NCBI GenBank assembly: GCA_002716355.1 | Contig: PBAU01000004.1 | Span: 1 to 21,236, forward strand | Source of the DNA: a bacterium | GTDB lineage: Bacteria > UBP7 > UBA6624 | Direction: 5' to 3' | Length of the DNA: 21,236 nucleotides | In this document: positions 1 through 21,236 of the stretch, in pieces | Layout: every line of letters begins with the position of its first letter | How positions within the stretch are numbered: the stretch's first letter is position 1 | Translations under genes and position numbers: made by a program | The notes under the pieces: generated by a model | Database searches by the model: none | What the model was told of the DNA's origin: nothing | What the model saw: the letters and a program-made list of their open reading frames with translations, nothing else

Positions 1-83
1 TTTTAAAATTTTGGAATGAAAGCTATGATTACAAAATTATAATAGGTAAAAATAGGTTCAAAATACAAGCATCTGTGGTCTAA

Positions 84-1454
84 ATGTCAAATATGAAAAT
101 TAATATGAATAATCTTGATGATGTTTTAAAATCGCTTAATTCACAAACACTTCGTGTCTGTGTTATTGGAATTGGAAGAATTGGTCTTCCTACTGCATTA
201 TCATTTGCAAAATCTGGCTTAGAAACAATTGGTGTTGATATAAATCAAAAATTAGTTGATAATGTTAACTCTGGAAAATTTCCATTAAAAGATGAACCAG
301 GTTATAATGAAATTTTTGATGACGTGATAAAAAATAAAAAATTCTCTGCAACAACAAATATTGAAAATGCTGTGCCTAATTCTGATTTGATTGTTCTATC
401 CCTTCCTACTCCCATGGATGAAAACAATGTTCCAGATTATTCTGCATTGAAAACTGTGGCATCAAAATTATCTGATATTCTATCTCCAAATTCATTAGTC
501 ATTGTTGAAAGTACAATTGAACCTGGATTCATTGAAGATGAAATGATTTCAATAATATCTAAATCAGGAAGATTAAACGCAGAAAAGAATTTTTTTATCG
601 GCGTATGTCCTGAAAATGCTAATCCTGGAGAAATCTTACATGATTTTACAAATCTTCCAAGATTAGTAGGAGGCATAAATTCAGATATAGCAAAAATAAT
701 CAAGTCAATCTATAATTTTGTTTTTTCAGTTGAATTAGTAGAAATGCCAAATTGCAAAACTGCAAATGCCGTTAAATTAACAACTAATGTTTTTCGTGAT
801 ATCAATATTGCATTTATCAGTGAACTATCTTTAATGTTTGAAAAACTTGGAATAGATACAAACAAAGTTTTAGAGGCTGCAACAAAAAAATATAATTTTC
901 AAGTGCATTACCCTGGTGCTGGAGTAGGTGGTCCTTGTTTACCAATTAATTCATATCAATTACTTAATACCGCAAAACGTATTGGCTCCAATTTGAGTAT
1001 TATTGAATCAGGCAGAAAAATTAATGAAAAAATGCCACAACATGTAATTGAATTAACTATGAATGCATTTGAGGAAATACCTGAATCTTTAAGCACAAGT
1101 CATATCCTGATCCTTGGAGTCTCATACAAACCTAATGTTAAAGATATTCAATTAACTCCTGCAGAAGAAATAATTAAAAAATTACAAGAAAAAAATGTTA
1201 TTGTTCATATCTATGATCCATATTTCACATCAACCGAAGTTTTTGGAATTGTCATCGAAAAGAATATTGAAGATATAATCTCTAAAGTTGATGCAACTAT
1301 TATTGTGACTGCACACAATGAATTTAAAAAATTAGATATTTCTTTATTCAAACAAATGAAACATCCTATTTTGATAGATACTAGAGGAATCATTGATCCA
1401 CTGTTTGCTAAGGAACAAAAATTAATTTTTAGAGGATTAGGTCGTGGAGAATAA
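84..1454 (+). CDS. Nucleotide-sugar 6-dehydrogenase (UDP-glucose/GDP-mannose dehydrogenase family; WecC/WbpA-like UDP-N-acetylhexosamine dehydrogenase type)
   Basis: 456-aa ORF with ATG at 84. N-terminal Rossmann GxGxxG (VCVIGIGRIGLPTA). Family motifs ESTIEPGF, CPENANPGE and AVKLTTNVFRDINIAFISE. Catalytic-Cys motif GAGVGGPCLPIN. C-terminal nucleotide-sugar-binding segment LGVSYKPNVKDIQLTP. Sugar specificity cannot be read by eye. Confidence 0.85.
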   Translation: MSNMKINMNNLDDVLKSLNSQTLRVCVIGIGRIGLPTALSFAKSGLETIGVDINQKLVDNVNSGKFPLKDEPGYNEIFDDVIKNKKFSATTNIENAVPNSDLIVLSLPTPMDENNVPDYSALKTVASKLSDILSPNSLVIVESTIEPGFIEDEMISIISKSGRLNAEKNFFIGVCPENANPGEILHDFTNLPRLVGGINSDIAKIIKSIYNFVFSVELVEMPNCKTANAVKLTTNVFRDINIAFISELSLMFEKLGIDTNKVLEAATKKYNFQVHYPGAGVGGPCLPINSYQLLNTAKRIGSNLSIIESGRKINEKMPQHVIELTMNAFEEIPESLSTSHILILGVSYKPNVKDIQLTPAEEIIKKLQEKNVIVHIYDPYFTSTEVFGIVIEKNIEDIISKVDATIIVTAHNEFKKLDISLFKQMKHPILIDTRGIIDPLFAKEQKLIFRGLGRGE

Positions 1455-2652
1455 TAATCAACTCGATAATTCATCTTTAGTAAATATCTTAACACTTCGT
1501 TATGATCCTGCAATTAATCCAAACTTAATACCAAAAACCTCTCAAGATTTTTCTGAAGACAAAAATTTTATTAATATTCAAAAAATTGAAGATTCCATTT
1601 GTAATGAAATTCAGAATAAAATAAATGAAAATGAAATATCAATTGCACTTAGCGGTGGTGTTGATTCTACACTCATGTTGGGATTACTACGTAAAGTCAA
1701 ACCTACTGAAAAAATTCATGCTGTGTCAATAAAATTTCGTAATAGTGTTGATGAAACCCCTGCTGCATCTAAAATTGCAGAAAAATTTGGTGCTGAACAC
1801 CATGTAATTCATCTTGAAAATTATCTTTCTGAATTACCTAAAGCAATTAGTATAATAAAATTACCATTTTGGGATTTACATTGGTATTATGTTGTAAAAA
1901 AAGCAAAAACACTGTCCAAGATATTAATTTCTGGAGATGGTGGTGATGAACTTTTTACAGGTTATACTTTTAGATACAAAAAATTTTTTTCACTAACTTC
2001 TGAAAATTCTTCTCCTCTTGAAAAAGTTAAAGCGTATTTGGAATGTCATGAGAGAGATCGTGTTCCTGATCAATCTGATATTTTTACCAAAACTTGTAAT
2101 TTCTCGTGGGAAAATATCTATGATAGACTTTTACCATTTTTTGATAATAATCTAACTAGAATAAATCAAGTATGTTTGGCAGATTATAATGGAAAATTAT
2201 TATATAATTTTAATCCAATTAACACTCGAATTATTGATTATTTTCAAATGAATTTATTGACTCCGTTATTGAACAAAGAATTAATTTCTTCAGCATCTCA
2301 CATTCCAAGTTATGTAAAATATAATCAAAAAACCAATCTTGGTAAATTACCTTTACGAACATTATTAGAAAAATGTGATGCCTCTTCATTAGTTGGAAAA
2401 GAAAAATTAGGTTTTAATGTGAATACTCTAGATCTTTGGAAAGAAAATGGTTATGATTTATGTAAATATTACTTTGATAAATCCAGATTAATCGAATCTG
2501 GATTAATAAATAAAGAATGGATTATGAAGCATATTGATTCTTCTGAATTAGACGTAAAATATGTAAATAAATTTTTAGGATTATTGGCATGTGAAATATG
2601 GTACAGATTATTTATTACTAATGATATGAGTAGTAATGATACATTAGATTAA
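1444..2652 (+). CDS. Asparagine-synthetase-like PP-loop ATP-dependent amidoligase lacking the N-terminal glutaminase domain
   Basis: 402-aa ORF with GTG start at 1444, overlapping the upstream stop (1452-1454) by 11 nt. PP-loop SGGVDS at residues 70-75 (nt 1651-1668). AsnB-type second motif ISGDGGDELFTGY. Only about 65 residues precede the PP-loop, so there is no Ntn (Cys2) glutamine amidotransferase domain. The first in-frame ATG lies after the PP-loop, which supports the GTG start. Confidence 0.75.
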   Translation: MENNNQLDNSSLVNILTLRYDPAINPNLIPKTSQDFSEDKNFINIQKIEDSICNEIQNKINENEISIALSGGVDSTLMLGLLRKVKPTEKIHAVSIKFRNSVDETPAASKIAEKFGAEHHVIHLENYLSELPKAISIIKLPFWDLHWYYVVKKAKTLSKILISGDGGDELFTGYTFRYKKFFSLTSENSSPLEKVKAYLECHERDRVPDQSDIFTKTCNFSWENIYDRLLPFFDNNLTRINQVCLADYNGKLLYNFNPINTRIIDYFQMNLLTPLLNKELISSASHIPSYVKYNQKTNLGKLPLRTLLEKCDASSLVGKEKLGFNVNTLDLWKENGYDLCKYYFDKSRLIESGLINKEWIMKHIDSSELDVKYVNKFLGLLACEIWYRLFITNDMSSNDTLD

Positions 2653-2677
2653 ATTAGTATTATAAAATAAAAATAAA

Positions 2678-3463
2678 ATGAAAAAATATGTTGTAGCAGG
2701 TTTAGGTGAAATTGGAACTCCAATATCCAAATTATTATCTAAAAAACACAATGTAATTGGTTATGATAAAAATCCTAAATTAATGAATATAAATAAATTT
2801 AATAAATCTGAATCAATACCAACTTCCTTTTTGCACATAGCAATTCCAGTCAATAAAAATTTTGATTCAAATATTTTAAAACTGAATAAAAAATTTCTAC
2901 CTGAATGTATTGTGATTCATAGTACTATTAGCCCTGGAACTACTCAAAGAATTCAAAAAAAATTATCGATCCCATTAATTTTTAGTGCAACTAGGGGTGT
3001 TCATAAAAGAATGTTAAAAGATCTTCAAAGATATACCAAATTCTTTGCAATATCATCATCTGCTCCAAGAAAACAATGGGCAATTAAAGAATTTAAAAAA
3101 CAAATGAAAAATTGTGGAATAAAAACTAAACAAATGTCAAAACCTGAAGCTTTAGAATTAGGCAAAATTATTTGTGATACTTCTTATTTGGGTTGGTTGA
3201 TAAATTACTCACAAATCAGTAATACAATTGCTAAATCTTATGGAGTTGATTATGATGAAATGTGGGAATTTTCTGATGAAATTCACAAAATTCTAGGAAA
3301 TCGTCCTAAATTATATCCTGGTTTCATAGGTGGTCACTGTGTGATTCCTAATCTAGAATTAATTCACAATGAAACTCTTGATATAATAAATTCTCTAAAT
3401 AATTCATATCTAAAAAAAGTAAAAAATGCAAAATCCATAAATAAAAAATATCTAAAAAAGTGA
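2678..3463 (+). CDS. Short NAD(P)-binding Rossmann protein resembling the N-terminal and central parts of the UDP-glucose/GDP-mannose dehydrogenase family (no C-terminal sugar-nucleotide domain)
   Basis: 261-aa ORF with ATG at 2678. GxGxxG at the extreme N-terminus (VVAGLGEIGTPI). HSTISPGTT resembles the ESTV(P)PGTT family motif (compare ESTIEPGF in the 84-1454 product). GFIGGHCVIPN resembles the catalytic GGxC(L/I)P motif. The gene call is solid; the function is tentative. Confidence 0.5.
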   Translation: MKKYVVAGLGEIGTPISKLLSKKHNVIGYDKNPKLMNINKFNKSESIPTSFLHIAIPVNKNFDSNILKLNKKFLPECIVIHSTISPGTTQRIQKKLSIPLIFSATRGVHKRMLKDLQRYTKFFAISSSAPRKQWAIKEFKKQMKNCGIKTKQMSKPEALELGKIICDTSYLGWLINYSQISNTIAKSYGVDYDEMWEFSDEIHKILGNRPKLYPGFIGGHCVIPNLELIHNETLDIINSLNNSYLKKVKNAKSINKKYLKK

Positions 3464-3472
3464 TTATATTTT

Positions 3473-4528
3473 TTATTTATATTGATTTAAAATTTGAACG
3501 AAGTTTTTCGCTATTTTTTCCCAATTGAAAGTTTCTTTAACAAACTGTTGACCTTCTTCTCCTAATTTTCTTGATAGCTCTTTTTCATTAATTGTGTTAG
3601 ACAAATGCAAAATCCATCCTTCATAGTCTCCTTCTTTTACTAAGAATCCTGTTTTTCCATCTACCATCATTTCTGGTATTCCACCTGCATTTGTTGCAAT
3701 TACCGGTTTTCTCATTAATTGTGCTTCTTTTAATGTTAAAGGTGCAAGATCCATTCCACTTACCAATGCATATACGTCAATTTCATTGAGAAAATCTCTT
3801 ACTTTATCTGGGTAATCTAATCTTCCCAGCCAATGAAAATTTTCAAACTCATCAAATTCATCAGTTATTTTTTCTCGATATGGCCCATCTCCTGCCCAAT
3901 AAAATGATGTCTCTGGCATTTTTTCTAAAACCTTTTTCAGTGTTAACATTTCTTTTGTTTTACCCCACCAATTAGCATCTTGCAATAATCCAACACATGG
4001 ATGTTTTAATTTCATCGAAGATGCATCTTTCCAATGTGATGAACTAATTCCTTCTAGGAATACATGTGTATCTTGTTTTGGATAATAATTCTTTACAATA
4101 TCTTGTAAATAATTGCAAATTGGTAATATTGCTGTTGCATTCTTAAAACATTTTTTTGCAATTCTATCCCTTAGCCAAACTACTATTCTCATTTTTTTTG
4201 TTTTATACAAAGTCTCTTTTGCATATTTTAATTCTGACCAATAATGTCCTCTTAATAAAATGAATAATGGAATATTGGCATCTATAGCAGCAGCCCCAAA
4301 ATGACTTTGTTTATCAACAAAAATTGCATCAGGAGGAAATTCTTTAATTAATTTCTTAAATTCACTATTCCCAAAGAACCAATCTTTGAAGTTTTTATTT
4401 GGAAATCCTCTACTATAATCTGAATCTTTTACTAATTTACATTCCACACCTAATCTTTCTAATGCATCAGAAAATTCTTTCATATGGAAATATTTTCCTT
4501 TACTTCCATAGGCAATCAATAATTTCAA
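3473..4528 (-). CDS. Glycosyltransferase, GT-B fold, family 4 (Glycos_transf_1 type)
   Basis: 351-aa ORF. C-terminal GT4 signature LTLKEAQLMRKPVIATNAGGIPEMMVDGKTGFLVKEGD (EX7E region). TTG start at 4526-4528 gives a canonical MKLLIAYGSKG N-terminus; the first ATG would delete the first beta-strand. Convergent with the 2678-3463 gene, with only 9 nt between stops. Confidence 0.85.
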   Translation of the reverse strand: MKLLIAYGSKGKYFHMKEFSDALERLGVECKLVKDSDYSRGFPNKNFKDWFFGNSEFKKLIKEFPPDAIFVDKQSHFGAAAIDANIPLFILLRGHYWSELKYAKETLYKTKKMRIVVWLRDRIAKKCFKNATAILPICNYLQDIVKNYYPKQDTHVFLEGISSSHWKDASSMKLKHPCVGLLQDANWWGKTKEMLTLKKVLEKMPETSFYWAGDGPYREKITDEFDEFENFHWLGRLDYPDKVRDFLNEIDVYALVSGMDLAPLTLKEAQLMRKPVIATNAGGIPEMMVDGKTGFLVKEGDYEGWILHLSNTINEKELSRKLGEEGQQFVKETFNWEKIAKNFVQILNQYK

Positions 4529-4648
4529 TTATTAAAATTGAAATTATCTACGTATTAAATTTCACTTCACATAACTATATTCCTAATTTTTATCATCAGT
4601 GATATTGATATAGATGTCATCGTTATTGTCCAATAATCTAAATTTGAT

Positions 4649-5713
4649 ATGAAATACAAAAAAATGATATTTTTACCTGTAATTATAGGAATTTCCTTAA
4701 GTATTGTATTATATCTGTCACAATCTTCACAAGATCATTCTGAGGAAATTGATGTTAATTCATTAATTGATATTGAAACCTCTCAAGATATTGAATCCAA
4801 AAAAATAATGTTAGAAAGTTACATTTGGAAAGATGATCAAACTTTTAAATCAAAACTACCTTCAGATGTTCAATATTTTTATACTGATAAAAAATTTGAT
4901 GATTTCCAAAATGTAGAACGAATTGATCGAATTTATGTAAAAATGAATTATGATGTAGACTCTACTGCATACATGTTTTTTCCAAAAAACCCCAATAATG
5001 AATTATTAATTTATCATCAAGGTCATAGAGGTGATATTACATTTGGTAAATCTACAATAGAATTCTTTTTGAACAAGGGTTACACAATACTTGCATTCTC
5101 GATGCCATTAATTGGTGAAAATTCAAAACCAATTGTTCATATTGATGAATTAGACGAAAATTTATTTTTAGACAGTCATGACAAATTGAGATTTTTAGAA
5201 AGTAGTACTTTTTCACCAATTAAATTTTTTCTAGAACCTATCTATGTGTCATTAAATTACATTGAATCTGAATTTAACTTTAGTTCTTATAATTTCATTG
5301 GAATATCTGGAGGTGGTTGGACTGCAGTTGTATACTCTTCATTTGACGACCGGATTTCTAAAACAATTTCAGTAGCAGGCTCTCTCCCATTCTATTTGAG
5401 AACTAGTCCTGAAAATTTTGGCGATTATGAACAAAAAATTCCTGAATTTTATGATATTGCTAACTACCTTGAATTGTATATAATGTCTGCATATGGTTTT
5501 GATCGTGGTCTTTTACAAATATTTAATGAATTTGATCCATGTTGTTTTTCTGGAACTGAATATGTAAGCTATGAAAATATTATAAAAAATAAAATTTCTA
5601 AATTAAAATCAGGAACTTTTAAAATTGAACTAGATAAAACTAACAAGGAACATTCTATATCTTCTTCTTCTTTACAAAAATCATTAATTTTTCTAAAAAA
5701 CTCAATTGATTAA
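4649..5713 (+). CDS. Membrane-anchored (N-terminal TM/signal anchor) alpha/beta-hydrolase-like serine hydrolase, possible carbohydrate esterase
   Basis: 354-aa ORF with ATG at 4649. Hydrophobic N-terminal helix MIFLPVIIGISLSIVLYL. GxSxG nucleophile elbow in NFIGISGGGWTAVVY. Upstream IYHQGHRGD may be an oxyanion-hole region. I cannot assign the acid and His of the triad by eye, so the fold call is tentative. Confidence 0.5.
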   Translation: MKYKKMIFLPVIIGISLSIVLYLSQSSQDHSEEIDVNSLIDIETSQDIESKKIMLESYIWKDDQTFKSKLPSDVQYFYTDKKFDDFQNVERIDRIYVKMNYDVDSTAYMFFPKNPNNELLIYHQGHRGDITFGKSTIEFFLNKGYTILAFSMPLIGENSKPIVHIDELDENLFLDSHDKLRFLESSTFSPIKFFLEPIYVSLNYIESEFNFSSYNFIGISGGGWTAVVYSSFDDRISKTISVAGSLPFYLRTSPENFGDYEQKIPEFYDIANYLELYIMSAYGFDRGLLQIFNEFDPCCFSGTEYVSYENIIKNKISKLKSGTFKIELDKTNKEHSISSSSLQKSLIFLKNSID

Positions 5714-5714
5714 A

Positions 5715-6650
5715 ATGAAATTTGATAATAGACTGATATGGATTATAGTGGCCTCTGTTGGCTTATATGGTGTTTTTTTGTTTTTCTCTGATTTTAATCA
5801 AATCTCTCAACAAATTTCTATTTTCAAATATGAATTTCTTCCACTAATTCTAGCTCTTGTATCTATCTCTTGGATTCCGTTATTGGTTAGATGGCAATTT
5901 TTACTTAAAAAAAATAAAATAAACATTCCAACAAAAAATAGTTTTTTAATTTTCTTAGGTGGAATCTCGATGGCTATAACTCCAGGGCATGTTGGAGAAT
6001 TAATCAAATCACAATTGATCAAAAATAATTATAATATTCCAAGAACTAAAACTGCTCCAATTATATTCATAGAAAAATTCTATGATCTCACTGGTGCAAT
6101 CATAGCATCAATTATTGGTATTATAATATTAGAAATGGATACAAATCTAATAATTTTTTCAATACTCGTATTATCTGTAATCATTTTTCTCATTTTTTAT
6201 AAACCGATTTTTGAATTTTTACTAAAAAGAATTTCAAAAACAAAATTATTTTCAAAATATTCTGATAACATTGTAGAATCTTATGAAATTATTCGAAATT
6301 CAACCACCACCAAAACTGCTTCTATATCATTTGGATTATCAATACTTTATTGGATAATAATTTCCATAGCAGTTTATTTCATTTTACTATCATTTGGTAT
6401 TGAATCTGTTTCTCTTCTCAGAACGATTTCCATTTATTCTTCATCTGTGATAATAGGTGCATTGTCATTTATTCCAGGTGGCATTGGAGTAACTGAAGGT
6501 TCTCTTATTGGATTATTTTCTTTAGAGGGTATTGAAATTTCAATGGCAATTTTCCTTAGTGTGATGATCAGAATATTCACTATGTGGTATTCTGTCTGTA
6601 TTGGATTTATTTGTCTAAAATTCACTGGTGGTTTATCAAAAATCAAATAA
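5715..6650 (+). CDS. Polytopic membrane protein, UPF0104 / lysylphosphatidylglycerol-synthase TM-region (flippase-like) family
   Basis: About 8 predicted TM helices. C-terminal PGGIGVTEGSL motif is typical of the LPG_synthase_TM/UPF0104 family. ATG at 5715 lies 1 nt after the upstream stop (5711-5713). The ORF track extends to a TTG at 5706, which is an alternative start with an 8-nt overlap. Confidence 0.65.
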   Translation: MKFDNRLIWIIVASVGLYGVFLFFSDFNQISQQISIFKYEFLPLILALVSISWIPLLVRWQFLLKKNKINIPTKNSFLIFLGGISMAITPGHVGELIKSQLIKNNYNIPRTKTAPIIFIEKFYDLTGAIIASIIGIIILEMDTNLIIFSILVLSVIIFLIFYKPIFEFLLKRISKTKLFSKYSDNIVESYEIIRNSTTTKTASISFGLSILYWIIISIAVYFILLSFGIESVSLLRTISIYSSSVIIGALSFIPGGIGVTEGSLIGLFSLEGIEISMAIFLSVMIRIFTMWYSVCIGFICLKFTGGLSKIK

Positions 6651-6657
6651 TTCTTGA

Positions 6658-7647
6658 TCATTTTGATGGACTTTTGTAATACCAACGTTTGAAAGGTGCA
6701 GAAAATTCTACTTTATTTTTCATAGCCCACTCATATGTGAGTTCCAACCCTTTTTCCATTGAAATTTTTGGTTTCCATTTGAGAATTTTTTTTGCTTTTG
6801 AATTATTACAGTTTAATCTCTGTACGTCATATGGTCTCATTCTACTTTCATCAACTTTAATTTTAATATCTGAGCCTGAAATTTTAATAAGATTTTTTGC
6901 TATATCTGACATCTTAATTTCATTACAACTACCAACATTCAAAATTTCTCCAATTGCACTTTTAGTTTGCGATGCTTTTAGAAATGCCTCTACGGTATCA
7001 GAAACAAAAGTGAAATCTCTTGTCGAATTTACGTTTCCAAGGTGTAACTCTTTATTTCCATTTTTAATCTGACTAATTATTTCTGGAATGATATAAGGTT
7101 CAGTAAATCTTGGACCATATGTATTAAATGGCCTAATCACAATTCCTGGGAATCCATTTTCTTTGTGTAACGTAAAAGTTGCTCTATCTGCAGATAATTT
7201 ACTCACAGCATATGTTGAATATGGTGCTGTTGGATGATTTTCATCCATTGGATGATATTGTGCAGAACCGTAAACTTCACTAGTTGAAATTTGAACAAAT
7301 GCTTCTGCCGTTTTTGATTTAACTGATGACCATGCAACATTCAGGCTTCCTATTGTGTTAACATGAAAGAAATCTACTGGGTAATAATATGAATCTGGTA
7401 TAAAGGGCAATGCAGCAAGATTAAAAATAATTTCTTGATCTTTTACGGTTTTTGCAACAATTTTTTCATCAGTAATATCACCCTTTACAATCTTTATTTT
7501 ATGTTTTGATATGTAATGTCTCTTTCCAGATGAAAAATTATCTAAAACTGTAACTTTTGCACCATGTTTGACTAACTGTGAAACAACTTCGGAACCAATA
7601 AAGCCTGCTCCTCCTGTAACTAATACTCTCTTATCTTTTAATTTCAT
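6658..7647 (-). CDS. Extended SDR NAD-dependent epimerase/dehydratase; motif signature closest to UDP-glucuronate decarboxylase (UXS/ArnA C-terminal) or NDP-hexose 4,6-dehydratase types
   Basis: 329-aa ORF with ATG at 7645-7647. VLVTGGAGFIGSEVV Rossmann motif. STSEVYG (UXS/ArnA-like; RmlB types usually have STDEVYG). YAVSK catalytic YxxxK. RPFNTYGPR. Lies 4 nt downstream of the preceding SDR gene, so they form an operon. Confidence 0.85.
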   Translation of the reverse strand: MKLKDKRVLVTGGAGFIGSEVVSQLVKHGAKVTVLDNFSSGKRHYISKHKIKIVKGDITDEKIVAKTVKDQEIIFNLAALPFIPDSYYYPVDFFHVNTIGSLNVAWSSVKSKTAEAFVQISTSEVYGSAQYHPMDENHPTAPYSTYAVSKLSADRATFTLHKENGFPGIVIRPFNTYGPRFTEPYIIPEIISQIKNGNKELHLGNVNSTRDFTFVSDTVEAFLKASQTKSAIGEILNVGSCNEIKMSDIAKNLIKISGSDIKIKVDESRMRPYDVQRLNCNNSKAKKILKWKPKISMEKGLELTYEWAMKNKVEFSAPFKRWYYKSPSK

Positions 7648-7651
7648 TTTT

Positions 7652-8608
7652 TTACATTCCTAACCTATGTTTATACCAATTAATTGTTTTTTCAATTCCT
7701 ATATCTAAAGATGTTTCTGCTTTAAACCCAATTTTTTCTTCAGCTTTTTTATTTGACAATACTCTACGTTTTTGACCTGATGGTTTATCCATATCGAATT
7801 TTATCTCAGGATCTGTATTGGTAATACTTAGAATTTTTCTTGCTAATTCATCTATAGAAACAAATTCTCCACTAGCTAGATTAATCGGATCTCCAACACA
7901 ATAATTTTCCATTGCAAGTAACATTCCTTTAGCCGCATCTTTTGCATAGATATATTCTCTAATCGGACTACCGTCCCCCCAAATTACAAAAGGATCCATT
8001 TTCTTAATTGCTTTCATTATTAGAGAGCCTAACGCATGTGCTGTTTCAAGATCATCACTATCTCTAGGACCATAAGAATTTGATGGTCTAACAATTGCTA
8101 TGTCCATCCCATATTCTTTGTGAAATGCTATTGCTTGTCTCTCTCCCATACGTTTTGACCATGAATATGATGCATGTGCTTCTGGTGGATTTCCTTTCCA
8201 TGCATCTCCTTCTTCGAGAGTTTTCTCATCATTTGGATAAATACAAGTACAACTCGCATAAAGAAATTTTTCAATTTTTTCATTTTTTGCACTTTCTAAA
8301 ATATTCCCATCCATGATGAGATTAGGGGTGAGTGTACTGGCAGGATGAGTGCTGGTTCTACCTAAGCCGCCTGTATATGCTGCTAAATGAAAAATATAAT
8401 CCATATCCTTCACTACATTATCTGAGAATTTCCTATCAGTCAAATCTCCCCGCATAATATCTAATTCTAATTTCTTTAATTCATCTGGAATCTCTCTTTC
8501 ATGTTCAATAATTCTGACATTTGCTCCTTTTTCTACTAGTAGTTCCACCAAATGAGAACCAATCATACCGGTTCCTCCTGTAACAAGAATTTTTTTATCA
8601 GAATACAT
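7652..8608 (-). CDS. Extended SDR NAD-dependent epimerase/reductase (GDP-mannose 3,5-epimerase / GDP-fucose-synthase-like signature)
   Basis: 318-aa ORF with ATG at 8606-8608. ILVTGGTGMIGSHLV. ASCTCIYP (SSxCIYP-type motif of 3,5-epimerase/4-reductase enzymes). YSWSK catalytic YxxxK. VRPSNSYGPRD. One nt separates it from the aminotransferase stop. Confidence 0.8.
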   Translation of the reverse strand: MYSDKKILVTGGTGMIGSHLVELLVEKGANVRIIEHEREIPDELKKLELDIMRGDLTDRKFSDNVVKDMDYIFHLAAYTGGLGRTSTHPASTLTPNLIMDGNILESAKNEKIEKFLYASCTCIYPNDEKTLEEGDAWKGNPPEAHASYSWSKRMGERQAIAFHKEYGMDIAIVRPSNSYGPRDSDDLETAHALGSLIMKAIKKMDPFVIWGDGSPIREYIYAKDAAKGMLLAMENYCVGDPINLASGEFVSIDELARKILSITNTDPEIKFDMDKPSGQKRRVLSNKKAEEKIGFKAETSLDIGIEKTINWYKHRLGM

Positions 8609-8609
8609 C

Positions 8610-9716
8610 TTAATCTATAACCAATTTTCTAATAATATCTGTAATGTAGTCTTGTTCTTCTTCTGTCATCTTCAAAAATATTGGTAATCCTAACACTCTT
8701 TCTGAAATATCTTCGCATATTGGAAGCATTCCATTTGAAAAATTATATAATTTTTTATAAATTGGTTGTAAATGTAATGGAGGAAAATTTATTCTTGTTT
8801 CTACTCCATTGTTTTCTAATCCTATTCTAATTTTTTCTCTTAATTTATTATTTTTAAACAGAATTACGTATAACATGAATGTGTGTTTATTATAATTACG
8901 AATCGTTGGCGTAATAATTTCTGAAATTCCTTCCAATTTTTTATTATAATAGTCTGCTAATTGGTTTTTCTTATCTAATATTTCATCTATTCTTTTTAAT
9001 TGAGAAATACCTAGTGCTGCATTAGGATCAGGCATTTTTGCATTCCATCCTATTTCAACATGATGATATCTTCTATCTGCACCGTTTTTTCTTAAAATTT
9101 TACATTTTTCGGCTAATTCATTATCGTTTGTTACAATTAATCCTCCTTCTCCTGTATTCAGATTTTTATCTGGCCCAAATGAGAATCCGGTCATTGTACT
9201 AATTGAACCAACTTTTTTATTTTTATGAACTCCACCTAATGCAGGTGCTGCATCTTCAATTACCGCTAACCCATGTTTTTCGGCTATTTCATTAATCTCT
9301 AAAATCTCTGCGCTCTGTCCACCATAATCAATTGGCATTATTGCTTTTGTTTTTTCTGTTATTACCGCTTCAATCTTTTTTGGATCTAAGTTGAATGTAT
9401 CTGGTTCAATGTCCACAAATATTGGGTGTGCATTTCTTTGAATTATTACATTAGATGTTGCAGCAAACGTAAATGGAGTTGTAATTACTTCATCTCCATT
9501 TCCTATACCTAGTGCGTCTAATGATAAAAGCATAGATGATGTCCCAGAATTTACTGCAATAGCATTTTTTACACCCATATAGTCTGCCATTTTTTCTTCA
9601 AATTCCGTCACAATTGGACCTGGACCCAAATGATTCGTAATTACGGCATCATACATTGCCTGAGCATCTTCTTCTAAAACATTTGGTTGAGCCACCCTAA
9701 TCTTAAATTCAGCCAA
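8610..9716 (-). CDS. PLP-dependent nucleotide-sugar aminotransferase (DegT/DnrJ/EryC1/StrS family)
   Basis: Family features: AQPNVLEEDAQAMYDAV N-terminus, NSGTSSMLLSL, ITTPFTFAATSN, VIEDAAPALG, and FSFGPDKNLNTGEGG carrying the Schiff-base Lys. The ORF track starts at a TTG at 9761. I prefer the in-frame TTG at 9714-9716 (MAEFKIRVAQPN...). It gives a family-typical N-terminus and lies about 29 nt downstream of a TATA-like box. The start is uncertain (9716 vs 9761). Confidence 0.85.
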   Translation of the reverse strand: MAEFKIRVAQPNVLEEDAQAMYDAVITNHLGPGPIVTEFEEKMADYMGVKNAIAVNSGTSSMLLSLDALGIGNGDEVITTPFTFAATSNVIIQRNAHPIFVDIEPDTFNLDPKKIEAVITEKTKAIMPIDYGGQSAEILEINEIAEKHGLAVIEDAAPALGGVHKNKKVGSISTMTGFSFGPDKNLNTGEGGLIVTNDNELAEKCKILRKNGADRRYHHVEIGWNAKMPDPNAALGISQLKRIDEILDKKNQLADYYNKKLEGISEIITPTIRNYNKHTFMLYVILFKNNKLREKIRIGLENNGVETRINFPPLHLQPIYKKLYNFSNGMLPICEDISERVLGLPIFLKMTEEEQDYITDIIRKLVID

Positions 9717-9737
9717 AACTATGTTTTTTAGACTCGT

Positions 9738-9750
9738 TTTGTATAATAAC
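9738..9750 (-). promoter_or_regulatory. Candidate archaeal TATA box for the aminotransferase-SDR-SDR operon
   Basis: The minus strand reads GTTATTATACAAA, centred about 29 nt upstream of the TTG at 9716. The geometry fits a leaderless or short-leader archaeal promoter. By eye only. Confidence 0.3.
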
Positions 9751-9790
9751 TGTACGAACAATTTGTACCGTTTGTGAACAGTAGTAACGA

Positions 9791-9801
9791 TTATCTTTAA
9801 T
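9791..9801 (+). promoter_or_regulatory. Candidate TATA box for the GT2-methyltransferase-GT-C operon
   Basis: TTATCTTTAAT, centred about 26 nt upstream of the TTG start at 9822. By eye only. Confidence 0.25.
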
Positions 9802-9821
9802 CTCGTTAAGTTTTGATATAG

Positions 9822-10514
9822 TTGTCAACTGCAGTACTAATACTCACATTAAACGAAATTGATGGAATAAAGGTAATTTTACCTAAAATTGATAAATCTT
9901 GGGCAGAAGAAATAGTTGTTATTGATGGAGGTTCTACAGATGGAACTATTGAAGAAGCAAAAAAAATGGGTTTTAAGGTAATCGTACAAAAAAAACGTGG
10001 ACATGGTGATGCTATTGTAACTGGTGTTAATGCAACATCATCTGATAATATTGTAATTTTTGGCCCCGATGGGAATCATGAACCTGAAGAAATTCCAAGA
10101 TTAATAAAAAAAATAGAGGATGGTTTCGATCAAGTATTAATATCTAGATTTGGTAAAGGTTCAAAAAATTATGATGCAGTTGGAGTGAAAGGAAAATTAA
10201 TTGATTATTTTGGAAATAAAATGTTTGCATTTCTTGTCAATGTTTTTTTTGGTGGTCATTGGACTGATAGCTTAAATGAAAGTAGAATAATTTCAAGAAA
10301 AGCATTTTTTGATCTAGATTTTGATTCGTTACAAATGGGTTCAACACAATTAATGAGTATTAGAGGACTAAAGAAAAAACAAAAGATATGTGAATTAGTT
10401 GGGAATGAAGGTGCTCGTATTGGTGGTAAAAGGAAAATGCGTCCATTACATGTTGGTGCTGATCTTAGTAGACAAATATTATCTGAATTTTATTTTTGGT
10501 GTAAGAAAAAATGA
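9822..10514 (+). CDS. Glycosyltransferase family 2 (GT-A fold), soluble/peripheral, no TM helices
   Basis: 230-aa ORF with TTG start at 9822. AVLILTLNE...IVVIDGGSTDGTIEEAKKMG is the canonical GT2 N-terminal nucleotide-binding region. FGPDGNHEPEE sits in the DxD position. Its stop overlaps the next start (ATGA at 10511-10514). Confidence 0.75.
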   Translation: MSTAVLILTLNEIDGIKVILPKIDKSWAEEIVVIDGGSTDGTIEEAKKMGFKVIVQKKRGHGDAIVTGVNATSSDNIVIFGPDGNHEPEEIPRLIKKIEDGFDQVLISRFGKGSKNYDAVGVKGKLIDYFGNKMFAFLVNVFFGGHWTDSLNESRIISRKAFFDLDFDSLQMGSTQLMSIRGLKKKQKICELVGNEGARIGGKRKMRPLHVGADLSRQILSEFYFWCKKK

Positions 10515-11218
10515 AAACTGATGATTATGAATTTTATAAAGATTCTTTTGATATATTAGATAATAATTATGCTTTATGGATGAAAGAGAAAACTAATTTA
10601 TTGATTAAATTATTTGAAGGAAAAAAAATTGTTGAAGTTGGATGTGGAAATGGCTTATTATTAAAAAATTTTCCGAGAGATAAATTTGATTTTACAGGAA
10701 TTGATTTTTCAAAAGGCAATCTTCAACATGCAAAGAAAAAAAATCCTGATCTAAATTTTTTTCAAGCAGATCTTACAAAAAAATCTTCATGGAATGAACA
10801 TGAAAATAAATTTGATACTGTGCTTTGTTCAGAAGTACTAGAACATATTGAGGATGATGGTCTTGCGTTGACAATTTTAAATTCATTATTAAAAACAAAT
10901 GGTACGTTAGTTGTTACTGTTCCTGCATTTCCATTACTTTTGTCAAAATTTGACATAAAAGAGGGACATGTTCGTAGATATACAAAAAATTCTATATCTG
11001 AAATTGTAACTAACGCTGGCTTTATGATTGAAGAAATTAGATTTTGGAATGTCTTTGGTTTTTTTGGTTGGTTACTTTTTTTCAAAATTCTTAATCGTGG
11101 ATTTGAAGAATCCACTAATTCGTTTCTTTCTTCGTTAATGGGTAATTTTCTTAAAATTGAATCAAAGATAAAATTCCCTTTCGGACAGACAATTATCTTA
11201 AAAGCACGGAAATTATAA
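10511..11218 (+). CDS. Class I SAM-dependent methyltransferase
   Basis: 235-aa ORF with ATG at 10511. Motif I VEVGCGNGLLL, acidic loop GIDFS, motif CSEVLEHIEDD, post-III VVTVP. Hydrophobic C-terminal segment FWNVFGFFGWLLFFKIL may be a membrane-association helix. Translationally coupled to the GT2 gene. Confidence 0.8.
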   Translation: MKTDDYEFYKDSFDILDNNYALWMKEKTNLLIKLFEGKKIVEVGCGNGLLLKNFPRDKFDFTGIDFSKGNLQHAKKKNPDLNFFQADLTKKSSWNEHENKFDTVLCSEVLEHIEDDGLALTILNSLLKTNGTLVVTVPAFPLLLSKFDIKEGHVRRYTKNSISEIVTNAGFMIEEIRFWNVFGFFGWLLFFKILNRGFEESTNSFLSSLMGNFLKIESKIKFPFGQTIILKARKL

Positions 11219-11240
11219 TCAATGAAAAAATGTTCTCTAA

Positions 11241-11250
11241 TTTAAATAGG
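11241..11250 (+). promoter_or_regulatory. Candidate internal TATA box upstream of the GT-C gene
   Basis: TTTAAATAGG, centred about 26 nt upstream of the GTG at 11271, within the 52-nt gap after the methyltransferase gene. Confidence 0.3.
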
Positions 11251-11270
11251 AATCTAAAATGTGAATCAAC

Positions 11271-12920
11271 GTGTTAGTATCAGATCAGTCAATAAATTTC
11301 TCAAAAAAGAAAATTCTTTCAATATTGGTAATAGTTATGATAATTTCTTTAGGTTTCAAATTATACCTTATAGATTTCTCTTCACTACCTGTTGAAGATA
11401 CATATGGTTATGTGATTCGTGCCATTGCTCATACAAATGGAGATTTTTCTGAAAATGAACGAAAAACTTTGGGTTGGTCGATATTTCTTTCACCATTCAT
11501 GTTACTTTTGGATTCAACTGAACCATTAGATTACATCAATGCAGCTCGAATACTGAGTATTATTGTTTCAACGGTAACCATCTATCCCATGTATCTATTA
11601 GCAAGAAAATTCTTCAATGAAAAATTTTCTATTGCTGCATCTTGTTTGTTTGCATTTCAACCTCATCTAAATTATAATTCTGTACAGGGAATATCTGAAC
11701 CATTATTTATTCTTCTTTCAATTTTAAGTTTTTATTTCATATTGCATCAAGATAATAGAATAAAATATGTGGCATTTCTTACTGCAGGACTAATGTTCTG
11801 GGTAAGATTCAATGGTATTATCGTTTTAATTATTATTTCAATTTTATATTTCTACAATAGTAATTATTCAAAAAAACAAATTTCAAAATTTCTTCTTGCA
11901 TTATTTATTTTTATTCTTGTGCTTAGTCCAACTCTAATTCAACGGTATGATCAATTTGGTGATCCTCTCTATTTTTCTCAATCAAATACTATATTCTTAG
12001 AAAATTATGTTTCAGTTGTTGCAGAAAATACTGATATGGAAAATTATACTGCGTCAGATTATATTGAAGATAATGGAATTTTATCATTTTTTAATAAATT
12101 TGTGCTAAATGGTATTTTTAACATTGCACAATCAATCTATAAAATATTATTTCCTTACATGATTGTCTTATTCCCTATCGGAGTTTTCTTCTCTATTCGT
12201 GCATTTGATCAATCAAAAAAATTTCTTAAAAGTAATTGGATATGGATTTTTGCGTCACTAGGTGTATTTCTCATATATTTTTCAATTGTACCTGAAAAAA
12301 GATTATTGTACTTTCTTATACCTAATTTGATACTATTTTCAGTTATTCCTATTGAGCGATTAATAAAATATGGATTGAGTACATTTTCATTTAACAGAAA
12401 TCAAAAAAATATCTCATTCATAATTGTAATCTTAATAATATTGGTATTGTCTATTGTTTATACTTCTTATTATGAACTAACAGATAAAAAAACTGAAAAT
12501 GAGAAATTATTATTTTCTGAAATAATTAATAAAAAATTAAATGGAAAAATACTTGATGCTGGTTATACATTACAAAGTCTCATGTATGTTTCTTTGAATG
12601 AACCTGATAGTAATTTTAAAGAATTTGGTATATCTAAGAATGTTAACGATTGGTGGATTGGAACAAAAAATCTCAATGTAATCAATTTGTATGCAACTGA
12701 TTTTGAAAATTTTATTTTAGTTTCACAAGAAAATAATCTAAATTATCTATCAATAAATAAAGATGGAGTTAATATGGAATGGTATCCTTACTTAGAAGAT
12801 GTTTATGATAATGAAAATGATTTTCCTCAACTCAAAAAAATTTTTGATTCACAAGAGAATGGATTTGAAAATTTTCATGTAAAAATATTTGAAATACGTA
12901 ATGATGATTTTAAACCTTAA
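11271..12920 (+). CDS. GT-C fold membrane glycosyltransferase (ArnT/PMT_2-like, polyprenyl-phosphate-sugar dependent) with C-terminal extracytoplasmic domain
   Basis: 549-aa ORF with GTG at 11271. More than 10 predicted TM helices. Acidic motif in the first loop (LPVEDTYGY). Core segment ARILSIIVSTVTIYPMYLLARKFFNEKFSIAASCLFAFQPHL...SEPLF is typical of the PMT_2/ArnT family. A soluble tail of about 145 aa follows the last TM. Paralogous to the 14999-16621 product. Confidence 0.7.
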   Translation: MLVSDQSINFSKKKILSILVIVMIISLGFKLYLIDFSSLPVEDTYGYVIRAIAHTNGDFSENERKTLGWSIFLSPFMLLLDSTEPLDYINAARILSIIVSTVTIYPMYLLARKFFNEKFSIAASCLFAFQPHLNYNSVQGISEPLFILLSILSFYFILHQDNRIKYVAFLTAGLMFWVRFNGIIVLIIISILYFYNSNYSKKQISKFLLALFIFILVLSPTLIQRYDQFGDPLYFSQSNTIFLENYVSVVAENTDMENYTASDYIEDNGILSFFNKFVLNGIFNIAQSIYKILFPYMIVLFPIGVFFSIRAFDQSKKFLKSNWIWIFASLGVFLIYFSIVPEKRLLYFLIPNLILFSVIPIERLIKYGLSTFSFNRNQKNISFIIVILIILVLSIVYTSYYELTDKKTENEKLLFSEIINKKLNGKILDAGYTLQSLMYVSLNEPDSNFKEFGISKNVNDWWIGTKNLNVINLYATDFENFILVSQENNLNYLSINKDGVNMEWYPYLEDVYDNENDFPQLKKIFDSQENGFENFHVKIFEIRNDDFKP

Positions 12921-12946
12921 TTTCATTTATTATTAAAAATCTGTAA

Positions 12947-14938
12947 TTATATTCCCATTGTTGAATGTGTTGATTCAAAACTTTTTCCATCATTTTTATC
13001 TGAATTTCTGTCAACACGTGTATTGTCTATTCTTAGATTTTCAGGGTGACATTTGTAATCACGTGAACGTCTACCATACCAGATTGTTTTATAGCCCCAT
13101 TTTATGGGGTCCGTCTCGTCAATTGGATTTTTATAATTATATGTGGTCTTTTTTCCTATTAAACTAGAATTTTCTTCAGTGAAAAACTTTTTCCAATCAA
13201 ACTCAAAATCTGAAGTTTTTATTTCATCATTATAATCTCGCGTAGTAAGAATGAAAACCTGAAATTTAGCTAAATCTCTTAGTACATTTTCTGACTCGTT
13301 TAATCCACATTCTTTATCAACATAAGTAAGTAAATTAAAAATTGCATCTTGCAGTACATCTTTATCTCTTGTTAATCGTAACCAACTTGCTTCTTCAATT
13401 GGCCAAATTATATCTCCTAGATCTGCATCGTGATGATCCCATCCCTTTCCTGAATATCCATTATCTCTAAATTCAATGACTTTGTTTAATTCATCATTTA
13501 AAATTGAATCAGATTTTCGTGCATATTCTAAAAATTTTTCATAGAATGTAACAAATTGTAAATTATGTGTTTTATTAAAATAACTTGTAACATATTCTAA
13601 AATTCCGAGACTTTGTAATGTTAAAAATGACCACGAATAAAGATAAATTTCTTTTAATTCATCTAAAGAACACATATTATTTTCTGTAGCCAGATATTCA
13701 AATTCTTGAATCCCTCTATTATGAATTGAAGAATGAACTAACATTATTGGGGATTTCACCAATTTTATTCCATATTTTTCTCTGTATTCTGGAACATTCA
13801 TTGGTGCATTTGGCAGAACACTACAATGATAAATAAAAACTGTATCGATTTTTGTATGTGCAATATTTTCTAATCCTTGTTTAAATGTCTCTAGCGTTTC
13901 ACCTGGAAGTCCCATAATTAATTCAGTATATGTTGGAATATTATTTTCCCTAAACGTTGCTGTTAATTCTCCAAATGAATCAAATTTAATATTTGCTCGT
14001 TTCATAATGTTTAATGTATTAGTATCAAGTGATTGTACAGCTAGAGTAACTGCACCTAATACTCCACCTTCTTGTAACTCTTTTGCAATTGGAATGATTC
14101 TATCTGATGAATTCTTTGCCCATGCTGGTCTAATTCTTTCTGGAAAATGTTTTTTTAATGCAACCTCTTTTAATTTTTGTGCAATTTTAAAATCTCTTTC
14201 TTGAAAAATTCCGAAATTTGCATCACAACAATCTATGTATGGTATTTTATTATCGCCAAACCACTCGATTTCTTGAAATAATTTTGATTCTTCCCATTTT
14301 CTAACTCTGCTTTTTGTTGCACTTCCCCAGTCACAAAATGTACATTGATATGGACAACCTCTATTAGTTTCCCACGAAGAAATCCATTTTATTCCATCTA
14401 TTTTATCAACTAGTTCCCAAACTGTATTTGTTAAATATGGTGATGGTAGTTCATCTAAGTTACTAATTCTTTCTTGTGGCGCTGTTCTGAAATCTTTTGT
14501 TTCTATACCTTTAATTTGTGAATAATTTTTGTCTTTCAAATATGCAATAAGAATTTCTTCAAATACATATTCTCCTTCACCGTGGACAATTATATCCACA
14601 AAAGGATTTTCTTTAAAAAAATCTGGAGATAAATCTGGTATCTGTGGTCCGCCAAAAATTATAGTACATTCTGGATTTATCTTTTTTATTTCTCGTGCAA
14701 GATATGTTGTAATTTCCCAATTCCAAACATAACAAGAACAAAGCAAAATATCACTATTCTTACATTCTTGAATGTAATCCTCAACCTTATTTCTAAATAC
14801 AAAACTTTTCTCAAAACTAAAATTTGATGCTAATTCAGGTTTAGACTTGATATATGCTACAAGGGTTGCTATACTATATGGAAAATGAATCTGATCTCCA
14901 TATTGATAATTAAATTGTGAACTGTTAACTTTTATCAT
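12947..14938 (-). CDS. Class B (B12-binding domain) radical SAM enzyme with long C-terminal extension
   Basis: 663-aa ORF with ATG at 14936-14938. N-terminal cobalamin-binding-like Rossmann region (DILLCSCYVWNW...TIIFGGPQIPD...IIVHGEGEYVFEEIL). Radical SAM cluster motif NRGCPYQCTFCDWG, with Cys195/199/202 codons at 14354-14356, 14342-14344 and 14333-14335. I do not recognise the roughly 250 residues after the TIM-barrel core. Confidence 0.85.
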   Translation of the reverse strand: MIKVNSSQFNYQYGDQIHFPYSIATLVAYIKSKPELASNFSFEKSFVFRNKVEDYIQECKNSDILLCSCYVWNWEITTYLAREIKKINPECTIIFGGPQIPDLSPDFFKENPFVDIIVHGEGEYVFEEILIAYLKDKNYSQIKGIETKDFRTAPQERISNLDELPSPYLTNTVWELVDKIDGIKWISSWETNRGCPYQCTFCDWGSATKSRVRKWEESKLFQEIEWFGDNKIPYIDCCDANFGIFQERDFKIAQKLKEVALKKHFPERIRPAWAKNSSDRIIPIAKELQEGGVLGAVTLAVQSLDTNTLNIMKRANIKFDSFGELTATFRENNIPTYTELIMGLPGETLETFKQGLENIAHTKIDTVFIYHCSVLPNAPMNVPEYREKYGIKLVKSPIMLVHSSIHNRGIQEFEYLATENNMCSLDELKEIYLYSWSFLTLQSLGILEYVTSYFNKTHNLQFVTFYEKFLEYARKSDSILNDELNKVIEFRDNGYSGKGWDHHDADLGDIIWPIEEASWLRLTRDKDVLQDAIFNLLTYVDKECGLNESENVLRDLAKFQVFILTTRDYNDEIKTSDFEFDWKKFFTEENSSLIGKKTTYNYKNPIDETDPIKWGYKTIWYGRRSRDYKCHPENLRIDNTRVDRNSDKNDGKSFESTHSTMGI

Positions 14939-14953
14939 ATAATCTGGACCTCA

Positions 14954-14970
14954 AATTTATAATTTATAAT
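14954..14970 (-). promoter_or_regulatory. Candidate TATA box for the radical SAM gene
   Basis: The minus strand reads ATTATAAATTATAAATT (plus strand AATTTAT repeated about 2.4 times), centred about 24 nt upstream of the ATG at 14938. Confidence 0.35.
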
Positions 14971-14998
14971 TTTCATATAATTTATTACTAAATTTCCT

Positions 14999-16621
14999 TT
15001 ATTTTGTTAAATTATCAAATTTCTCATAGTCAATCTTGAATATTTTAACATGGTAACTGAATTTATCTTCTTTTGAGTCATAGACTATTTCTAAAAATGG
15101 ATATTTATGTTCATTTTCTCTAATATCTTTGATAAATTCTGGTCTATTTGGATTATCATCTACTAACAAATATTCTAAATTCTCATCTCTTGCATTATTT
15201 AGAAATTCATTTAATGATCTTGCCTCATAACAACTATCACATCCAATTGTTATTCCTCCACTTGCACCCTGAATTACTTCTATCTGGTTGGGGATATCAG
15301 CAAATAATACAGGAAATTTATCTAGAATTGTTGCTTCTATAATTTTTCCACTAACATAAACTGATTCAGGATCATAATCATTAATTACATTTGTCATCTC
15401 GCTTATTTTTATTCCAATTTTATATGCTTCAATTTCTCGTTCATAATCAATTTTTTTATATTCCAAAAAAATAATTGAGGTAAGAATTATCCCAACAATC
15501 AACAAACCAATTAACAAATTATCTTTTTTTATTTTTCTTGTTATACTCTCAATAAAAGACAGTGAAATCAAAATTAAAATTGGTACAGTTATGAACAAAT
15601 ATTTCACTTCAGAAAATTCTCTCGAAAATGCATAAAATGCTGGAATTATCATTATAATACTAAAAATAAAAATTATCTTTCTATCTGAATTAAAATTTTT
15701 AAAAAATAAAATTAAACCACCAGGAATAAAAAATAATAAGTATGGAATCATTAACCAACCAAATAATTTAACCATGTTTAACATTCCTTTAGTAATCTTT
15801 GTTAGAAAATTATCCTTTGTATCAAACATTGCGTTAGTAACTGGGTCAGATTGATAGAATGTTGACTGTGATATAATATGACTAAATATCCCATCATTGC
15901 CTGTAACTTCTATTCTTAATCCCATTGCAGGAAGTAATATCAGAATAAAAACACCTAGTGCAACAAAATATTTTGGAATATCTTTCTTATGATCTTTAAA
16001 TCTGAAAAATAATAAAATAAAGAAAGGAACAATTAGTAAAATCCCTTCATATCTAATTAATGATAATAATGCTAGTAATCCAAATGAAAGATAAATCATC
16101 TTAAATTTTTTTGATAAAAATAGGTAAACACTAAATGTAAATAGAAAAATAAAAATGGATTCTGGTAACCCTGAAATTGAATTTATCAATAATCTTGGTT
16201 CAAAAACAAAGATACATGCACCAATTAATGCAATTTTGGTCTTAAAAAACCGTTTAGATAATAAGAAAATAGGAATTATTGTAGCAGCTGAAAAAATTAT
16301 AGATGTTAATCTTTGTATAATATGGAAATCTATGAATGTATCTGGATTTGTTATGTTGAAGATTACAGATAAGAATACTGGCCAACCATTATTTGGGAAG
16401 TTATAACCTCTTGGTAATTCTCCTAGAATGCTTGTATCTACTGCATACCAAAAATATAACGAACCATCTAAAGTTATTGGTAATTCAAAAGATGTATAGT
16501 AAATTCTGATAATTATTCCAGCTGTGAATAATAAAATTAATTGAATTCTTATATCCAAAAATATTCTTGAAAAATTACTTTCTTTCGTAGAAGTGAGATC
16601 TTTTTCCATATCTTTATTCAA
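14999..16621 (-). CDS. GT-C fold membrane glycosyltransferase (ArnT/PMT_2-like), paralogue of the 11271-12920 product
   Basis: 540-aa ORF with TTG at 16619-16621 (alternative ATG at 16607-16609). Multi-TM. Core segment QRLTSIIFSAATIIPIFLLSKRFFKTKIALIGACIFVFEPRL...PESIF aligns with the other GT-C. The C-terminal soluble domain ends YPFLEIVYDSKEDKFSYHVKIFKIDY, compared with FPQLKKIFDSQENGFENFHVKIFEIRN in the paralogue. Confidence 0.7.
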   Translation of the reverse strand: MNKDMEKDLTSTKESNFSRIFLDIRIQLILLFTAGIIIRIYYTSFELPITLDGSLYFWYAVDTSILGELPRGYNFPNNGWPVFLSVIFNITNPDTFIDFHIIQRLTSIIFSAATIIPIFLLSKRFFKTKIALIGACIFVFEPRLLINSISGLPESIFIFLFTFSVYLFLSKKFKMIYLSFGLLALLSLIRYEGILLIVPFFILLFFRFKDHKKDIPKYFVALGVFILILLPAMGLRIEVTGNDGIFSHIISQSTFYQSDPVTNAMFDTKDNFLTKITKGMLNMVKLFGWLMIPYLLFFIPGGLILFFKNFNSDRKIIFIFSIIMIIPAFYAFSREFSEVKYLFITVPILILISLSFIESITRKIKKDNLLIGLLIVGIILTSIIFLEYKKIDYEREIEAYKIGIKISEMTNVINDYDPESVYVSGKIIEATILDKFPVLFADIPNQIEVIQGASGGITIGCDSCYEARSLNEFLNNARDENLEYLLVDDNPNRPEFIKDIRENEHKYPFLEIVYDSKEDKFSYHVKIFKIDYEKFDNLTK

Positions 16622-16672
16622 TTTAATAAAAATCCATTTTTCTTCCTAATGAAGGAAACTGATGTTTTATCA

Positions 16673-18145
16673 CTAAAATTCAAAGTAAATAAATTCCTCT
16701 GCACTTCCTCTGTAAAATAAAACTACTAAAAGCATGATGATAGTCAAGAAAATTAACCAATGTTTTACTTGTAATGATGAAATTCTTTCACTCACATTTT
16801 TAATTTTTAATGTAATAATTTGTAATATAAGAAAAATAGGAATTAGTATCACTGCAAATTCATTTTGTTGGATAAAATTAATTGTACCATCTATCTCGAA
16901 ATCCCAAATCAAATATTTCTTCATTGAATAAACCATCTCATCAACATCTCTTACTCTAAACGAGATAAATGCAAAAAATATTAAAAACTGTGTTATTAGA
17001 ATACTAGTTATTTTTCCAATTTTTGTTTTAAAGAATTTATTCTTACTAAAATTTGGGAATTGTTTTCTAACCAAAGTATCTACTGCAACATAGATTCCAT
17101 GAATTATACCAAAAATTATAAAATTCCATCCTGCACCATGCCATAAACCTAGTAAAAAGAATGACGTAAATAAACTAGAGAATAATCTTTGTGACGATTT
17201 CCTATTTTTAAAAATTAATGGAAAATAAAGATAATCTCTAACCCATGTTGACAGGCTAATGTGCCATCTTCTCCAAAAATCTGATGGAGATGTAGAAAAA
17301 AATGGTTTTCTAAAATTCGGTGGAACATTTATTCCAATTATTAGTGCTGCTCCAATTGCTATGTCAGAGTATCCTGAAAAGTCTCCATATACTTGAAAAC
17401 CAAATCCAATTGTACCTAAAATAATTGTAAATGACTCATGTCCTATTGGACTATTGAATACATTATCTACCATTGGAGCAATATTATCTGCAAAAAATAA
17501 TTTTTTTAGAAAACCAATTGCCATCATTGTGATTCCTAATTTTAAATTCCTATTATTGATGAAAAATTGTTTTAGTTTAATTTGTGATTTAAGATTTGAA
17601 ATTTTTTCATTTAGTTGCGGTAAAAAATCACTTGCACGTAATATTGGTCCAGCAACTAAGGTCGGAAAAAATGCTACAAATAATCCATATTGTAAAATAG
17701 ATCGGGTTGGTTTTAATGAACCCCTGTAAATATCAATTATATAACTAATTGACTGGAAAGTATAGAATGAAATTCCTATAGGTAAAATTAAATTCAAAAA
17801 TGGGATCTCTGTAAATCCTAAAACTCCAAAAAGTTCATTAATTTGTGAAATTGCAAAGTCTGTGTATTTAAAAAAACCAAGTAAACCTAAACTTCCGCCT
17901 ATTCCAATACCTAACAGAATTTTTCTATTCTTAGGATCTGTTGATTCTGCTATCTTTTTACCTATGAAGTAATGCAAAATTGTTGTATAAACTAATAATA
18001 AAACTAAGTAGCTATCTGAAAAGTATAGAAAGAAAAAACTAGCAACTACTAATAGCGTATGTTGGAATTTTCGATTTTTATAACACACTATAGCTGTTAA
18101 AACAGCTATAAAGAATACGATGAACTCTACCGTTGTAAATAGCAT
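16673..18145 (-). CDS. MBOAT family membrane-bound O-acyltransferase (AlgI/DltB/PatA-like)
   Basis: 490-aa polytopic ORF with ATG at 18143-18145. Both family histidine motifs are present: DFWRRWHISLSTWVRDYLYFPL (His295, nt 17261-17263) and LLGLWHGAGWNF (His336, nt 17138-17140). Also ISFYTFQSISYIIDIYRG and FFPTLVAGPI, typical of AlgI/DltB. Confidence 0.9.
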   Translation of the reverse strand: MLFTTVEFIVFFIAVLTAIVCYKNRKFQHTLLVVASFFFLYFSDSYLVLLLVYTTILHYFIGKKIAESTDPKNRKILLGIGIGGSLGLLGFFKYTDFAISQINELFGVLGFTEIPFLNLILPIGISFYTFQSISYIIDIYRGSLKPTRSILQYGLFVAFFPTLVAGPILRASDFLPQLNEKISNLKSQIKLKQFFINNRNLKLGITMMAIGFLKKLFFADNIAPMVDNVFNSPIGHESFTIILGTIGFGFQVYGDFSGYSDIAIGAALIIGINVPPNFRKPFFSTSPSDFWRRWHISLSTWVRDYLYFPLIFKNRKSSQRLFSSLFTSFFLLGLWHGAGWNFIIFGIIHGIYVAVDTLVRKQFPNFSKNKFFKTKIGKITSILITQFLIFFAFISFRVRDVDEMVYSMKKYLIWDFEIDGTINFIQQNEFAVILIPIFLILQIITLKIKNVSERISSLQVKHWLIFLTIIMLLVVLFYRGSAEEFIYFEF

Positions 18146-19104
18146 TATTCTTTTAACTCCTTAATCATCCATTCTTTGATATCATCTGTGTAGATCTGTG
18201 CATTTCTATTAATTGCAACATGATATGGGTCACTCCAAATCTCATTCTCAGCATATTTGTCGTGTAAATATAATATGTCAATATCAAATCTCTGAGAAAT
18301 ATTATCTATTATTTTCTCAAAATTCTCAATCTCACTCTGTTTCACATGTTCAAAAACTAATTCATTGTAAGGTGGTGTGAAAATCAAAACTTTAATTCCA
18401 TTTGATTGAAATGTTTCAATAATTTTGTTTACAGCTAAAAATTCACTGTTTTCAATATCATTATCAATTCCTCTGAATCCTACACCTTCTCCGTAAATAG
18501 ATTTAATCTCATCTTGAGAAAGAATATTGTTTTCTCTGTAATTCATAAATGGATGAGTTGGATAATCTGGTCCTCTCAAAATATATTTGATTGATTGTAT
18601 CATTCTATCTTTTGGTGAAGTTGGAAATTTTTCAGAAAAATCTAAATTAAATATTGAGGATAAGAAATTTACAAAAAATTTGTCAGGCTCTACGATATTT
18701 CCAAATAACCCTCTATTGAAAAACTCACTTCTATAATCTCTTGATTTCTCAAAATCTGTCATACTTATTCCATAAATAATGACTTTTGGTTCTAGTTCTA
18801 CTAAGTGCATCATACTATTCACTCTTCTAGTAGGTGTATCGCTCATATCTGCTAAATTATAAATCTCATAGTCTAATTGATTCATTATCAATTCATCTGA
18901 AATTCTATCCACATCTATTGAATAGACATTACTGGCACCTATGAAAAAAATTGATTCTTTTTTAATGATCTCTTTCTCTGAAAAAATACCATTCCATTCT
19001 GGATCATAAATGTGAAGATATAGATCCATAAATAAATAAAATATTCCACCTGTAAAACAAAATGCAACAAGTAATGCTAAAAGAATTTTAAAATTCAAAT
19101 CCAT
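18145..19104 (-). CDS. Membrane-anchored extracytoplasmic partner of the MBOAT; DltD/AlgJ-like SGNH-type acyl-transfer protein (tentative)
   Basis: 319-aa ORF with ATG at 19102-19104. Single N-terminal TM (ILLALLVAFCFTGGIFYLF). FFIGASNVY (Ser58) near the N-terminus and WSDPYHVA (Asp292-x-x-His295) near the C-terminus match SGNH block I and block V spacing. Its stop overlaps the MBOAT start by 1 nt (TAATG at 18143-18147). A GAGG lies about 8 nt upstream of the ATG. Confidence 0.55.
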   Translation of the reverse strand: MDLNFKILLALLVAFCFTGGIFYLFMDLYLHIYDPEWNGIFSEKEIIKKESIFFIGASNVYSIDVDRISDELIMNQLDYEIYNLADMSDTPTRRVNSMMHLVELEPKVIIYGISMTDFEKSRDYRSEFFNRGLFGNIVEPDKFFVNFLSSIFNLDFSEKFPTSPKDRMIQSIKYILRGPDYPTHPFMNYRENNILSQDEIKSIYGEGVGFRGIDNDIENSEFLAVNKIIETFQSNGIKVLIFTPPYNELVFEHVKQSEIENFEKIIDNISQRFDIDILYLHDKYAENEIWSDPYHVAINRNAQIYTDDIKEWMIKELKE

Positions 19105-19117
19105 TTAGGCCTCTATT

Positions 19118-20002
19118 TTATTTATTATTTTCACGAACAACATTAACTAAACTATATAGTAAAATTGCAGATATGAGAAATATCACTGCAATTAAAATTG
19201 TACCTGCAGCAACTACTGTCAAATTAGTATTTAATCTACCAATTTCTGCATAATACTGTATTGAAAAATATGTAAAAGCTATTCCTACAATGAAAAATAT
19301 TACTGATGGTATCCCATAGAATTTTAATGGATGTTCAATAGATGTATATTTTATTGTACTAAAGATCACTGATGAACCATGCGTTACAGGATTCTGTGTA
19401 GATGTATCTCCTTCATACAAAATTTTAATTGGAACTTCTGAAATTTTAAAATTCTTGCTACTTGCTTTAATTAAAATTTCAGTTGATATTCCCATACCTA
19501 ACTCAGATGGATTTAATTCATCAACAACTTGTTTTGAATAAGCTCTAAACCCACTTTGTGAATCAGTTAATTTCTCTTTTATACTTGCGTTTGTTATCTT
19601 TGTAATTACTTTAATTCCAACTCTTCTATAATTGGGTACTTCTTTCTCACTATCATCTAAAAATCTTGAACCTACAACTAAATCAGCATCTTGATTATTT
19701 ATTGGTTCTATAACTTTTTGAACATCTTCGATTCTATGTTGTCCATCAGCATCAAATGTTACTAAAATATCACCTTCGATATTTTTAGCCTTTGTAAAAA
19801 TACTTCTAATTGCTCCGCCATACCCTAAATTTTTTTCATGGTTAACCACTATTGCTCCCATTTTTTCAGCTATCTGTGATGTCAAATCCGTTGAACCATC
19901 ATTGCACACTATCACCTTATCTGCAATTTTTGATAATTTTGTAATGATTGTTGCAATGTTTTTTTCTTCATTAAATGCCGGAATTCCTACAATTATCTTC
20001 AA
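19118..20002 (-). CDS. GT2 polyprenyl(dolichyl)-phosphate sugar synthase type glycosyltransferase (GtrB/ArnC/DPM1-like) with two C-terminal TM helices
   Basis: 294-aa ORF. TTG at 20000-20002 gives a canonical MKIIVGIPAFNEEKNI N-terminus. VIVCNDGSTDLT, FDADGQH (DxD) and GFRAY motifs. Two C-terminal TM helices (GIPSVIFFIVGIAFTYFSI; VVAAGTILIAVIFLISAILLYSL), as in GtrB/ArnC-type enzymes. Confidence 0.85.
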   Translation of the reverse strand: MKIIVGIPAFNEEKNIATIITKLSKIADKVIVCNDGSTDLTSQIAEKMGAIVVNHEKNLGYGGAIRSIFTKAKNIEGDILVTFDADGQHRIEDVQKVIEPINNQDADLVVGSRFLDDSEKEVPNYRRVGIKVITKITNASIKEKLTDSQSGFRAYSKQVVDELNPSELGMGISTEILIKASSKNFKISEVPIKILYEGDTSTQNPVTHGSSVIFSTIKYTSIEHPLKFYGIPSVIFFIVGIAFTYFSIQYYAEIGRLNTNLTVVAAGTILIAVIFLISAILLYSLVNVVRENNK

Positions 20003-20107
20003 TTTTTAACCTTGTGACTGATTTCAAATTTTAGCCTATAAAATATACTACTCAAAGTTTTTCTGTTTTTTTGAAATTTTTATGATATATTCATTCATTT
20101 GAATAGA

Positions 20108-20120
20108 AAATATAATTAAA
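20108..20120 (+). promoter_or_regulatory. Candidate TATA box for the 2,3-dehydratase/oxidoreductase unit
   Basis: AAATATAATTAAA, centred about 27 nt upstream of the GTG at 20141. It lies in the 138-nt divergent intergenic region shared with the GT2 gene. The minus strand has TAAAATTT and TATATTTTATAGG about 27 and 39 nt upstream of 20002. Confidence 0.3.
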
Positions 20121-20140
20121 GAACCTGTTGAAGATTTCTC

Positions 20141-20890
20141 GTGTTAGTTGATGAAATTAAAGCAATATTGGAAAAAAATGATTATGAGCTAGATCCTGAT
20201 GGAATATCACGAATTCAAACCATGTTAGAATCAATAAGGGATGATAATCAAATAAACAAACTTGACTTCATAATTAACTGGTTTAATAAAAAACGTGAAG
20301 AATCTGATATGGTTGTTGAAGAAATTGGAATTAAAGAATTAGATAAATGGAATGTTGATCATAATTCAGGAAATATTTTTCATGAATCGGGAGGATTCTT
20401 TAGAATCATAGGAATCAAAGCTTCAAATACATTTGATCGTGAAGTTGGCAAGAAAGGATGGACTCAACCAATGATTGCAAAAAACCCTGGAGGGATATTA
20501 GGAATTATCATGAAAAGAATCAATGGCATTCCTCATTATCTTCTACAAGCAAAGGCAGAACCTGGTAACATTGGAAAATTACAATTATCTCCAACACTTC
20601 AAGCAACAACAAGTAATTTGTTAAAAGCTCATGGTGGCGCAAAACCATTATTTGCAGAATATTTTAATGAAGAAAATAATCCAAAAATCATCTATGCAAA
20701 ATGGCAATCAGAAGATGGTGGTAGATTTCATTTAAAATCAAATTATAATATGATTGTAGAAGTAAAAAGTGATGAAGAATTAGAAATTCCAGATTCATTC
20801 ATTTGGGTTACATTATATCAGATAAAACAATTAATGAAGATTGAAAATGTTGTTGGACCACATGTAAGAGGAATTATTTCTTATCTGTGA
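20141..20890 (+). CDS. NDP-hexose 2,3-dehydratase family protein (Hexose_dehydrat / EvaA-like), single-domain half-size form
   Basis: 249-aa ORF with GTG at 20141. Strong family pattern: GGFFRIIGIKA...REV..KGWTQPMI...GGILGII...GIPHYLLQAKAEPGNIGKLQLSPTLQATTSNLLKAHGG..PLFAEYF...WQSEDGGRFHLKSNYNMIVEV...IPDSFIWVTLYQIKQLM...NVVGPHVRGIISYL. Only one such domain is present; characterised enzymes carry two. Confidence 0.8.
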   Translation: MLVDEIKAILEKNDYELDPDGISRIQTMLESIRDDNQINKLDFIINWFNKKREESDMVVEEIGIKELDKWNVDHNSGNIFHESGGFFRIIGIKASNTFDREVGKKGWTQPMIAKNPGGILGIIMKRINGIPHYLLQAKAEPGNIGKLQLSPTLQATTSNLLKAHGGAKPLFAEYFNEENNPKIIYAKWQSEDGGRFHLKSNYNMIVEVKSDEELEIPDSFIWVTLYQIKQLMKIENVVGPHVRGIISYL

Positions 20891-20893
20891 AAA

Positions 20894-21236
20894 ATGAATC
20901 CTCTAAAATTTGGTATTATTGGTTGTTCCCGAATTGCAAAACGTTCAGTAATTCCTGCTATCATAAAATCAGAATTTGCAGAACTTGAAATAATTGGTAG
21001 TCGTTCAACAGACAAAGCAAAAGAATTTGCTAGTGAGTTTAACTGTGAAAAATTTGGTACTTATGAAGATGTCATATCCGATGACTCAGTTGATGCCGTA
21101 TACATCTCAACTCCAATTGGTACCCATGAAGAATGGTCAATCAAAGCATCAGAGGCAGGTAAGCATGTTTACGTTGAAAAATCTAGTGCAGTAAATTTTG
21201 ATTCAGCGCAAAAAATGGTTGAATCTGCAAAAGAAA
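20894..21236 (+). CDS. Gfo/Idh/MocA family NAD(P)-dependent oxidoreductase (candidate NDP-hexose 3-ketoreductase), 3'-truncated by the window edge
   Basis: Not in the ORF track because no stop is reached. ATG at 20894, 4 nt after the dehydratase stop. My own translation: MNPLKFGIIGCSRIAKRSVIPAIIKSEFAELEIIGSRSTDKAKEFASEFNCEKFGTYEDVISDDSVDAVYISTPIGTHEEWSIKASEAGKHVYVEKSSAVNFDSAQKMVESAKE. Family motifs GIIGCSRIA, VDAVYISTP..HEEW and AGKHVYVEK(P/S). Confidence 0.8.
   Translation, partial: MNPLKFGIIGCSRIAKRSVIPAIIKSEFAELEIIGSRSTDKAKEFASEFNCEKFGTYEDVISDDSVDAVYISTPIGTHEEWSIKASEAGKHVYVEKSSAVNFDSAQKMVESAKE

Follow-up and report, generated by a model that had tools for sequence, protein, structure and literature searches.

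Two GT2-GT-C modules, apparently of ancient divergence, in a probable cell-surface glycosylation island of a putative marine Nitrosopumilales archaeon

The closest described counterparts of the locus analyzed here are three-component glycosylation systems. In the AglD/AglR/AglS system of Haloferax volcanii a cytoplasmic GT2 step links one sugar to dolichyl phosphate, the product is moved across by a flippase-type protein, and on the outside a GT-C enzyme adds the sugar to a surface glycan; a sugar of the Haloferax pathway is decorated by the SAM methyltransferase AglP (PMC3871713). Bacterial three-component systems include GtrA/GtrB/Gtr*, CsbB/GtcA/YfhO, GacI/J/L and the Klebsiella O-antigen ribofuranose system (PMC11127046). 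Marine ammonia-oxidizing archaea carry a large glycosylation island whose function is unknown (bioRxiv 10.1101/2024.04.23.590705).

A stretch of DNA of 21,236 nucleotides (the window) was analyzed. Named matches to Nitrosopumilus, Ca. Nitrosopelagicus and marine group I suggest that its host is a marine Nitrosopumilales archaeon, an uncultured ammonia oxidizer. Positions 9822-20002 are read as the conserved core of a cell-surface glycosylation island that contains two anciently diverged extracytoplasmic glycosylation modules, and the probability of this reading, including the mechanism proposed below, is put at about 0.62.

Gene layout and conservation of the GT2-GT-C pairs

The gene families, the conserved pairing, the clade structure and the recombination block are shown by the analysis, and the GT-C and SGNH folds are predicted from AlphaFold models matched to solved structures. 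The features of the window are as follows.

5706-6650, plus strand: flippase-like membrane protein, LPG_synthase_TM/TIGR00374 (PF03706 135.8 bits; TIGR00374 86 bits, cutoff 43)
6658-7647, minus strand: LegB-like 4,6-dehydratase (LegB 278 bits, below the equivalog cutoff)
7652-8608, minus strand: SDR epimerase/reductase (GDP-fucose-synthase-like, 171 bits, below the equivalog cutoff)
8610-9761, minus strand: DegT-family aminotransferase (PseC 311 bits, below the equivalog cutoff)
9822-10514, plus strand: GT2a, probable dolichyl-phosphate-sugar synthase of cassette A (Glycos_transf_2; 230 aa, no TM helix)
10511-11218, plus strand: MT, class I SAM-dependent methyltransferase (Methyltransf_23 72 bits; ATGA overlap with GT2a)
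11271-12920, plus strand: GTCa, GT-C-fold glycosyltransferase (Pfam PMT_2 38.8 bits, cutoff 26.1)
12947-14938, minus strand: rSAM, cytoplasmic cobalamin-dependent radical SAM methylase of the TokK/CysS/KedN5 type (PF02310 and PF04055)
14600-14950, no strand: recombination boundary between the block of cassette A and rSAM and the block of cassette B and its sugar genes (identity of the window to L097)
14999-16621, minus strand: GTCb, second GT-C glycosyltransferase (PMT_2 28.5 bits; C-terminal domain as in GTCa)
16673-18145, minus strand: MBOAT membrane O-acyltransferase, DltB/AlgI-like (PF03062 110 bits)
18145-19104, minus strand: DltD/DUF1574-like SGNH protein with an N-terminal TM anchor (weak DUF1574/DltD Pfam matches)
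19118-20002, minus strand: GT2b, probable dolichyl-phosphate-sugar synthase of cassette B (Glycos_transf_2; 294 aa)
20141-20890, plus strand: EvaA-like NDP-hexose 2,3-dehydratase, half-size (PF03559 216 bits; EvaA 4j7g E=1e-66)
20894-21235, plus strand: Gfo/Idh/MocA oxidoreductase, start only at the window end (PF01408 78 bits)

An ORF check together with Pfam and NCBIfam searches recovered, at the positions given, every open reading frame and family that had been named from the sequence alone, as well as the ATGA overlap of GT2a and MT and the position of rSAM as the sole gene between the two GT-C ends. In related Nitrosopumilales loci, a set biased by its retrieval through similarity to the GTCb or the rSAM protein, a GT2 gene on the same strand lies just upstream (within 2.7 kb) of 29 out of 32 GTCb-type genes and 17 out of 21 GTCa-type genes, the latter preceded in most cases by a GT2 of the GT2a type. 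GT2 followed by GT-C is a real conserved unit, and the pattern in the window is more than chance: this adjacency is seen again in dozens of independent loci. The earlier proposal that a lipid-phosphate-sugar synthase followed by a GT-C enzyme is used twice thus gains support from the GT2 family and structure matches, the GTCa fold and the conserved pairing. The entire layout is retained in loci whose cytoplasmic enzymes are only 58-73% identical.

The genes between GT2 and GT-C are less constant. Among the 18 resolved pairs of cassette A, 11 have the form GT2a-MT-GTCa and seven the form GT2a-GTCa, and the pairs with MT are scattered over the tree. Cassette B occurs as GT2b-MOP-like-GTCb (n = 20-21), GT2b-GTCb (n = 13) and GT2b-DltD-like-MBOAT-GTCb (n = 4). 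The last arrangement is confined to the sub-clade of the window, and in a neighbor-joining tree (midpoint-rooted, without outgroup) the GTCb genes linked to MBOAT group as a single derived sub-clade; most relatives carry a flippase-like gene or nothing at this position and have their MBOAT pair elsewhere. The decorators are optional, lineage-specific inserts and not ancestral parts. The idea of one architecture with varied decoration stands insofar as the intervening genes differ between lineages, and needs correction insofar as the MBOAT pair of the relatives is located elsewhere.

Comparison with the near-identical strain L097 revealed 97-100% nucleotide identity over positions 5002-14600 and 69-89% over positions 14900-21200, with the drop located exactly at the rSAM/GTCb junction, and the protein identities in L097 and L091 display the same step. 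Cassette B was therefore exchanged as a block: cassette A and rSAM constitute the conserved block, and cassette B and its sugar genes the divergent allele block.

Proposed mechanism and decorating enzymes

Each gene pair probably serves to charge a membrane lipid with a sugar, which is then joined to the cell surface. The substrates, lipid carrier, flippase role, acylation site and acceptor given here are those that we infer, and the same three steps are proposed for modules A and B. At the inner membrane face, GT2 would take a modified sugar from its nucleotide-sugar donor and place it on dolichyl phosphate, the lipid-linked sugar would be flipped, and GT-C, with its active site facing outward (GTCa Asp43, invariant), would join the sugar to an extracellular acceptor. 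A glycan or an S-layer protein is the most likely acceptor, a tentative assignment given that a study of Nitrosopumilus piranensis in culture detected no N-glycosylation (PMC12153357).

The flippase-like protein encoded at 5706-6650 (approximately eight TM segments) is the candidate third component that may flip the lipid-linked sugar. Genes of this TIGR00374 type are found in 19 of the 30 long GT-C loci, in 10 loci directly after GTCb, and counting MOP-like genes some flippase-like gene is present in 25 of the 30. No GtrA- or Wzx-type flippase is encoded within 9822-20002, and the window lacks the MOP-like gene that most relatives carry between GT2b and GTCb.

Each module stands back-to-back with genes that would produce its own sugar. 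The three-gene NDP-sugar operon at 6658-9761 on the minus strand (4,6-dehydratase, SDR and aminotransferase) is divergent from GT2a, is syntenic with it in L001-L008, L097 and L106, and is the probable source of an amino-deoxy sugar used by cassette A. The genes at 20141-21235 (2,3-dehydratase and Gfo/Idh/MocA oxidoreductase), the putative supply of module B, are divergent from GT2b, with the same arrangement in L009, L094, L097 and L141.

Three accessory decorators (MT, the MBOAT/SGNH pair and rSAM) would have been recruited in the lineage of the window. The best structural matches of MT are UbiG (1.8e-9) and DesVI (3e-6), which are not decisive for the substrate; as an optional cytoplasmic decorator it might N- or O-methylate an NDP-sugar or a Dol-P-sugar. 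The MBOAT protein has a visible WHISLS histidine motif and matches DltB (TIGR04091, 174 bits, below the cutoff of 375; PDB DltB, E=2e-28). Its gene overlaps that of the DltD-like protein by one base (TAATG). The model of the DltD-like protein (pLDDT 84) retrieved DltD as the top Foldseek match (6o93/6pfx, E of approximately 2e-5, prob 1.0), followed by SGNH esterases and PatB, and across 45 homologues residues S58 and H295 do not vary, suggesting an extracytoplasmic partner of the MBOAT protein. Together the two proteins would most likely O-acylate the glycan at the outer face. Neither the window nor the next 4.5 kb of L097 encodes a ligase or a carrier protein that could serve the MBOAT protein; in relatives a FkbH-ACP-dehydratase-reductase-PPTase module adjoins the MBOAT gene.

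An alternative is that gene order follows reaction order, with the decorator acting on the lipid-linked monosaccharide after GT2 and before GT-C, as ArnD does when it modifies a polyprenyl-phosphate sugar on its carrier (Und-P-Ara4FN). A further precedent is ORF13, a predicted cytoplasmic enzyme proposed to act on a lipid-linked sugar by epimerizing undP-Ribf (PMC11127046). The alternative is plausible for cassette A, where MT is cytoplasmic and translationally coupled to GT2a, although MT is absent from 7 of the 18 GT2a-GTCa pairs. In cassette B, for which the sequence-only reading had placed the decorating step between GT2 and GT-C, gene order does not give reaction order: DltD and PatB work outside the membrane, the DltD-like partner resembles them in being an SGNH protein with a TM anchor, and in relatives the MBOAT pair does not lie between GT2b and GTCb. 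The alternative as a whole is rather unlikely, and because of the membrane-anchored, DltD-like nature of the SGNH protein acylation is placed outside the cell and not between the two glycosyltransferase steps.

The rSAM gene follows GTCb on the minus strand after a gap of 60 bp. By layout it belongs to the minus-strand run as its fifth gene and is no neutral spacer. Its product matches TokK (7kdx, E=7e-91 over residues 20-587), CysS (5e-65) and the KedN5 family (293 bits, below the cutoff of 700), and the CxxxCxxC cysteines C195, C199 and C202 are invariant. It had been noted as the gene that the two cassettes bracket; in 80 loci its neighbors are mostly SDR and DegT sugar enzymes, and elsewhere it accompanies NDP-sugar enzymes, not GT-Cs. 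It is an accessory gene of the island, tied to NDP-sugar enzymes, and no structural center-piece. Enzymes of the TokK/ThnK/CysS/KedN5 type methylate unactivated carbons, often iteratively (bioRxiv 10.1101/2021.07.10.451909; PMC12846815), and rSAM would most likely C-methylate a sugar carbon or an existing methyl group.

The GT2 and GT-C enzymes

Polyprenyl-phosphate-sugar synthases are the best matches of both GT2 proteins in NCBIfam and among solved structures. GT2b scores highest against PpgS (159 bits) and AglJ (145 bits), GT2a against AglJ (98 bits), Dol-P-hexose transferase (66 bits) and PpgS, and all of these scores are below the equivalog cutoffs. The best solved relative of both is PfDPMS (5mlz; E=1.7e-17 for GT2b and 2e-12 for GT2a), with ArnC second. 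No GT2 or GT-C protein of the window reaches an NCBIfam equivalog cutoff, so that any donor sugar named here is putative.

The role of GT2a as a lipid-phosphate-sugar synthase is less secure than that of GT2b because it has no TM helix and carries a variant motif. GT2b has two TM helices at its C-terminus and a canonical DADGQH motif, kept in 43 orthologues, whereas GT2a reads GPDGN where PfDPMS has DADLQ (DADxQ), so that the first Asp of the DxD and the following Gln are replaced. The xPDGN motif is kept in 22 GT2a orthologues, and this strict conservation implies selection. These features, together with NCBIfam scores far under the equivalog cutoffs, might indicate an ordinary soluble chain-extending GT2, in which case the donor of GTCa would come from another synthase (GT2b or a housekeeping DPMS). 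Such a role is improbable, since the best NCBIfam and PDB matches of GT2a are exclusively polyprenyl-phosphate-sugar synthases, a GT2 precedes GTCa as consistently as described above and the variant motif is strictly conserved. The synthase class also includes TM-less models (in NCBIfam, 226 positions for PpgS and 213 for the haloarchaeal Dol-P-hexose transferase), and these answer largely, if not fully, an earlier caution over the missing TM helix, the lack of which was confirmed.

In GTCa, approximately 9-11 TM helices are followed by a soluble domain of approximately 150 aa at the C-terminus. Its AlphaFold model (pLDDT 88, pTM 0.89) matched STT3, AglB, ALG9/12, Pmt4, PglB and ArnT in Foldseek (all prob 1.0), indicating a true GT-C fold, and the first external loop contains D43, which all members of a 17-sequence alignment share and at least 90% of those in an 86-sequence alignment retain. 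The ArnT match, and the way in which cassette A and its flank echo the arn logic (nucleotide-sugar dehydrogenase, SDR, DegT aminotransferase, ArnC-like GT2, GT-C), raise the alternative that the GT-Cs are ArnT-like and decorate membrane lipid head groups (e.g., glycosidic GDGTs), not protein or glycan. This is doubtful, as ArnT ranks only 23rd (E=1.6e-4), after STT3, AglB, ALG and Pmt, and the GT-Cs carry the extra soluble domain; in a bacterial GT-C such a C-terminal domain binds polysaccharide (PMC11127046). Transfer to a surface glycan or protein is tentatively retained as the preferred reading.

The proposed paralogy of the two GT-C proteins was upheld: GTCa and GTCb share 26% identity over 494 aa (E=9e-39) in an alignment that extends through the C-terminal domain. 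Judged by the sequence comparison, GTCb is an ancient paralogue, as each GT-C has hundreds of relatives at 40-50% identity, orthologues among them, and the two form separate deep clades that occur together on many contigs. GTCa and GTCb are not each other's closest relatives, but the cassettes do share synteny elsewhere (both clades on 16 of the 30 long loci). The similarity between the two GT2 proteins (31% identity, 59 bits) is on a par with that of each to Pyrococcus DPMS (50 bits for GT2a, 67 bits for GT2b). A recent duplication of one cassette within the locus with a later exchange of its decorator (methyl in one copy, acyl in the other), as the sequence-only reading implied, would explain the architecture common to both GT-Cs, the homology of the GT2s and the mirror-like layout, but it is highly improbable, being contradicted by these identities, the clade depth and the GT2 distances, by the differing TM helices and catalytic motifs of the GT2s and by the decorators, which are inserts.

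Comparison with known systems

Like the modules of the window, the Haloferax AglD/AglR/AglS system is archaeal, combines a GT2, a flippase-type protein and a GT-C, and has a methyltransferase in its pathway; many relatives of cassette B also share with Haloferax a Wzx/MOP-like gene, here between GT2b and GTCb. The window differs in having two modules and no MOP-like gene, in the adjacency of GT2 and GT-C (Haloferax aglD is unlinked to aglS), in its sugars (probably amino- or deoxy-hexoses, as against mannose) and in its GT-C subfamily, which carries the C-terminal domain and is specific to Nitrosopumilales-type sequences.

With the bacterial three-component systems the window shares the polyprenyl-phosphate-sugar synthase GT2, the lipid-donor GT-C, gene clustering, cytoplasmic sugar-diversifying enzymes and strain-level exchange that leads to surface variation (PMC11127046). 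Unlike them it has no small GtrA-type flippase, keeps two paralogous modules together across an order-level radiation, and probably has an archaeal host, because of which dolichol is presumed as the carrier. The MBOAT/SGNH pair and the cobalamin-dependent rSAM are not reported for the bacterial systems in the literature covered.

The Arn system (PmrHFIJKLM), the aminoarabinose pathway of lipid A, likewise comprises a Ugd-type dehydrogenase, an SDR, a DegT-family aminotransferase (ArnB), a GT2 (ArnC) and a GT-C (ArnT), but the window has a methyltransferase in place of the formyltransferase/deformylase, and ArnT is only a distant fold match. The MBOAT protein with its conserved His and the adjacent TM-anchored SGNH partner resemble DltB/DltD and the O-acetylation pairs AlgI/AlgJ and PatA/PatB, and DltB and DltD are the best solved matches of the pair; genes for a DltA ligase and a DltC carrier protein, as used in Dlt D-alanylation, are missing from the window, and the presumed archaeal host, unlike Dlt hosts, has no teichoic acids. 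The rSAM protein shares the B12-binding domain, the CxxxCxxC motif and a full-length TokK match with the TokK/ThnK/CysS/KedN5 methylases. The known TokK/CysS-type enzymes belong to antibiotic pathways, where their substrate is a carbapenam or an aryl methoxy group, whereas genes of the rSAM clade neighbor those for SDR and DegT sugar enzymes in the glycan loci of archaea and of many Proteobacteria. The mechanism itself, three-component glycosylation of the Gtr or AglD-AglR-AglS type, is already known, and the locus adds members to it and not a new kind of system.

Gene organization and genomic setting

All gene coordinates of the sequence-only reading were reproduced in a six-frame ORF list. 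The eight genes are divided into a plus-strand module A, a minus-strand module B, and a cobalamin radical SAM gene (rSAM) that is the sole gene between the ends of the two GT-C genes.

Genes of modules A and B and the gene between them (families assigned with Pfam and NCBIfam)
9822-10514, plus strand: GT2a, a GT2
10511-11218, plus strand: MT, a class I SAM methyltransferase
11271-12920, plus strand: GTCa, a PMT_2-type GT-C
12947-14938, minus strand: rSAM, B12-binding plus radical SAM
14999-16621, minus strand: GTCb, a PMT_2-type GT-C
16673-18145, minus strand: MBOAT
18145-19104, minus strand: DltD/DUF1574-like (weak match)
19118-20002, minus strand: GT2b, a GT2

The proposed ATGA overlap between GT2a and MT was confirmed in the sequence, and the DltD-like gene and MBOAT overlap at TAATG. 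The rSAM gene, for which no strand had been given, is a minus-strand gene 60 bp downstream of GTCb; by layout, the minus-strand run continues into it. The two GT-C proteins are paralogues, as had been claimed, with 26% identity over 494 residues (E=9e-39) in an alignment that includes the C-terminal soluble domain.

The window is AT-rich (23-34% G+C). Homologues of both GT-C proteins originate from marine and freshwater metagenomes, and the few that are named belong to Nitrosopumilus and Ca. Nitrosopelagicus. The closest relatives in an rSAM-anchored genome scan were Nitrosopumilales, Nitrosarchaeum, Nitrosopelagicus, and marine group I single-cell genomes. A large and flexible glycosylation island, whose function is unknown, is an established feature of marine ammonia-oxidising archaea (bioRxiv 10.1101/2024.04.23.590705), and the remaining genes of the window (nucleotide-sugar dehydrogenase, Asn-synthase-like amidotransferase, GT4, SDR dehydratase/epimerases, DegT aminotransferase, and 2,3-dehydratase) fit this picture.

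The nucleotide-sugar dehydrogenase gene overlaps by 11 bp with the gene for the amidotransferase, which has no glutaminase domain, and the pair (84-2652) suggests a uronamide-type sugar. Two ORFs have no firm family: a 261-aa ORF (2678-3463), whose match to nucleotide-sugar dehydrogenases is weak and fragment-like, and a 354-aa ORF (4649-5713), which has a single TM helix at its N-terminus and matches alpha/beta-hydrolases weakly. Both were found again in related loci, where the 354-aa ORF often adjoins GTCb. The NDP-hexose 2,3-dehydratase (20141-20890) is a protein of 249 aa with one Hexose_dehydrat domain, compared with 471 aa and two domains in EvaA, and the half-size form is kept at 79-89% identity in four related loci (L009, L094, L097, and L141). 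Sugars deoxygenated at C2 are uncommon in the glycans of cell surfaces. Four contigs (L171-L174) are listed with the exact DltD-like protein of the window; three of them stop within ~0.5 kb past the 2,3-dehydratase gene and the fourth even earlier, inside the GT2b gene. Such repeated breaks in the assemblies suggest that a hypervariable stretch lies immediately to the right of the window.

Conservation and history of the GT2/GT-C unit

Approximately 170 related loci were collected and annotated by tblastn with the proteins of the window. The sample is biased by the fetching method: the metagenome scan used the GTCb family alone and GTCa-centred loci are therefore under-sampled. Among the loci with enough upstream sequence, a same-strand GT2 gene was present within 2.7 kb upstream of 29 out of 32 GTCb-type and 17 out of 21 GTCa-type genes, and the proposed GT2 to GT-C cassette thus holds as a unit across related loci. 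The genes between the two members of the unit vary. Cassette B most frequently has the order GT2b, MOP-like gene, GTCb (20-21 loci), so that its commonest form can be read as a putative synthase, a flippase-like protein, and a GT-C; GT2b is followed directly by GTCb in 13 loci and by the DltD-like gene, MBOAT, and GTCb in four. Cassette A contains the MT gene between GT2a and GTCa in 11 loci and lacks it in seven. The MOP-like protein (383-387 aa, multi-TM) displays a borderline Polysacc_synt/MOP-flippase match (27.5 bits, cutoff 28.2), and its gene is located directly upstream of GTCb-type genes in L102 (8758-9921), L140 (8738-9889), and ~35 other loci; it is absent from the window. No GtrA- or Wzx-like flippase was found within 9822-20002. 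A TIGR00374/LPG_synthase_TM gene at 5706-6650, a putative flippase, belongs to a family present in 19 out of 30 long loci and located directly after GTCb in 10 loci.

The best NCBIfam models for both GT2 proteins are polyprenyl-phosphate-sugar synthases (AglJ, a haloarchaeal Dol-P-hexose transferase, and PpgS), all with scores under the equivalog cutoffs. The only solved sequence relatives of both are the Pyrococcus Dol-P-mannose synthase (PfDPMS) and ArnC, with one additional weak GmaR match for GT2b. GT2b has two C-terminal TM helices and the canonical DADGQH motif, which is found in 43 orthologues. GT2a has no TM segment, and its family (the window and 22 orthologues) contains a conserved (G/S/H)PDGN in place of the DxD...Q metal motif, aligned residue for residue with DADLQ of PfDPMS and DADGQ of GT2b. 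The sequence-only reading had cautioned that the TM-less GT2a might be a chain-extending GT2. This caveat is weakened, since the polyprenyl-phosphate-sugar synthase class includes TM-less NCBIfam profile models of 213-226 positions; it is not removed.

A PDB search by sequence alone with the GT-C profile returned only marginal AglB and STT3 matches and a structure model was therefore needed. The model of GTCa (pLDDT 88, pTM 0.89) has its best fold matches in STT3, AglB, ALG9/ALG12, Pmt4, PglB, and ArnT (all with probability 1.0), all of which are GT-C enzymes with lipid-linked donors. GTCa thus combines a GT-C fold with an acidic residue, D43, which lies in the first external loop and is conserved across both GT-C families (invariant in a 17-sequence alignment and at least 90% in an 86-sequence alignment), and GTCb is homologous to it over the full length. 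An oligosaccharyltransferase of the STT3/AglB/PglB type was ruled out despite the STT3 and AglB top fold matches, because there is no conserved WWDxG/WWDYG and the C-terminal domain is small (~150 aa). WWDxG forms no conserved column in the alignments of 17 and 86 sequences, and a DWWIG in GTCa is located in a low-confidence loop of the model and is not conserved. The cultured Nitrosopumilus piranensis contains a separate, single aglB (PMC12153357).

Across the related loci, the GT-C proteins diverge faster than the surrounding cytoplasmic enzymes. In L005, GTCa and GTCb are 49% and 42% identical to those of the window compared with 58-73% for their neighbours, and in L002 GTCb is 62% identical compared with 83-88%. 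The divergence is distributed along the protein, with the N-terminal 45 residues being the most variable.

Modules A and B are, judging from sequence identities and tree topology, ancient paralogues that have been kept together. Hundreds of relatives share 40-50% identity with each GT-C protein, compared with 26% between GTCa and GTCb, and a neighbour-joining tree of 111 GT-C ORFs (midpoint-rooted, no outgroup) consists of two deep clades, both of which are present in 16 out of 30 loci of at least 12 kb. In addition, the similarity between GT2a and GT2b does not exceed their similarity to the Pyrococcus enzyme. The identities, the deep clades, and the GT2 distances contradict a recent duplication in which the decorator was exchanged, and this reading, implied by the sequence-only reading, was accordingly dropped. 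Within the tree, a single derived sub-clade unites the GTCb genes that follow MBOAT and represents the lineage of the window, and the GTCa genes preceded by MT are scattered among those that directly follow GT2a.

A single result gives direct support to the suggested modular diversification. The contig of a near-identical strain (L097) shares 97-100% nucleotide identity with the window from position 5002 to ~14,600 but only 69-89% from ~14,900 to the window end. At this break (14600-14950), which coincides with the 5' end of rSAM and the rSAM-GTCb spacer, the recombination boundary is sharp. Its position defines cassette B together with the flanking 2,3-dehydratase and Gfo/Idh/MocA genes as a divergent allele block in an otherwise near-identical strain, with rSAM remaining on the conserved side.

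Accessory enzymes of the two modules

The rSAM protein matches PF02310 (35.6 bits, cutoff 32.1) and PF04055 (44.1 bits), and C195, C199, and C202 of its CxxxCxxC core are invariant. It aligns with TokK over its full length (E=7e-91, residues 20-587) and is also related to CysS (5e-65), and so displays the B12-binding domain, cysteine core, and full-length similarity of the TokK/CysS/KedN5 clade. Its score against the curated KedN5 family (293 bits, cutoff 700) comes from a match limited to residues 53-397; the protein represents a related but separate subfamily. By these comparisons rSAM belongs to the TokK/CysS clade, outside the curated KedN5 family. Enzymes of the TokK/CysS type are cobalamin-dependent methylases of unactivated carbons, several of which are iterative (bioRxiv 10.1101/2021.07.10.451909; PMC12846815).

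In 80 rSAM-anchored loci from archaea and many Proteobacteria, the recurrent neighbours of rSAM are SDR epimerase/dehydratases and DegT aminotransferases, sometimes with MBOATs; GT-C genes are not consistent neighbours in this set, and rSAM is present in 10 out of 30 long GT-C loci. It is located after GTCb in the lineage of the window and in L005-L008, L106, and L120, and elsewhere in L102, L104, and L109. These neighbourhoods do not agree with rSAM as the centre-piece between two cassettes, and the gene is better regarded as an accessory component of the island with a role in sugar modification. The TokK-like family (L021, L025-L090) is widespread in the Alphaproteobacteria and Betaproteobacteria, including Bradyrhizobium, Tagaea, and Rhodospirillales, almost always beside SDR epimerase and DegT genes and in Bradyrhizobium also beside an MBOAT. 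One copy in a 'Sulfuritalea' MAG shares 51% identity with its archaeal counterpart; transfer and mis-binning are both conceivable explanations.

The PDB and NCBIfam matches of MT (UbiG, DesVI, BioC, and others) span the SAM-binding core only and do not discriminate between N- and O-methylation. The presence of MT and the presence of rSAM are not correlated across loci.

The sole solved sequence relative of MBOAT is DltB (E=2e-28), and the model of the DltD-like protein (pLDDT 84) matches DltD best, followed by SGNH esterases and PatB; its Ser58 and His295 are invariant in a 45-member family. The window thus contains a DltB-type MBOAT with a DltD-type SGNH partner, and the two may act as an MBOAT/SGNH O-acyltransferase pair. 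A complete D-alanylation system (DltABCD) was rejected, because the carrier protein (DltC) and the ligase (DltA) are missing: no PP-binding or adenylation-domain ORF was found in the 21 kb window, and neither component is encoded in the 4.5 kb past its right end in L097.

In L005 (16384-21650, also L006-L008), the run of genes after the DUF1574/DltD-like gene and MBOAT encodes FkbH_N, a PP-binding carrier protein, a MaoC dehydratase, an SDR reductase, and a 4'-phosphopantetheinyl transferase, an arrangement that is partial in L010, L109, L147, L161, and L170. It looks like a glyceryl- or lactyl-carrier protein pathway that could feed Dlt-like trans-membrane acylation, and its position beside MBOAT hints at a carrier-protein acyl donor in these relatives. 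No FkbH module is present in the window or just beyond, and the literature search found no description of a polysaccharide system that combines FkbH and MBOAT.

Proposed mechanism and comparison with known systems

In the proposed mechanism, the enzymes flanking module A (LegB-like 4,6-dehydratase, SDR, and DegT aminotransferase) and module B (EvaA-like 2,3-dehydratase and Gfo/Idh/MocA oxidoreductase) would each supply a modified NDP-sugar, to judge from their families. Beyond the window, L097 encodes a further DegT, a GT4, a polysaccharide deacetylase, and a hexapeptide acyltransferase. The GT2 would load the sugar onto dolichyl phosphate, the flippase-like protein would move the lipid-linked sugar across the membrane, and the GT-C would pass it to an external acceptor. 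MT and rSAM lack TM segments and are cytoplasmic, and would act on the NDP- or lipid-linked sugar. The MBOAT/SGNH pair would acylate on the outer face, as suggested by the DltD-like fold and a TM anchor, in which case gene order would not translate into reaction order for cassette B. Overall, the observed two-cassette layout was correct and its architectural interpretation broadly right; the duplication, gene order as reaction order, and the central role of rSAM were not supported.

The accessory enzymes might even provide marine ammonia-oxidising archaea with a surface-sugar chemistry that is as yet undescribed for any glycan, although this is a long shot. As a relative of the repeated C-methylases that build ethyl and isopropyl groups, rSAM could extend a methyl group installed by MT, or it could use the sugar itself as the substrate of C-methylation. 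The DltB/DltD-like pair might represent the archaeal equivalent of acylation across the membrane, fed in sister lineages by an FkbH-loaded glyceryl- or lactyl-carrier protein. If true, both chemistries together would adjust how charged and how hydrophobic the S-layer is, a structure implicated in concentrating ammonium. In the ocean, few cells are as abundant as marine ammonia-oxidising archaea.

The largest flexible genomic island of these archaea is a glycosylation island (bioRxiv 10.1101/2024.04.23.590705), and no N-glycans were detected in cultured N. piranensis (PMC12153357). The analysis picks out a conserved core of the island, two GT2/GT-C modules with flippase-like genes, and tells it apart from lineage-specific add-ons, with one module exchanged between near-identical strains. 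It thereby offers concrete candidates, and the prediction of methylated, acylated sugars of the amino or deoxy type carried by dolichyl phosphate, for work on what coats marine ammonia-oxidising archaea and what their viruses recognise.

The modules are uncharacterised and probably new members of a known glycosylation mechanism in an ecologically important archaeal group and do not represent a new mechanism. The same logic is found in AglD/AglR/AglS of Haloferax with the pathway methyltransferase AglP (PMC3871713). It also matches the bacterial three-component systems, in which a predicted cytoplasmic epimerase has been proposed to remodel the lipid-linked sugar and systems with several GT-C enzymes have been noted (PMC11127046). 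For cassette A, the Arn pathway provides a close analogy.

Follow-up and report, generated by a model that had tools for sequence, protein, structure and literature searches.

Among class B (B12-binding) radical SAM enzymes, the best-described relatives of the protein considered here are TokK and ThnK (PDB 7kdx, 7kdy), which methylate C6 of carbapenems in Streptomyces, and CysS (PDB 9n1b-d), which extends an O-methyl group iteratively in the cystobactamid pathway. Characterised members of the TokK cluster methylate their substrates, mostly repeatedly, such that a methyl group is built up to ethyl and then to isopropyl. To our knowledge, the characterised TokK/CysS-cluster enzymes all tailor bacterial antibiotics.

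The cluster is defined by three sequence motifs, a Trp under the cobalt, CX3CX2CXW and Asp-Ala-Asn (PMC9204698); in TokK the Trp following the Cys motif is Trp215 and Asp-Ala-Asn occupies residues 250–252 (PMC9204698). TokK Trp76 sits beneath the cobalt and Arg280 binds the substrate carboxylate (bioRxiv 10.1101/2021.07.10.451909). The Trp beneath the cobalt in CysS is Trp75, and a further residue, Trp271, has roles in gating and substrate binding.

The radical SAM gene and its neighbours

The window, by which we mean the whole 21,236-nucleotide stretch of DNA analysed, encodes a 663-aa protein of this type among genes for sugar metabolism and glycosyl transfer. The preliminary description had raised the possibility of a thaumarchaeal host, and this is borne out by assignment to the order Nitrosopumilales. 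The gene and its surroundings are as follows:

6658-7647, minus strand: LegB/RmlB-like 4,6-dehydratase (Pfam/NCBIfam search)
7652-8608, minus strand: GDP-fucose-synthase-like SDR (Pfam/NCBIfam search)
8610-9761, minus strand: DegT/PseC-like aminotransferase (Pfam/NCBIfam search)
9822-10514, plus strand: Dol-P-hexose-transferase-like GT2 (Pfam/NCBIfam search)
10511-11218, plus strand: class I SAM methyltransferase (Pfam/NCBIfam search)
11271-12920, plus strand: GT-C of the convergent module (Pfam search)
12947-14938, minus strand: radical SAM gene, 663-aa TokK/CysS type (ORF list, Pfam, phmmer, AF2 model)
14939-14998, minus strand: AT-rich 60-nt spacer containing TTATAAATTATAAATTT (sequence reading)
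14999-16621, minus strand: GT-C glycosyltransferase (Pfam/NCBIfam search)
16673-18145, minus strand: MBOAT (Pfam/NCBIfam search)
18145-19104, minus strand: DltD-like protein (Pfam)
19118-20002, minus strand: polyprenyl-phosphate-sugar-synthase-like GT2 (Pfam/NCBIfam search)
20141-20890, plus strand: NDP-hexose 2,3-dehydratase homologue, 249 aa (PF03559, E 3.6e-64)

The radical SAM reading frame begins with ATG (ORF list and translation), and its N-terminus, MIKVNSSQFNYQYG, is kept among homologues in the alignment, confirming that the frame described earlier is real. The GT-C gene on the plus strand (stop at 12920) is convergent with it, the two stop codons lying 26 nt apart. On the other side, 60 nt separate the radical SAM ATG from the stop of the upstream minus-strand GT-C gene (14999), which makes the radical SAM gene the last of the minus-strand genes that follow one another from 20002 to 12947. 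As a candidate for the TATA-like box noted earlier, the AT-rich element TTATAAATTATAAATTT is situated about 16–32 nt upstream of the ATG and, judged from sequence, the spacer that contains it could be a putative archaeal promoter or merely an intra-operon spacer; because the G+C content of the window is only 28%, an AT-rich string of this kind says little.

The gene order upstream (14999-20002, minus strand) is retained at four other loci, two of which also have the 2,3-dehydratase homologue, a gene that points to deoxysugar chemistry at the locus. The convergent module (9822-12920, plus strand) adjoins the radical SAM gene in 11 of the 70 contexts described below. NCBIfam gave no informative match for the GT-C genes, for proteins of 354 and 261 aa, or for the DltD-like protein.

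Domains, motifs and family placement

The protein has three domains and a short tail, with the following elements, all on the minus strand:

14489-14938, minus strand: N-terminal Rossmann-type cobalamin-binding domain, about residues 1–150 (PF02310 and gap-free TokK alignment)
14720-14737, minus strand: SCYVWN in the cobalamin-binding domain, aligned to SCYVWN of TokK
14723-14725, minus strand: Trp72, counterpart of TokK Trp76 (gap-free alignment)
13739-14386, minus strand: radical SAM core, about residues 185–400 (PF04055 at residues 191–354)
14327-14356, minus strand: [4Fe-4S] motif C195-x3-C199-x2-C202-x-W204 (coordinates checked)
14216-14224, minus strand: Asp239-Ala240-Asn241 at the 'GGE' position (motif of PMC9204698)
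14129-14131, minus strand: Arg270, at the position of TokK Arg280 and CysS Trp271 (alignment)
13016-13738, minus strand: largely helical TokK/CysS-type C-terminal domain, about residues 401–641 (profile and Foldseek)
12950-13015, minus strand: C-terminal tail, residues 642–663, the only part predicted to be disordered (pLDDT <50)

Both Pfam models expected of a class B enzyme match above their cutoffs, PF02310 (B12-binding) at residues 52–129 with 35.6 bits (cutoff 32.1) and PF04055 (Radical_SAM) at residues 191–354 with 44.1 bits (cutoff 29.5). Together with the TokK match and the Foldseek superposition described below, these support the class B identity that had been proposed, and the CPYQCTFC reported at nt 14333-14356 corresponds exactly to residues 195–202. 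From the sequence and the structural model, the protein is predicted to bind both cobalamin and a [4Fe-4S] cluster.

All three signatures of the TokK/ThnK/CysS cluster are present, namely Trp72, CX3CX2CXW with Trp204 as its Trp, and D239-A240-N241. The N-terminal domain aligns without gaps to TokK residues 24–125 (phmmer). Trp72 and the cluster ligands Cys195, Cys199 and Cys202 are invariant in all 143 family sequences, and Trp204, in CPYQCTFCDW, is conserved in 136 of the 143; D239 and N241 are likewise invariant in the family alignment, with A240 conserved at 90% or more. Arg270 is kept in 9/9 archaeal and 6/8 sister-clade sequences. No hydrophobic segment is found (the Kyte-Doolittle 19-residue mean peaks at 1.0), which indicates that the protein is soluble, and the tail (residues 642–663) is missing from homologues of 641–647 aa.

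The C-terminal third had been described as carrying no recognisable motif. That stands as far as Pfam is concerned, since no model matches there even at E values up to 10, and the DUF4070 and DUF4080 domains suggested for this region are both absent and were rejected as assignments. The region can nonetheless be assigned by profile and structure. Searched alone as a single sequence against the PDB, it matches TokK only marginally (E 0.025), and a 61-sequence profile of it finds the TokK C-terminal domain at E 1.4e-11 (47.7 bits; Z was fixed at the PDB set size). Profile and model thus identify the C-terminal third as a predicted substrate-binding domain of the TokK/CysS type, and its conserved residues are H402, E412, G497, W512-P513, E516, W614, W620 and Y628. 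No counterpart of TokK Tyr652 is assignable from sequence in the 663-aa protein.

Against the PDB, phmmer matched TokK (7kdx) over residues 20–587 at E 6.9e-91 (308 bits) and CysS (9n1b) at E 5e-65. The AF2 model (pLDDT 89.4, pTM 0.87) superposes in Foldseek on TokK with a TM score of 0.88 over 672 columns and on CysS with 0.72, the third structure, TsrM, reaching only 0.47. Among NCBIfam models, NF033712 (KedN5 family) scores 292.8 bits (E 4e-87), and all others are at or below 69 bits, with 69 for HpnJ and 65 for the ladderane lipid model. The NF033712 match covers only model positions 54–402 of 624 and falls below the curated 700-bit cutoff, so that by the NCBI criterion the protein is not a member of the KedN5 family; we counted this score against its being a C-methyltransferase. 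Models for GenK, Fom3, HpnP and BchE, which the preliminary description had named as examples of the class, give no more than the score expected of any class B enzyme.

By sequence comparison, the nearest characterised relatives are those of the 'iterative methylase' cluster (TokK/ThnK, CysS and the KedN5 family), and in sequence and model the 663-aa protein has the features of the TokK/ThnK/CysS/Swb9/PctJ cluster, the three motifs as well as the third domain. It is not an orthologue of TokK or CysS: identity is 30% to TokK and 32% over 434 residues to CysS, and in a neighbour-joining tree without support values both lie in other clades. The window protein falls in a large Nitrosopumilales clade of uncharacterised proteins, whose sister clade is bacterial (Sulfuritalea, Nitrosomonadales and marine bacteria) and 51–53% identical. 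The enzyme type is common in marine Nitrosopumilales, as judged by 540 stretches of metagenome contigs that match it and by relatives at E <=1e-30 that form 1,553 clusters at 50% identity. Public sources call such proteins only 'radical SAM superfamily enzyme YgiQ' or 'hypothetical protein', apart from a single automatic label of ThnK type.

The likeness to TokK/ThnK extends to the three-domain architecture, including the C-terminal domain distinctive of TokK, to the Trp, CX3CX2CXW and DAN motifs, and to the counterpart of Arg280; the differences are the archaeal host, the glycan context and the lack of carbapenem or other antibiotic genes near the window gene. CysS shares the fold, the Trp under the cobalt and the Trp after the Cys motif, but its Trp271 is replaced by Arg270 and its NRPS context is absent at the window. 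GenK/GenD1, Fms7 and MoeK5, class B C-methylases that modify the sugars of antibiotics, belong, according to the literature, to other sequence clusters than the TokK-like window protein, and their substrates are aminoglycoside or phosphoglycolipid antibiotics, not cell-envelope glycans; GenK lacks the TokK-type Trp76 and Trp215 (bioRxiv 10.1101/2021.07.10.451909).

Conservation of the glycan context

To describe the genomic setting we took 95 Nitrosopumilales loci, which gave 70 distinct contexts having four or more neighbouring genes. In 66 of the 70, a nucleotide-sugar or glycosyltransferase gene is no more than five genes away from the radical SAM gene; with the bacterial loci examined, this supports a linkage to glycosylation genes that is conserved and not accidental. 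The most frequent neighbours are GT2 (74%), DegT (66%), each SDR type (57% for the 4,6-dehydratase family and 57% for the GDP-fucose-synthase-like family) and GT-C (51%, and immediately adjacent in 20/70), and a TylC3-type sugar C-methyltransferase is nearby in 24%.

The sister-clade bacterial loci examined are Wzx/acetyltransferase/epimerase/GT2 clusters, and distant homologues in Woesearchaeota, Haliscomenobacter, Saccharibacteria and an alphaproteobacterium are likewise placed among sugar and glycosyltransferase genes. Homologues on contigs called viral (IMG/VR), the viral nature of which is unconfirmed, are also accompanied by nucleotide-sugar genes; GenBank phage genomes yielded only one weak class B match (25.6% identity). 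No obligatory partner gene was found among the 70 contexts, GT2 being the most frequent at 74%, and gene order is shuffled. The position of the radical SAM gene varies between genomes within a variable island, with tandem paralogues in some. Because there is no constant neighbour, the context reflects membership of a variable glycan island and not a defined pathway step.

Proposed function and alternatives

We propose that the 663-aa protein is probably a cobalamin-dependent radical SAM C-methyltransferase of the cytoplasm, soluble and possibly iterative, that acts on an activated sugar destined for an envelope glycan. By family analogy, one SAM would methylate cob(I)alamin to methylcobalamin, and a second would be cleaved at the [4Fe-4S] cluster bound by Cys195, Cys199 and Cys202 to give a 5'-deoxyadenosyl radical, which would take a hydrogen off the substrate at an unactivated sp3 carbon. 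Methylcobalamin, its cobalt presumably kept free of a lower ligand by Trp72, would then pass its methyl group to the resulting radical. As repeated methylation is common in the TokK cluster, more than one methyl transfer is possible, and since Arg270 stands where TokK Arg280 binds the substrate carboxylate, the carbon that reacts may lie close to an anionic group, either phosphate or carboxylate.

The likeliest substrate, we infer, is an NDP-hexose intermediate of the 6-deoxy, 4-keto or amino type, or else a group attached to it, and the neighbouring 4,6-dehydratase, SDR, aminotransferase and 2,3-dehydratase would make a candidate sugar of this kind. Methylation would precede loading on dolichyl phosphate by a GT2 and subsequent transfer by a GT-C outside the membrane. 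It is a matter of speculation, by analogy with CysS, that the class I methyltransferase nearby would allow extension of an existing methyl group. Both structurally characterised relatives, TokK and CysS, act on pantetheinylated non-sugar substrates, an observation that we counted against a sugar substrate. The one marine Nitrosopumilus studied by glycoproteomics showed no N-glycosylation (PMC12153357), which we likewise counted against the proposal.

The same chemistry could be directed at a lipid-linked sugar, either a dolichyl-phosphate-sugar or a glycolipid at the cytoplasmic face, in which case the channel between the cobalamin-binding and C-terminal domains would house the phosphate together with the first part of the polyprenyl chain. 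Both the substrate and this use of the channel seem to us rather unlikely, albeit with several observations in their favour: GT-C genes flank the gene on both sides with Dol-P-sugar-synthase-like GT2 genes close by, GT2 is the commonest neighbour (74%) and GT-C the immediate one in 20/70 contexts, and TokK and CysS hold elongated pantetheinyl substrates in the inter-domain channel. In the moenomycin pathway, too, the substrate that MoeK5 is held to C-methylate is a uronamide sugar linked to a lipid, although by sequence MoeK5 clusters elsewhere, together with Fom3 and HpnJ. The 663-aa protein, however, lacks a membrane-association segment, and the sister and distant clades adjoin soluble SDR epimerases/dehydratases, DegT and acetyltransferases, not GT-C. 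A nucleotide sugar is somewhat favoured over a lipid-linked one. A small acyl group bound to a carrier protein or pantetheine, methylated and only later attached to an amino sugar, would fit the pantetheinylated substrates of TokK and CysS, and an FkbH-ACP-phosphopantetheinyl transferase cassette is located 7–10 kb from the homologue in three loci and is present in three more; as these make up only 6 of about 100 loci and the cassette is absent from the window, we regard this as very improbable.

Alternatively, a TokK-like fold might, for instance, rearrange a sugar, contract its ring, dehydrogenate it or epimerise it by radical chemistry that involves no methylation. Sequence identity between the clade and TokK or CysS is only about 30%, the clade branches separately, and non-methylating class B enzymes are known (OxsB, BchE, HpnJ, Grs and Ted; PMC9204698); we counted the existence of OxsB, BchE, Grs and Ted against a methylase. 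The characterised TokK/ThnK/CysS/Swb9/PctJ members are, however, all proven or predicted methylases (PMC9204698), and the Trp under the cobalt, the Trp after the Cys motif and DAN, all invariant or highly conserved in the family, are tied to methylcobalamin chemistry, so that we give non-methylating chemistry little credence. Of a different nature is the proposition that this is a membrane-lipid enzyme, a GDGT cyclase or methylase like Grs, Gmm or Cgm, and that the glycosylation genes are mere neighbours. Grs, Gmm, Cgm and Ted are indeed B12-binding radical SAM proteins, archaeal class B enzymes with the same N-terminal domain, and Thaumarchaeota carry Grs homologues. Literature descriptions nevertheless set them apart as MoeK5-like from the TokK-like window protein: Gmm is similar to MoeK5 (E 9e-63), itself a member of the Fom3 and HpnJ group, and the HpnJ (69 bits) and ladderane (65 bits) scores compare with 293 for the KedN5 family and 308 for TokK. 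Moreover, the sister-clade bacteria make no GDGTs and have the gene within polysaccharide clusters, and its shifting position in a variable island, with tandem paralogues, is unlike that of a core lipid gene. The distribution observed, with a bacterial sister clade and glycan-related settings in 66/70 archaeal contexts, is not what a core lipid enzyme would show, which should be confined to GDGT producers and have no tie to glycan loci. On this indirect evidence we consider it unlikely that the protein has a lipid role like that of Grs, and we attach almost no probability to a membrane-lipid enzyme of any of these kinds.

The preliminary description anticipated that a glycan-directed class B radical SAM enzyme in archaea would be new, and in the literature searched, which leaves most subscription journals outside its coverage, we found no report of one. 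Nor did we find in the same literature a cobalamin radical SAM enzyme described from Nitrosopumilus, or one that takes part in making polysaccharides, O-antigen or nucleotide sugars. The surface-glycan chemistry of marine ammonia oxidisers is scarcely characterised (PMC12153357).

More broadly, and tentatively, there may be a large clade of TokK-like alkylases, abundant in marine ammonia-oxidising archaea and with sister clades in bacteria and homologues on contigs called viral, that adds C-methyl, possibly ethyl or isopropyl, groups to cell-surface sugars, although we think this wider picture doubtful. Should the reaction be merely a single methylation of a known sugar, the outcome would be a useful annotation and no surprise. 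If the picture is true, the clade would be a source of unusual alkyl-branched sugars, undescribed so far in archaeal glycans, and would offer new substrates for a mechanistically well-understood scaffold. The three-domain TokK/CysS enzyme type is common in marine Nitrosopumilales, and marine ammonia-oxidising archaea are known to produce cobalamin themselves. Methylation of envelope sugars would give cobalamin a further function in these organisms, and would tie it to envelope diversification within hypervariable glycan islands.

The radical SAM gene in a predicted glycan locus

The radical SAM gene encodes a 663-aa protein whose CPYQCTFC motif lies at residues 195–202 (nt 14333–14356), as the preliminary description had placed it. 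The gene had also been described as lying between two GT-C genes, and this holds: a plus-strand GT-C gene on one side is convergent with it, leaving 26 nt between the stop codons, and on the other side 60 nt separate the stop codon of an upstream minus-strand GT-C gene from the radical SAM start codon. It is the last member of a same-strand series that runs, in order, GT2, DltD-like, MBOAT, GT-C and radical SAM. The spacer upstream of it includes TTATAAATTATAAATTT, which in DNA so AT-rich was not distinguishable from background by the sequence tools used, the base composition being 25–34% G+C over the 21,236 nt of the window. Judged by its predicted gene families, the window is a glycan locus, with the following features.

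Features of the window
84–2652, plus strand: UDP-sugar 6-dehydrogenase (UDP-ManNAc-dehydrogenase-like) and AsnB-like amidotransferase, overlapping (family match)
2678–3463, plus strand: 261-aa protein, no family assigned, with only a weak NAD-binding N-terminus
4649–5713, plus strand: 354-aa protein, no family assigned, with a hydrophobic N-terminal stretch
6658–7647: LegB/RmlB-like 4,6-dehydratase
7652–8608: GDP-fucose-synthase-like SDR
8610–9761: PseC/DegT-like aminotransferase
12947–14938, minus strand: radical SAM ORF, 663 aa (ORF call and translation)
16673–19104, minus strand: MBOAT and DltD-like protein, overlapping genes
20141–20890, plus strand: NDP-hexose 2,3-dehydratase homologue, 249 aa, a single PF03559 domain copy
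Flanking the radical SAM gene on both sides: two GT-C enzymes
Elsewhere in the window: a GT4 glycosyltransferase, an LPG_synthase_TM domain protein, two GT2 enzymes of the polyprenyl-phosphate-sugar-synthase type, and a class I methyltransferase

The MBOAT and DltD-like pair resembles two-component systems that acylate extracytoplasmic polymers, here in an archaeon. NDP-hexose 2,3-dehydratases are usually about twice as long as the homologue found here and have two domains; in related contigs, genes for a GFO/IDH/MocA oxidoreductase and a second DegT come after the homologue. The 261-aa and 354-aa proteins recur beside the radical SAM gene in the Nitrosopumilales loci L001, L007 and L021, and the AsnB-like amidotransferase of the window (within 84–2652) is without the glutaminase half. 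The N-glycan of Nitrososphaera viennensis contains uronamide sugars (PMC12153357), and the family assignments of the 6-dehydrogenase and amidotransferase fit a pair that could make sugars of this kind.

Domains, fold and signature residues

The profile searches that had been proposed place a B12-binding domain at residues 52–129 (35.6 bits against a cutoff of 32.1) and the Radical_SAM core at residues 191–354 (44.1 bits against 29.5), both above the Pfam cutoffs. [quoted passage not shown] In a PDB sequence search TokK (7kdx) is matched with an E-value of 6.9e-91 (query residues 20–587 against TokK 24–609), CysS (9n1b) is second at 5e-65, and all remaining class B structures have E-values of 5e-6 or worse. 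The NCBIfam model for KedN5-family methylcobalamin-dependent C-methyltransferases (NF033712) scores 292.8 bits over the first two domains only, far below its curated 700-bit cutoff, such that membership in that family as defined by NCBI was rejected; HpnJ, ladderane-lipid enzyme, PhpK, HpnR, BchE and the remaining NCBIfam models score 69 bits or less.

An AlphaFold2 model generated with 61 homologues has a mean pLDDT of 89.4 and a pTM of 0.87, with pLDDT below 50 only at residues 205–209 and 642–663. Using Foldseek against the PDB, it superposes on TokK with a TM-score of 0.88–0.89 over 672 alignment columns, on CysS with about 0.72–0.76, and on the third-ranked TsrM with 0.47–0.55. A whole-chain TM-score of 0.88 means that the C-terminal 36% must superpose on TokK too. 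[quoted passage not shown] Taking the profile match together with the whole-chain superposition, the C-terminal third is assigned as a TokK-type C-terminal domain; in the TokK study this domain is described as a feature distinct to TokK that forms the substrate channel (bioRxiv 10.1101/2021.07.10.451909). With no hydrophobic segment found in it, the window protein should be soluble and cytoplasmic.

All three signatures of the TokK/ThnK/CysS cluster (PMC9204698) are present in the window protein, namely Trp72 (in SCYVWN), CPYQCTFCDW204 and D239-A240-N241. Across 143 aligned family sequences Trp72 never varies, nor do the three [4Fe-4S] cysteines, and Trp204 is found in 136; both signature tryptophans are missing from GenK, Fom3, PhpK and TsrM (bioRxiv 10.1101/2021.07.10.451909). 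TokK binds the substrate carboxylate through Arg280, and an R280Q variant is nearly inactive (bioRxiv 10.1101/2021.07.10.451909). Whereas CysS has at this position Trp271, a gating and substrate-binding residue, the window protein has Arg270, which is kept in 9/9 archaeal and 6/8 sister-clade sequences in the alignment and is a serine in a more distant clade. By analogy, Arg270 suggests an anionic group, either a phosphate or a uronate carboxylate, near the reacting carbon, a suggestion that we set beside the sugar 6-dehydrogenase and amidotransferase encoded in the locus.

Distribution and genomic context of the family

A thaumarchaeal host had been considered, and is borne out by the closest genome matches to the window protein (MAGs and single-cell genomes, 52–71% identity), which are from Nitrosopumilales, Nitrosopelagicus and Nitrosarchaeum, as are the best matches of the neighbouring genes. 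The family has 1,553 clusters (50% identity) at E-values of 1e-30 or below, and 540 stretches of JGI metagenome contigs match it. Homologues carry public names such as 'radical SAM superfamily enzyme YgiQ' or 'hypothetical protein', and one JGI entry has an automatic ThnK-type label. In a neighbour-joining tree, which has no support values and permits a coarse reading only, the window protein lies within a Nitrosopumilales clade, the sister clade is bacterial (Sulfuritalea, Nitrosomonadales and marine metagenomes; 51–56% identity), and TokK and CysS are on separate branches (30–32% identity).

Several individual homologues have unusual features. Locus L009 (CAYFJI010000104.1) is labelled as an Acidiferrobacteraceae MAG, has 79–93% protein identity to the window and shares its gene order (radical SAM, GT-C, methyltransferase, GT2, DegT, SDR), and is probably thaumarchaeal DNA that was misplaced in a bacterial MAG during binning. 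In some family members of 835–1073 aa (P0284, P0311 and P0326, homologues of the Woesearchaeota-type clade) the radical SAM protein is interrupted by intein and homing-endonuclease domains (PF14890, PF14528). At L076 10001–11941 the homologue is in two ORFs (10001–10819 and 10868–11941), which makes it a pseudogene or a product of misassembly.

Orthologues (54–98% identity) were collected from 95 Nitrosopumilales loci, in which ORFs were called and neighbours clustered, to give 70 distinct contexts with four or more neighbours each; families were counted within five genes. Nucleotide-sugar or glycosyltransferase families are near the radical SAM gene in 66 of the 70. The most frequent are GT2 (74%), DegT (66%), fucose-synthase-type and 4,6-dehydratase-type SDRs (57% each) and GT-C (51%), with LPG_synthase_TM in 27% and a TylC3-type NDP-hexose C-methyltransferase in 24% (17/70). 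Co-occurrence with GT-C and GT2 genes is thus frequent but not constant; no constant partner gene was found among the 70 contexts, and gene order is heavily shuffled. The conserved trait is that the gene belongs to a variable glycan island rather than to a fixed operon.

The TylC3-type enzyme (Methyltransf_13/14; for example L059 3176–4444, cluster C5) is part of a DegT, C-methyltransferase and SDR module that recurs beside the radical SAM gene, and because of this recurrence marine Nitrosopumilales probably make C-methyl-branched amino deoxysugars. Two tandem radical SAM paralogues, 57% identical to each other, adjoin such a module in L048, L050 and L082, and are also present in L049 and L054, whose contigs end within the upstream copy; this suggests specificities that diversified within the glycan island. 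In L021 (18672–21436) there is an FkbH-like loader, a 78-aa ACP-like protein, a glyoxalase-fold protein and a phosphopantetheinyl transferase, and the cassette is also in L007, L022, L023, L046 and L064, inside thaumarchaeal glycan islands, a hint that acyl groups derived from carrier proteins decorate sugars.

In the bacterial sister clade the gene is in a recurring block (two hexapeptide acetyltransferases, a 377-aa SDR, radical SAM, GT2 and a short-chain dehydrogenase) adjoining a Wzx-type flippase, or alternatively has epimerases on one side and DegT on the other, with a cytidylyltransferase nearby. Homologues of 30–35% identity, from Woesearchaeota, Saccharibacteria, Haliscomenobacter and an alphaproteobacterium, adjoin epimerases, GT2 genes, sugar dehydrogenases and sugar C-methyltransferases. 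At least 591 stretches of IMG/VR contigs (L108–L186 among these), of which the viral nature is putative, encode near-full-length relatives with 30–57% identity; many are on contigs of 40–370 kb, and epimerase, DegT or sugar-dehydrogenase genes are within 6 kb of most. Two or three 'uncultured Caudovirales phage' proteins in BFVD (A0A6J7XS70, A0A6J5LGQ4) have the same three-domain fold (TM about 0.72), and GenBank phage genomes gave a single weak match.

Candidate substrates and proposed chemistry

The preliminary description suggested that the archaeal Grs enzymes are B12-binding radical SAM proteins, which proved correct for Grs as for Gmm, Cgm and Ted, and listed as one option a Grs-like lipid enzyme that is a mere neighbour of the glycan genes. 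Indirect evidence makes this option unlikely: Gmm resembles MoeK5 (E 9e-63), which groups with Fom3 and HpnJ in a published similarity network, the HpnJ model scores only 69 bits against 293–308 bits for KedN5 and TokK, and outside the archaea the closest relatives belong to bacteria that do not make GDGTs. Two candidates remain, which sequence alone fits alike. A nucleotide-sugar substrate is favoured by the predicted solubility of the protein, by companions recurring in all clades that are soluble nucleotide-sugar enzymes, and by bacterial contexts that have no GT-C genes. A lipid-linked substrate is favoured by the frequency of GT2 and GT-C neighbours in archaea, by the GT-C genes on either side of the gene in the window, and by the inter-domain channel of TokK and CysS, which takes long pantetheinyl arms. 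The FkbH-ACP-phosphopantetheinyl transferase cassette could point to a carrier-protein-bound substrate, but as it accompanies the radical SAM gene in only six loci and is absent from the window, this is a minor possibility. As to the final glycan acceptor, N-glycosylation was not detected in the marine species Np. piranensis (PMC12153357).

For either a nucleotide-sugar or a lipid-linked substrate, homology with TokK and CysS predicts that a first SAM would methylate cob(I)alamin, and a second would be cleaved at the cluster to give a 5'-deoxyadenosyl radical that removes hydrogen from an sp3 substrate carbon; the methyl group of methylcobalamin would then pass to the substrate radical, and cob(II)alamin would be re-reduced. 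Since characterised cluster members typically add more than one methyl group (PMC9204698), repeated transfer by the window protein is possible. Speculatively, it may extend a methyl branch made by a TylC3-type enzyme, present in about a quarter of contexts, or, in the manner of CysS, an O-methyl group added by the class I methyltransferase encoded nearby.

The protein shares its predicted fold, cofactors and chemistry with a known family, its own clade being uncharacterised, and sugar-directed class B enzymes exist in antibiotic pathways (GenK/GenD1, Fms7 and MoeK5, in the published similarity network). Literature searches, in a collection lacking most subscription journals, yielded no account of an archaeal enzyme of this class that acts on glycans. 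We therefore rate the protein as a known enzyme type, with a probable new substrate class.

Follow-up and report, generated by a model that had tools for sequence, protein, structure and literature searches.

Two kinds of described system come closest to the locus analysed here. In extracytoplasmic O-acylation, a role has been defined for the FxYxxF motif of PatA and DltX: PatA auto-acetylates the motif tyrosine from acetyl-CoA, the acetyl-tyrosine peptide is the donor for PatB, and MBOATs in which the motif is fused carry two extra transmembrane (TM) helices that are absent from DltB (PMC12148441). For glycosylation, the counterpart is AglD/AglR/AglS (PMC3871713), which is matched by the GT2-Wzx-GT-C order of relatives of the present locus. 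Acylation machinery of this type has so far been studied only in bacteria, and it appears here in a marine ammonia-oxidising archaeon. A literature search found no description of an archaeal MBOAT/SGNH system, in agreement with the initial annotation, which knew of no characterised archaeal MBOAT/DltD-type system. Such a system is already annotated at NCBI, where homologues are named 'MBOAT family protein [Thermoproteota archaeon]' and 'DltD [Nitrosopumilaceae archaeon]'.

Organization of the operon

The window is a stretch of 21,236 nucleotides of contig PBAU01000004.1. Its relevant features are the following.

9822–12920, plus strand: second module, convergent on the first operon (Pfam hits)
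9822–10514, plus strand: second-module GT2 without TM helices (Pfam)
10511–11218, plus strand: second-module SAM methyltransferase (Pfam)
11271–12920, plus strand: second-module GT-C, paralogous (Pfam)
12947–14938, minus strand: B12-binding radical SAM protein (B12-rSAM) of the KedN5-family C-methyltransferase type (Radical_SAM and B12-binding domains)
14999–16621, minus strand: PMT_2/GT39-like GT-C, 540 aa from a TTG (PMT_2, 2e-6, 28.5 bits against a cut-off of 26.1)
16673–18145, minus strand: bacterial-type MBOAT with His295 and His336, 490 aa (Pfam MBOAT, 2.2e-31)
16676–16693, minus strand: codons of the hexapeptide FIYFEF (FxYxxF acyl-shuttle motif), read from the sequence, with Tyr487 at 16685–16687
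18145–19104, minus strand: predicted membrane-anchored acyltransferase partner of SGNH/DltD fold, 319 aa (AF2 model and Foldseek)
18931–18933, 18229–18231 and 18220–18222, minus strand: codons of the partner's predicted catalytic residues Ser58, Asp292 and His295, respectively
19118–20002, minus strand: GT2 of the polyprenyl/dolichyl-phosphate-sugar synthase type, 294 aa (Pfam Glycos_transf_2, 1.7e-26)
20003–20140: AT-rich divergent intergenic region between the GT2 and dehydratase genes, presumed to hold the promoters
20141–20890, plus strand: NDP-hexose 2,3-dehydratase (Hexose_dehydrat, 3.6e-64)
from 20891, after the dehydratase gene: start of a GFO/IDH/MocA oxidoreductase gene

The four co-directional minus-strand genes of the initial annotation (GT2, SGNH partner, MBOAT and GT-C; 294, 319, 490 and 540 aa) were recovered exactly at its coordinates, and the junctions and protein motifs that it quoted are all present in the sequence and its translations. 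The GT2 stop codon lies 13 nt from the partner ATG (19104), which is preceded by a GAGG that starts 9 nt and ends 5 nt upstream; the partner and MBOAT genes share a 1-nt stop/start overlap (TAATG) at 18145. The MBOAT gene is followed after 51 nt by the TTG of the GT-C gene, or after 63 nt by the ATG at 16609, which is used in public gene calls (536 aa) and is likely the true start.

The B12-rSAM gene begins 60 nt after the GT-C stop codon, is co-directional and has a GAGG upstream. Its product scores 292.8 bits against the KedN5 family, below the cut-off of 700. The same gene follows GT-C in ten related loci (L027, L029, L030, L033, L035, L036, L039, L042, L044 and L063), and it is probably a fifth member of the operon that was overlooked when the other four were correctly delimited. 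The second module at 9822–12920 was also not mentioned at that stage; its GT2/GT-C pair stands opposite GT-C/rSAM in L029, L033, L036, L042, L044, L063 and L022 as well. On the other side, the NDP-hexose 2,3-dehydratase is 87–90% identical in amino acid sequence in L022, L023, L024 and L033, and constitutes a conserved anchor beside a variable operon. A TATA-like element, TATATTTTATAGG, is found about 35–45 nt upstream of the GT2 start. The placement of promoters at 20003–20140 is conjectural, since sigma-70 and terminator scans of the sequence performed no better than on shuffled sequence.

Predicted structures of the encoded proteins

Pfam and NCBIfam profiles, AF2 models and Foldseek searches uphold the family and fold assignments initially given to all four proteins; TM helices were counted by a hydropathy scan. 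The GT2 carries the motifs AFNEE, DGSTD and DADGQH and two C-terminal TM helices (residues 226–244 and 263–281). Its best NCBIfam matches are PpgS (159.5 bits), AglJ (144.7 bits, full length) and Dol-P-hexose transferase, all below their equivalog cut-offs. The GT-C consists of about 10 TM helices and a C-terminal soluble domain of roughly 150 aa, and its AF2 model (pLDDT 85, pTM 0.84) matches STT3/AglB/PglB, ALG9, ArnT, Pmt4 and AftA/B. Invariant residues include R35, P44, D48, Y52 and Y55, with Asp48 in the first outer loop. Public records call its relatives 'glycosyltransferase family 39 protein' and assign them to Nitrosopumilus sp. and Ca. Nitrosopelagicus sp.

The MBOAT has at least 8 TM helices and retains the motifs WRRWH (291–295) and WHGA (335–338). 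It scores 174 bits against the DltB model TIGR04091 (cut-off 375) and aligns with the solved DltB (1.8e-28) over both histidine motifs, continuing for about 100 aa past the end of DltB. Unlike DltB, it thus possesses an extension like that of the fused-motif MBOATs of the PatA/AlgI type, and its C-terminal FIYFEF corresponds to their FxYxxF motif. Of the 120 best MBOAT homologues, 118 end exactly in F-x-Y-x-x-F.

The partner contains a single N-terminal TM helix, a GAS motif with Ser58 and a DPYH motif with Asp292 and His295. It falls below the NCBIfam and Pfam thresholds for DltD and DUF1574 (Pfam: 20.4 against 22.7 bits and 24.3 against 29.1 bits, respectively), which counts against the assignment. 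The AF2 model (pLDDT 83.6, pTM 0.78) nevertheless adopts a predicted SGNH/DltD fold, as had been proposed: DltD structures head the PDB matches (6o93, 6pfx, 7dxm and 3bma; E about 2e-5), followed by SGNH esterases and PatB. Among 148 representatives of 20–41% identity, Ser58 is invariant, and Gly56 and His295 are each present in 147. The proposed conservation of the triad therefore holds for serine and histidine and less so for position 292, which is Asp in 103, Asn in 28 and Glu in 5 sequences; the Asn variants weigh against a strict triad.

Nature of the acyl donor

We give about even odds to acetyl-CoA or another acyl-CoA as the donor, and a C3 acyl group bound to a carrier protein is nearly as likely. 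The initial annotation favoured an acetyl or acyl donor because the window holds no carrier gene. That argument is unsafe, as the SGNH-MBOAT pair lies beside a carrier cassette in 27 of 30 related loci (those outside the window clade with enough flanking sequence). The cassette encodes a loader with an FkbH domain, a carrier protein of the PP-binding family, a MaoC dehydratase and a transferase of the AcpS type, and in some loci an SDR as well; matches exceed the cut-offs for FkbH (TIGR01686, 292 against 147 bits) and PP-binding (23 against 20.8), and likewise for MaoC and ACPS. This strong neighbourhood link argues against a simple acetyl-CoA donor.

In a Dlt-like, carrier-dependent scheme, which we regard as a tentative alternative, the AcpS-type transferase would prime the carrier and the FkbH-domain enzyme would charge it with a glyceryl unit derived from 1,3-bisphosphoglycerate; the MaoC dehydratase, joined by the SDR in some loci, would turn this unit into a pyruvoyl or lactyl thioester. 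From the carrier the acyl group would go to the MBOAT, as it does from DltC to DltB, and then via Tyr487 and Ser58 to a surface glycan. There is precedent for both stages: a carrier protein serves the MBOAT DltB, and DH-KR proteins convert glyceryl-S-ACP to lactyl-S-ACP (PMC4765723). The cassette is often co-directional with the pair at a gap of about 50 nt, a signal of co-transcription. The order partner-MBOAT-FkbH-ACP-MaoC-(SDR)-ACPS occurs in L008, L009, L027, L028, L038, L040, L048, L065, L066 and L072, and in L067, L069 and L076 the cassette encloses the pair: FkbH is divergent on the upstream side, and ACP-MaoC comes straight after MBOAT.

The cassette is absent from the window itself. 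Among the window-clade contigs, only L023 extends far enough to show it, at about 4.9–5 kb from the dehydratase gene and just beyond the window's end, and the window lineage's copy would sit about 5 kb past the right end. L033 is 95–99% identical to L023 at the amino acid level in that region and encodes the window's 261-aa protein exactly; its contig ends at the neighbouring hexapeptide-transferase gene. The cassette is, however, equally tied to a pair formed by a hexapeptide acyltransferase and a NodB/DUF3473 deacetylase, and remains with these genes where it is apart from the MBOAT pair (L023/L033, L044 and L063). In addition, four loci (L017, L042, L088 and L089) have the pair and no cassette within 9–10 kb of flank, consistent with a CoA donor; fused-FxYxxF MBOATs have so far been linked to acyl-CoA donors, and a literature search for a link between FkbH and MBOAT found none.

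Conservation of gene order

The partner precedes the MBOAT in 56 of 57 loci with room for both. GT2 is directly upstream of the pair in 10/10 window-clade loci versus 0/35 other relatives, and GT-C directly downstream in 8/8 versus 2/34. The SGNH-MBOAT pairing initially noted is thus near-universal, whereas the four-gene order is restricted to the clade of the window and is not a general archaeal arrangement. In this clade the pair fills the slot that a Wzx-like flippase gene occupies in relatives, as in L022, L007, L047, L061 and L086, which have the order GT2-Wzx-GT-C.

The genes could accordingly be chance neighbours in a shuffled hypervariable island, with the two pairs acting on different targets and the arrangement devoid of functional meaning. 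The clade-specific order and the flippase gene in the equivalent slot fit this explanation, as does the mosaic character of the island: compared with L033, rSAM is 98%, GT-C 77%, MBOAT 79% and the partner 60% identical. We nonetheless consider it unlikely. The junctions (13 nt, 1-nt overlap, 51–63 nt) are conserved in 13 window-clade loci with a partner identity of 58–73%, and other clades independently place partner-MBOAT straight before GT-C-rSAM (L042 and L063) or before GT2-GT-C-rSAM (L044, L027, L039 and L040). Overall, the pair and GT2/GT-C share one co-directional block in L027, L039, L040, L042, L044 and L063.

Origin of the contig

Judged from its sequence, the contig is a thaumarchaeal (Nitrosopumilaceae-type) glycosylation island whose host is a marine ammonia-oxidising archaeon akin to Nitrosopelagicus, which bears out the archaeal origin proposed earlier. 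Positions 19117–21236 share 84% nucleotide identity with L022, which is itself 80–92% identical over 6.7 kb to a contig of a Ca. Nitrosopelagicus single-cell genome (SAG); together, these identities indicate archaeal origin. In amino acid sequence, the GT2 shares 84% identity with its counterpart in L022 and 70% with the one in the Nitrosopelagicus SAG locus L007. UGDH, AsnS and GT4 are 62%, 54% and 51% identical to proteins encoded in the same local order on a Thermoproteota MAG contig of 618 kb, the GC content of 27–28% is shared with these loci, and one distant relative encodes fibrillarin on its contig. With the exceptions of L009 and of the window MAG itself, relatives that bear an organism name are all thaumarchaeal (Nitrosopumilaceae/Thermoproteota).

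That the contig is bacterial and the locus a routine one for modifying cell wall or exopolysaccharide is very improbable in the face of these data and of the archaeal Dol-P type of the best GT2 family matches, even though NCBI names the window proteins MBG98053–MBG98064 '[bacterium]', MBOAT/SGNH families are typically bacterial and a related contig is filed as 'Chloroflexota bacterium SP196'. The latter contig encodes proteins about 80% identical to those of the Nitrosopelagicus SAG and looks mis-binned.

Proposed function and comparison with known systems

The direct results are the gene order, the folds of the AF2 models, the catalytic and shuttle residues, the archaeal origin and the synteny statistics; from them we infer the chemical steps, topology, donor, acceptor and order of glycosylation and acylation. 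In our preferred reading, with a probability of roughly 0.6, the window is part of a flexible cell-surface glycosylation island (for island context, see bioRxiv 10.1101/2024.04.23.590705) of a Nitrosopelagicus-like host, and GT2 > SGNH partner > MBOAT > GT-C (> B12-rSAM) carries out two decoration steps on the outer face. Acting from outside the membrane, the products of the operon would most likely decorate surface glycans with a sugar and with an acyl group in ester linkage.

At the cytoplasmic face, the GT2 would charge dolichyl phosphate with a hexose or HexNAc, and the lipid-linked sugar would be flipped across the membrane. The lack of a flippase gene in the operon counts against this reading; in relatives, a gene for a Wzx-like protein stands between GT2 and GT-C. 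The GT-C could then deliver the sugar to a surface acceptor via Asp48 in its first outer loop. In the O-acylation step, which the initial annotation placed after glycosylation, the MBOAT would take an acyl group from a cytoplasmic thioester, and the conserved His336 would serve to move it onto the protein's own Tyr487 (FIYFEF) at the outer face. The partner may pick up the acyl group through Ser58, which would form a predicted triad with His295 and Asp292, and use it to esterify a surface-glycan hydroxyl. The likeliest acceptor is a glycan associated with the S-layer or another envelope glycoconjugate; against the former, the S-layer protein of Np. piranensis is apparently not N-glycosylated (PMC12153357).

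The glycosylation logic proposed for GT2 and GT-C resembles that of AglD/AglR/AglS or GtrB/GtrA/GtrC, and the O-acylation relay through Tyr487 and Ser58 would be analogous to PatA/PatB and DltB-DltX-DltD.

Gene organization of the operon

All four minus-strand open reading frames that the initial annotation had read as an archaeal operon for glycosylation and O-acylation were recovered at exactly the coordinates it had assigned to them. A fifth co-directional gene, which lay outside that finding, begins 60 nt past the GT-C gene and encodes a B12-binding radical SAM protein (B12-rSAM):

19118–20002, minus strand, GT2
18145–19104, minus strand, partner protein (319 aa, membrane-anchored, predicted SGNH/DltD fold)
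16673–18145, minus strand, MBOAT
14999–16621, minus strand, GT-C
12947–14938, minus strand, B12-rSAM of the KedN5 C-methyltransferase type, located after the GT-C gene in the window, as in ten or more related loci

The junctions are likewise as described: a 13-nt gap with a GAGG precedes the ATG at 19104, partner and MBOAT genes overlap in a TAATG at 18145, and 51 nt separate the MBOAT from the GT-C gene (63 nt if counted to the ATG used by public gene calls). The sequence motifs quoted for these genes are all found in the encoded proteins, and a hydropathy scan is consistent with the topologies proposed for the operon proteins. Pfam searches recovered the expected Glycos_transf_2, MBOAT and PMT_2 families, whereas the partner gave only sub-threshold matches to DltD and DUF1574. 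Scans of positions 12800–20300 for sigma-70 promoters and intrinsic terminators scored the same as shuffled sequence or worse, and tRNA and Rfam scans of the window returned 0 matches.

Organism of origin

The proteins of the window (MBG98053–MBG98064) are filed by NCBI under 'bacterium'. Nucleotides 19117–21236 are 84% identical to L022, a 90.8-kb Tara contig, which in turn shares 80–92% nucleotide identity over 6.7 kb with L008, a contig of a Ca. Nitrosopelagicus single-cell genome; the window GT2 is 70% identical at the amino acid level to that of L007, from a second single-cell genome. UGDH, AsnS and GT4 are found in the same order, with 62%, 54% and 51% identity, on a 618-kb Thermoproteota MAG contig, and the GC content is 27–28% in the window and in these related loci. 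Among relatives of the partner, MBOAT and GT-C, those with an organism name belong to Nitrosopumilaceae, Nitrosopelagicus, Nitrosotenuis or Thermoproteota, with the exception of the window MAG itself and a contig labelled 'Chloroflexota bacterium SP196' (L009, PBOA01000028.1). The latter looks mis-binned, because its proteins are about 80% identical to Nitrosopelagicus proteins, and both bacterial labels are probably binning or labelling errors. A bacterial origin is rejected on the chain of nucleotide identity to the Nitrosopelagicus single-cell genome and on the named thaumarchaeal relatives, which bear out the archaeal origin proposed in the initial annotation. The overlapping public contigs (at most about 27.4 kb) contain no marker genes, because they either stop about 0.5 kb into the GFO gene at the right end of the window or add only sugar genes leftwards. 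The window corresponds to the large, flexible glycosylation island reported from N. brevis and N. catalinensis, the function of which is stated to be unknown (bioRxiv 10.1101/2024.04.23.590705).

The partner protein is predicted to adopt an SGNH fold

Sequence profiles place the partner below the cut-offs of the DltD families (PF04914, 20.4 bits vs 22.7; TIGR04092, 17.2 vs 150), with matches that cover the C-terminal 80 residues only, and below that of DUF1574 (PF07611, 24.3 bits vs 29.1), which is catalogued among the SGNH families without an assigned function. The family PF27429 ('LB_356') is a precomputed 'faint' match for the window protein and a plain match for many homologues. A fold search was needed because a sequence-profile search against PDB chains gave a weak match to GDSL-lipase alone (9e-4).

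The AlphaFold2 model (pLDDT 83.6, pTM 0.78) places G56-A-S58 directly behind the first strand (residues 50–56) and D292-x-x-H295 ahead of the last helix. DltD structures take the first six places among the Foldseek matches in the PDB (probability 1.0, E from 1.8e-5 to 4.6e-5; TM scores modest, 0.41–0.48), and SGNH esterases and PatB come next. The homology search returned 45 close homologues; when 26 of them were aligned with the window protein, Ser58 and His295 showed no substitution and Asp292 hardly any. A profile search of 1.84 billion representatives extended the family to 691 members, 148 of which, at 20–41% identity, were used for conservation counts. Ser58 is kept in 148/148, Gly56 and His295 each in 147/148, and position 292 is Asp in 103, Asn in 28 and Glu in 5. 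N83 (141/148), D89 (140/148) and Y111-G112 (142/148) are conserved as well, and may include the oxyanion-hole residues of blocks II and III. The modelled protein shows the marks of the SGNH superfamily, a block I Ser after strand 1 and a block V His with an Asp near the C-terminus. The initial annotation had named a non-SGNH fold or unconserved Ser/Asp/His residues as evidence against its assignment; since the predicted fold is SGNH-like and Ser58 and His295 are conserved in relatives, the assignment survives.

The MBOAT carries a fused acyl-shuttle motif

The MBOAT scores 109.8 bits against PF03062 (cut-off 27, E 2.2e-31). Its motifs WRRWH (291–295) and WHGA (335–338) align with WNRWHMS and FWHG of DltB, and are kept in 109 and 117, respectively, of the 120 best homologues. 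The alignment with the solved DltB spans both His motifs (1.8e-28), and about 100 residues extend past the DltB end. This extension comprises two extra TM segments (430–448 and 460–478) and terminates in FIYFEF, an F-x-Y-x-x-F terminus shared with 118 of the 120 best homologues. FxYxxF is the acyl-shuttle motif: PatA auto-acetylates its Tyr from acetyl-CoA, PatB takes an acetyl-Tyr peptide as donor, and DltB, which does not have the motif, borrows it from DltX (PMC12148441). Because of the FIYFEF terminus and the extra TM segments, absent from DltB, the window MBOAT is by predicted architecture of the PatA/AlgI type and not of the DltB type.

True DltB/DltD orthology is rejected, as both proteins miss the equivalog cut-offs (MBOAT vs TIGR04091, 174.1 bits vs 375) and the window ORFs include no DltA-, DltC- or DltX-like gene, with intergenic gaps too short for one; the initial annotation had likewise seen no DltA or DltC. 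At least 8000 scored candidates, all with E ≤ 1e-20, were retrieved as MBOAT homologues, most of the best 120 being about 57–60% identical, and the gene is very common in the Nitrosopelagicus- and Nitrosopumilus-type archaea of the ocean.

The glycosyltransferases

The GT2 matches PF00535 (Glycos_transf_2) with 93.6 bits (1.7e-26), has a DAD motif at 93–95 and two TM helices (226–244 and 263–281). The GT2 domain, DxD motif and C-terminal TM helices place it with the polyprenyl-phosphate sugar synthases of the DPM1/GtrB/ArnC/AglJ/PpgS type; the individual equivalog cut-offs are not reached (PpgS, 159.5 vs 370; AglJ, 144.7 vs 325; Dol-P-hexose transferase, 104.3 vs 375). The GT-C passes the PMT_2 threshold (28.5 bits vs 26.1), and a model built from 36 homologues (pLDDT 85, pTM 0.84) retrieves STT3/AglB/PglB, ALG9, ArnT and Pmt4 with a Foldseek probability of 1.0, and also AftA/B. 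All 36 sequences have D48 in the first outer loop, and nearly all have D58. By profile, modelled fold and loop acid the protein is a GT-C, with OST, ArnT, ALG9 and PMT folds matched about equally.

A second set of genes converges on the operon, so the island holds two lipid-linked-sugar/GT-C modules:

9822–12920, convergent with the first operon, GT2 (230 aa, no TM helices), SAM methyltransferase and paralogous GT-C (549 aa)

Both window GT-Cs share a similar soluble C-terminal domain ('...HVKIF(E/K)I...').

Conservation of gene order

The tblastn comparison covered about 70 related loci, drawn from collections of genomes and metagenomes. The MBOAT gene directly follows the partner gene in 56 of the 57 loci whose sequence extends far enough. 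Only the window clade (13 loci, partner at least 58% identical) has the order GT2-partner-MBOAT-GT-C(-rSAM); there, GT2 lies directly upstream of the SGNH-MBOAT pair in 10/10 and GT-C directly downstream in 8/8; the corresponding counts in other relatives are 0/35 and 2/34. The four-gene arrangement that the initial annotation expected in relatives is thus conserved within the window clade but absent as a general archaeal layout.

Five Nitrosopelagicus-type loci (L022, L007, L047, L061 and L086) carry a Wzx-like Polysacc_synt gene between GT2 and GT-C, and their GT2 is the same gene, 84% or 70% identical to that of the window. The operon contains no Wzx- or GtrA-like gene, and the Wzx of the relatives has no tblastn match anywhere in the window. 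Since the pair occupies the slot that holds the Wzx-like gene in these loci, it has, as judged from gene order, replaced the flippase gene in the window clade. In other clades the pair stands directly before GT-C-rSAM (L042, L063) or before GT2-GT-C-rSAM (L044, L027, L039, L040), placements which indicate that the two modules associate repeatedly.

Positions 12947–20890 were also compared with L033, L029, L036 and L024. Identities to L033 are mosaic (rSAM 98%, GT-C 77%, MBOAT 79%, partner 60%, GT2 79%, dehydratase 87%), and the outward-facing partner and the GT-C are the fastest-diverging proteins across window-clade loci. The mosaic pattern and the rapid divergence suggest recombination together with diversifying pressure on the acceptor-facing proteins.

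The carrier-protein cassette and the acyl donor

In 27 of the 30 loci outside the window clade with enough flanking sequence, the SGNH-MBOAT pair is adjoined by a cassette that encodes an FkbH-domain protein (292 bits vs the TIGR01686 cut-off of 147), a PP-binding carrier protein of 77–79 aa, an AcpS-type phosphopantetheinyl transferase and a MaoC dehydratase, which an SDR accompanies in some loci. Representative copies, all outside the window, are:

L007 (Nitrosopelagicus single-cell contig), 10455–13508
L008 (Nitrosopelagicus single-cell contig), 10458–12866
L027 (related locus), 12467–15978
L023 (window-clade contig), 534–3287

The cassettes of marine thaumarchaeal glycosylation islands include one or two carrier proteins and, in some cases, a glyoxalase-fold protein or an SDR. 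Among archaea, carrier proteins are uncommon.

The window itself encodes no carrier protein or loading enzyme. L023, the only window-clade contig that reaches far enough, has the cassette about 4.9 kb past the dehydratase gene, some 5 kb beyond the point at which the window ends. L033, which shares the window's 261-aa protein exactly and has a 98% identical rSAM, is 95–99% identical to L023 in amino acid sequence over the stretch toward the cassette, and ends at the hexapeptide-transferase gene next to FkbH. The gene order leading toward the cassette is common to the window, L001, L024, L032 and L037. The genome from which the window derives probably carries the cassette.

A second gene pair, encoding a hexapeptide-repeat acyltransferase and a NodB/DUF3473 deacetylase, accompanies the FkbH cassette in most loci, among others at:

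L023, 3387–4785
L007, 6477–7878
L054 (related locus), 5368–6745

In L023, L044, L054, L056, L063 and L076 the FkbH gene lies next to this pair in divergent orientation, and L017 and L042 have neither the cassette nor the pair.

The donor that we favour for the MBOAT is an acyl-CoA, with a probability of about 0.5. The fused-shuttle MBOATs have so far been linked to CoA donors (PMC12148441), and SGNH-MBOAT pairs occur without the cassette in L017, L042, L088 and L089. The rival reading, in which the carrier protein delivers a C3 acyl group by a Dlt-like route, has a fair amount in its favour and is still, in our estimate, short of even odds. It would fit the cassette's place beside the pair in most loci outside the window clade and its presence farther off in L023, and it has a precedent in DltB, an MBOAT that uses a carrier protein (PMC12148441). 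In polyketide pathways, moreover, DH-KR enzymes convert glyceryl-S-ACP to lactyl-S-ACP (PMC4765723), which together with carrier use by DltB makes such a route plausible. However, the cassette is equally tied to the hexapeptide/deacetylase pair, and stays with that pair when apart from the MBOAT pair (L023/L033, L044 and L063); the acyl-carrier protein might instead be used by the hexapeptide/deacetylase pair. The neighbourhood comparison, in which FkbH is as tight with one pair as with the other, favours neither donor.

The complete carrier-dependent pathway is slightly more doubtful again. In it, the FkbH-type enzyme, the carrier protein and MaoC (with an SDR in some loci) would make a C3 hydroxy- or oxo-acyl thioester (glyceryl, pyruvoyl or lactyl), and the fused-Tyr-shuttle MBOAT and DltD-fold SGNH protein would export the acyl group and ester-link it to the envelope, in genetic coupling to Dol-P-sugar/GT-C glycosylation. 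If true, it would be the first archaeal MBOAT-SGNH system and the first fused-shuttle MBOAT with a carrier protein, and would give carrier proteins a dedicated role in archaea.

Proposed mechanism and acceptor

Beside the observed folds, residues, gene order and origin, we infer a chemistry, topology, donor and acceptor for the operon. The GT2 would make a Dol-P-sugar, a flippase would carry it over the membrane, and the GT-C would hand the sugar on outside. The MBOAT would pass an acyl group from a cytoplasmic thioester via His336 to Tyr487, from which it would move to Ser58 of the partner and on to a hydroxyl of an envelope glycan. The B12-rSAM protein probably C-methylates a sugar. The S-layer protein of Np. 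piranensis is apparently not N-glycosylated (PMC12153357). A distant SGNH-MBOAT pair in L089 (1498–2928 and 9001–11516) occurs with NeuB and CMP-sugar synthetase genes for nonulosonic acid synthesis and another B12-rSAM, with no FkbH cassette within 9 kb, and O-acylated nonulosonic acids are a possible class of acceptor.

Other genes of the island

A TM-anchored 354-aa protein (window 4649–5713) with the motif GISGGG (GxSxG) matches the alpha/beta-hydrolases no more than weakly; its gene overlaps the start of one for an LPG_synthase_TM protein (MprF-type membrane domain; 5706–6650). The former could be an outward-facing esterase and the latter a lipid flippase candidate. At 1444–3463, an asparagine-synthase-like PP-loop protein is encoded behind a UDP-sugar dehydrogenase, a pair also present in L017 and L088, followed by a 261-aa Rossmann-like protein with no family match above threshold; these genes possibly provide a uronamide-forming step. 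In L008 (3739–6458) and L022 (17804–20528), two nucleotidyltransferase genes are adjacent; going by the weak IspD/cytidylyltransferase-type match of one, the Nitrosopelagicus island may involve a CDP-activated sugar or polyol.

Novelty and significance

Few cells in the ocean are as abundant as archaea of the Nitrosopelagicus and Nitrosopumilus types. The glycosylation island is their largest flexible genomic island (bioRxiv 10.1101/2024.04.23.590705). The searched literature yielded no papers combining MBOAT with Nitrosopumilus, or FkbH with MBOAT or DltB, and nothing relevant on thaumarchaeal carrier proteins. For the archaeal genomes that it covered, a survey of LPLATs reported LPLAT candidates from neither the AGPAT nor the MBOAT family. 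In archaeal MAGs, homology-based annotation has already given the genes the names 'MBOAT family protein' and 'DltD'. Both modules belong to well-understood kinds; what may be new is an archaeal fused-shuttle MBOAT-SGNH system inserted in a Dol-P-sugar/GT-C operon and, possibly, its carrier donor.

If archaea esterify envelope glycans outside the membrane, the MBOAT-Tyr-shuttle-SGNH mechanism extends beyond bacteria, and labile O-acyl groups would offer a chemical handle for S-layer glycoproteomics. The S-layer is thought to concentrate ammonium. Such acylation would also help to explain strain-level surface diversity, itself perhaps related to virus pressure. A link of the MBOAT to the FkbH/carrier-protein cassette, if real, would bring a new donor chemistry to the MBOAT enzyme class.

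Comparison with known systems

The closest architectural counterparts are PatA/PatB, which O-acetylates peptidoglycan in Gram-negative bacteria, AlgI/AlgJ-AlgX and B. cereus PatA1/PatB1, which share with the window the conserved MBOAT His, the two extra C-terminal TM segments and the terminal FxYxxF. As in the PatA/PatB type, the adjacent gene encodes a predicted membrane-anchored SGNH transferase, a protein of its own with the residues for a Ser/His(/Asp) triad, and no DltX microprotein is needed. By contrast, the archaeal host has neither murein nor alginate, and the partner falls outside the PatB/DUF459, AlgX and DHHW families, in a DUF1574/'LB_356'/DltD-like branch. The window pair sits between a Dol-P-sugar synthase and a GT-C, unlike PatAB loci, which also lack the carrier-protein cassette usually linked to the archaeal pair.

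The DltA-DltB-DltC-DltD(-DltX) system, which D-alanylates teichoic acids, is similar in that the MBOAT aligns best to DltB, the closest solved folds of the partner are DltD, and the relatives of the window have a small PP-binding carrier protein and an AcpS beside the pair. It differs in that both window proteins lie below the Dlt equivalog cut-offs, the adenylating ligase DltA is missing, with an FkbH-domain loader and a MaoC dehydratase in its place, and the window is free of carrier genes. The window MBOAT bears the shuttle motif as part of its own chain, where the Dlt system has it on DltX, and the host has no teichoic acid.

The glycosylation half would follow the logic of AglD/AglR/AglS (Haloferax volcanii) and of the bacterial GtrB/GtrA/GtrC, CsbB/GtcA/YfhO and ArnC/ArnT, in which a GT2 charges polyprenyl phosphate with one sugar and, once this product has been flipped, a GT-C moves the sugar to its acceptor outside the membrane. 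The AglD/AglR/AglS layout corresponds to the GT2-Wzx-like-GT-C order in the relatives of the window (PMC3871713), whereas in the window the flippase slot is filled by the SGNH-MBOAT pair. The cassette of the relatives resembles the lactyl-S-ACP-forming FkbH/ACP/DH-KR route of the polyketides FR901464 and lankacidin (PMC4765723) in its FkbH domain, carrier protein, dehydratase and occasional SDR, but it is absent from the window and consists, in these archaea, of stand-alone genes within a glycan locus, without a polyketide synthase.

What the first reader, a model, noticed from the sequence alone, without database searches (positions are those of the whole stretch)
20141..21236. Half-size (single-domain) NDP-hexose 2,3-dehydratase coupled to a Gfo/Idh/MocA reductase: 2-deoxysugar chemistry in an archaeal-looking glycan locus
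Seen: the 249-aa product carries one complete Hexose_dehydrat-type domain (QAKAEPGN...LSPTLQATTSN...SEDGGRF...). Four nt later a Gfo/Idh/MocA oxidoreductase starts (GIIGCSRIA...AGKHVYVEK) and runs off the window. Established: EvaA/TylX3/OleV-type 2,3-dehydratases act on NDP-4-keto-6-deoxyhexose. They are about 450-500 aa with two tandem Nudix-like domains. KijD10/TylC1-class 3-ketoreductases then give NDP-4-keto-2,6-dideoxyhexoses. A DegT-family C-3 aminotransferase (EvaB-type) instead gives 3-amino-2,3,6-trideoxy sugars. This chemistry is best known from actinomycete antibiotic pathways. Inference: here it would feed a 2,6-dideoxy or amino-trideoxy sugar into a surface glycan, with a minimal dehydratase that presumably homodimerises to mimic the two-domain enzyme. 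Candidate 4,6-dehydratase (6658-7647), aminotransferase (8610-9716) and epimerase/reductase (7652-8608) genes lie in the same window. No sugar-1-phosphate nucleotidyltransferase is visible, though it may lie beyond the 3' edge.
Basis: partly seen in the sequence, partly recalled or inferred. Interest (0 to 1): 0.65.

Follow-up and report, generated by a model that had tools for sequence, protein, structure and literature searches.

The report
Half-size sugar 2,3-dehydratase in marine archaea
A very abundant group of marine ammonia-oxidising archaea carries a working, half-length version of the enzyme that removes the 2-hydroxyl from activated sugars, joined to its usual reductase partner, which points to 2-deoxy sugars in an archaeal surface glycan and to a probable relic of the enzyme's single-domain ancestor.

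Summary
ORF 20141-20890 (+) encodes a 249-aa protein with one complete PF03559 NDP-hexose 2,3-dehydratase domain (E 3.6e-64). Three bases later a Gfo/Idh/MocA gene starts and runs off the window. The contig is from Ca. Nitrosopelagicus (marine Nitrososphaerota).

The short length is real:
- the 120 closest protein clusters are all 248-249 aa;
- dN/dS is 0.06-0.16;
- a conserved BRE/TATA-like box lies 19-38 nt upstream of the start.

The domain resembles the catalytic N-domain of EvaA and keeps both catalytic glutamates (E140, E191). The AF2 model (pLDDT 92) matches EvaA. The full-length partner in sister strains is most similar to KijD10, the sugar 3-ketoreductase.

Single-domain homologues also occur in bacteria (Microbacterium, Pseudomonadales) and in Woesearchaeota. 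All five with readable context have a Gfo/Idh/MocA gene within two genes; in four it is adjacent or overlapping.

New here: single-domain proteins combine the N-domain catalytic motifs with an RE(V)..WxQP motif. That motif is otherwise restricted to the "vestigial" C-domain (120/122 C, 3/122 N, 110/110 single).

This fits a symmetric homodimer that retains the ancestral full motif set, but the dimer is inferred, not shown. The nucleotide carrier, the 4,6-dehydratase and the final sugar are unresolved. I rate it a new variant of a known kind, of moderate interest.

The parts
20103..20122 (+). Conserved BRE/TATA-like promoter element (gAATAGAAAATATAATTAAAg), 19-38 nt upstream of the start codon. 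It implies a leaderless or near-leaderless mRNA.
   Evidence: The core GAAAAT.TAATTA is invariant in 7 loci from Nitrosopelagicus to Nitrosopumilus, while the rest of the intergenic region diverges. Promoter function is inferred from position and composition only.
20141..20890 (+). Single-domain (half-size) NDP-hexose 2,3-dehydratase gene, 249 aa, GTG start, TGA stop.
   Evidence: One full PF03559 domain, E 3.6e-64. Best solved relative is the EvaA N-domain. AF2 pLDDT 92.3 and Foldseek top hit EvaA with TMq 0.78. dN/dS 0.06-0.16 against 9 orthologues.
20438..20446 (+). Codons R100-E101-V102. This is the RE(V)..WxQP motif, otherwise typical of the C-terminal domain of two-domain enzymes.
   Evidence: The motif is present in 120/122 C-domains, 3/122 N-domains, 8/8 single-domain cluster representatives and 102/102 further single-domain proteins. 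R100 and E101 are invariant in alignment A1.
20558..20560 (+). Codon E140, the equivalent of EvaA catalytic Glu139 (motif QAKAE-PGN).
   Evidence: Alignment to 4J7G. Invariant in A1 and A2. Loss of activity on E139 mutation is cited from PMC8987622.
20711..20713 (+). Codon E191, the equivalent of EvaA catalytic Glu190 (motif SEDGGRF).
   Evidence: Alignment to 4J7G. Invariant in A1 and A2. Role cited from PMC8987622.
20894..21236 (+). 5' part (114 codons) of a Gfo/Idh/MocA oxidoreductase, a KijD10-like NDP-sugar 3-ketoreductase candidate. It is translationally coupled (3-nt spacer) and cut by the window end. K96 (21179-21181) is the equivalent of KijD10 Lys102.
   Evidence: PF01408, E 9.7e-22. 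81% identical to the 342-aa L012 orthologue and 111/114 identical (my count by eye) to the 337-aa L026 orthologue. The orthologues' best solved relative is KijD10 3RBV, E 5.5e-49 to 2.6e-50 over the full length.
19118..20002 (-). Divergently transcribed family-2 glycosyltransferase, a conserved neighbour of the pair in Nitrosopumilales loci.
   Evidence: PF00535, E 1.7e-26. The same neighbour is found in L001, L007 and L012-L017. Use of the 2-deoxy sugar by this transferase is not shown.

Best explanation
The ORF is a functional single-domain member of the EvaA/TylX3/OleV family of NDP-hexose 2,3-dehydratases.

Proposed chemistry: acting on an NDP-4-keto-6-deoxyhexose, it removes the C-2 hydroxyl to give the unstable NDP-3,4-diketo-2,6-dideoxyhexose. 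The co-translated KijD10-like Gfo/Idh/MocA reductase immediately reduces this at C-3 to NDP-4-keto-2,6-dideoxyhexose. That intermediate is then probably aminated by the conserved convergent DegT enzyme, or reduced, and transferred into a surface glycan of a marine ammonia-oxidising archaeon.

Proposed architecture: two-domain enzymes carry one active pocket (N-domain catalytic residues) and a degenerate C-domain. The single-domain protein carries both the N-type catalytic residues and the C-type RE(V)..WxQP motif. It most likely works as a symmetric homodimer in which each subunit plays both roles, giving two equivalent active sites. This would be the pre-duplication state of the family.

Shown: domain identity, fixed length, purifying selection, retained catalytic residues, EvaA-like predicted fold, conserved pairing with a Gfo/Idh/MocA gene, and the hybrid motif pattern.

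Inferred: the substrate, the product, the homodimer, and any contribution of the RE motif in trans.
For: - Domain and fold: single full-length PF03559 hit. The EvaA N-domain aligns better than the C-domain, 139.5 vs 86.4 bits and 221 vs 139 bits with the family profile. E140 and E191 align to EvaA E139 and E190, whose mutation abolishes activity. The AF2 model has pLDDT 92.3; Foldseek gives EvaA at E 2.4e-18, then homodimeric Nudix NDP-sugar hydrolases (NUDT5, YffH, ADPRase).
- Real gene of fixed length: the 120 nearest clusters are 248-249 aa. dN/dS is 0.06-0.16. A promoter-like box is conserved.
- Partner: the full-length orthologues' best solved relative is the KijD10 sugar 3-ketoreductase (E about 1e-49; next best 1e-36). 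The equivalents of KijD10 Lys102 and Tyr186 are kept.
- Pairing conserved in distant lineages: L018 and L019/L020 have overlapping genes, in either order. In L022/L023 the Gfo gene follows after an 8-nt spacer. In L021 the Gfo gene lies two genes away on the opposite strand. L022 also has rmlA, rmlC, an rmlD-like gene and SDR dehydratase-like genes.
- Hybrid signature: N-only conserved residues are kept (K138, P141, N143, Q148, A155, T156, S158, N159, H164, G166, K199). The C-only motif RE..WxQP is also present: 120/122 C, 3/122 N, 8/8 and 102/102 single-domain proteins.
Against: - No enzyme assay and no oligomer model were possible; the structure tool is monomer-only and returns no coordinates.
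- I could not read the primary EvaA paper or measure where EvaA R315/E316 lie relative to pocket A. The RE motif could therefore be purely structural, or belong to the domain's own pocket.
- No unambiguous sugar-1-phosphate nucleotidyltransferase or hexose 4,6-dehydratase is tied to the pair in the archaeal loci. The window SDR at 6658-7647 is below every NCBIfam cut-off. L001 has a PseB/CapD-type enzyme. The NTP_transferases of L012 are atypical.
- The phylogeny does not resolve whether single-domain proteins are basal or nested among N-domains: N monophyly has 1-2% bootstrap support.
- No 2-deoxy sugar has been reported from Nitrososphaerota glycans in the papers I could search.
Confidence: 0.65

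Rival explanations
1. The chemistry is the same (2,3-dehydration followed by C-3 reduction), but the single domain is self-sufficient. It acts as a monomer, or in a complex with the Gfo reductase. The RE(V)..WxQP motif is a structural or cis element with no role across a dimer interface.
For: The AF2 monomer is confidently folded without a partner (pLDDT 92, pTM 0.88). The tight gene coupling with Gfo would also fit a dehydratase-reductase complex that channels the labile diketo intermediate.
Against: The closest non-EvaA structural relatives (NUDT5, YffH, ADPRase) are, from general knowledge, obligate homodimers with shared active sites. Near-total conservation of RE in the 'vestigial' C-domain (120/122) against loss in N (3/122) is hard to explain if the motif acts only in cis. 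The loop that carries RE has the lowest confidence in the model, about 84-85.
Confidence: 0.2
2. The pair does not perform 2-deoxygenation. The Gfo enzyme would be a WbpB/WlbA-like NDP-sugar 3-dehydrogenase feeding the neighbouring DegT aminotransferase and hexapeptide acetyltransferase (a 3-acetamido sugar pathway). The single PF03559 domain would have a different role, such as NDP-sugar binding, hydrolysis or isomerisation.
For: The Nitrosopumilales loci contain DegT, a hexapeptide acyltransferase and a deacetylase next to the pair. The Gfo orthologue also hits the archaeal UDP-GlcNAc 3-dehydrogenase model weakly: 77.5 bits against a cut-off of 450.
Against: KijD10 scores 170-175 bits, against about 48 bits for entry 3Q2K, which I recall to be WlbA. 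The single-domain/Gfo association persists in loci that lack DegT and hexapeptide genes, and one of these is a classical rmlA/rmlC/rmlD-type dTDP-sugar locus. All EvaA catalytic and N-domain signature residues are under strict conservation.
Confidence: 0.1
3. The short ORF is a truncated remnant, a frameshift or an assembly artefact of a normal two-domain gene.
For: Nothing beyond the unusual length. Some database hits of 326-396 aa are N-terminally truncated fragments of two-domain proteins.
Against: The same length is found in the 120 nearest clusters from many samples and single-cell genomes. dN/dS is 0.06-0.16. The flanks are occupied by a conserved promoter box and by the Gfo gene. The same architecture is found in cultured bacteria.
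Confidence: 0.02

Closest known systems
EvaA (Amycolatopsis orientalis, PDB 4J7G/4J7H) and the TylX3/OleV/KijB1/SpnO class of dTDP-4-keto-6-deoxyglucose 2,3-dehydratases
   Same: Same Pfam family (PF03559) and the same predicted Nudix-like fold (TMq 0.78). About 35% identity to the EvaA N-domain. Both catalytic glutamates and the K-x-E-P-G-N / P-T-x-Q-A-T-x-S-N / H-G-G motifs are kept. The gene is coupled to a Gfo/Idh/MocA 3-ketoreductase as in oleV-oleW and kijB1/kijD10.
   Different: One domain of 249 aa instead of two tandem domains in about 450-500 aa. It carries the RE(V)..WxQP motif that two-domain enzymes keep only in their C-domain. It lies in a cell-surface glycan locus of an archaeon rather than an actinomycete antibiotic cluster. 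The nucleotide carrier is unknown.
KijD10 (Actinomadura kijaniata, PDB 3RBV), dTDP-3,4-diketo-2,6-dideoxyglucose C-3 ketoreductase
   Same: It is the best solved relative of the full-length partner (E about 1e-49, end-to-end alignment). Both belong to the Gfo/Idh/MocA family. The catalytic Lys (E-K motif) and the Tyr186 equivalent are retained.
   Different: The alignment is full length but the two proteins are clearly divergent; I did not compute a percent identity. Only 114 of about 337-342 codons lie in the window. Cofactor preference and the stereochemistry of reduction (axial or equatorial 3-OH) cannot be inferred.
Homodimeric Nudix NDP-sugar hydrolases (E. coli GDP-mannose hydrolase YffH/NudK, human NUDT5, ADP-ribose pyrophosphatases)
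   Same: They are the next-best structural matches after EvaA (Foldseek E about 1e-4). Each is a single Nudix-type domain of about 190-250 aa. From general knowledge, they work as homodimers in which each active site uses residues of both subunits, which is the architecture proposed here.
   Different: There is no sequence-level similarity: no PF00293 hit and no Nudix box, and only 9-13% identity in the structural alignments. Those enzymes hydrolyse the diphosphate or glycosidic bond with metal ions. They do not dehydrate the sugar.
Uncharacterised single-domain PF03559 proteins of bacteria and other archaea (for example 'NDP-hexose 2,3-dehydratase family protein' of Microbacterium spp., 247 aa; Pseudomonadales MAG; Ca. 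Woesearchaeota)
   Same: Same length class (241-267 aa), 42-51% identity, and the same full motif set (102/102 with RE..WxQP and KxEPG). A Gfo/Idh/MocA gene lies nearby in all five readable contexts, adjacent or overlapping in four. All are in polysaccharide loci.
   Different: The organisms differ. The thaumarchaeal proteins have a two-residue insertion in the motif (REVGKKGW vs REVxxW). None has been studied experimentally, as far as the searchable literature shows.

Membership tests
NDP-hexose 2,3-dehydratase (PF03559; EvaA/TylX3/OleV type) | Significant full-length match to the Hexose_dehydrat profile | tested here: met
   216.4 bits against a cut-off of 25; E 3.6e-64; profile positions 4-203 of 203.
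NDP-hexose 2,3-dehydratase (PF03559; EvaA/TylX3/OleV type) | Two tandem Nudix-like domains in one chain of about 450-500 aa | tested here: not met
   One domain in 249 aa. Both flanks are occupied. The length is conserved. Of the 150 listed cluster representatives, nearly all are two-domain proteins of 400-510 aa and only 7 are full-length single-domain proteins of 248-264 aa.
NDP-hexose 2,3-dehydratase (PF03559; EvaA/TylX3/OleV type) | Catalytic glutamates of pocket A (EvaA Glu139 and Glu190) | tested here: met
   E140 and E191 align to them. Both are invariant in A1 and A2. Their role is cited from PMC8987622.
NDP-hexose 2,3-dehydratase (PF03559; EvaA/TylX3/OleV type) | EvaA-like alpha/beta/alpha Nudix-type fold | tested here: met
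   AF2 pLDDT 92.3. Foldseek against 4J7G: E 2.4e-18, TMq 0.78, rmsd 2.6 over 228 columns. This is a predicted model, not an experimental structure.
NDP-hexose 2,3-dehydratase (PF03559; EvaA/TylX3/OleV type) | Genomic coupling to an enzyme that consumes the 3,4-diketo product (a Gfo/Idh/MocA 3-ketoreductase or a C-3 aminotransferase) | tested here: met
   3-nt spacer to a KijD10-like Gfo gene. A Gfo/Idh/MocA gene lies within two genes in 5 of 5 distant single-domain loci with readable flanks, adjacent or overlapping in 4.
NDP-hexose 2,3-dehydratase (PF03559; EvaA/TylX3/OleV type) | Catalyses C-2 deoxygenation of an NDP-4-keto-6-deoxyhexose | not testable with these tools
   This needs an enzyme assay.
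KijD10/TylC1/OleW-type NDP-sugar 3-ketoreductase (Gfo/Idh/MocA) | Gfo/Idh/MocA Rossmann domain plus C-terminal alpha/beta domain | tested here: met
   The N-domain lies in the window. Both domains are present in the orthologues from L001 and L012 and in the 337-aa orthologue of the near-identical strain L026.
KijD10/TylC1/OleW-type NDP-sugar 3-ketoreductase (Gfo/Idh/MocA) | Closer to characterised sugar 3-ketoreductases than to other Gfo/Idh/MocA enzymes, with the catalytic Lys retained | tested here: met
   KijD10 is the top PDB hit at 170-175 bits; the next hit has 129 bits. The E-K motif is present (window K96). Lys102 as the catalytic acid is cited from PMC11167396. No NCBIfam equivalog exists for this function, and all NCBIfam hits are far below their cut-offs.
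KijD10/TylC1/OleW-type NDP-sugar 3-ketoreductase (Gfo/Idh/MocA) | NAD(P)H-dependent reduction of the C-3 keto group of an NDP-3,4-diketo-2,6-dideoxyhexose | not testable with these tools
   This needs a coupled enzyme assay.
Canonical Nudix hydrolase (PF00293) | Nudix box GX5EX7REUXEEXGU and a PF00293 profile match | tested here: not met
   No PF00293 hit at E up to 1. The family profile finds no Nudix protein in the PDB by sequence. Similarity exists at fold level only.

The most novel reading that the evidence does not exclude
The single-domain proteins are living representatives of the pre-duplication ancestor of all sugar 2,3-dehydratases. They would be symmetric homodimers in which each active site is built from the catalytic residues of one chain and the RE(V)..WxQP loop of the other. 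The two-domain antibiotic-pathway enzymes would then be a fused pseudo-dimer in which one site decayed: N lost RE and C lost the pocket residues. In addition, one of the most abundant archaeal groups in the ocean would use this enzyme to place a 2,6-dideoxy sugar, or a 4-amino/acetamido-2,4,6-trideoxy sugar, on its surface. As far as I could find, that would be the first 2-deoxygenated hexose reported in an archaeal glycan.
Probability: 0.35. Interest if true: 0.6.

Novelty: new variant of a known kind. Interest (0 to 1): 0.45.

Why it matters
- Enzyme evolution: sugar 2,3-dehydratases have been understood from a single structure, EvaA. In EvaA one of two duplicated domains is called a vestige. 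A widespread half-size clade that keeps the conserved motifs of both halves offers a simple system to test what the 'vestigial' domain contributes and how the fused enzyme evolved.
- Engineering: a minimal 249-aa dehydratase with its reductase could be a useful building block for engineered deoxysugar pathways.
- Ecology: the gene pair is common in Nitrosopelagicus/Nitrosopumilus populations in ocean metagenomes. It sits in a variable surface-glycan island of the kind generally linked to phage and grazer interactions. It therefore predicts an unreported class of sugar on the envelope of major marine nitrifiers, which can be tested by glycan analysis.

Tried and rejected
- Primary EvaA paper (PubMed 23473392): not held. 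Pocket composition had to be taken from the review PMC8987622.
- Sequence search of the family profile against the PDB at E up to 10, to align the RE motif to a Nudix box: only EvaA and two chance hits.
- Literature searches for single-domain 2,3-dehydratases, PF03559, and archaeal or thaumarchaeal 2-deoxy sugars: nothing relevant. The Nitrososphaerota glycoproteomics paper reports no deoxy sugar, and found no N-glycan at all in Nitrosopumilus piranensis.
- Extending the window: the exact-protein look-up gave only a 2.1-kb contig. An exact 37-mer scan of metagenomes gave one 1.4-kb contig, which did recover the full Gfo gene and the convergent DegT end.
- Cluster-member look-up for names and accessions: uninformative.
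- Chimera hypothesis (front of a C-domain joined to the core of an N-domain): rejected. Every segment is at least as N-like as C-like. Identity in the core, residues 113-170, is 51% to N against 29% to C.
- Pseudogene or truncation: rejected.
- Phylogenetic rooting: NJ with bootstrap supports C versus N+S (79%) and a single-domain clade of 7 of 8 (72%). It cannot say whether that clade is basal to N-domains or nested among them.
Repeated with A2.
- Window SDR 6658-7647 as the pathway's 4,6-dehydratase: neither supported nor excluded.
Full report
**1. What is in the sequence**

ORF 20141-20890 (+) starts with GTG, stops with TGA at 20888-20890 and encodes 249 aa. Pfam finds exactly one domain, PF03559 Hexose_dehydrat. 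The match has E 3.6e-64 and 216 bits, and covers residues 44-249 and profile positions 4-203 of 203.

The next gene starts at ATG 20894, after a 3-nt spacer. It encodes the N-terminal Rossmann domain of a Gfo/Idh/MocA oxidoreductase (PF01408, E 9.7e-22) and runs off the window after 114 codons. Upstream there is a 138-nt intergenic region and a divergent family-2 glycosyltransferase gene (19118-20002, -). There is therefore no room for a second dehydratase domain.

**2. Organism and reality of the short gene**

Close relatives at 76-89% identity lie in single-cell genomes and MAGs of Ca. Nitrosopelagicus, marine group I thaumarchaeotes and Nitrosopumilus. The window has about 28% G+C. 'Archaeal-looking' is therefore correct.

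- The protein search found 1598 clusters at E <= 1e-5. The 120 listed are all 248-249 aa and 86-100% identical, mostly from Tara, ENA and JGI marine metagenomes.
- Against nine orthologues, dN/dS is 0.06-0.16 with dS of 0.7-1.1.
- A 20-nt element, AATAGAAAATATAATTAAAC (window 20103-20122), lies 19-38 nt upstream of the start. It is almost invariant from Nitrosopelagicus to Nitrosopumilus while the rest of the spacer diverges. I read it as a BRE/TATA box for a leaderless or near-leaderless mRNA; this is an inference.
- All orthologues begin at the same codon position, with ATG, GTG or TTG.

The gene is real, functional and genuinely half-size.

**3. Which half of EvaA it resembles**

The only solved homologue is EvaA (4J7G/4J7H).

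- The query aligns to the EvaA N-domain (residues 37-245) at 139.5 bits and to the C-domain at 86.4 bits. With a profile of single-domain proteins the scores are 221 and 139 bits.
- According to the review PMC8987622, pocket A of EvaA is the active site. Mutating Glu139 or Glu190 abolishes activity, whereas mutations in pocket B do not.
- These two residues align to E140 (QAKAE-PGN) and E191 (SEDGGRF) of the query. Both are invariant among single-domain proteins and among 50 N-domains.
- An AlphaFold2 model built on a 62-sequence alignment has mean pLDDT 92.3 and pTM 0.88.
- Its best PDB matches are the four EvaA chains (E 2.4e-18, TMq 0.78, rmsd 2.6 A over 228 columns). Next come NUDT5, E. 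coli GDP-mannose hydrolase YffH and ADP-ribose pyrophosphatases at E about 1e-4.

**4. The partner**

The window fragment is 81% identical to the 342-aa protein at the same position in L012. By my count it is 111/114 identical to a 337-aa protein on a 1.4-kb metagenome contig, L026, recovered with an exact 37-mer.

- For the full-length orthologues, the best solved relative is KijD10, the dTDP-3,4-diketo-2,6-dideoxyglucose 3-ketoreductase. The match has E 2.6e-50 to 5.5e-49 over the whole length; the next hit has E 1.6e-36.
- The E-K motif, which holds KijD10 Lys102, the proton donor according to PMC11167396, is kept. So is the Tyr186 equivalent; that residue's role is from my memory of the KijD10 work.
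- NCBIfam has no model for this function, and all its hits are far below their cut-offs.

**5. Conserved context**

In Nitrosopelagicus and Nitrosopumilus loci the core order is:

- GT2 (-);
- the half-size dehydratase (+) and the Gfo gene (+);
- DegT aminotransferase (-) and GT4 (-).

A polysaccharide deacetylase and a hexapeptide acyltransferase lie nearby, and in L012-L017 two NTP_transferase genes lie about 6 kb downstream. L026 shows the convergent DegT end in the strain closest to the window.

- That DegT is most similar to C-4 aminotransferases (ArnB, PseC, perosamine synthase). The C-3 enzyme QdtB also scores well, so regiochemistry is open.
- The NTP_transferases are atypical (547 aa; 359 aa with a phosphatase domain) and cannot be assigned to a sugar.
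- No clear hexose 4,6-dehydratase is tied to the pair. The window SDR at 6658-7647 is below all equivalog cut-offs, and its best PDB hits are mixed epimerases, decarboxylases and dehydratases. L001 has a PseB/CapD-type enzyme.

**6. The half-size form is a clade, not a one-off**

An exhaustive HMMER search of 50%-identity representatives found 1614 clusters at E <= 0.001. Of the best 150, nearly all are two-domain proteins of about 400-510 aa. Seven are full-length single-domain proteins of 248-264 aa, 42-51% identical to the query.

A second word-based search, seeded with one of them, listed about 100 more single-domain proteins of 241-267 aa. They include RefSeq proteins of Microbacterium spp., a Pseudomonadales MAG and a Ca. 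Woesearchaeota archaeon. Some are misnamed 'response regulator receiver protein'.

In all five such loci with readable flanks, a Gfo/Idh/MocA gene lies within two genes of the dehydratase gene:

| Locus | G+C | Arrangement |
|---|---|---|
| L018 | 71% | Gfo gene first; the two genes overlap |
| L019/L020 | 29% | dehydratase gene first; the two genes overlap |
| L021 | 56% | Gfo gene two genes away, on the opposite strand |
| L022/L023 | 71% | Gfo gene follows after an 8-nt spacer |

L022 also has rmlA, rmlC, an rmlD-like gene, SDR dehydratase-like genes, GlfT2 and an LGFP protein, so it is an actinobacterial cell-wall locus. The pairing of single-domain dehydratase and Gfo reductase is thus ancient and independent of the archaeal setting. 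It occurs in polysaccharide loci rather than antibiotic clusters.

**7. A hybrid motif pattern (new here)**

I split 122 two-domain representatives into N- and C-domains and compared column conservation.

- Single-domain proteins keep the residues that are conserved only in N-domains: K138, P141, N143, Q148, A155, T156, S158, N159, H164, G166, F175 and K199.
- They also carry the motif RE(V/I)..WxQP. It is present in 120/122 C-domains but only 3/122 N-domains. It is present in 8/8 single-domain representatives and 102/102 further single-domain proteins.
- Their SEDGGRF is also C-like: C-domains have EEGGRF and N-domains have EQGxxF.
- They are not chimeras. Every segment is at least as N-like as C-like; identity in the core, residues 113-170, is 51% to N against 29% to C.

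NJ trees put single-domain proteins with N-domains against C-domains (79% bootstrap). Seven of eight single-domain representatives form a clade (72%). Whether that clade is sister to N-domains or nested within them is unresolved.

**8. Most likely mechanism**

The shown facts fit an ordinary EvaA-type reaction. C-3 is deprotonated next to the 4-keto group and the 2-OH is eliminated. Tautomerisation then gives the 3,4-diketo-2,6-dideoxy sugar (chemistry from PMC8987622). The co-translated KijD10-like enzyme then reduces C-3 immediately (PMC11167396). From my own knowledge, the diketo intermediate is unstable, which explains the tight gene coupling.

For the architecture, I infer a symmetric homodimer.

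- The nearest single-domain structural relatives (NUDT5, YffH, ADPRase) are, from general knowledge, homodimers with active sites shared between subunits.
- The RE motif lies in the loop between the N-terminal beta-strands and the Nudix core (residues 95-106). This is the least confident part of the model, with pLDDT about 84-85.
- Strict conservation of RE in the supposedly vestigial C-domain, against its loss from N-domains, is what one expects if the C-domain supplies RE to pocket A. The N-domain's own RE, facing the dead pocket B, would then have been free to decay.
- A protein that must play both roles would need both motif sets, as observed.

This also makes the single-domain clade the best candidate for the pre-duplication state. 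I could not test this part, because I had no coordinates, no multimer prediction and no access to the primary paper.

**9. Downstream product**

If the adjacent DegT acts at C-4 and the hexapeptide protein N-acetylates, the product would be an NDP-4-acetamido-2,4,6-trideoxyhexose. If DegT acts at C-3, or belongs to another branch, a 2,6-dideoxyhexose or a 3-amino sugar is possible. This is speculation, ranked below the core claim. No deoxy sugar is reported in the one Nitrososphaerota glycoproteomics paper I found, which detected no N-glycans at all in Nitrosopumilus piranensis.

**10. Verdict**

The protein belongs to the PF03559 family by sequence, fold and catalytic residues, but it fails the family's usual two-domain architecture. 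It is a new, uncharacterised architectural variant of a known enzyme kind. Databases already annotate it automatically ('oxidase EvaA', 'NDP-hexose 2,3-dehydratase family protein'), and it is not restricted to archaea. Interest is moderate. The evolutionary and structural angle (the hybrid motif set) and the prediction of 2-deoxy sugars on abundant marine nitrifiers are both testable with simple experiments.

Noticed in passing
window 20036-20063: A second conserved intergenic block, CCTATAAAATATACTACTCAAAGTTTTT, is shared by the four closest Nitrosopelagicus loci. It is probably the TATA-containing promoter of the divergent GT2 gene (19118-20002, -).
   Followed up: partly
window 12947-14938 (-): A 663-aa B12-binding radical SAM protein. 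Its best match is the KedN5 family of methylcobalamin-dependent C-methyltransferases (292.8 bits, below the cut-off of 700). This suggests a C-methylation step in an archaeal glycan island.
   Followed up: no
window 16673-19104 (-): An MBOAT acyltransferase (490 aa) is directly followed by a DltD/DUF1574-like protein (319 aa). This looks like an O-acylation pair for a surface polymer, and it is conserved next to the dehydratase module in L012-L017.
   Followed up: no
window 2678-3463 (+): A 261-aa ORF with only weak, partial similarity to nucleotide-sugar dehydrogenases. It may be a truncated or degenerate paralogue of the complete UDP-glucose/GDP-mannose dehydrogenase-family gene at 84-1454.
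   Followed up: no
window 6658-9761 (-): A three-gene operon on the minus strand: a DegT aminotransferase (PseC/LegC-like), a GDP-fucose-synthase-like SDR and a LegB-like SDR. It looks like a self-contained amino-deoxy-sugar branch rather than part of the 2-deoxy module. All matches are below the equivalog cut-offs.
   Followed up: partly
L003 and L008 (PBOA01000030.1, PBOA01000018.1): A MAG labelled 'Chloroflexota bacterium SP196' carries two contigs with 82-86% identical copies of this thaumarchaeal gene. These are probably mis-binned marine group I contigs.
   Followed up: no
proteins P0286 and P0344: Single-domain PF03559 proteins of Microbacterium sp. CFH 90308 and of a Ca. Woesearchaeota archaeon are named 'response regulator receiver protein' in NCBI. 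This looks like a misannotation.
   Followed up: no
L012 10876-12621 (+), L007 13691-15439 (+): A 581-aa protein with copper-binding (plastocyanin-like) and glucose/sorbosone dehydrogenase (GSDH) domains is embedded in the glycan locus in several Nitrosopumilales. Its role there is unclear.
   Followed up: no
two-domain representatives: C-domains of two-domain 2,3-dehydratases retain the equivalents of both catalytic glutamates in 89-93% of cluster representatives. EvaA itself has Asp at the first position. This conservation is unexpected for a domain described as a mere remnant.
   Followed up: partly
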